A stretch of 24,000 nt of DNA. Source: Curtobacterium sp. MCJR17_020. GTDB lineage: Bacteria; Actinomycetota; Actinomycetes; Actinomycetales; Microbacteriaceae. Below the pieces are notes generated by a model. It was given only the letters and a program-made list of their open reading frames with translations, was not told the origin of the DNA and did no database searches. The stretch covers positions 2,829,172 to 2,853,171 of the forward strand of contig NZ_CP126260.1 of NCBI RefSeq assembly GCF_003234365.2. The letters run 5' to 3'. The translations under genes and the position numbers were made by a program. Of this stretch, positions 1 through 24,000 are shown piece after piece. Every line of letters starts with the position of its first letter. Position 1 is the first letter of the stretch.

Positions 1-2
1 TC

Positions 3-905
3 GGCTGGATCATCGCCGCCGTCATCGTCGTCGTGGCGATCGTCGTCGCCGTCATCGTCGGAGTCGTGCGCTCCGGGGGCGACAACGGTGGCGCTGCCGC
101 CGGTGACGCTGCGCCGAAGACCGTCACCATCGGTGTCTCGGACAAGTCGCTGCCCTACTGGAACACGTACGTGAAGGCCGCCAAGGAGCAGCTCAACGTC
201 ACCGTGAAGCTCCAGAACTTCTCGGACTACTCGCTGCCGAACCCTGCGCTCAAGGACAAGCAGATCGACATCAACCAGTTCCAGCACATCCAGTACCTGG
301 CGAACTACAACGTCACCTCGGACGACGACCTGCAGCCGATCGGCGCGACGGCCGTCTACCCGCTGCCGCTGTACTCGACGAAGGTCTCCGACGTCGCGGA
401 CTTCGAGGACGGCGCGAAGGTCGCGATCCCGAACGACGCCATCAACGAGGCCCGTGCGCTCCTGGTCCTGCAGGCCGCTGACCTGCTCGAGCTCAAGGAC
501 GGCGGCAACGCCTTCTCGACCACGGCCGACATCACCTCGCACAAGGTCGACGTGCAGACGCTCGACGCCTCGCAGACCGCGAACGCCCTGCAGCAGGGCT
601 CCGTCGAGGGCGCGATCGTCAACGTGAACTACGCCACCTCGGCCGGGCTCGACACCAAGGACGCGATCTTCCAGGACGACCCGAAGAGCGCCTCCGCCGC
701 CCCGTACGTGAACGTCTTCGCCGTCCGCGACGCCGACAAGACCAACAAGACGTACCTCGACCTTGCGAAGCTGTTCCAGGACGACGCCGTGCAGAAGGTC
801 TTCGCGAAGGACTACCCGGACGCCGTCCCGAGCGACGAGAGCGCCGCCTCGCTGCAGAAGGAGCTCACCACGGTCGAGTCCGACGCGAAGGCGGCAGCGG
901 AGTAG
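3..905 (+). CDS. metQ: MetQ/NlpA-family methionine ABC transporter substrate-binding protein (5' end outside window)
   Basis: The frame is open from the window edge. The visible N-terminus is a hydrophobic helix (GWIIAAVIVVVAIVVAVIVGVV) followed by an SBP body (TVTIGVSD, NQFQHIQYL, AIPNDAINEARAL, PYVNVFAVR). Stop TAG 903-905 overlaps the metN GTG by 1 nt, and metN-metI follow. Confidence 0.85.
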   Translation, partial: GWIIAAVIVVVAIVVAVIVGVVRSGGDNGGAAAGDAAPKTVTIGVSDKSLPYWNTYVKAAKEQLNVTVKLQNFSDYSLPNPALKDKQIDINQFQHIQYLANYNVTSDDDLQPIGATAVYPLPLYSTKVSDVADFEDGAKVAIPNDAINEARALLVLQAADLLELKDGGNAFSTTADITSHKVDVQTLDASQTANALQQGSVEGAIVNVNYATSAGLDTKDAIFQDDPKSASAAPYVNVFAVRDADKTNKTYLDLAKLFQDDAVQKVFAKDYPDAVPSDESAASLQKELTTVESDAKAAAE

Positions 906-1945
906 TGCCGGTCCTCGTCGAACTCCGCGGCGTCTCGAAGCACTACCGCCGCGCCGACACCGGCGAGACCGTGGTGGCCGTCGAGGACGTCTCCCTGGAC
1001 GTGCACCAGGGAGAGGTCCTCGGCGTCATCGGGTACTCCGGTGCCGGCAAGTCCACCCTCGTCCGTCTGGTGAACGCCCTCGAGCTGCCCAGCTCCGGGA
1101 CGGTCACCGTGGCGGGCAAGGAACTGACGGCGATCCCCGAGCGGGATCGCCGTCTGGCGCGTCGCAACATCGGGATGATCTTCCAGCAGTTCAACCTGTT
1201 CCGGTCCCGCACCATCGCCGGCAACGTCGCGTACCCGCTCAAGGTCGCCGGTGTGCCGAAGGACGAGCGGGACCGTCGCGTGGCCGAGCTGCTCGACTTC
1301 GTCGGGCTCCTCGAGCGCGCCCACGCCTACCCGGAGCAGCTGTCCGGCGGTCAGAAGCAGCGTGTCGGCATCGCGCGGGCACTCGCGGCGTCGCCCGACC
1401 TCCTGCTCGCCGACGAGGCCACCAGCGCCCTCGACCCGGAGACCACGTCCGAGGTGCTCGGGCTGCTCCGCCGGGTGAACAAGGAACTCGGCGTCACGAT
1501 CATCGTCATCACGCACGAGATGGACGCCGTCCGGCAGATCGCCGACCGCGTCGCCGTGATGGAGCAGGGGCGCGTCGTCGAGGTCGGGGACGTCTACGAC
1601 GTGTTCTCCGCACCGAAGACGGGTGCTGCGCAGCGGTTCGTCCGCACCGCGCTGCACGACCGCCCCTCGGTCGACACGCTCGCTCGCCTGCGCGAGCGTC
1701 ACCCCGGTCGCCTGGTGACCGTGCAGATCACCGACGAGGCCGGGCTGCAGAACCGGATCGACGCCGCGTTCCGGTCCGCAGGGGTCACCGCCGAGCTCGT
1801 CTACGGCGGGGTCGGCGAGATCCGCGAGCGCCGGATCGGTTCGCTCACGTACGAGCTGACGGCCGACGGCTCCGCCGCCATCGACCGCGCCGTCGCCGCA
1901 CTGCGTGCCGACGGCGTCACGACCGACGAGGAGGCAGCAGCGTGA
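905..1945 (+). CDS. metN: Methionine ABC transporter ATP-binding protein
   Basis: Walker A GYSGAGKST, ABC signature LSGGQKQRVGIARAL, Walker B LLLADEATSALD, and a C-terminal NIL/ACT-like domain typical of MetN. The GTG start overlaps the metQ stop, and the TGA stop overlaps the metI GTG (GTGA). Confidence 0.93.
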   Translation: MPVLVELRGVSKHYRRADTGETVVAVEDVSLDVHQGEVLGVIGYSGAGKSTLVRLVNALELPSSGTVTVAGKELTAIPERDRRLARRNIGMIFQQFNLFRSRTIAGNVAYPLKVAGVPKDERDRRVAELLDFVGLLERAHAYPEQLSGGQKQRVGIARALAASPDLLLADEATSALDPETTSEVLGLLRRVNKELGVTIIVITHEMDAVRQIADRVAVMEQGRVVEVGDVYDVFSAPKTGAAQRFVRTALHDRPSVDTLARLRERHPGRLVTVQITDEAGLQNRIDAAFRSAGVTAELVYGGVGEIRERRIGSLTYELTADGSAAIDRAVAALRADGVTTDEEAAA

Positions 1946-2613
1946 ACAACTCGTTCCAGAGCGTGATCGACACGTTCGACGTCTTCCTCGCCGCCATGCG
2001 CGACACCATCGTGATGTCGCTCGTGTCGCTCGTCATCGCCGGCGTCATCGGGCTCGCCCTCGGGCTGCTGCTCTACGCGACCCGGCCCGGCAACCTGCTC
2101 GGCAACCGCACCGCGTACACGATCATCAACGTCGTCGTGAACCTGGTCCGGCCGATCCCGTTCGTGATCTTCCTCGCCGCGATCGCGCCGCTGTCGCGCG
2201 TCGTGGTGCAGACCACGATCGGCGTGCCCGCGGTGACCTTCGCGATCTCGCTGGCAGCGGCCTTCGCCGTGTCGCGCATCGTCGAGCAGAACCTGCTCGC
2301 GGTCGACCCCGGCGTCGTCGAGGCGGCTCGCGCGTCGGGCGCTCACCCGATCTCGATCCTGCTGACCGTCCTGATCCCCGAGGGCCTCGGGCCGCTCATC
2401 CTCGGCTACACGTTCATCTACATCGGCATCGTCGACATGACGGCGCAGGGTGCGTTGATCGGTGGCGGTGGACTCGGCGAGTACGCGATCACCTACGGAT
2501 CGCAGCGGTACGACTGGTGGATCGTCTACGTGTCGGTGGCGGCGATCGTCGTCATCGTGCAGCTCGGCCAGTTCGTCGGCAACCGGCTGGCGCGCGCGAC
2601 CCTGCGTCGCTGA
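1942..2613 (+). CDS. metI: Methionine ABC transporter permease
   Basis: This is the C-terminal 224 codons of track ORF 763..2613. It is a hydrophobic multi-TM protein starting VNNSFQSVIDTFDVF at GTG 1942 (GTGA overlap with metN). The Arg/Pro-rich upstream part of the ORF is an out-of-frame read-through of metN, not coding. Confidence 0.9.
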   Translation: MNNSFQSVIDTFDVFLAAMRDTIVMSLVSLVIAGVIGLALGLLLYATRPGNLLGNRTAYTIINVVVNLVRPIPFVIFLAAIAPLSRVVVQTTIGVPAVTFAISLAAAFAVSRIVEQNLLAVDPGVVEAARASGAHPISILLTVLIPEGLGPLILGYTFIYIGIVDMTAQGALIGGGGLGEYAITYGSQRYDWWIVYVSVAAIVVIVQLGQFVGNRLARATLRR

Positions 2614-2618
2614 CGCGG

Positions 2619-2638
2619 ACACGCCGCTCGCGGCGTGT
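2619..2638 (+). terminator. Short GC hairpin immediately after the metI stop
   Basis: acacgccg-ctcg-cggcgtgt: 8-bp stem with a 4-nt loop, 6 nt after the stop at 2611-2613. No U-tract, as is common in actinobacteria. Confidence 0.4.
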
Positions 2639-2673
2639 GCTGCGATCTCCGCACGTGCCGTGGACGTGACTGC

Positions 2674-2718
2674 CTGGAGGCCCGGTGCCGGTTCCTGGAA
2701 CCGGCACCGGGCCTCCAG
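2674..2718. terminator. Perfect 22-nt inverted repeat, a likely bidirectional terminator between convergent metI and the EEP gene
   Basis: ctggaggcccggtgccggttcc (2674-2695), t, ggaaccggcaccgggcctccag (2697-2718). The arms are exact reverse complements. Confidence 0.55.
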
Positions 2719-2760
2719 TGCGTTGCCGCGTTGCGGGCGCGCCCCGCGTCGTCCGCCGAG

Positions 2761-2886
2761 CGGTCACGGGCTTCCACGTCGCGCCGCTCACGTCCGCCGA
2801 GGTTCCACGACTCGCCGCACGCGTTCCGCCGAGGTTCCACGAACGCCCACTGCGAGCGCCGAGATGCCGAGACTTCGGAACCTCGG
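2761..2886. repeat. Degenerate ~32-nt tandem repeat (3 units) plus an inverted partial copy, core CCGAGGTTCC
   Basis: An identical 18-mer tccgccgaggttccacga occurs at 2793-2810 and 2825-2842 (period 32). An upstream degenerate unit carries cttccacg. The inverted core ggaacctcgg at 2877-2886 can pair with 2830-2839. Confidence 0.6.
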
Positions 2887-2923
2887 GGACGCGCCGGGCG
2901 GGCAGGAGCGGGCGGGGCGCGCG

Positions 2924-3700
2924 TCAGGCGGCCGGGGACTCCACGGTCTCGATCGTGCCGGTCGCTCCGGGGTGCTCGTAGTGCGCGCGCACCAGGATCG
3001 GACGGTGGTCGGAGATGCCCGCCGGCAGGGTCTCGACGCCGGCGATGTGCAGCCCGACGCTCGTCGCGAAGTCGAAGTGGCCCGTGAACTTGCGGTAGCG
3101 CAGGTACGTCGGCTGGTCGGACAGCGACAGTGCGAACCCGCCCTGCTCGATCTTGCGACGCAGGTTCGTCTGGAACCAGGGGTAGTTGAAGTCGCCGACC
3201 ATGACCGCGGGGACGTCCTTCGCGAGCTCGCGGAGGAACTGGTGCGCCGCCTCGATCTGCTTGCGGCGCAGGGAGTTCGTCGCGGTCAGCGGTGAGGCGT
3301 GGAACGAGGCGACGACGACCTCGGCGTCGGCCTCGGTGTCGCGCAGGTGCATCGCGATGAGCCGTTCGTGCGCGGGTGCGAGGACCCGGTCGTGCAGGGA
3401 CTTCTGCAGCGAGTGGATGCTGAAGTCCTGCACCTCGAAGCGGTCGTCGCGCTTGTAGATCGCGAGTCCGAGGCGGTTCGTGCGGGTCGACGCGGCGAGC
3501 GAGAGCCCACCGATCGACGGGGCCAGGTCGTTGCTGTCGCACTCCTGCACGCAGAGGACGTCGGCGTCGGAAGCCTCGGCCAGGGCGGCGAGTTCACCGT
3601 TCGCGGTGTGCTCGCGGAGGTTGTAGCTGACGACCCGGAGGGCAGTGGGCGGCACGCCTGCGTCGGTGGCGATCGTGCTCTGCTGTTCTGGCGCGGCCAT
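2924..3700 (-). CDS. Endonuclease/exonuclease/phosphatase (EEP) family protein
   Basis: 258 aa. LRVVSYNLRE near the N-terminus, VLCVQE, VMVGDFNYPW and SDHRPILV are the canonical EEP catalytic blocks. The SD-like aggaagg sits upstream of the ATG. Confidence 0.85.
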   Translation of the reverse strand: MAAPEQQSTIATDAGVPPTALRVVSYNLREHTANGELAALAEASDADVLCVQECDSNDLAPSIGGLSLAASTRTNRLGLAIYKRDDRFEVQDFSIHSLQKSLHDRVLAPAHERLIAMHLRDTEADAEVVVASFHASPLTATNSLRRKQIEAAHQFLRELAKDVPAVMVGDFNYPWFQTNLRRKIEQGGFALSLSDQPTYLRYRKFTGHFDFATSVGLHIAGVETLPAGISDHRPILVRAHYEHPGATGTIETVESPAA

Positions 3701-3864
3701 GCTGCCTTCCTGTCCGGGTGGTCCGGGTCACCCTGCCGCGGCAACCGTACTCGGCGTTCGCAAACGGATGCTGAGACTGTAACGCCTGTCGGGTTTCGCG
3801 CGTGTGACCGTGACGGAAACGGACAGTCGTGGGCTGCGCTCAGGGCCGCGTGGAACCGCGCGGG

Positions 3865-5274
3865 TCAGGCGCGGACCCGGCGGGCGGGGCGGACGGTGTC
3901 CCCCGCTGTGCGGCTCATCAGGATGCCCTCCACGCACGCGACGGCGAGCAGCGCCGCGATCACCCAGAACGCGACGGAGTACGGGCCGTCGCCACCGAGC
4001 CCGCCGGCCGCGCGGATCACGACCGCGGCGACGGCGACACCGAACCCGGCGGCGGTCTGCTGCAGCGTCGACGAGAGCGTGTTCGCCGGGGTCATGTCGG
4101 CCTGCTCGACGTCGGCGAAGGCGATGGTGTTGTACGCCGTGAAGCCGACGGAGCGGGCGGCGCCGCTGACGACGAGCAGGACCGCGAGCAGCCAGAACGG
4201 CGTGTCCTCGGTCATGAACGCCATCGCGACGACGGTCAGCGCCGCGATCGCACTCGACACGATGATCACCGGGCGGTAGCCGAACCAGCGCAGGAACGGC
4301 GTCGTCATCGGCTTGATGCCGAGGTTGCCGACGAAGACCCACAGCACGGCGGACCCGGCGAGCACGGCGCTCCAGCCCCAGGCGTCCTGGAACAGCAGCG
4401 GGAGCACGAACGGCACCGCGGAGACCGCCAGTCGGAACAGGCTGCCGCCGGCGTGCGACACCCGGAACGTCTCGAGGCGGAACGCCTCGAGCCCCATGAT
4501 CGGGTGCGGCGCCCGGCGGAAGTGCCGGATCGCGAACCAGCAGCAGACGGCACCGACGACACCGGACACCACGACGGCCAGGACCGGGATGACGTCGAGC
4601 GCGAGCAGCGACGCCATCACGACGAGCGACCCGAGGCCGAAGCACGCGAGCAGCGATCCGAACCAGTCGAACGGCACGCGCTGCGCGGCGCGCTCCTGCG
4701 GGACGAGCACGAGCGCGGCGACGAACGCGATGACGCCGAGCGGGATGTTGATCAGGAAGATCCAGTGCCACGTCAGGGTGTCGACGAGCACGCCGCCGAT
4801 GAACGGGGCGATGATCGGCGCGGCCAGGGCTGGCCAGGTGAGGATCGCGATGGCCGTGACGAGCTGCTCGCGGCCGGCGCTCCGGAGCACCACGAACCGG
4901 CCGACGGGCACCATGAGCGCACCGCCGAGCCCCTGCAGGATGCGCCAGAGCGTCAGGTCGACGAGGCCGGTCGACATCGCGCAGAGTGCCGACGCGATCG
5001 TGAAGAGCGCGATCGCGCCCGCGAAGACGGTGCGGGACCCGATCCGGTCGGTGAGCCAGCCCGAGACGGGGATGAACACCGCCAGGGTGACCAGGTACGC
5101 GGTGATCGCGACGCCGACGGCGGCCGAGTCGACACCGAGGTCACGCCCCATCGCGGGGGCCGCGGTCGCCAGGATCGTGCCGTCGAGGAGCTCCATGAAG
5201 AAGGTCCCCGCCACGAGCACGGCGACCGCCGTGCTGCCCGTCCGCCGTCTGGGTGTCGTCATCGTCGTCGCCAT
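3865..5274 (-). CDS. MFS transporter (DHA2/EmrB-like N-terminal motif)
   Basis: 469 aa and highly hydrophobic. FMELLDGTILATAAPAMGRDLG and PVSGWLTDRIGSR are MFS motifs. It is divergent from the deaminase operon. Confidence 0.88.
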   Translation of the reverse strand: MATTMTTPRRRTGSTAVAVLVAGTFFMELLDGTILATAAPAMGRDLGVDSAAVGVAITAYLVTLAVFIPVSGWLTDRIGSRTVFAGAIALFTIASALCAMSTGLVDLTLWRILQGLGGALMVPVGRFVVLRSAGREQLVTAIAILTWPALAAPIIAPFIGGVLVDTLTWHWIFLINIPLGVIAFVAALVLVPQERAAQRVPFDWFGSLLACFGLGSLVVMASLLALDVIPVLAVVVSGVVGAVCCWFAIRHFRRAPHPIMGLEAFRLETFRVSHAGGSLFRLAVSAVPFVLPLLFQDAWGWSAVLAGSAVLWVFVGNLGIKPMTTPFLRWFGYRPVIIVSSAIAALTVVAMAFMTEDTPFWLLAVLLVVSGAARSVGFTAYNTIAFADVEQADMTPANTLSSTLQQTAAGFGVAVAAVVIRAAGGLGGDGPYSVAFWVIAALLAVACVEGILMSRTAGDTVRPARRVRA

Positions 5275-5341
5275 GTCGCGTCAAAGGCTATGCCCGGTGC
5301 CGGGTCGCGGGGGGATCGTGTCGGGAGGTTCCGCGATCGTG

Positions 5342-5356
5342 TTTTGCATTGCAGAA
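5342..5356. promoter_or_regulatory. Candidate operator, site 1: 15-bp near-palindrome TTTTGCATTGCAGAA
   Basis: An AT-rich island in GC-rich DNA. 12 of 14 non-central positions are self-complementary, and 13/15 are identical to site 2 at 11379-11393. It lies about 70-80 nt upstream of both divergent starts (5274 and 5434). Confidence 0.5.
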
Positions 5357-5433
5357 TGATGCGCACCAGCGCGTTGCCCTGCGGGTCCGCCGAGCGGGAG
5401 CGTGGAGGCTGCGCGACGACAGGAGGCTCACCG

Positions 5434-6654
5434 ATGACCGACGCCGACACGACGACCGGGACCGTGACCACGAAGGGCGCCTGGGACCCGGCAGCGGGCA
5501 CTCCGCACCACGTCCTCGACCACGCCCACCTGCCCGTGATGACCCTGCGCGAGTCCGCCCTGGCGAACAACACCGCCGTCATGCAGGCCTACGTCGACCG
5601 CCACGGGCTGCTGTTCGCGCCGCACATGAAGACGCACATGGCGCCCGACCTCGCCGCGCGGCAGATCGACGCCGGAGCGTGGGGCGTGACGGTCGCGTCC
5701 GTGCAGCAGGCGATGGTCGCGTGGGAGCACGGGGTGCACCGGATCCTGGTCGCGAACGAGGTCCTCGACCCCGCCGGCCTCGCCTGGCTCGCGTCCCGGC
5801 GCACGGTCGACCCGGACGCCGACGTCCTCTGCTACGTCGACTCCGCCGCGGGCGTCACCGCCGCCGTCGCCGCGCAGGGCACCGTGGCCGGCGAGCTGCA
5901 CGTCCTGGTCGAACTCGGGTTCCCGGGCGGGCGCACCGGGGTCCGCTCCCCCGACGACGCGCGTGCACTCGCGCTGCTCGCCCACGACGCCGGGCTCGTG
6001 CTCCGCGGTGTCTCCGGGTACGAGGGCGGGCTGCCCGGCGTCGACGCTGCCCGCGAGTACGTCGCCGGTGTGCTCGACGTCGCCGAGGACGTCCGCGGGC
6101 TCGTCGACGGTCGCGGGCTCCTCAGCATGGGCGGCAGCGCCTGGTTCGACGCCGTCGTGGACGCCGTGGCGCGACGCACCGACGACCTCGACGTGCTGCT
6201 GCGGTCGGGTGCGTACCTGACCCACGACGACGGCTTCTACGCCGAGCGCACGCCCTTCGGCCGACACCCGGCCGAGGGCTCGCTCGTCGCCGCGATCGAG
6301 GTCTGGGGACGCGTGACGTCCTGCCCGGAGCCCGGGCTCGCGTTCGTCGCCGTGGGCAAGCGCGACATCTCCTTCGACGAAGGGCTGCCGGTGGTGCGGT
6401 CGGTGCGGCCGGCCCTGCCAGCAGGCCCGTCGGGCGCCACACAGGTCGTCCCACCGCCCGGGGCGGTCACCGTCACCCGCCTCGACGACCAGCACTGCTA
6501 CCTCGCGCTGGCGGACGGCGCCCCCGAGCTGACGCCCGGCGACGTCGTCGTGTTCGGCATCTCGCACCCCTGCACGGTGTTCGACAAGTGGCGGCAGGTG
6601 CACGTCCTGGCCGACGACGACACCGCGCTCCGGACGATCGCGACGTGGTTCTGA
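5434..6654 (+). CDS. Fold-type III PLP enzyme, D-serine dehydratase-like / putative amino (sugar) acid ammonia-lyase
   Basis: 407 aa from ATG 5434, preceded by aggagg at 5421-5426. The PLP-lysine motif APHMKTHM has its Lys codon at 5629-5631. A C-terminal GISHPCTVFDKW provides a His-x-Cys pair as in DSD1-type D-serine dehydratases. The upstream part of track ORF 3829..6654 is antisense to the MFS gene and not coding. Confidence 0.8.
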   Translation: MTDADTTTGTVTTKGAWDPAAGTPHHVLDHAHLPVMTLRESALANNTAVMQAYVDRHGLLFAPHMKTHMAPDLAARQIDAGAWGVTVASVQQAMVAWEHGVHRILVANEVLDPAGLAWLASRRTVDPDADVLCYVDSAAGVTAAVAAQGTVAGELHVLVELGFPGGRTGVRSPDDARALALLAHDAGLVLRGVSGYEGGLPGVDAAREYVAGVLDVAEDVRGLVDGRGLLSMGGSAWFDAVVDAVARRTDDLDVLLRSGAYLTHDDGFYAERTPFGRHPAEGSLVAAIEVWGRVTSCPEPGLAFVAVGKRDISFDEGLPVVRSVRPALPAGPSGATQVVPPPGAVTVTRLDDQHCYLALADGAPELTPGDVVVFGISHPCTVFDKWRQVHVLADDDTALRTIATWF

Positions 6655-7508
6655 TGCGCGCGACCACCGCGACCACCGCGGCCCCGGTGCCGACGGACGG
6701 CGACGGTCCTGCCCGGAACGCCGCACTGTCCCTGCGTCGCGGGCTCCGCCTGCTCGACTGCATCGCCGACCGGACCCGCAGCGGCGCGGTGTCCGTCAGC
6801 CTGTCCGTGCTGGCCGCCGAGCTCGGCACCTCGAAGTCGACGGTGCTCCGCCTGACGGCCCCGATGCTCGAGAACGACCTGCTGCGCCGCACCCCGGACG
6901 CCGGGTTCACGCTCGGCCTCGGCGCCCTGCTGCTCGGGCAGAGCTACCTCGAGGGGATCGACCTGCGCTCCGCCGCCGCACCGTTCCTGCGTCGCACGGC
7001 GGAGCAGACCGGGCTGACGTGCCACCTCGTCGTGCCGGACGGCACCGACATCGTCTACGTCGACAAGGTCGAGACCCGCGGCACCGTCCGCATGGGCTCC
7101 CGGATCGGGAACCGCCTGCCGATGCGGAACACGGCGTCCGGCAAGGCGATCGTCGCGTTCGGCGAACCGGAGCTGCTCGACCGGGTGCTCGCCGAACCGG
7201 CCCAGGTCATGACGGAGCACACCATCACCGACGACGACCGCTGGCGGCACGAGGTCGACCGCACGCACGGACGGGGCTACGGCATCGACGACCGCGAGAA
7301 CGAGCCGGACATCCGGTGCGTCGCCGCCCCGGTGTTCGACCACGCGAACCAGGTGGTCGGCGCGATGAGCATCTCCGGGCTGGCCTCGCGGTTCCCCGCA
7401 GCGGCGGTCCGCGAACTCGGCGACGGCGTCGTGCGGACCGCCCACGAGATCTCCGTCGCGCTCGGGTCCTCGTCGGCGCAGCTCGCCCTCGCACGGGGTG
7501 CCCGGTGA
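6654..7508 (+). CDS. IclR-family transcriptional regulator
   Basis: 284 aa. N-terminal wHTH (LSLRRGLRLLDCIA...LSVLAAELGTSKSTVLRLT) and a C-terminal IclR effector domain (YVDKVET, VRMGSRIGNRLPMRNTASGKAIVAF, GYGIDDRENEPDIRCVAAPV). The ATG overlaps the deaminase TGA by 1 nt (TGATG). Confidence 0.9.
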   Translation: MRATTATTAAPVPTDGDGPARNAALSLRRGLRLLDCIADRTRSGAVSVSLSVLAAELGTSKSTVLRLTAPMLENDLLRRTPDAGFTLGLGALLLGQSYLEGIDLRSAAAPFLRRTAEQTGLTCHLVVPDGTDIVYVDKVETRGTVRMGSRIGNRLPMRNTASGKAIVAFGEPELLDRVLAEPAQVMTEHTITDDDRWRHEVDRTHGRGYGIDDRENEPDIRCVAAPVFDHANQVVGAMSISGLASRFPAAAVRELGDGVVRTAHEISVALGSSSAQLALARGAR

Positions 7509-8482
7509 CCGGCTCGGTGCTGACGTTCGGCGAGACGATGCTGCTCCTGACCGGGCGCGACGTCGGCGCGGTGCCGGACCTGGAGCACATGCGGGTGGAC
7601 ACCGGCGGCGCCGAGAGCAACGTCGCGATCGGCCTGGTCCGCGCCGGGGTGCCGGCCACGTGGATCGGTCGGGTCGGCACGGACCCCGCCGGCGACCGGG
7701 TCGCCGCCGACATCGGTGGCGAGGGCGTCGACGTGCTCGCGGTCCCCGACGCCGAGCGCTCCACCGGCATCATGATGAAGGAGCGGCTGCTCGACGGCCG
7801 CACCCGGGTGACCTACCACCGCCGTGGTTCGGCCGGCTCGGCGTTGGCCGCGACGGACCTTCCCGCAAGCGTCGTCGAGACCGCTGCGCTCGTGCACGTC
7901 ACCGGGATCACCCTCGCGCTCTCCGAGTCCGCACACGACACCGTGACCGCGGCGCTCGACCGGGCGGCCGCCGCCGGCGTGCCGGTGTCGTTCGACGTCA
8001 ACCACCGGCCGAAGCTCATCGGCGCCGACGCTGCACGAGACCGGTACCGGGCCGTCGCAGCACGGTCCGCCGTGGTGTTCGCCGGCGACGACGAGGCCCG
8101 GCTCGTGCTCGGCCGCGACGACCAGGACGACGACGAGGAGTCACTCGCGCACGAGCTCGCCGCGCTGGCACGGGGCCGCGCGGTCGTGAAGCTCGGCTCC
8201 CGCGGTGCCGTGGCGTCGATCGACGGCGTGTTCGTCCGTCGGCCCGCGACCCCGGTGCGCGTCGTCGACCCGGTCGGTGCCGGTGACGCGTTCGTCGCGG
8301 GCTGGCTCGCAGCGAGCCTGGGTGGAGCGGGCGCCGCCGAGGCACTCGACCGGGCCGCCGACGCCGGCGCACTCGCCTGCACCGTCGAGAGCGACTGGCG
8401 CCGTCCGGACCCAGCCGCGTTGCACCACGCCCCGGACCCGTCGGACACCGACCACACCGTGCACGACCACGTCGACCGCTGA
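7505..8482 (+). CDS. kdgK: 2-dehydro-3-deoxygluconokinase (PfkB family)
   Basis: 325 aa. VLTFGETML, GGAESNVAIGL and the PfkB signature DPVGAGDAFVAG are present. The GTG overlaps the IclR stop (GTGA). It has an unusual His/Asp/Pro-rich C-terminal tail. Confidence 0.82.
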   Translation: MTGSVLTFGETMLLLTGRDVGAVPDLEHMRVDTGGAESNVAIGLVRAGVPATWIGRVGTDPAGDRVAADIGGEGVDVLAVPDAERSTGIMMKERLLDGRTRVTYHRRGSAGSALAATDLPASVVETAALVHVTGITLALSESAHDTVTAALDRAAAAGVPVSFDVNHRPKLIGADAARDRYRAVAARSAVVFAGDDEARLVLGRDDQDDDEESLAHELAALARGRAVVKLGSRGAVASIDGVFVRRPATPVRVVDPVGAGDAFVAGWLAASLGGAGAAEALDRAADAGALACTVESDWRRPDPAALHHAPDPSDTDHTVHDHVDR

Positions 8483-8537
8483 CGCCGTGTCTCCCCACAC
8501 CGTGTCCGCCGAACACCACCACTCGAGGAAGCGCACC

Positions 8538-9197
8538 ATGACGAACGACACCACGAGCACCGAAGAGCACGCCGCCGCACGGCACCGTCACCAGGCCGGA
8601 CCGGCGATCGCGATCCTCCGCGGCGGCACCGGCGACCACGTCGAGGACGTCATCGCCACCCTGGTCGACTCCGGCGTGACGGCGATCGAGATCACCACGA
8701 ACACCCCGCGCTGGCGCGAGGGCATCGCGTGGGCGGTCGATCGGTACGGTTCCGCGGCCTCCATCGGCGTCGGCACGGTGCTCGACGTCCGCCAGCTCGA
8801 CGAGGCCGCCGCTGCCGGTGCCTCGTTCGCCGTCAGTCCCCACCTCGACGCCGAACTCGGCGAGCGCGCGCACGAGCGTGGCCTCGGCTGGTACCCCGGT
8901 GCCGCGACCCCGACCGAGATCGTCCGCGCGTGGCGGCTCGGTGCCCGTGCGGTGAAGGTGTTCCCGGCGGCGCAGCTCGGCGGCCCCGCGTTCCTGAAGC
9001 AGGTCCTGGCACCGCTCGACTTCATCGACGTCATCCCGACCGGTGGCATCGGGGTCGACGACGCCCCGGACTACCTGGCCGCCGGTGCGGTCGCCGTCGG
9101 ACTCGGGTCCCCGCTCGTCGGCGACGCGCTGACCTCGGGCGACCTCGACGCCCTGCGGGAGCGGGCCGGCCGCCTCGTCGCGGCGCTCGACCGATGA
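8538..9197 (+). CDS. eda: 2-dehydro-3-deoxy-phosphogluconate (KDPG/KHG) aldolase
   Basis: 219 aa. AILRGG, TAIEITTNTP, the Schiff-base lysine block AVKVFPA, and PTGGI. SD-like gaggaa lies upstream of ATG 8538. Confidence 0.85.
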   Translation: MTNDTTSTEEHAAARHRHQAGPAIAILRGGTGDHVEDVIATLVDSGVTAIEITTNTPRWREGIAWAVDRYGSAASIGVGTVLDVRQLDEAAAAGASFAVSPHLDAELGERAHERGLGWYPGAATPTEIVRAWRLGARAVKVFPAAQLGGPAFLKQVLAPLDFIDVIPTGGIGVDDAPDYLAAGAVAVGLGSPLVGDALTSGDLDALRERAGRLVAALDR

Positions 9198-10840
9198 CCG
9201 GGCAGCAGCCCACCGGCGAGCAGTCCAGCGGCAGCGTCGTCCTGCTGCGCGGCGGGTCGGTTTTCGGTGCGGACGGGGCCCAGGTGCGCGCCGACGTCCT
9301 CGTCACCGACGCCGTCATCCGCGCCGTCGGTGCCGACCTGGACCCCCCTGCCGACGCGCACGTGATCGACTGCGACGGACGACTGGTGCTCCCGGGCTTC
9401 GTGGACGCGCACTCGCACGCCGGGTCGCTCGTGTTCGACGAGGGCGTGCAGCTCGCGCTCCTGCGCCAGGGCGTGACCACGATCGTGACCGGACAGGACG
9501 GCGTCGGACCGGCACCGGGCGACGGTTCGTACGCCGACACGTACTTCGCCGCCATCGACGGTCCGCACCCGACGTACCGCGGTGGCGGGGTCGACGGCCT
9601 GCTGACGACCTACGACGGCACGACCCCGGTCAACGTCGCGACGCTCGTGCCCGCCGGCACGGTCCGTCACCAGGTCATGGGCGACGACCCGGGGCCGGCG
9701 GACAGCGCGCAGCTGGCCGCGATGCAGGGGCTCGTGCGCGACGGCCTCGCAGCCGGCGCGGTCGGTCTGGCGACGGGGCTCGACTACGTCCCCGGTCTGT
9801 TCGCCGGCACCGCCGAACTCGCGGCACTCTGCACCGAGGTCGCTGCCGTCGACGGCCTCTACGTGTCGCACATGCGCGGCGGTTACGAGGGGAACGCCCG
9901 CGCCGGGCTCGACGAGATCGCCGAAATCGTCCGCGCGTCGGGCGTCCGGGCGCACGTCTCGCACCTGCACGCGCCCGTCGACCTCGCGGTGACCGTACTG
10001 GCCGCGCTCGAGGCGGAGGGCGCCCCGATGTCGTTCGACGCCTACCCGTACTCGCGCGGCTGCACGATCCTGTCGATGCTGCTCCTGCCCGCGGCCCTCG
10101 CCCGCCCCGGCACCGAGGACCTCGCCCACGCCGTCGCCGACGACGAGGGTCGCGCTGCGGTCCGGGCGGCCGTGCTCGACCGTGTGCTGTCCCGCGCCGA
10201 CCTCGGCACCGGATGGGCGGAGCAGATCACGCTGTCCCACGTGCCCGCCGCCGAGTTCCACGCGCTGCAGGGCCGCACCCTGGCCGACGCCGCCGAGGCG
10301 ACCGGGACGGACCCGGTGGACCTGGCCCTCGACGTCCTGGTCGACTCGGCACTGCAGGTCACCGCCGTGATGCGCGTGCCCCGTCCCCGGACCGCCGACG
10401 ACCTGGCACCGCTCTTCCGGCTGCCCGGGCACACGGCCGGTTCGGACGGCATCTTCGTGGGCACGCACCCGCACCCGCGGGCGTACGGCACGTTCGCGCG
10501 ATACCTGCAGGACTTCGCCCGCCCGGGGCTCCTGACCTGGCGCGAAGCCTCGCGGCACCTGTCCACCACCGCGGTCGAGCGACTCGGCCTCGGTCGACGG
10601 GGCGCAGTGGCCGTCGGGGCGGTCGCCGACCTCGTGGTCGTGGACCCCGATCGGGTCGCGGCGCGGTCGTCCTACGACGAACCGATGCGCCTGGCCGAGG
10701 GCATCGACGACGTCCTCGTCGCCGGTGTCCCCGTACTGGCCGACGGCGCTCTGACGCACGCGACCCCCGGTGCCGGGCTGCGTCGCCACCCGGGCCGGAT
10801 CGACCACGAGCAGGGAGCAGCGAGCACCGGGGGACGGTGA
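9194..10840 (+). CDS. N-acyl-D-amino-acid deacylase (D-aminoacylase) family amidohydrolase
   Basis: 548 aa. The ATG overlaps the eda stop (ATGA). It has the metal motif PGFVDAHSH (H73/H75), the family-typical GVTTIVTGQDG block, and YVSHMR. Length and architecture match D-aminoacylases. Confidence 0.82.
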   Translation: MTGQQPTGEQSSGSVVLLRGGSVFGADGAQVRADVLVTDAVIRAVGADLDPPADAHVIDCDGRLVLPGFVDAHSHAGSLVFDEGVQLALLRQGVTTIVTGQDGVGPAPGDGSYADTYFAAIDGPHPTYRGGGVDGLLTTYDGTTPVNVATLVPAGTVRHQVMGDDPGPADSAQLAAMQGLVRDGLAAGAVGLATGLDYVPGLFAGTAELAALCTEVAAVDGLYVSHMRGGYEGNARAGLDEIAEIVRASGVRAHVSHLHAPVDLAVTVLAALEAEGAPMSFDAYPYSRGCTILSMLLLPAALARPGTEDLAHAVADDEGRAAVRAAVLDRVLSRADLGTGWAEQITLSHVPAAEFHALQGRTLADAAEATGTDPVDLALDVLVDSALQVTAVMRVPRPRTADDLAPLFRLPGHTAGSDGIFVGTHPHPRAYGTFARYLQDFARPGLLTWREASRHLSTTAVERLGLGRRGAVAVGAVADLVVVDPDRVAARSSYDEPMRLAEGIDDVLVAGVPVLADGALTHATPGAGLRRHPGRIDHEQGAASTGGR

Positions 10841-10890
10841 CGCAGCGCAGCGAGGTGCCTCGGTGAGGCTTCACACAGCCTGTACCGACG

Positions 10891-11292
10891 TCACGAAGTG
10901 CTCGGCAGCACCGCCACGACGTCGATCTCGACCAGGATGTTCGCCAGGTGGGACTGCACGGTGGTGCGGACGGGGTACGGCTGCGAGAAGTGCTTCGCGT
11001 ACTCCTCGTTGAAGGCCGGGAAGTCGCGGTCGGAGTGCTCGAGGTGCACCGTGGACTTCACGACGTCGTCGAGCGTTGCACCGTGCTCGGCCAGCACCGC
11101 CGCGACGTTGGCCAGCACCTGCGCGGTCTGACCGGCCACGTCGTCGGCGATCGCACCCGTGGCGGGGTCCTGCGGGCCGAACCCGGCGGTGTAGATGAAG
11201 CCGTTGGCGACGATGCCCTGGCTGTAGGGCCCGGCGGGCTTCGGGGCGTTGTCGGTCACGATGGCGGTCTTCGGCGCGTTGGAGTTCGGCAC
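10891..11292 (-). CDS. ridA: RidA/YjgF-family reactive enamine/imine deaminase
   Basis: 133 aa. PKPAGPYSQG, FIYTAGFGPQDPATG, VVKSTVHL and RTTVQS...VEIDVVA are hallmark YjgF/RidA blocks. Confidence 0.9.
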   Translation of the reverse strand: MPNSNAPKTAIVTDNAPKPAGPYSQGIVANGFIYTAGFGPQDPATGAIADDVAGQTAQVLANVAAVLAEHGATLDDVVKSTVHLEHSDRDFPAFNEEYAKHFSQPYPVRTTVQSHLANILVEIDVVAVLPSTS

Positions 11293-11378
11293 GGTTCCTC
11301 CTGGGGTTCGTCGGTCGTCGGCGGAGACTCCAGGCTAGGCGGACGCCACGCGGTGGGGCCGACCACCCGACCAGCGCA

Positions 11379-11393
11379 TTCCGCATTGCAGAA
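11379..11393. promoter_or_regulatory. Candidate operator, site 2: 15-bp near-palindrome TTCCGCATTGCAGAA
   Basis: 12 of 14 non-central positions are palindromic (TTC-N-GCA-N-TGC-N-GAA). It shares the 11-mer GCATTGCAGAA with site 1. It lies 87-101 nt upstream of the ridA start (11292) and 107-121 nt upstream of the GT-C gene start (11500). Confidence 0.5.
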
Positions 11394-11499
11394 CGCAGGG
11401 CGGGCCTGGCGTCCGGGGTGCCGCACCGACCACCCAGGTGGAGGGCGACTACCCTGGCCGGGTGCCGTCCTCCCTGCCCGAACGCCGCGGAGCGCGCGC

Positions 11500-12741
11500 G
11501 TGAGCCGGCTCGACGGCGCGGTCACCGGGACCGCCGCGACCGGACGGCGCCGCGCACTCGACACCGTCACCTCGCTGCCGGCGTGGGCGGCCGTGCTGCT
11601 CGTCTGGACCGGCGGCCGGATCGTGTCGACGCTGTGGCTGGCACTCGCGTACCCGCTCATCGGACGGGCGATGCCGGACAACGCCATCTGGGGCAACGGG
11701 CACGGCTTCACGGCGTTCCTCACCGCCTGGGACGGCCAGTACTACGAGCAGATCTCGCTGCACGGGTACCCCGACGTGCTGCCGGTCGACGCCGTCGGCA
11801 ACGTGGCGCAGAACGCCTGGGCCTTCCTGCCGGCGTTCCCGTTCACGATCCGGATGCTCACCGCCTCGACCGGGCTGCCGTTCACCGTCGGCGCCCCGCT
11901 CATCTCCGTGCTGGCCGGTCTGCTGGCGACCTACCTGCTGCACCGCCTGGTCCGCGACCGTGCGGGCAACGCCGCGGCGATGTGGGCCGTGTTCTTCTTC
12001 ACGTGCGGGCCGCTGTCCTTCCTGCTGCAGGTCGGCTACGCGGAGAGCATGTTCCTCGCGCTCACGTTCGGCGCACTGCTCGCCCTGGAGCGGCGCCGGT
12101 ACGGGCTGCTCACCGTGCTCGGGGTCGCTGCTGCCTTCACCCGTCCGGGCGCATTGGCCGTCCCGCTCGTGCTCGGGGTCATCGCCCTGGTGCGGTGGGT
12201 CCGGGCTCGCCGTGAGACCGGGCGGGTGCTCGACACCTTCCCACTCCGCGAGCAGGTGCAGGTCGTGGCCGCCGGTGCCGTGATGGTGGTGGCGGGTCTC
12301 GCGTGGCCGGTCATCGCGTCGCACGTGACCGGCACGCCGAACGCCTACCTCGAGACCGAGATGTCGTGGTGGGTGAACTTCATCGGCCGCGTGGACTTCG
12401 TGCCCTTGTCGCCGTGGTTCCTCATCGCCGGGCGCTGGCTCGGCGTCGGTGGGATCCTGATCGTGGTGTTCCTGCTCGTCGGGTTCCCGATCTGGCTGCT
12501 CCGCCGGTCGACGAAGCGGCTCGGGTCGACGACCGTGCTGTACTCGGCCGCCTACGCGCTCTACATCTTCGCGGTGTCGCTGCCGATGGCCTCGACCCCG
12601 CGGCTGCTCATGCCCCTGGCGCCGTTGTTCGGCTCGCCGGAGCTCGTCGCCAAGCCGTGGATGCGGTGGACGTTCGTCACCGCGGCGCTGGCCGGGCAGC
12701 CGGTACTCGTCGCGGTGCTCTGGCTGCTCGGGCCTCCGTAG
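11500..12741 (+). CDS. Integral-membrane GT-C type glycosyl/mannosyltransferase (PIG-V / Mannosyl_trans2-like)
   Basis: About 413 aa from GTG 11500 (ggag lies 8 nt upstream; the start is uncertain). It has multiple TM helices and the WDGQYYEQISLHGYP motif typical of PIG-V-like mannosyltransferases. The upstream part of track ORF 10948..12741 is antisense to ridA. Confidence 0.7.
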   Translation: MSRLDGAVTGTAATGRRRALDTVTSLPAWAAVLLVWTGGRIVSTLWLALAYPLIGRAMPDNAIWGNGHGFTAFLTAWDGQYYEQISLHGYPDVLPVDAVGNVAQNAWAFLPAFPFTIRMLTASTGLPFTVGAPLISVLAGLLATYLLHRLVRDRAGNAAAMWAVFFFTCGPLSFLLQVGYAESMFLALTFGALLALERRRYGLLTVLGVAAAFTRPGALAVPLVLGVIALVRWVRARRETGRVLDTFPLREQVQVVAAGAVMVVAGLAWPVIASHVTGTPNAYLETEMSWWVNFIGRVDFVPLSPWFLIAGRWLGVGGILIVVFLLVGFPIWLLRRSTKRLGSTTVLYSAAYALYIFAVSLPMASTPRLLMPLAPLFGSPELVAKPWMRWTFVTAALAGQPVLVAVLWLLGPP

Positions 12742-12786
12742 CGACGACGGCGACGACGGCAGCGGCCTCGACGACAGCTCCGACGC

Positions 12787-12828
12787 GGAACGACGGCACC
12801 GACGTCGTACGACATCGATCCCGTCGTT
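12787..12828. terminator. Compound hairpin between the convergent GT-C and PNPOx-like genes
   Basis: gaacgacgg (12787-12795) pairs with ccgtcgttc (12820-12828). The loop contains the perfect 10-nt palindrome gtcgtacgac. Confidence 0.4.
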
Positions 12829-12864
12829 CGGAGTCGGATCGAGCCGAGCCGAGCCCGCCCGCTC

Positions 12865-13356
12865 CTAGAGATCGACGGTCCCGTGGTCCCCGGTGTCCGG
12901 CTGGCTCTGCTTGCCGAGTGCTGCCTTGAGCGTCTGCACGAGGCTGCCGACCGGACCGGTGTCCTGCGTCCAGTACTCGACCGAGTCGCCCGACACCGTG
13001 AGGAGTCGGATCGAGGGGTCGTCGCGGCCGTCCGGGAACCAGGCCTCGGCGAACGGCGACCACAGCTCGTCGATCACGGCGCTGTCCTGCGTCACCGTGG
13101 CGGTGCCGGCGATGGACAGGTAGCCGCCCTGCGACTCGATGGAGACGTTGACGTGGGGGTTCCTGGCGATGTCGTCGACCTTCTCGCTGCCGTCCTGCAC
13201 CAGGAAGCGGAGAGTCCCGTTGAACGCCTTGTCCTGCACGGCGAGCGGCCGGGCGTGCAGCTGGCCGTCCTCGCTCACCGTCGTCAACAGGGCCGTGTGG
13301 GCGCCGTGGACGATGTCCGAGATGGCGGCGCGCTCTTCCGTCTGCGTGTCGGTCAT
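12865..13356 (-). CDS. Pyridoxamine 5'-phosphate oxidase-like / general stress protein 26 family flavin-binding protein
   Basis: 163 aa from ATG 13356, with aaggag upstream. ALLTTVSEDGQLHARPL, LRFLV and NPHVNVS match the split-barrel PNPOx fold family. The rest of track ORF 12865..14121 is read-through. Confidence 0.75.
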   Translation of the reverse strand: MTDTQTEERAAISDIVHGAHTALLTTVSEDGQLHARPLAVQDKAFNGTLRFLVQDGSEKVDDIARNPHVNVSIESQGGYLSIAGTATVTQDSAVIDELWSPFAEAWFPDGRDDPSIRLLTVSGDSVEYWTQDTGPVGSLVQTLKAALGKQSQPDTGDHGTVDL

Positions 13357-13531
13357 GATGCTCCTTTGCGTCGTGCGCCCCACCCGTCCCGACGTTCGAC
13401 CGCGGGTCCGGCGGGGCCGTACCGTTCCCGCCAGTGTGCCCCTCGACGCTGGGCGCGTCCGGCACGCGGCAGCACCACCCCGACCGGGAGGCCCGCGCCG
13501 ACTCCCCCGGACACGTCCGGACGCGCGGGTG

Positions 13532-13562
13532 GCCGGACCGCAGTGCCCGTACCCGGTCCGGC
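13532..13562 (-). terminator. Hairpin downstream of the hypothetical gene
   Basis: gccggaccg (13532-13540) pairs with cggtccggc (13554-13562): 9-bp stem with a 13-nt loop, 28 nt past the stop at 13590-13592 on the minus strand. Confidence 0.4.
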
Positions 13563-13589
13563 GCACTCCATGCGTCCGCACGGAACGGG

Positions 13590-14219
13590 TCAGGCGGGCT
13601 CGCGGATGGTGGTCTCGACGTCGACGACCTGCGGCACCCGCGGCATCGAGGCGAAGCCGAACGCCACGGGCGGGTCGAGCGGCGCCAGGGTGCCGAGGGG
13701 CTCCCCCGCCCAGGTTCCGCGCACGCCGGTGACGTCGTGGGCCCCGGTCACGCCGTAGTACTCGCGCCGACCGTTCCCTGCCGAGCCGGCGGTGCCGGAT
13801 CCGGGAGCGACGAGCCGGGCGAGCGGGTCGATCGCGGCGAGCCACCGCGGGTCGCGGGCGATCGGCTTCGGGACCACGCGGAGGATGCGTCCGAGCGGTG
13901 AGATCGTGCCGACGTCGACCGAGACCTGCAGGGCGCCGGCGTCGAGCTCCAGGCCACGGGCCGTCCGTCGAGCCCGCACGTCGACCACGGACACGGTGTC
14001 GAACCGGTAGGTGCCGGAGACGTAGGCGGCGACGATCTCGTCCGGTGCGAGCAGCACGCTGGTGCCGTCGGGCAGCTCGAGGAACACGTCGGTGAACGCC
14101 CCGAAGGGCGAGCGGTCCCACATCCCGACGACGATCCGGACGCCCGAGGTGGTGCCGACGCCCATGATCCGGCCGCGGAACCGGCGCTCGACGGGAGGGG
14201 TACTGGGACGTGACGGCAT
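13590..14219 (-). CDS. Conserved hypothetical protein (no family recognised)
   Basis: 209 aa from ATG 14219 (alternative ATG at 14165). Strong GC3 codon bias on the minus strand. Sequence FRGRIMGVGTTSGVRIVVGMWDRSPFGAFTDVFLE...GSAGNGRREYYGV. The upstream part of track ORF 13590..15041 overlaps the LLM gene out of frame and is not coding. Confidence 0.6.
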   Translation of the reverse strand: MPSRPSTPPVERRFRGRIMGVGTTSGVRIVVGMWDRSPFGAFTDVFLELPDGTSVLLAPDEIVAAYVSGTYRFDTVSVVDVRARRTARGLELDAGALQVSVDVGTISPLGRILRVVPKPIARDPRWLAAIDPLARLVAPGSGTAGSAGNGRREYYGVTGAHDVTGVRGTWAGEPLGTLAPLDPPVAFGFASMPRVPQVVDVETTIREPA

Positions 14220-14310
14220 GCCGTGGACCGTACCCGGCGCGCCCGTGAGGCGGACCGACGGAGCCGACCCGCGCCTCCCGACCGACGGGTTCGCGGAAGC
14301 GACAGATCGC

Positions 14311-15420
14311 CTACGGGACGGGGACGGGCTCGGCGAGCAGCTCGCGCACGCGCGGCGCGACCCGGGTGCCGTAGAGCTCGATGGACCGCAGCATGTCCTC
14401 GTGCGGCAGGCGACCGGTCGCGTACCGCATGTCGAACCGCGAGGCGCCGAGGATCCGCATGTTCCGGGCGATCTTCCGCGCCACGGTCTCCGGCGACCCG
14501 ACGTACAGCGAGCCGCCGGCGGACAGGCCCGCGTGGTAGCCGGCGACATCGAGGGGCGGCCAGCCGCGCTCCCGGCCGAGCTGGTCGGTGACGGCCTTGT
14601 GGTACGGCCAGTACCGCTCGGCGGCTTCCTCGTCGGTCGCCGCGACGAAGCCCGGCGAGTGCATCGCGATGGGCTGCTGCGGCAGGTCGAGCTGGGCGAG
14701 CGCCTGACGGTACAGCCGCGAGAACGGGGCGAACTGCGCCGGCTGCCCGCCGATGATGGCGAGGAAGAGCGGCAGGCCGTACGACGCCGCACGGATGACC
14801 GACTGCGGGGAACCGCCGACGCCGATCCAGGTGGGGATGGCGCCGTGCTCGAGCTTCGGGAAGACGTCCTGGTCGACCAGGCTCGCGCGCTTCGTGCCGG
14901 ACCAGGTGACGGCGTCGCCGCCGCGCAGGGCCGCCCAGAGCTGCAGTTTCTCCTCGAACAGGACCTCGTAGTCGGACAGCTCGTGGCCGAACAGCGGGAA
15001 CGACTCGGTGAAGGAGCCACGACCGAGGATGACCTCGGCACGGCCGTCCGAGATCGCGTCGACGGTCGCGAAGCGCTCGTAGACGCGCACGGGGTCGTCG
15101 GACGACAGCACCGTGACGGCGGAGCCCATCCGGATGCGGGAGGTCGACGCGGCGATCGCAGCGAGGACGACCTCGGGTGCGCTCACCACGAAGTCGGCGC
15201 GGTGGTGCTCACCGACGCCGATGAAGTCGATGCCGACCTGGTCGGCGAGGACGGCCTGGGCGACGACGTCGCGGATGCTCTGCGCGTCGGACTTGAGGCT
15301 GCCGTCGGCGAGTTCGGTGACGTCGCCGAAGGTGTCGATGCCGAGCTCCACGGGGCCGATCCGCTCGGGTGCGGGCGGCGGGACGTCCGAGGGGCGGTCG
15401 GTGCCGAATGCGTTGCTCAT
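14311..15420 (-). CDS. LLM-class (luciferase-like) flavin-dependent oxidoreductase
   Basis: 369 aa from ATG 15420, with a perfect aggagg SD just upstream. This start is preferred over the track start at 15444. GVGEHH, RIRMGSAVTVL, EVILGRGS and the TIM-barrel LLM pattern are present. Confidence 0.85.
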   Translation of the reverse strand: MSNAFGTDRPSDVPPPAPERIGPVELGIDTFGDVTELADGSLKSDAQSIRDVVAQAVLADQVGIDFIGVGEHHRADFVVSAPEVVLAAIAASTSRIRMGSAVTVLSSDDPVRVYERFATVDAISDGRAEVILGRGSFTESFPLFGHELSDYEVLFEEKLQLWAALRGGDAVTWSGTKRASLVDQDVFPKLEHGAIPTWIGVGGSPQSVIRAASYGLPLFLAIIGGQPAQFAPFSRLYRQALAQLDLPQQPIAMHSPGFVAATDEEAAERYWPYHKAVTDQLGRERGWPPLDVAGYHAGLSAGGSLYVGSPETVARKIARNMRILGASRFDMRYATGRLPHEDMLRSIELYGTRVAPRVRELLAEPVPVP

Positions 15421-15495
15421 GGTTCCTCCTGGTCGCACTTCCATGCGTATGCATCAAAATAGCACGGCCGAGCTGTGATGGCCAGCGCCCGCGTG

Positions 15496-15501
15496 TACGG
15501 T
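15496..15501 (+). promoter_or_regulatory. Candidate -10 hexamer (TACGGT) placing the TSS at the SDR start codon (leaderless mRNA)
   Basis: It matches TANNNT and ends 7 nt before ATG 15509. No SD is visible upstream of the ATG. Confidence 0.3.
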
Positions 15502-15508
15502 CGCCCGC

Positions 15509-16417
15509 ATGCCGAAGCTCCCTGACCAGACCGGACGCAGGATCATCGTCACCGGCTCCAACAGTGGCACCGGGAAGGAAGCCGCGACCCGTCTCGCGGC
15601 CGCCGGCGCGAGCGTCGTGCTCGCCGTGCGCACGACCGCGAAGGGCGATGCCGCCGCGGCCGAGATCCGCGCAGCCCACCCACGGGCCGATGTCGAGGTA
15701 CGCGAACTCGACCTGGCGGACCTGGCGAGCGTGCGCCGCTTCGCCGAGGGCATCGTCGGCGAGGACCGCCCGATCGACGTCCTGGTGAACAACGCCGGCG
15801 TCATGGCGCCGCCGCAGCGCTTCGAGACGGTCGACGGCTTCGAGTTGCAGTTCGGCACGAACTTCCTCGGCCCGTTCGCGCTGACGAACCTGCTGCTGCC
15901 CTCGCTGCTGCGTGCCGAGGCACCGCGGGTCGCGACCATGTCGAGCCTCGCCGCGATCCCCGGCCGGATCCGCTTCGGCGACCTGCAGTGGGAACGCGGG
16001 TACAACGGCTGGCGCGCCTACGGCCAGTCCAAGCTCGCCGACCTGCTCCTCGCACTGCACCTGCACCGGCTGACCGTCGAGGCGGACGTCCCCCTCGTCA
16101 GCACCGCGGCGCACCCCGGCTACACCCGCACGAACCTGCAGTCGGCCGGGCGCTCGCTCGGACGCGCGAAGCCGGTGCGGCCCAGCAACCGCGCGCTCCC
16201 CTTCACGCAGGCGGTCGAGCAGGGCACCGAGCCGCTGCTCTACGCCGCGGTCGGCCCGAACGCGGTCGGCGGCGCCTACTACGGCCCGGCCGGCCCCTTC
16301 GGCCTGACCGGACCGACGACCGCCGTCTCGATCCCCGGGTCGGCACGGAGCGCCGACCTCGCCCGCTCGCTCTGGGCCGTCGCCGAGGACCTCACCGGGA
16401 CGCGCCCGCCCCTCTGA
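15509..16417 (+). CDS. Short-chain dehydrogenase/reductase (retinol-dehydrogenase-like classical SDR)
   Basis: 302 aa. Cofactor motif [15 protein letters not shown], and catalytic YGQSK. Confidence 0.9.
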
Positions 16418-16430
16418 GCGCGGGGCGCGG

Positions 16431-16526
16431 CTCGCACGGTGCGAGGGCGCTGCGGTCTGGTGCGAGGTTCCGTACTCGGTGCGACAGACCGCGGCTCGCA
16501 CTGAGTACGGAACCTCGCACGGTGCG
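16431..16526. repeat. Complex inverted-repeat element: 26-bp stem hairpin plus flanking GTGCGAG/CTCGCAC heptamer copies
   Basis: Arms 16460-16485 (gtgcgaggttccgtactcggtgcgac) and 16495-16520 (ctcgcactgagtacggaacctcgcac) match at 24/26 positions, and one of the two mismatches is a G-U wobble in the plus-strand RNA. The loop is 9 nt. The 13-mer ctcgcacggtgcg repeats directly at 16431-16443 and 16514-16526. The element lies between the convergent SDR and NRDE genes. Confidence 0.65.
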
Positions 16527-16579
16527 CGGGCGCGGGGCGCGGCCGGGAGGCCCGTGGCGCGTCCGGCGCGACGCCCGCG

Positions 16580-17371
16580 TCAGGCGCGGTGCAGCTCCAC
16601 CGACCCGTCCAGCCGTCCGGGTTCGGTCAAGCGAGCGTGCTGCAGGACCGTGCGGTCCGGACCGATCGCCGCGGCGACGATCGACAGCGTCGTCATGTGC
16701 CCCTCGGCCTCGTGCGCGTCGCGGAGGATCGCGTCGGGGTGGTCGCTCGGCAGCGCAGCGGACTCGGCCAGGACACCGAACCACCCGCTCCACCCGTCTC
16801 CGGCGTCGTCGCCCGCGTCCACCGTCCGGAGTTCGTCGAAGGGCCCGAGCACCGGTGGCCCGACCGGGGCGTCCGCGGCACGGAAGGCCTCGAGCCACCG
16901 GCCGATGCGCGGCGCCGCCGGGTCGTCCGGTTCGCCGTGCGTCACCATGTGCACGCCGGGGCCGAGCTCGGTCGTGCGGACCCGCGTGCCGTCCCAGGTC
17001 AGGACCGCGGCGCCGTCGGCGGTCGCCCGCACCAGGTTGAACGCGCGGGTGGTCGGCAGCGTGCCGTCGTGTCCGGGCAACAGGTCGTCGGCGACGGCGT
17101 CGACCGGCACCACGCCGCGGGTCGTCCACGTGCCGTCGACACTCGGCACCGGTTCGCCGCGGTTGAGCACGACCGCCAGTCCGGCGCGGTCCGAGGCGGC
17201 GAGCCACGCACCGCCGGCAGCACGGTCGCGCACACCGCGGACCCCGGGGTCGCGATCGGGCCACCACGCAGCGGGCGGGTCCCACGGACGCTCGGGTGAC
17301 TCGTCCCGCAGGGCGAGCACGGTGACGGGCCACGCGGACCCGGGGTCGACGCGGACGACGACGGTGCACAT
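16580..17371 (-). CDS. NRDE/TANGO2-family protein
   Basis: 263 aa starting Met-Cys (MCTVVVRVDP), then LALRDE at the position of the family's NRDE motif, then GGAWLAAS...GLAVVLN and FNLV. These blocks are collinear with human TANGO2 blocks (MCIIFFKFDP, AANRDE, GGTWLGIS, LAALTN, FNLI) as I recall them. Confidence 0.75.
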   Translation of the reverse strand: MCTVVVRVDPGSAWPVTVLALRDESPERPWDPPAAWWPDRDPGVRGVRDRAAGGAWLAASDRAGLAVVLNRGEPVPSVDGTWTTRGVVPVDAVADDLLPGHDGTLPTTRAFNLVRATADGAAVLTWDGTRVRTTELGPGVHMVTHGEPDDPAAPRIGRWLEAFRAADAPVGPPVLGPFDELRTVDAGDDAGDGWSGWFGVLAESAALPSDHPDAILRDAHEAEGHMTTLSIVAAAIGPDRTVLQHARLTEPGRLDGSVELHRA

Positions 17372-17398
17372 GCCGTCGATCCTCGCACGTGCCCCCGG

Positions 17399-17404
17399 TA
17401 GCGT
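17399..17404 (+). promoter_or_regulatory. Candidate -10 hexamer (TAGCGT) consistent with leaderless coaBC
   Basis: It matches TANNNT and ends 7 nt before GTG 17412. It sits inside the 40-bp divergent spacer shared with the NRDE gene. Confidence 0.3.
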
Positions 17405-17411
17405 GAGCGGC

Positions 17412-18710
17412 GTGAACGCAGCAGCAGAGCGCACCCTGACCGTCATCGTGGGGATCACCGGGGGCATCGCCGCCTACAAGGCCGTCGGCGTGGTCCGCGA
17501 CCTCGTCAAGCGCGGGCACGAGGTGCACGTCGTCCCGACCGAGGGGGCGCTGCGCTTCGTGGGGCTGCCGACGCTCGAGGCGCTCAGCCGCAACCCCGTC
17601 ACCACGAGCGTCTGGGACGACGTGTCCGAGGTCCGCCACGTCGCCCTCGGCCGCCGCGCGGACCTGGTCGTGGTGGCCCCGGCGACCGCGGACTCCCTGG
17701 CACGGATGGCGAACGGCCTGGCGAGCGACCTGCTCGGCACGACGCTGCTCGCCACCGACGCCCCGGTCGTCGTCGCGCCGGCGATGCACCCGCAGATGTG
17801 GGAACACCCCGCGACCCGGGCCAACGTCGCCGTCCTGCGCGAGCGGGGCGTGCACCTGGTCGGACCGGTGGTCGGCGCACTGACGGGCGACGACGCCGGC
17901 ATCGGCCGGATGGCGGAACCCGAGGACATCGTCACCGCCGCGCTCGCCGTGCTGGACGGCCCTGCCGGTGCGGGGGCGGGGCGTCGCGCCGGCACCGACG
18001 GGGGCACGCAGTCCGGCGCCGGGGCCCGTGGCGAACAGGGCGACCTGTCCGGCGTCCGCGTGGTCGTCAGCGCGGGCGGTACCCGCGAACCGTTCGACCC
18101 GGTGCGCTTCGTCGGCAACCGGTCGAGTGGCCGGCAGGGCCTGGCGATCGCCGCCGACGCCGCAGCGCGCGGTGCCGTCGTCACCGTCGTCGCCGCGAAC
18201 GTCGAGGCCGGCCTGACGGCAGGCATCGACGCGACCGTCGTGCCGGTGGGGTCAGCGCTCGAGCTCGCCGAGGCCGTGCACGCCGCGGCGGTCGATGCCG
18301 ACGTCGTCGTGATGACCGCTGCCGTGGCCGACTACCGGCCTGCCGAGGTCCTCGCCGAGAAGCTCAAGAAGGACGCCCAGGGCGAGCGGATGACGCTCGA
18401 GCTGGTGCGGAACCCCGACGTGCTCGCCGACCTGGTGGCGGCCCGGCGCACCGGGCAGGTCATCGTCGGGTTCGCCGCCGAGACCGAACCCGACCGCGAC
18501 GCCCGCGTCGCACTCGGACGCGCGAAGATCGCCCGCAAGCCCGCCGACCTGCTCGTCGTGAACCACGTCGGCTGGTCGGCCGGGTTCGAGCGCGAGGAGA
18601 ACGCGATCGAGGTCCTGGTGCCGGGCGGCGAGGTGGTCCGCGAGACCTCGGGCACGAAGGCCGAGGTGGCGGCGGCGGTGCTCGACCTCGTCGCGACCGC
18701 ACTGACCTGA
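17412..18710 (+). CDS. coaBC: Bifunctional phosphopantothenoylcysteine decarboxylase / phosphopantothenate-cysteine ligase
   Basis: About 432 aa (in-frame alternative GTG at 17403). CoaC half: GITGGIAAYK, APATADSLARMANG, APAMHPQMW. A Gly/Ala-rich linker follows. CoaB half: SAGGTREPFDPVRFVGNRSSGRQG, AAVADYRP. The upstream part of track ORF 16479..18710 is antisense to the NRDE gene. Confidence 0.9.
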   Translation: MNAAAERTLTVIVGITGGIAAYKAVGVVRDLVKRGHEVHVVPTEGALRFVGLPTLEALSRNPVTTSVWDDVSEVRHVALGRRADLVVVAPATADSLARMANGLASDLLGTTLLATDAPVVVAPAMHPQMWEHPATRANVAVLRERGVHLVGPVVGALTGDDAGIGRMAEPEDIVTAALAVLDGPAGAGAGRRAGTDGGTQSGAGARGEQGDLSGVRVVVSAGGTREPFDPVRFVGNRSSGRQGLAIAADAAARGAVVTVVAANVEAGLTAGIDATVVPVGSALELAEAVHAAAVDADVVVMTAAVADYRPAEVLAEKLKKDAQGERMTLELVRNPDVLADLVAARRTGQVIVGFAAETEPDRDARVALGRAKIARKPADLLVVNHVGWSAGFEREENAIEVLVPGGEVVRETSGTKAEVAAAVLDLVATALT

Positions 18711-18731
18711 TTCCGAGGACGGGCGAGCACG

Positions 18732-19139
18732 ATGGAGGCCATGCGACGACGTGAGCGGATCAAACGAGCCACCCGGACTGCCACCCTGCTCGCGGTGCTG
18801 CTCGGCGGTGCCGGCGTCACCCACTTCCTGCAGCCGCGCCACTACGACCGGATCGTGCCGGACACACTGCCACCGCGCCTGACGACCGTCGCGTCCGGCG
18901 TGGCCGAACTCGGCATCGCCGCCGGGCTCGCGTTCCCGGCCACACGCCGGGCCTCGGGGTGGGCTGCAGCTGCCCTGTTCGCCGCGGTCTTCCCCGCGAA
19001 CGTGAAGATGGCGAACGACCTGCTCGACAGCCCGCGGTCGACCCGGGCGATGCGGTTGCTCTCCGTGCTCCGGCTCCCGCTGCAGGCCCCGCTCGTCCTG
19101 TGGGCCGTGCGCGTCGGTCGGCACGCACCGAAGCGGTGA
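18732..19139 (+). CDS. Small DoxX-like membrane protein
   Basis: 135 aa (alternative ATG at 18741). It has 3-4 TM segments, THFLQPRHYDRIVP and AVFPANVKMA. It starts 21 nt after the coaBC stop. Confidence 0.65.
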   Translation: MEAMRRRERIKRATRTATLLAVLLGGAGVTHFLQPRHYDRIVPDTLPPRLTTVASGVAELGIAAGLAFPATRRASGWAAAALFAAVFPANVKMANDLLDSPRSTRAMRLLSVLRLPLQAPLVLWAVRVGRHAPKR

Positions 19140-19927
19140 CCCAGCCGTCCTGGGCCCGTGCGGCGGCACCGCTGCTGCACCGGCCGGTGACCCAGCACGC
19201 ATGGGACGACGTCGTCTTCGCGCACTGGCGGCACGACCCGGGTCCGCTGGCGCGACTCGTCCCGCGGGGAACGCGCCCCGACGTGGTCGACGGCAGCGCC
19301 TGGGTGGGACTGACGGCCTACGTCTTCCACGAGACGCGGGTGCCGCCGTTCCCCTCCGCCGGCCGCCTCGGACGCATGACCGAGGTCACCGTCGAGGTCC
19401 TGACCGTGGACGACCAGGGCCGGCGCGGCGTCGCGTACCGCACCGTGGACACCGCGAACGTGCCGGCGATCGTGGCCGCACACGCGCTGCTCGGCGTGCC
19501 CTACACCTTCGCGCACGCCCGGTCGCGCCGCCGCGGCGAGGTCGTCGCGCACCGGTCGGTCCGGCACCCCGCGCGTGCACTGCACCCGGTGCGCTGGGCG
19601 CGGTCGCTGCGGCAGGAACGCCCCTCGGGCACGGCCAGACCCCGGCACGCGGCCTCGATCCGGGTCACCGCCGGTGACGTCGTCGACACGCCACTGGCCG
19701 CCGAGCTCACCACCCGCGCCGGCATCCACGCCCGGTACCTGGCCCAGACGCTGTTCTGGCAGCGACAGCACCCGCCGCTGACCGTGCGGGCCGCGCACCT
19801 CGACCGGCTCGAGGGGGACCTGCCGGACGCCGTCGGCATGCCGGGACTGTTCGACCGGGCACCCGACTCGCTGCTCGTCGTCGACGGCACCACGGTGCGG
19901 TACGCCTGGGGTGGGGTCGTGCGGTGA
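19136..19927 (+). CDS. DUF2071 (YqjF-like) family protein
   Basis: 263 aa from GTG 19136, which overlaps the upstream TGA (GTGA). WDDVVFAHWRHDPGPLARLVP...VVDGSAWVGLTAYVF is the characteristic DUF2071 N-terminal block. Confidence 0.7.
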   Translation: MTQPSWARAAAPLLHRPVTQHAWDDVVFAHWRHDPGPLARLVPRGTRPDVVDGSAWVGLTAYVFHETRVPPFPSAGRLGRMTEVTVEVLTVDDQGRRGVAYRTVDTANVPAIVAAHALLGVPYTFAHARSRRRGEVVAHRSVRHPARALHPVRWARSLRQERPSGTARPRHAASIRVTAGDVVDTPLAAELTTRAGIHARYLAQTLFWQRQHPPLTVRAAHLDRLEGDLPDAVGMPGLFDRAPDSLLVVDGTTVRYAWGGVVR

Positions 19928-20397
19928 GCGACCACGCCGCGGACGATGCCGCCCGGGACGACCTCGACCGATTCGTGCGGGCGCAGGACGGCGTGCACGA
20001 CGACGCCCTCGCCGAGTTGCGGCGCGGACGGAAGACCTCGCACTGGATGTGGTTCGTCTTCCCGCAGCTCGCCGGCCTCGGGCGGAGCGCCACCGCCGAG
20101 CGCTACGGCGTGCGCGGGCTCACCGAGGCCCGCGCGTACCTCGCGCACCCGGTGCTCGGGGACCGGCTCCGGACCGCCGCGACCGTCGTCGCGGCTGCGC
20201 CGGCTCCGTCGGCCGATGCGCTGCTCGGTGGGACGGACGCCCTGAAGCTCCGGTCCTCGATGACACTGTTCGCCCGGGCGGCGACCGACCGGGAGCCCTT
20301 CGCAGCGGTGCTCGACCGGTGGTACGGCGGGGCGGAGGACCCGGTCACCGTCCGGCTGCTGGACGCGGGCGGGCGAGCGACCGGTGACACGCGCTGA
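19924..20397 (+). CDS. DUF1810 family protein
   Basis: 157 aa. The GTG overlaps the upstream TGA (GTGA). LDRFVRAQ, GRKTSHWMWFVFPQLAGLGRS, AYLAHPVLGDRL and KLRSSMTLF are hallmark DUF1810 blocks. Confidence 0.8.
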   Translation: MSDHAADDAARDDLDRFVRAQDGVHDDALAELRRGRKTSHWMWFVFPQLAGLGRSATAERYGVRGLTEARAYLAHPVLGDRLRTAATVVAAAPAPSADALLGGTDALKLRSSMTLFARAATDREPFAAVLDRWYGGAEDPVTVRLLDAGGRATGDTR

Positions 20398-20477
20398 GCC
20401 GAGCGGAACGCCGGTCTCATATCAGGTACGTTGATCGGTGCGCGTGCACCGACCGCGCCCCGATCGAAGGAGAACGC

Positions 20478-21128
20478 ATGCCGGTCCCCCGCAGCGCCCC
20501 GACCGAGCACCAGCTGCTCCGCGACACCGTCCGGCACAAGATCCACGACGCGATCATGGACGGCACGCTCGTCCCCGGTGAGCGGCTCAACGACGACGAG
20601 CTCATCGCCTGGCTCGGCGTCTCCCGCACGCCGATCCGCGAAGCGCTGAGCCAGCTCTCCCGTGCCGGACTCATCGAGATGGCGCCGAACCGGTACACGC
20701 GCGTCACGACGCCGGACCCCGCCGAGGTCATCGAGGCGATGCAGACCCTCGGGGTGCTGTTCGGCGGCGTCGTCCGCCTCGCCGTCCCCCGCCTCGGTGC
20801 CGGCGCACGGAAGAAGATCCTCGCGCAGCTCGACAAGACGATCGCCGAGCTCGAGTCGCACGACGTCCCCGCCGTGAACCACGACGCGCTCGACGTGTTC
20901 GCGCTCTACGTCGCCGAGTGCGGCAACGAGAACCTGCAGCGCGTGTGCCGCGACACCATGGACGGCCTGGCGTTCCGCCTGCGCCTGCCGAACCTCGACG
21001 AACTCGTCGACTGGGACCGGATGACCGAGGACTTCCGTCGGCTGCGCACCGCGACCGAGTCCGGCGACAACGTCGCCGCCGAGCTCGCGGCCGAGGCGAT
21101 CCACCAGCTGCCGGGCGAGAAGCGCTGA
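20478..21128 (+). CDS. GntR-family (FadR/FCD-type) transcriptional regulator
   Basis: 216 aa. The SD gaaggag sits upstream. wHTH LVPGERLNDDELIAWLGVSRTPIREALSQLSRAGLIE, with an all-helical C-terminal domain. Confidence 0.88.
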   Translation: MPVPRSAPTEHQLLRDTVRHKIHDAIMDGTLVPGERLNDDELIAWLGVSRTPIREALSQLSRAGLIEMAPNRYTRVTTPDPAEVIEAMQTLGVLFGGVVRLAVPRLGAGARKKILAQLDKTIAELESHDVPAVNHDALDVFALYVAECGNENLQRVCRDTMDGLAFRLRLPNLDELVDWDRMTEDFRRLRTATESGDNVAAELAAEAIHQLPGEKR

Positions 21129-21154
21129 GTCCGGCTGTACCGCCGTACAGGAAC

Positions 21155-21184
21155 CCGCCCGTCTCGCGCACGCGAGGCGGGCGG
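21155..21184 (+). terminator. Hairpin after the GntR gene
   Basis: ccgcccgtctcgc (21155-21167), loop gcac, gcgaggcgggcgg (21172-21184): 13-bp stem with one mismatch. It is preceded by a smaller ctgtac-cgcc-gtacag hairpin. Confidence 0.5.
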
Positions 21185-21314
21185 TCCGCGTTCCACGGGC
21201 CTCCCGGACACCCCGTCCAGACCCGCGACCGACGCGCACGACGCTCCCAGACTGCGGCTCCGGCGAGCCGATAGCATCGCTGGCGACCACCCGATCGCCC
21301 ACCCGGAGCAGCAC

Positions 21315-21770
21315 ATGAGTCCTCGATCGACGGACCGTACCGAGGTCGCCGCACGTCTGGCCGCGGCGGTCGGACGGATCAACCGGCGAGCACGGACGGA
21401 CTCGGCCTCGCTCGGGTACGGGATCGTGTCCGCACTCGCCACCATCCAGCGCGAAGGACCCCTGCGCCCGGGCGACCTGTCGCGGATCGAGGTGGTCACG
21501 AAGCCCACGATGACCCGCATCCTGACGGAGCTCGAACAGCGCGGCTTCATCGAGCGCGAAGCCGATCCCCGGGACGGCCGCGCCTTCATGGTCTCGGCCA
21601 CCGACGAGGGCATCGCGGCGGTCGAACGGGCACGCTCGGACCGCACCGGGATCGTCGCCGAGCTCATCGCCGAACTCGGTGAGTCCGACGTCACCGCGAT
21701 CGCCGGAGCGCTCGACGCCCTCGAACGCGTCGCCCAGGGCGACCGCACCCAGGAACCTCACACGTTCTAG
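21315..21770 (+). CDS. MarR-family transcriptional regulator
   Basis: 151 aa. wHTH LRPGDLSRIEVVTKPTMTRILTELEQRGFIEREADPRDGRA. ggag lies upstream of the ATG. Confidence 0.88.
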   Translation: MSPRSTDRTEVAARLAAAVGRINRRARTDSASLGYGIVSALATIQREGPLRPGDLSRIEVVTKPTMTRILTELEQRGFIEREADPRDGRAFMVSATDEGIAAVERARSDRTGIVAELIAELGESDVTAIAGALDALERVAQGDRTQEPHTF

Positions 21771-22060
21771 GTCCGGACGGGCCGTTACCGAACCGTTACC
21801 AACGGGTGGACGGACGGTTCTGCCAGCGATCCTGGACGCGTCATCCAGTCTGACGAGTCATCGTGTCGGCTTCGCCCGACGGCGGCCTCCCCAGGGCCGG
21901 TCGCGGCGGACGGACGGGCCCCACACCACCGTCCGGTCCTCCCCGGTTCGCCGGACTCCCCCTGTTGCGCGCGTCTCGACGCGCGCAGCATCGCTCACCG
22001 TCCCCGACGTGCCGAGCAGCGCGGAGTCCCGCACCACGAACCGCCCGACCACCGGAACCG

Positions 22061-22951
22061 ATGCCAGGACACACCCCCGACCTCCCCACCACCACCGCCT
22101 CGACCCGACGTGAGGCCCTGAACTCCCCCAGCCGGCGCATGCGCCGCGCCCTCCGCCACCGTGCGCTCCGACACCGTGCGACGTTGATCGTCGGCGGCGC
22201 CGCGGTCCTCGCCGTCGCCGGCGGCGCCCTCACGGTCGGCACCCAGCCCGCCATCGGCGAAGCGCTCGGCATGCCGACCGGCACCGCGAGTGCATCCGCT
22301 ACGGCCCAGCCCGCCCTGCGCGGCATCGCCCTCGACCGTGCCCAGGCAGCGGCGACCATCTCGACCGCGAAGACCGTGATGACGACGGCGAACGCCAAGA
22401 CCGACACGGCCTCGCTCGAGCAGCACATCGACGCACTCAGTGACTACCCGGAGCTGTCCGGCGCCGCGCTCACGACGCGCATCTCGTCGACCGTCGAGTC
22501 GACCGCGCACGTCGCGCAGGCCAGCGCCACGCAGGACAAGCGGGACGTCGACGCGAAGGCAGCAGCCGTCGCGAAGGCCGCCGCCGAGAAGCGCGCCGCA
22601 GCAGCAGCCGCCGAGGCCGCCCAGGAGCTGGCGGCGGGCAACACCGTCGCGGGCGCCAAGGCGACGGCGACCTCGCTGGCGTCCTCCGAGTACGGCTGGG
22701 GCTCCGACCAGTTCCAGTGCCTCGACAACCTGTGGACCAAGGAGTCGGGCTGGGACTACCAGGCCGTCAACGCGAACGGCGGGGCGACCGGCATCCCGCA
22801 GGCGCTGCCCGGCTCGAAGATGGCGACCATCGGCTCGGACTGGCAGACGAACGCCACGACCCAGATCAAGTGGGGCCTGCAGTACATCAGCGCCGCGTAC
22901 GGCACCCCGTGCTCGGCGTGGGCGCACTCGCAGGCGAGCAACTTCTACTGA
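22061..22951 (+). CDS. Secreted/membrane-anchored protein with a C-terminal lytic-transglycosylase-like (SLT-like) domain
   Basis: Start chosen at ATG 22061 (alternative 22139) because GC3 bias only begins there. Architecture: Arg-rich tail (RRMRRALRHRALRHR), a TM/signal helix, an Ala/Lys-rich helical segment, then CLDNLWTKESGWDYQAVNANGGATGIPQALPGSKM...QIKWGLQYISAAYGTPCSAWAH. Confidence 0.75.
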   Translation: MPGHTPDLPTTTASTRREALNSPSRRMRRALRHRALRHRATLIVGGAAVLAVAGGALTVGTQPAIGEALGMPTGTASASATAQPALRGIALDRAQAAATISTAKTVMTTANAKTDTASLEQHIDALSDYPELSGAALTTRISSTVESTAHVAQASATQDKRDVDAKAAAVAKAAAEKRAAAAAAEAAQELAAGNTVAGAKATATSLASSEYGWGSDQFQCLDNLWTKESGWDYQAVNANGGATGIPQALPGSKMATIGSDWQTNATTQIKWGLQYISAAYGTPCSAWAHSQASNFY

Positions 22952-22996
22952 GCGGCGCGGGCCGGCCGTCTGCTGGCCCACGCAGCTGCACGTCGA

Positions 22997-23023
22997 ACGG
23001 CCCCGGGTACCGCCCGGGGCCGT
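22997..23023 (+). terminator. Hairpin after the transglycosylase-like gene
   Basis: acggccccggg (22997-23007), loop taccg, cccggggccgt (23013-23023): perfect 11-bp stem. Confidence 0.55.
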
Positions 23024-23043
23024 TCGTCCTGTAGGCATGCCGG

Positions 23044-24000
23044 GTGACGACGATCGGACTGCGCCGGATGGTGCCCCGCGACCCCGCCGAGGGACACCGT
23101 GCCGCGAGCCCCCTGGAACTGCTGTTCGACCTGGTGTTCGTCGTCGCGGTGGGCTTCGCCGCCACCAACCTGCACGAGATCGAGACCGAGGGGCGCGTCA
23201 GCTCCGCGGTGGTGGCGTACGCCATGGTGTTCTTCGCCATCTGGTGGGCGTGGCTGAACTTCAGCTGGTTCGCGACCTCGTTCGACACCGACGACTGGCT
23301 CTACCGCGTCACGACGTTCGTGCAGATGGCCGGCGTCCTCGTGCTCGCCGCCGGGGTGCACGCCGCCATGACCGAGGGCGACTTCACGGTGCCGGTGATC
23401 GGCTACGTCGTGATGCGCCTGGCGATGGTCGCGCAGTGGCTCCGCGTCGCCGTGTCGTCCTCGCGGTACCGCCGCACCGCACTCCGGTACGCCGTGGGCA
23501 TCGTCGTCGTGCAGGTGCTCTGGGTCGGCATGCTCGCGCTGCCGCAGGGATCGACGGCGTGGGCGTTCCCCGTCCTCGTCTTGCTCGAGGTCCTCGTCCC
23601 GCCGATCGCCGAGGGCACGGGCGAGACGACGCCGTGGCACACGCACCACATCGCCGAGCGGTACGCGCTGTTCACCCTCATCGTGCTGGGCGAAGGACTC
23701 GTCGCCTCGGCGAACGCGGTCATCGACGGCATCGCCCAGGCCGACCACCTCGCGTCGCTGCTCGTGCTGGCCGCCGCCGGGCTCGTCATCGTCGCCGGAC
23801 TCTGGTGGATCTACTTCTCGCGCGAGCAGCACGACCACATCCGGAACCTGCCGAGCGCGCTCGTGTTCGGCTACGGCCACTACTTCGTCTTCGCCGCCGC
23901 GGGTGCGCTGCCGGCCGGGATCGAGGTCGCGGTCAGCGCGGACGCCGGCGACGCCGACCTGTCGCACGCCACGGTCGCTGCGACCGTGGCCGTCCCGGTC
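23044..24000 (+). CDS. ltrA: Low-temperature-requirement protein A (LtrA) family membrane protein (3' end outside window)
   Basis: This gene is not in the ORF track because no stop falls in the window. I translated it by hand from GTG 23044 (alternative ATG 23068): ...ASPLELLFDLVFVVAVGFAATNL...AIWWAWLNFSWFATSFDTDDW...HIAERYALFTLIVLGEGL. The frame stays open to 24000. The track's minus ORF 22945..23967 is the antisense artefact. Confidence 0.8.
   Translation, partial: MTTIGLRRMVPRDPAEGHRAASPLELLFDLVFVVAVGFAATNLHEIETEGRVSSAVVAYAMVFFAIWWAWLNFSWFATSFDTDDWLYRVTTFVQMAGVLVLAAGVHAAMTEGDFTVPVIGYVVMRLAMVAQWLRVAVSSSRYRRTALRYAVGIVVVQVLWVGMLALPQGSTAWAFPVLVLLEVLVPPIAEGTGETTPWHTHHIAERYALFTLIVLGEGLVASANAVIDGIAQADHLASLLVLAAAGLVIVAGLWWIYFSREQHDHIRNLPSALVFGYGHYFVFAAAGALPAGIEVAVSADAGDADLSHATVAATVAVPV

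Follow-up and report, generated by a model that had tools for sequence, protein, structure and literature searches.

The window, that is, the whole 24,000-nt stretch of Curtobacterium DNA that was analysed, carries between positions 3865 and 11393 a divergent DHA2-type MFS transporter gene, then genes for a PLP enzyme, an IclR regulator, a 2-keto-3-deoxygluconate (KDG) kinase (KdgK), a KDPG aldolase (Eda) and an amidohydrolase in that order, and finally a convergent RidA gene. All seven genes of the original prediction were confirmed at their coordinates, and the identities given for them agreed with the Pfam and NCBIfam profile matches by which domains were assigned (NCBIfam with cutoffs; motifs were read from the translations). 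The gene calls are supported by GC3 values of 0.91-0.97 in these reading frames, and the PLP enzyme and its counterpart in Curtobacterium sp. PhB146 share 97% identity. The proposed five-gene operon with overlapping stop and start codons held at three of its four junctions (TGATG 6652-6656, GTGA 7505-7508 and ATGA 9194-9197) and failed at the KdgK-Eda junction, which is a 55-nt gap if Eda starts at ATG 8538; this ATG is preceded by GAGGAAG.

The PLP enzyme (5434..6654, forward strand; Pfam D-ser_dehydrat and Ala_racemase_N) is of fold type III and belongs to the OngC / 3gwq 'D-serine deaminase-like' family; its lysine motif reads PHMKTHM, and SHPC (His-x-Cys) stands near its C terminus. Its top solved relative is 3gwq (E = 3e-68), while D-threonine aldolases match at 1e-21 or weaker. 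OngC is a characterised glucosaminate deaminase (PMC9537276). Identity to OngC-like proteins that adjoin OngB in 20 metagenomic ong loci was 31-37%, and 34% (201 bits) to the OngC from a contig that also encodes an OngB with 87% identity to PpOngB. The motifs PH.KT.M.P, GGR.G, YEG, GGSA..D and SHPC..FDKW are common to both, and the enzyme sits in a clade sister to that of OngC. These comparisons place the enzyme in the OngC family and far from D-threonine aldolases, and from sequence we predict a 2-amino-2-deoxy-aldonate (glucosaminate) dehydratase/deaminase that would yield KDG and NH3. The eukaryote-type D-serine dehydratase and D-threo-3-hydroxyaspartate dehydratase (3wqc) resemble it in fold type, in the D-ser_dehydrat C-terminal domain, in the His-x-Cys metal site and in the predicted beta-elimination of a D-alpha-amino acid hydroxyl, but 3wqc is distant in sequence (E = 4e-11), and these dehydratases act on small amino-acid substrates and lack the linkage to KDG genes.

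The PfkB-family kinase (7505..8482, forward strand; Pfam PfkB E = 2e-45) has KDG/KDGal kinases as its best NCBIfam matches and KDG kinases as its top solved relatives (Thermus 1v19, E = 7e-42; 2var; 2dcn). The KDPG/KHG aldolase Eda (8538..9197, forward strand) exceeds the TIGR01182 cutoff (168.3 against 156.05 bits), matches Pfam Aldolase at E = 3e-39 and contains the VKVFPA Schiff-base lysine motif. The KDGal and KDPGal models of NCBIfam match kinase and aldolase nearly as well as the KDG and KDPG ones, so that either C4 configuration (gluco or galacto) would fit. The RidA-family enamine/imine deaminase (10891..11292, reverse strand; Pfam Ribonuc_L-PSP E = 9e-29) scores 103.5 bits against TIGR00004, under its cutoff of 106.25, and contains a PVRTT motif that holds the conserved Arg.

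The IclR-family transcriptional regulator (6654..7508, forward strand; Pfam HTH_IclR and IclR_C) has BhcR, IclR and KdgR as its best NCBIfam matches, all under cutoffs. A 15-bp palindrome, TTTTGCATTGCAGAA, lies at 5342..5356 in the MFS/PLP divergent promoter region and is a candidate IclR operator; a second copy, TTCCGCATTGCAGAA, lies at 11379..11393, 87 nt 5' of the RidA start codon. With at most one mismatch, the pattern TTYTGCRNTGCAGAA occurs at only these two sites in the window (0.00 expected by chance). The palindrome is kept 5' of the PLP gene in three further Curtobacterium species, and each of the four Curtobacterium loci compared keeps the half-site TGCAGAAC 5' of RidA; in one of them, Leaf261, the RidA gene sits 4 kb from the operon. 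A similar palindrome is found in the divergent promoter region of the Embleya cluster. We infer that IclR binds the palindrome and probably controls through it the operon and, separately, RidA.

For the transporter (3865..5274, reverse strand; Pfam MFS_1 E = 2e-39), which is DHA2/MdtD-like and divergent from the operon, the best NCBIfam matches were MdtD (255 bits) and DHA2 EmrB (219 bits), both under cutoffs. In line with the original caveat about a DHA2-like protein, the sole adjacent transporter resembles an exporter family, which counts against a catabolic reading. Its synteny is kept in Curtobacterium ISL-83, a Curtobacterium MAG and Leaf261. An additional Sugar_tr MFS gene, missing in the window, lies directly 5' of the PLP gene in Leaf261, and other genera have GntP or ABC transporters in place of the MFS. 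Membership of the MFS protein in the catabolic system is uncertain.

The last gene of the operon (9194..10840, forward strand; Pfam Amidohydro_3; DAHSH motif) encodes a Cys-less amidohydrolase of the D-aminoacylase fold. Its solved relatives are BbDam (7.5e-46), AfDam (2e-42) and PpOngB (1.5e-38), and its AF2 model (pLDDT 88) gave TM scores of 0.84-0.88 to these three. HxH, His222, His252, Tyr194, Tyr285, Asp368 and Arg379 are kept in the alignment; Asp takes the place of Cys97, position 292 is Thr and position 193 is Asp, and Lys254, Ser292 and Gln298 of PpOngB are missing. Glu226 is replaced by Tyr and Lys254 is lost in all actinobacterial members, and an insertion of ~45 residues is sited where PpOngB reads the sugar tail. 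In PpOngB, Cys97 serves the metal, Lys254 the carboxylate, and Ser292 and Gln298 the sugar hydroxyls (PMC12017989). Because these four residues are absent, the substrate of the amidohydrolase cannot be inferred from OngB, which counts against the deacetylase reading. Assignment as an OngB orthologue or OngB-type enzyme was rejected for the same four residues and the insertion; the protein represents a branch of the fold that lacks the Cys and has diverged deeply.

The subtype V D-aminoacylases AfDam (1m7j) and BbDam (3gip) share with it the fold (TM 0.87), HxH, two His ligands, Thr 292, the catalytic Asp, and the Tyr and Arg by which the acetamido and carboxylate groups are bound. The amidohydrolase differs from them in the Asp in place of the Cys ligand, in the lack of Lys254, in a lid/insertion domain ~45 residues longer, in a sugar-acid rather than amino-acid gene context, and in pocket position 193, which is polar (Asp, Glu, Thr or Ser) where the hydrophobic AfDam has Phe. 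By description it is likened to the Cys-less 'cluster B' D-acylases, represented by Gox1177 and the Microbacterium natoriense D-aminoacylase, and to Cys-less D-acylases of Streptomyces; these share its D-aminoacylase fold and, like it, lack the bridging cysteine that marks subtype V. They were assayed as D-acylases only, with gene context not considered, and the review raises a possible other natural activity for Cys-less enzymes (PMC12149444). The same amidohydrolase type occurs naturally fused to a fold-III PLP domain. The fold is that of the D-aminoacylase-family amidohydrolase originally proposed, the gene is linked to the PLP gene (52/80 loci, below), and we predict an N-acetyl-aminoaldonate deacetylase.

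Neighbours of the PLP gene were counted at 80 actinobacterial species loci, each anchored on that gene. RidA was present at 58 loci, the amidohydrolase at 52, IclR at 49 and KdgK at 43, the last in several gene orders; GntP followed with 28, GH20 with 15, sugar ABC components with 10-11, Eda with 8 and a lactonase with 4. Unbiased ORF clustering of the actinobacterial loci yielded no other family conserved across taxa. The association is kept across Actinomycetota. Amycolatopsis carries RidA-IclR-KdgK and PLP-amidohydrolase-GntP-lactonase-SBP-permease-permease-GH20 (Pfam-verified), and full ong-like sets including GH20 are present in Amycolatopsis and Embleya. Beyond Microbacteriaceae, the nearest relatives of the window cluster are in Embleya (identities of 48% for the PLP enzyme, 48% for KdgK, 48% for the amidohydrolase and 64% for RidA) and Yinghuangia, where the cluster is divergent from GH20 and a sugar ABC transporter. 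The amidohydrolase is absent from Micromonospora and Paractinoplanes loci, which have an EF_0837-like amidohydrolase instead, and from Actinomadura, which has an M20 peptidase and an MBL hydrolase. That alternative deacylases replace it indicates that the pathway needs a deacylation step, not one particular enzyme.

Physical joining with GH20, sugar ABC, lactonase and GntP genes in several genera links the cluster to chitin-derived oligosaccharides. No GH20, lactonase, LPMO or chitinase gene was found in the window, which counts against a chitin reading, and a search with a probe sequence found no LPMO-like sequence in the window or the 80 loci.

The GlcNAc1A route named in the original prediction for Pseudoalteromonas exists as stated: in P. 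prydzensis ACAM 620 the ong pathway comprises the deacetylase OngB, the PLP deaminase OngC, the RidA protein OngD and KdgK, and the GH20 enzyme OngA acts on GlcNAc-GlcNAc1A (PMC9537276). The Vibrio and Klebsiella versions have the KDPG aldolase KdgA (PMC9537276), and the Serratia version also has a KDPG aldolase. The gammaproteobacterial sequence (PMC9537276, PMC12017989) is the same as that predicted here, namely N-deacetylation, PLP deamination to KDG, RidA, KDG kinase and KDPG aldolase, with homologous PLP enzymes; Amycolatopsis, Embleya and Micromonosporaceae relatives also carry an attached GH20 gene, as ong does with OngA. The window differs in its Cys-less deacetylase candidate (26% identical to OngB), its lack of GH20, an IclR in place of an RpiR/MurR regulator, and a KdgK with 23% identity to that of ong; transport is by MFS, GntP or ABC in actinobacteria and by an SSS symporter and TonB-dependent receptor in ong. 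A Salmonella route likewise uses a PLP enzyme to turn an amino-aldonate into a 2-keto-3-deoxy sugar acid cleaved by KDPG aldolase, but phosphorylates first via a PTS, uses another PLP fold and has neither deacetylase nor KDG kinase.

We consider it fairly probable that the locus forms a regulon that breaks down an N-acetyl-2-amino-2-deoxy-aldonic acid. The likeliest such acid is N-acetyl-D-glucosaminate (GlcNAc1A), derived from chitin or chito-oligosaccharides that have been oxidised. Each step in Curtobacterium is drawn from homology and gene context. The acid would be taken up, perhaps by the divergent MFS protein, and the amidohydrolase would strip the acetyl group to give the free 2-amino-aldonate, formally a D-alpha-amino acid. 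The PLP enzyme, with Lys66 for the Schiff base and a metal site of His378 and Cys380, would eliminate the C3 hydroxyl, RidA would hydrolyse the resulting enamine/imine to KDG and NH3, KdgK would convert KDG to KDPG, and Eda would cleave KDPG to pyruvate and glyceraldehyde-3-phosphate. This reading is supported by the same enzyme logic proven in Pseudoalteromonas (PMC9537276), an OngC-family enzyme with identical catalytic motifs far from D-threonine aldolases, translational coupling in the window, the 80-locus counts with the GH20-bearing clusters of Amycolatopsis, Embleya and Yinghuangia, the replacement deacylases, the amidohydrolase-PLP fusion, the polar position 193, and the palindrome 5' of both operon and RidA.

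If the same downstream chemistry served another source, the substrate would be oxidised free GlcNAc, GalNAc, ManNAc or GlcN, formed by a dehydrogenase or oxidase in an Entner-Doudoroff-like manner, or a galacto or manno epimer, and not LPMO-cleaved chitin. We regard this as unlikely but credible. Lactonases in the Microterricola and Amycolatopsis clusters, two Gfo/Idh/MocA oxidoreductases that flank the fusion gene, the MBL hydrolase with a monosaccharide-type ABC transporter in Actinomadura, and the KDGal/KDPGal matches all fit it, as does the negative LPMO search; the eight-gene ong cluster as described, however, likewise does not include lpmo (PMC9537276), and the combination of GH20 and an oligosaccharide-type ABC transporter at 10-15 loci suggests oligomers whose non-reducing end is an N-acetylhexosamine, matching the OngA substrate.

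A cluster for N-acyl-D-amino acids, in which a true D-aminoacylase and a D-serine/D-threonine dehydratase work with RidA quenching aminoacrylate, would make KdgK and Eda unrelated neighbours. KdgK, however, shares bases with the IclR stop codon and Eda with the amidohydrolase start codon, KdgK accompanies the PLP gene at 43 of the 80 loci in several gene orders, partners such as GntP, GH20, lactonase and sugar ABC genes do not fit D-Ser or D-Thr as substrates, and the amidohydrolase pocket is polar rather than hydrophobic. We judge this account improbable. Thr 292, as in D-aminoacylases, fits it, and three further points that fit it also count against the favoured reading: D-acylase activity is on record for Cys-less enzymes of this kind (PMC12149444), OngC deaminates D-Ser and D-Thr as well (PMC9537276), and a Pantoea homologue inside the actinobacterial PLP clade lies beside genes for a racemase and an ABC transporter of amino acids. 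Least probable is that the amidohydrolase cuts a bond other than the free-acid acetyl, be it in a lactone or lactam, in an N-acyl group of greater length or in a glucosaminate amide, with free D-glucosaminate also imported: the lost Lys254, the Glu226 to Tyr change, the insertion exactly at the sugar-tail site and the first Embleya locus examined, which shows none of the amidohydrolase up to 10 kb from the PLP gene, would suit it, but the acetamido-binding and catalytic Tyr194, Tyr285, Asp368, Arg379 and HxH are retained, the amidohydrolase adjoins the same cluster in other Embleya and Yinghuangia genomes, and the substitutes in some lineages (EF_0837-like, M20) are of deacetylase type.

Comparative genomics thus supports the original prediction of an IclR-controlled N-acyl-aminoaldonate cluster acting via KDG and KDPG. 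A search of the literature library found no description of the pathway in Actinobacteria, in line with the earlier statement that, as far as known, it is uncharacterised in Actinomycetota. In this soil or plant bacterium, the cluster is most likely a Gram-positive counterpart, assembled in part from other components, of a route demonstrated to date in marine Gammaproteobacteria alone.

ORF listing, codon-position GC and domain scans bore out seven genes in the cluster. A gene for a DHA2/MdtD-like MFS transporter (3865-5274, minus strand) diverges from a plus-strand series encoding a fold-type III PLP enzyme (5434-6654; D-ser_dehydrat and Ala_racemase_N, both Pfam domains above cutoff), an IclR regulator (6654-7508), a PfkB kinase taken as the KDG kinase KdgK (7505-8482), Eda (8538-9197; 168.3 bits against the curated TIGR01182 cutoff of 156.05) and an Amidohydro_3 protein of 548 residues (9194-10840). 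A RidA-family gene (10891-11292, minus strand) converges on this series, so that both flanking orientations and the DHA2-like character of the MFS protein were as originally described. The motifs quoted in the original prediction (PHMKTHM, His-x-Cys, VKVFPA and DAHSH) were all found. Its picture of five genes joined by overlapping stop and start codons required amendment: three junctions overlap (TGATG, GTGA and ATGA), but KdgK and Eda are separated by a 55-nt gap, and a GAGGAAG ribosome-binding site precedes the Eda ATG at 8538. The best solved relative of the kinase was the KDG kinase 1v19 (E = 7e-42), followed by 2var and 2dcn; it scored below the NCBIfam equivalog cutoffs, hence KDG and KDGal specificity were not told apart. 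RidA reached 103.5 bits against the TIGR00004 cutoff of 106.25, and its translation contains the conserved Arg in PVRTT. For the PLP enzyme and the amidohydrolase no NCBIfam equivalog exists. No chitinase, GH20 hexosaminidase or LPMO was found in the 24-kb window. Outside the cluster there are genes for a methionine-type ABC transporter, an EEP-family protein and a membrane glycosyltransferase-like protein, besides unrelated ones. The transporter, upstream at 33-2613, is an ordinary methionine-type importer (MetQ/NlpA lipoprotein, NIL-domain ABC ATPase and permease) that is syntenic in Curtobacterium sp. Leaf261, and two ORFs (13590-14219, minus strand, and 22061-22951, plus strand) showed strong coding signal (GC3 0.93) with no Pfam match.

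The Pseudoalteromonas route invoked in the original prediction is real (PMC9537276). In P. prydzensis, an eight-gene ong cluster converts N-acetyl-D-glucosaminate (GlcNAc1A) in three steps, in which OngB, a D-aminoacylase-like deacetylase, acts first, followed by OngC, a fold-type III PLP deaminase that also accepts D-Ser and D-Thr, and by KdgK, which yields KDG-6-P (PMC9537276). The cluster further encodes a RidA (OngD), a GH20 hexosaminidase (OngA), an RpiR regulator, an SSS importer and a TonB receptor, and a KDPG aldolase is added in the Vibrio, Klebsiella and Serratia versions (PMC9537276). We rebuilt residues 7-396 of P. prydzensis OngB (PpOngB) from PDB alignments and used the fragment as a query, which returned 31 metagenomic ong loci; one of these, L008, encodes an OngB 87% identical to PpOngB within the full eight-gene ong order. 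The window cluster and ong have the pathway logic and the PLP family in common and differ in the lineage of the deacetylase, in the regulator and in transport. In place of the RpiR/MurR-type OngR, the SSS importer OngIT and the TonB-dependent receptor, the window has IclR and MFS, and identity to the ong counterparts is only 27% for its RidA and 23% for its KDG kinase. Separately, an ong-like cluster was seen on the megaplasmid of Ralstonia solanacearum CFBP 8697, a plant-pathogenic betaproteobacterium (L006, 3852-11083), with genes for eda, a GntP/DsdX-type permease, RidA, an OngB-like protein, an RpiR/SIS regulator, an OngC-like deaminase and a sugar kinase. Its OngB-like gene (6363-7910, minus strand) is apparently frameshifted near the 3' end and is absent from the gene table of the record.

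The PLP enzyme and the L008 OngC share 34% identity (201 bits), 20 of the 31 ong loci have a homologue near OngB that is 31-37% identical to the window protein over about 390 residues, and 11 further OngC-like proteins fall in the same identity range. Its closest solved relative was 3gwq, a structural-genomics 'D-serine deaminase' (E = 3e-68), while D-threonine aldolases and D-3-hydroxyaspartate enzymes scored far lower. In a simple neighbour-joining tree without support values, the actinobacterial proteins formed a sister group to a proteobacterial clade containing the OngC-like proteins, 3gwq and the Ralstonia protein of the ong-like cluster; they were not nested in the OngC clade, and both clades were distant from a D-threonine aldolase. 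The two clades share the motifs PH.KT.M.P (PLP lysine), GGR.G, YEG, GGSA..D and SHPC..FDKW, and the window enzyme carries the lysine motif as PHMKTHM together with the His-x-Cys metal-site motif SHPC. The comparison with glucosaminate deaminases and the phylogeny thus placed the enzyme where the original prediction had expected it: judged by its sequence it is a member of the OngC family, as family membership and not as proven orthology. Since 3gwq groups with the Ralstonia protein in the OngC-like clade, a solved OngC-family structure may already exist unrecognised. A Pantoea member of the actinobacterial clade adjoins an amino-acid ABC transporter and a racemase, and because of this amino-acid context the clade is functionally non-uniform. 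In Subtercola a homologue (56% identical) occurs as a lone gene with none of the cluster around it.

The amidohydrolase, 26% identical to OngB, fits the family assigned to it in part. In OngB the zinc site consists of Cys97, His222 and His252, the substrate carboxylate is contacted by Lys254, Tyr285, Ser291 and Arg379, the hydroxyls by Ser292, Glu226, Ser290 and Gln298, and positions 193, 256 and 348 hold small residues, features that mark the enzyme as a GlcNAc1A deacetylase (PMC12017989). Alignment showed that HxH, His222, His252, Tyr194, Tyr285, Asp368 and Arg379 (PpOngB numbering) are conserved in the window enzyme. Cys97 is replaced by Asp (GQDG versus GNCG), Lys254 is absent, Glu226 is Tyr, positions 290-292 read Gly-Cys-Thr with Thr at 292, position 193 is Asp, and the Gln298 region carries an insertion of ~45 residues. 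Of the D-aminoacylase assignment, the fold, HxH, the two His and the catalytic Asp therefore stood, but the bridging Cys and the OngB deacetylase signature did not. The Asp-for-Cys exchange (GQDG) recurs in all 59 further actinobacterial cluster members that were aligned; these divide into a subtype with Asp/Glu at 193 (including Curtobacterium and Embleya) and one with Thr/Ser there (including Streptomyces and Amycolatopsis). An AF2 model (pLDDT 88) matched the subtype V D-aminoacylases AfDam (1m7j) and BbDam (3gip), KleDacyl (9g5m) and PpOngB (9kb1) alike, with Foldseek TM values of 0.84-0.88, so structural comparison did not separate OngB-like from D-aminoacylase-like enzymes. Subtype V D-aminoacylases (EC 3.5.1.81) resemble the window enzyme in fold, including the insertion domain, but possess the bridging Cys ligand that it lacks. 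Cys-less D-acylases have been termed 'cluster B', and their natural role has been openly questioned (PMC12149444). The window enzyme shares the absence of the bridging Cys that defines this cluster, of which Gox1177 and the Microbacterium natoriense enzyme are representatives (PMC12149444). As a separate observation, KleDacyl (PDB 9g5m/9gv8), a Klebsiella pneumoniae 'D-acylase' crystallised in 2025, has the complete set of OngB signature residues (Ala193, Ala256, Ser290-292 and a Gln at position 298), matches a Ralstonia ong-like deacetylase at 1.6e-160 and acts weakly on N-acetyl-D-amino acids (Km 19-32 mM). Its native substrate is probably GlcNAc1A, which would make those used in the assays non-native.

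A scan of species-representative genomes yielded at least 80 actinobacterial loci, whose partner genes were identified with tblastn probes, those for IclR and RidA being family-level. The commonest partners in the 80 loci listed were RidA (58), the amidohydrolase (52), IclR (49) and KdgK (43), which agrees with the expectation that the gene association is kept in related genomes. Less frequent were GntP (28), GH20 (15, including Embleya and Yinghuangia), a sugar ABC transporter (10-11), Eda (8) and a lactonase (4); RpiR or SSS gave no match in any of the 80, and unbiased clustering of all their ORFs revealed no further family conserved across taxa. Gene order varies (a slash separating the two parts of each locus): RidA-IclR-kinase / PLP-amidohydrolase-Eda-GntP in Tsukamurella, RidA-IclR / amidohydrolase-kinase-Eda-PLP-lactonase in Microterricola, Eda-kinase / PLP-amidohydrolase-IclR in Paramicrobacterium and GntP-RidA-IclR-kinase / PLP-amidohydrolase in a Streptomyces. 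Four Amycolatopsis genomes have the Pfam-confirmed order RidA-IclR-KdgK / PLP-amidohydrolase-GntP-lactonase-SBP-permease-permease-GH20, and Embleya and Yinghuangia have GH20-ABC / amidohydrolase-IclR-PLP-KdgK-RidA. Of the loci listed, those of Embleya and Yinghuangia come closest to the window from beyond its own family, with 48-64% identity for the Embleya proteins. Where the amidohydrolase is missing, another deacylase adjoins the RidA or PLP gene: an EF_0837-like amidohydrolase in Micromonospora (L052, 7113-8486) and Paractinoplanes (L047, 6751-7953), and an M20 peptidase with a metallo-beta-lactamase-fold hydrolase in Actinomadura (L055, 7151-9099). In these genera the deacylase step looks like a case of non-orthologous replacement.

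Two loci deserve separate description. A metagenomic gene (L039, 6021-8774; Logan SRR25395303) encodes a fusion protein of 917 residues, P0186, in which a Cys-less amidohydrolase 41% identical to that of the window is joined to a distant fold-type III PLP domain. Genes for IclR, a solute-binding protein, two Gfo/Idh/MocA oxidoreductases and a LacI/GntR-type regulator surround the fusion gene. We rejected P0186 as a Rosetta stone for the exact window pair, its PLP half being only 23% identical to the window enzyme, and it therefore supports coupling of the enzyme classes and not of the exact orthologues. Curtobacterium sp. Leaf261 (L042) has the window order with two additions. A further Sugar_tr/MFS gene (8591-9865), which may encode the real importer, immediately precedes the PLP gene, and genes for a GAF/PucR-type regulator, an MFS protein and an alpha/beta hydrolase are inserted between amidohydrolase and RidA (15631-19586). 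The window strain has none of these four extra genes.

Comparison of Curtobacterium species revealed a palindrome, TTYTGCR-N-TGCAGAA. Against a chance expectation of none, the window contains just two copies, one separating the MFS and PLP genes (5342-5356) and one 87 nt ahead of RidA (11379-11393). The copy upstream of the PLP gene is kept in three other Curtobacterium species, and the half-site TGCAGAAC lies upstream of RidA in 4/4 Curtobacterium, also when 4 kb separate RidA and the operon. A similar palindrome is found in the divergent promoter of the Embleya cluster. We infer that the palindrome is a candidate IclR operator, which would place RidA in the same regulon. A generic inverted-repeat search of the promoter region gave nothing useful; scanning 3700-11500 for promoters and terminators found no sigma-70-like promoter, and its two terminator-like matches were intragenic and at chance level.

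Assembled on evidence that is entirely sequence-based, the proposed pathway would begin with deacetylation of an N-acetyl-2-amino-2-deoxy-aldonate. The product, a D-configured alpha-amino acid, would lose its C3 hydroxyl in a PLP-dependent beta-elimination, RidA would speed hydrolysis of the enamine/imine to 2-keto-3-deoxygluconate (KDG) and ammonia, KdgK would phosphorylate KDG, and Eda would cleave the resulting KDPG. From the elimination onwards this chemistry accords with what is established for these families and for OngC, whereas the first step has a putative substrate that only the context suggests. The GH20, oligosaccharide ABC and lactonase partners make GlcNAc1A the leading candidate. 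A CBP21 sequence used as an AA10 LPMO probe gave no match in the window or the 80 loci listed, a negative that is weak evidence. In 23 loci, among the Streptomyces loci L061-L114 (e.g. L073, 2572-3675), a gene for a secreted GH18 chitinase-like lipoprotein with a DGVDIDLE motif is found at a distance of 3-7 kb. We did not count it as linked, because Nramp and protease genes lie between and it moves with other Streptomyces-only syntenic genes; its proximity may be plain synteny. Curtobacterium is chitinolytic and has GH18 and GH20 genes, LPMOs being outside the scope of that paper (PMC8565777). Less probably, the substrate is a galacto or manno epimer, or an aldonate supplied by dehydrogenases instead of LPMOs. 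It is possible that the amidohydrolase has a different bond specificity, since the carboxylate-binding lysine is lost. A plain N-acyl-D-amino-acid route is unlikely, as the genes are coupled to those for KdgK and Eda and keep company with sugar-type partners.

Returning to the aldonate pathway, the complete route has been reported only from Gammaproteobacteria and one betaproteobacterium (PMC9537276). In the literature searched we found no description of it in Actinobacteria, in line with the original view that it is uncharacterised in Actinomycetota. We regard as evenly balanced the broader proposal that Actinomycetota possess a widespread, independently assembled oxidised-chitin pathway, in which Cys-less 'D-aminoacylases' would be the physiological N-acetyl-aminoaldonate deacetylases, with EF_0837-like or M20 swaps in some lineages, and an IclR repressor would act on the whole system through TTYTGCR-N-TGCAGAA. 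A few recombinant enzymes together with growth assays would allow a direct test of the pathway reading.

Actinomycetota are the main soil chitin degraders, and soil actinobacteria and fungi have LPMOs in abundance; the window cluster belongs to a phylum in which such a pathway would matter for soil chitin turnover. The fate of LPMO C1-oxidised products has so far been worked out only in marine Gammaproteobacteria, and a conserved actinobacterial module would close this gap for terrestrial chitin turnover. It would also give the Cys-less D-acylase-like amidohydrolases a natural function, and it would be a clear example of two separate assemblies of one pathway, which differ in deacetylase, regulator and transporters. 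If the proposal is true, oxidative chitin use would be a general bacterial trait and not a marine gammaproteobacterial one.

Follow-up and report, generated by a model that had tools for sequence, protein, structure and literature searches.

Activators of the IclR family such as PobR and PcaU of Acinetobacter and MhpR of E. coli have a palindromic operator upstream of the -35 element. Across the family, the binding motifs of IclR regulators have been assigned to two types, group 1 being described by GKTYCRYW3-4RYGRAMC with the subgroups GTT-11-AAC and WTT-11-AAW (Suvorova & Gelfand 2021, PMC8222616). The experimentally studied operator of C. glutamicum PcaR reads GTTCGC-N3-GCGAAC (Table 1 of PMC8222616). 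Moreover, the supplement to that survey lists a predicted actinobacterial group with TGTTCTGCAnTGCAGAACa (Kfla_2394/5, AAur_4092 and Sros_7725/6), including tandem sites 15 bp apart.

In Pseudoalteromonas (prydzensis), the oxidised-chitin monomer GlcNAc1A (N-acetyl-D-glucosaminate) is processed by the ong pathway via OngB, OngC, OngD, which is a RidA protein, and KdgK. OngD is essential alongside the other three, and the regulator OngR is a repressor of the MurR/RpiR type that is encoded mid-operon (PMC9537276). The main text of the OngB paper (PMC12017989) makes no mention of Actinobacteria, Streptomyces, Gram-positives, a regulator or a gene cluster. We found no literature that names both IclR and Curtobacterium.

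The DNA analysed here, referred to as the window, is a stretch of 24,000 nt (G000:C1:2829172-2853171) from the genome of Curtobacterium sp. MCJR17_020, which comprises 4,031,094 bp at 70.8% GC. The genus Curtobacterium is abundant in leaf litter and in the phyllosphere. Gene calls were based on third-position GC, and gene names on Pfam and NCBIfam. The gene context given by an earlier reading of the window, made from the sequence alone (the sequence-only reading), was confirmed for the MFS, dehydratase-like, RidA and GT-C-like genes (Table 1). Between the MFS and the GT-C-like gene lies a catabolic cassette in which an IclR-family regulator is encoded, and on either side of it we found one copy of a 15-bp dyad. 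According to our proposal, these two dyads are in all likelihood the cognate operators of this regulator, and the only two in the genome, with binding predicted from the comparisons described below.

Table 1. Genes, proposed operators and putative promoter elements of the window (positions counted from its first nucleotide)
Feature	Position	Strand	Basis and remarks
EEP-family gene	2924-3700	-	
DHA2-type (efflux-like) MFS gene	3865-5274	-	outside the cassette
Proposed operator site 1, TTTTGCATTGCAGAA	5342-5356	.	dyad centre 5349
Putative -35 of the dehydratase operon, TTGCCC	5374-5379	+	GTTG at fixed operator offset in 39/41 loci, variable spacer
Putative -10 of the dehydratase operon, GAGCGT (pattern nAnCGT)	5398-5403	+	49 bp from dyad centre in 39/41 loci
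PLP-dependent D-serine-dehydratase-like enzyme, OngC-like deaminase candidate, first gene of the operon	5434-6654	+	Pfam D-ser_dehydrat, Ala_racemase_N
IclR-family regulator, proposed binder of both sites	6654-7508	+	Pfam HTH_IclR and IclR_C, both above cut-offs
PfkB sugar kinase, 2-keto-3-deoxygluconate-kinase-like (kdgK)	7505-8482	+	Pfam/NCBIfam
KDPG/KHG aldolase (Eda)	8538-9197	+	Pfam/NCBIfam; ATG 8538, GAGGAAG upstream
Amidohydro_3 N-acyl-D-amino-acid deacylase homologue, OngB-like	9194-10840	+	Pfam/NCBIfam
RidA enamine/imine deaminase, OngD-like	10891-11292	-	convergent, separate transcription unit with its own proposed operator
Putative -10 of ridA, TAGCCT on the minus strand	11332-11337	-	conserved TA(G/C)(C/G)nT
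Proposed operator site 2, TTCCGCATTGCAGAA (TTCTGCAATGCGGAA in ridA orientation)	11379-11393	.	dyad centre 11386
GT-C-like membrane protein gene	start ~11500	+	outside the cassette

The regulator, a protein of 284 aa, has the make-up of its family (N-terminal HTH_IclR and C-terminal IclR_C domain, ~250-280 aa): it scored 34.0 bits with PF09339 (cut-off 22) and 149.5 bits with PF01614 (cut-off 24), and matched PDB 1mkm at 8.5e-34 over residues 27-271. The best PDB match of the dehydratase-like enzyme is 3gwq, a D-serine deaminase (3e-68). As in the ong cluster, a D-aminoacylase-type deacetylase (OngB type), a D-amino-acid deaminase (OngC type), RidA and a KDG kinase are encoded together, and the regulator gene lies mid-operon right after the deaminase gene. 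On the other hand, the regulator belongs to the IclR family instead of the MurR/RpiR family of OngR, eda is included, and no transporter or GH20 gene is present inside the cassette, which sets it apart from an ong cluster with its dedicated uptake (TonB receptor, SSS transporter) and GH20 enzyme OngA. The amidohydrolase is closer to N-acyl-D-glutamate deacylase (3gip, 7.5e-46) than to PpOngB (9kb1, 1.5e-38), with D-aminoacylase (1m7j, 2e-42) in between, and GlcNAc1A is a candidate substrate.

The sequence-only reading had described the two 15-mers as a pair of near-palindromes and proposed them as operators of the IclR protein. Both are present in the window; read directly off the sequence, they agree with each other at 13 of 15 positions, and each is self-complementary at 12 of its 14 non-central positions. 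With up to three mismatches allowed, the window holds four matches (two sites on two strands) against 0.24 expected, and none of 100 shuffles of the window reached this number. The 11-mer GCATTGCAGAA, common to both sites, occurs exactly twice in the whole 4.03-Mb genome, namely at sites 1 and 2. We also scanned the genome with a symmetrised operator matrix built from 80 Curtobacterium sites, the window's own two being among the 80 (a small circularity). Here, site 2 scored 24.4 bits and site 1 23.9 bits, while the next-best genomic match reached 18.15 bits. A motif scattered over the genome, the outcome named beforehand as speaking against an operator, was found neither by the 11-mer count nor by the matrix scan. 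The lower matches are located within genes or before dnaB, a ROK regulator or yebC. We rejected them as extra regulon members, as they lack a functional link and score at least 5.7 bits below the two sites, and no third credible target emerged from the genome-wide matrix scan. The third-best match, TTCTGCTGTGTAAAA (G000:C1:3864053-3864067, L132:2053-2067), is situated outside the window in the rplI-dnaB spacer, 285 bp before dnaB, and probably represents a chance match.

Among the 24 congeners sampled first, 17 encode an orthologue of the IclR regulator (83-99% identity), and in these the gene order between EEP and PNPOx is completely preserved. That the motif should recur in orthologous clusters was borne out in 41 species-level Curtobacterium loci: site 1 is present in all 41 and site 2 in all 39 that hold ridA, numbers that overstate independence since the compared genomes are kin and the counts not independent trials. 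In MAFFT alignments of both spacers, the 15-mers form conserved islands in otherwise variable sequence, the operator columns carrying ~2 bits and the flanking columns <0.6 bits. Invariant positions are 1, 2, 5, 6, 10, 14 and 15 in site 1 (41 loci) and 1, 2, 4-7, 11 and 15 in site 2 (39 loci). The dyad centre varies freely, and variation in the arms is symmetric, position 3 changing with 13 and position 4 with 12. The half-site can be written as TT(C/G/T)(T/C)GC in a 6-3-6 geometry, and the genus consensus as (G)TTCTGC-AWT-GCAGAA(T). The direct repeat GATCGTGT to the left of site 1 (5314-5321 and 5335-5342), suggested earlier as an auxiliary site, did not withstand this comparison. The window has it, but no relative does, not even the closest one (IclR 99% identical), and both the length and the sequence of this region vary.

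The dyad fits the published group-1 palindrome of the IclR family (PMC8222616). The left half of site 2, TTCCGC, is an exact match, and the sole systematic deviation is T/C at half-site position 5, where T is found as often as C (TTCTGC vs. group-1 TTYCRY). Further features of group-1 operators are also seen here: both sites lie upstream of an operon adjacent to or containing the transcription factor gene, the distance from the dyad centre to the start codon being 85 bp for the first gene of the iclR-containing operon (site 1) and 94 bp for ridA (site 2), and the footprint in orthologous loci is accompanied by co-occurrence with the factor. PcaR, likewise a regulator of the IclR family that serves a catabolic operon in an actinobacterium, also has a 6-N3-6 dyad and a GTTC start, but differs in the core (CGC vs. 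TGC), in its pathway (protocatechuate) and in belonging to another regulator clade. According to the supplement, the sites of the Kfla_2394/5-AAur_4092-Sros_7725/6 group share with ours the 6-3-6 inverted repeat, the outer TT, the GC/W3/GC core and an autoregulatory location beside an IclR gene; these sites are predictions, likened to the Curtobacterium ones by their motif. In the same source, the adjacent Sros_7725 sites, 15 bp apart, resemble the arrangement that we found in Streptomyces (see below), whereas the Curtobacterium sites are single and not tandem.

Where the cassette is absent, the dyad is absent as well. We searched the strict pattern TTSTGCANNNCRGAA in 70 Curtobacterium genomes and set the matches against the presence of an IclR orthologue. 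At least one match, on the same contig and within a few kb of iclR, was obtained in 49 of the 50 iclR-positive genomes; the sole exception (G016) has degenerate sites at both positions. Only 2 of the 20 iclR-negative genomes (G326 and G005) showed a match, one each, and both are devoid of ridA and iclR. The reversed pattern, used as a control, gave 2 matches in all 70 genomes. Five inspected congeners without the IclR gene also lack this RidA, and their MFS and GT-C genes are directly adjacent and divergent. In these five genomes, no dyad match within five mismatches was detected in the empty junction of 150-430 bp, while the MFS-side and GT-C-side -10-like elements are retained. On the left, homology between empty and occupied loci ends just after CTATGCCCG, ~45 bp left of site 1; on the right, it restarts within or beside the right half of site 2 (TGCACGACGCAGG vs. 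TGCAGAACGCAGG). It follows from this comparison that the unit of insertion or deletion consists of site 1, the five-gene operon, ridA and site 2, with the MFS and GT-C genes as bystanders.

As a presence/absence polymorphism, the block of ~5296-11390 (approximate edges) was found in 50 of the 70 Curtobacterium genomes searched. The five inspected empty-site genomes contain a degenerate relic, TGCACGAC, which is similar to the right half of site 2, an indication that the block was lost by deletion and not gained repeatedly.

At both sites, 49 bp separate the dyad centre from the start of a -10-like hexamer (5349 to 5398 and 11386 to 11337). If these hexamers are real -10 elements, the dyad centre would come to lie at about -61. 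We infer the -35 and -10 assignments, as well as the -61 position, from conservation. Downstream of site 1, GTTG(C/T)CC begins 17 nt and the nAnCGT hexamer 41 nt past the operator in 39 of 41 loci, within a spacer to the dehydratase gene that is conserved in length, but not in sequence. The window promoter would consist of TTGCCC, an 18-nt spacer and GAGCGT, the latter ~30 bp before ATG 5434 and followed by AGGAGG. On the ridA side, the -10-like hexamer begins 41 nt past the operator (49 bp from the dyad centre) in 33 of 39 loci and 40 nt past it (48 bp) in the remaining 6. A scan for E. coli consensus promoters and a terminator scan gave no matches, which for the promoter scan is expected at 70% GC.

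On the outward sides, spacing is loose: the distance from site 1 to the MFS start varies from ~10 to >100 bp across loci, and indels of up to ~40 bp occur on the GT-C side of site 2. The sequence-only reading had assigned the sites to the MFS/deaminase and ridA/GT-C divergent regions. They do lie there, but it is the dehydratase operon and ridA with which they are positionally coupled, and not MFS and GT-C. Regulation of the latter two by the sites was rejected on the grounds of the variable spacing and because both genes, together with their own -10-like elements, are unchanged without the cassette.

Three further readings were discarded. An ECF-type promoter (GGAAC ... CGTT) formed with the right half-site is at odds with the sequence GCAGAAT that many species have in this half, and its spacer would be 2-3 nt too short for ECF consensus spacings. 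An origin of site 2 by wholesale duplication of a ~75-bp promoter does not agree with the in-register identity downstream of the operators, which is 0.36 compared to 0.28-0.35 in shifted registers; agreement between the two downstream regions is confined to a G.CC element and an A..C.TGG element. As to an RNA element, there is no Rfam match in the window, and the inferred start sites would leave the dyads untranscribed.

Outside the genus, IclR homologues with 49-55% identity were found among species-representative genomes in Streptomyces, Nocardiopsis, Streptomonospora, Actinomadura, Lipingzhangella, Pseudonocardiaceae and uncultured Actinomycetota. The dyad recurs beside these distant homologues, in most loci upstream of the leading gene of the regulator's operon. 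In this position, TTNTGCANTGCANAA is seen in Streptomyces, Nocardiopsis, Streptomonospora and two metagenome-assembled genomes, whose IclR homologues are 50-55% identical. The individual dyads read TTCTGCAATGCAGAA in L094, TTTTGCATTGCACAA in L096 and L110, and TTGTGCA(N)TGCACAA in Nocardiopsis and Streptomonospora. In Streptomyces, TTGTGCAATGCGAAA is directly followed by a second dyad, TTCTGTAGTGCAGAT, with the centres 15 bp apart. The Actinomadura locus (L104) shares only the gene set; scanning it revealed no dyad of this kind. A TAnnnT hexamer (TACGTT, TAAGTT, TACATT, TAGGTT or TATCCT) is positioned 40 nt past the first dyad in Streptomyces, Nocardiopsis, Streptomonospora and L094, i.e. in the same layout of operator, ~40 nt and TAnnnT as in Curtobacterium; in L096 and L110, the loci from Pseudonocardiaceae, we found none at this offset.

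The genes that accompany these regulators vary. Deacylase and dehydratase genes are present, in other orders, in four loci (L094, L096, L104 and L110). In L104 and L094, ridA is located on the same strand as iclR and is co-operonic with it, and L104 also carries eda and kdgK. The Pseudonocardiaceae loci add an SSS transporter, from the family of OngIT. Most Streptomyces loci encode a sugar ABC transporter, an M20 hydrolase, an MBL-fold hydrolase and IclR, followed by a 401-aa protein without Pfam match. All members of the clade share the recognition helix KSTVLRL (in Nocardiopsis, KSSVLRL) and the RN..SLRR.L in front of it. It is thus the regulator clade that the motif accompanies, and not any particular target gene, which we consider the strongest argument for the regulator as the binder. 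Uniqueness, footprint, co-occurrence with iclR, recurrence beside distant homologues and the fit to the group-1 motif together support, at the level of sequence, the earlier proposal of an IclR operator pair.

The Streptomyces operon (L105:326-9017 and ~20 others among L095-L128) has a sugar ABC transporter of the Peripla_BP_4 type and the regulator at the operon end; it is preceded by the two adjacent dyads, the TAnnnT hexamer and a strongly conserved leader, CCCCTCTCAACAGACCGGTCCTCACC. In the metagenome-assembled genomes with L096 and L110, the dyad (L096:5491-5505, L110:5418-5432) is found ~23 bp before the start codon of an operon of the SSS (OngIT-like) transporter and iclR. This operon is divergent from a deacylase-dehydratase pair, and a second AT-rich dyad-like element, TCCAATATTGCATTT, adjoins the dyad.

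What emerges from the comparisons is a unique and conserved pair of dyads that is co-inherited with iclR and kept at a fixed distance from promoter-like elements of two transcription units. We propose that a dimer, or a dimer of dimers, of the IclR protein would recognise the 6-3-6 dyad TT(C/G)(T/C)GC-N3-GC(A/G)(G/C)AA. Site 1 would control the dehydratase-iclR-kdgK-eda-amidohydrolase operon, from which it would follow that the regulator is autoregulated, and site 2 would control the separately transcribed ridA. Both sites together would constitute a closed local regulon for an ong-like pathway leading from an N-acyl-D-amino-sugar-acid via the D-amino acid and KDG to KDPG, in which RidA may quench the enamine/imine that the PLP enzyme sets free. 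The effector is presumably one of the pathway intermediates, bound by the C-terminal domain of IclR.

The cassette, which resembles the recently described oxidative-chitin (GlcNAc1A) pathway, hence offers a testable two-promoter regulon with operators predicted at base resolution. Its ridA appears to belong to the pathway functionally, as it co-occurs with the cassette, has the same predicted operator and is co-operonic elsewhere, while the MFS and GT-C genes on its flanks are not part of the pathway. As a compact pair of sensor and operator with a motif conserved across Actinobacteria, the system might find use in biosensors as soon as its effector has been identified. Conceptually, the circuit is not new; autoregulated local circuits of the IclR family, with dyads of the 6-3-6 type, are well known. 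The points of interest are rather ridA with its own copy of operator and promoter, the deeply conserved geometry of the two, and an IclR protein replacing the RpiR-type regulator in an ong-like pathway.

Regarding the sign of regulation, we lean slightly towards ligand-dependent activation from a class-I-like position over repression. A position of about -61 from the inferred starts differs from the classical position of a repressor that overlaps its promoter. It is reminiscent of PobR, PcaU and MhpR, in which the palindrome is likewise found upstream of the -35 of a catabolic promoter with weak core elements; these activators are divergent from their targets, whereas the IclR protein considered here is encoded inside the target operon and its activator role is putative. 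As a tentative working model, which may well turn out otherwise, the whole IclR clade would act as an upstream, ligand-dependent activator at about -61. It would have kept the operator-N40/41-TAnnnT layout from Curtobacterium to Streptomyces and Nocardiopsis. In Actinobacteria from soil and plants, it would control how oxidised or N-acylated amino-sugar acids are catabolised, with IclR in place of the RpiR-type OngR and the convergent ridA held by its own activator-dependent promoter copy. A classical repressor released by an inducer would employ the same protein and the same sites, so that this alternative is nested in the main explanation and concerns the sign only; we regard it as a genuine contender, while stopping short of calling it probable. 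In this form, a tetramer anchored at the dyad would cover the -35 or contact the alpha subunit of RNA polymerase until the intermediate releases the block. The second dyad of Streptomyces would indeed cover about -45, i.e. the -35 region, and the location ~23 bp before the start codon, seen in L096 and L110, is the commonest one for IclR-family sites. In addition, the analogous OngR of Pseudoalteromonas is a repressor encoded mid-operon (PMC9537276), and repressors encoded within the operon that they control are common. The single dyad of Curtobacterium, in contrast, is 18 bp clear of the -35-like hexamer, and its loci show no conserved second box at positions 16-30 past the operator. Furthermore, a spacer of non-conserved sequence whose length is kept exact to one base pair, as seen in several lineages, is more typical of a regulator that contacts RNA polymerase from a given face of the helix, and the core elements of both promoters are weak.

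It has to be considered whether the dyads are bound by a regulator encoded elsewhere, the cassette IclR recognising something else. This would be compatible with the fact that the link between protein and sites is drawn from sequence comparison, and other IclR paralogues exist in the rest of the genome (15 first-look candidates). However, such a regulator should be expected to bind elsewhere in the genome too, and the genome matrix scan revealed no site beyond the cassette. The motif vanishes together with iclR, travels with iclR homologues into differently organised operons of distant taxa, and fits the IclR family consensus; moreover, neither the GC3 gene calls nor Pfam/NCBIfam identified another regulator gene within the cassette. 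We therefore judge this alternative highly unlikely. Even less plausible is that the two copies are relics of insertion or deletion, such as terminal or att-like repeats, without a regulatory role. It is true that they are found at the cassette edges in direct orientation, that empty-junction homology restarts within or beside the right half of site 2, and that the left edge is ~45 bp left of site 1. Pfam and NCBIfam detected no recombinase or transposase among the cassette genes, and the empty junctions are without an intact copy. Conserved arms around a variable centre are the pattern of a dyad bound by protein, the promoter elements lie at a fixed distance, and in distant taxa the motif precedes the first gene of an operon instead of marking both ends.

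Some minor observations concern the promoter regions. In two Curtobacterium genomes (L029 ~8000-8100 in G009, and L031), tandem units of ~15 nt, GGGGTCGAACG(G/A)AC, are inserted between the ribosome-binding site of ridA and its -10-like hexamer; they lengthen the ridA leader and leave the operator-to--10 spacing undisturbed. On the MFS side (5275-5295), a conserved GCTATGCCC on the plus strand (TAGCCT/TAGCAT on the minus strand) is located only ~10 nt upstream of the MFS ATG. Genomes without the cassette have retained this element, which probably acts as the -10 of an MFS transcript with little or no leader. The GT-C-like gene is preceded, at 11450-11455, by a conserved hexamer (TACCCT/TATCGT/TACGCT), which is likewise kept in empty-site genomes and is the probable -10 element of this gene. 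Several species have a GTG ~7 nt past this hexamer, suggesting a leaderless start in these species; in the window, the GTG (11462) is out of frame with the ORF at 11500.
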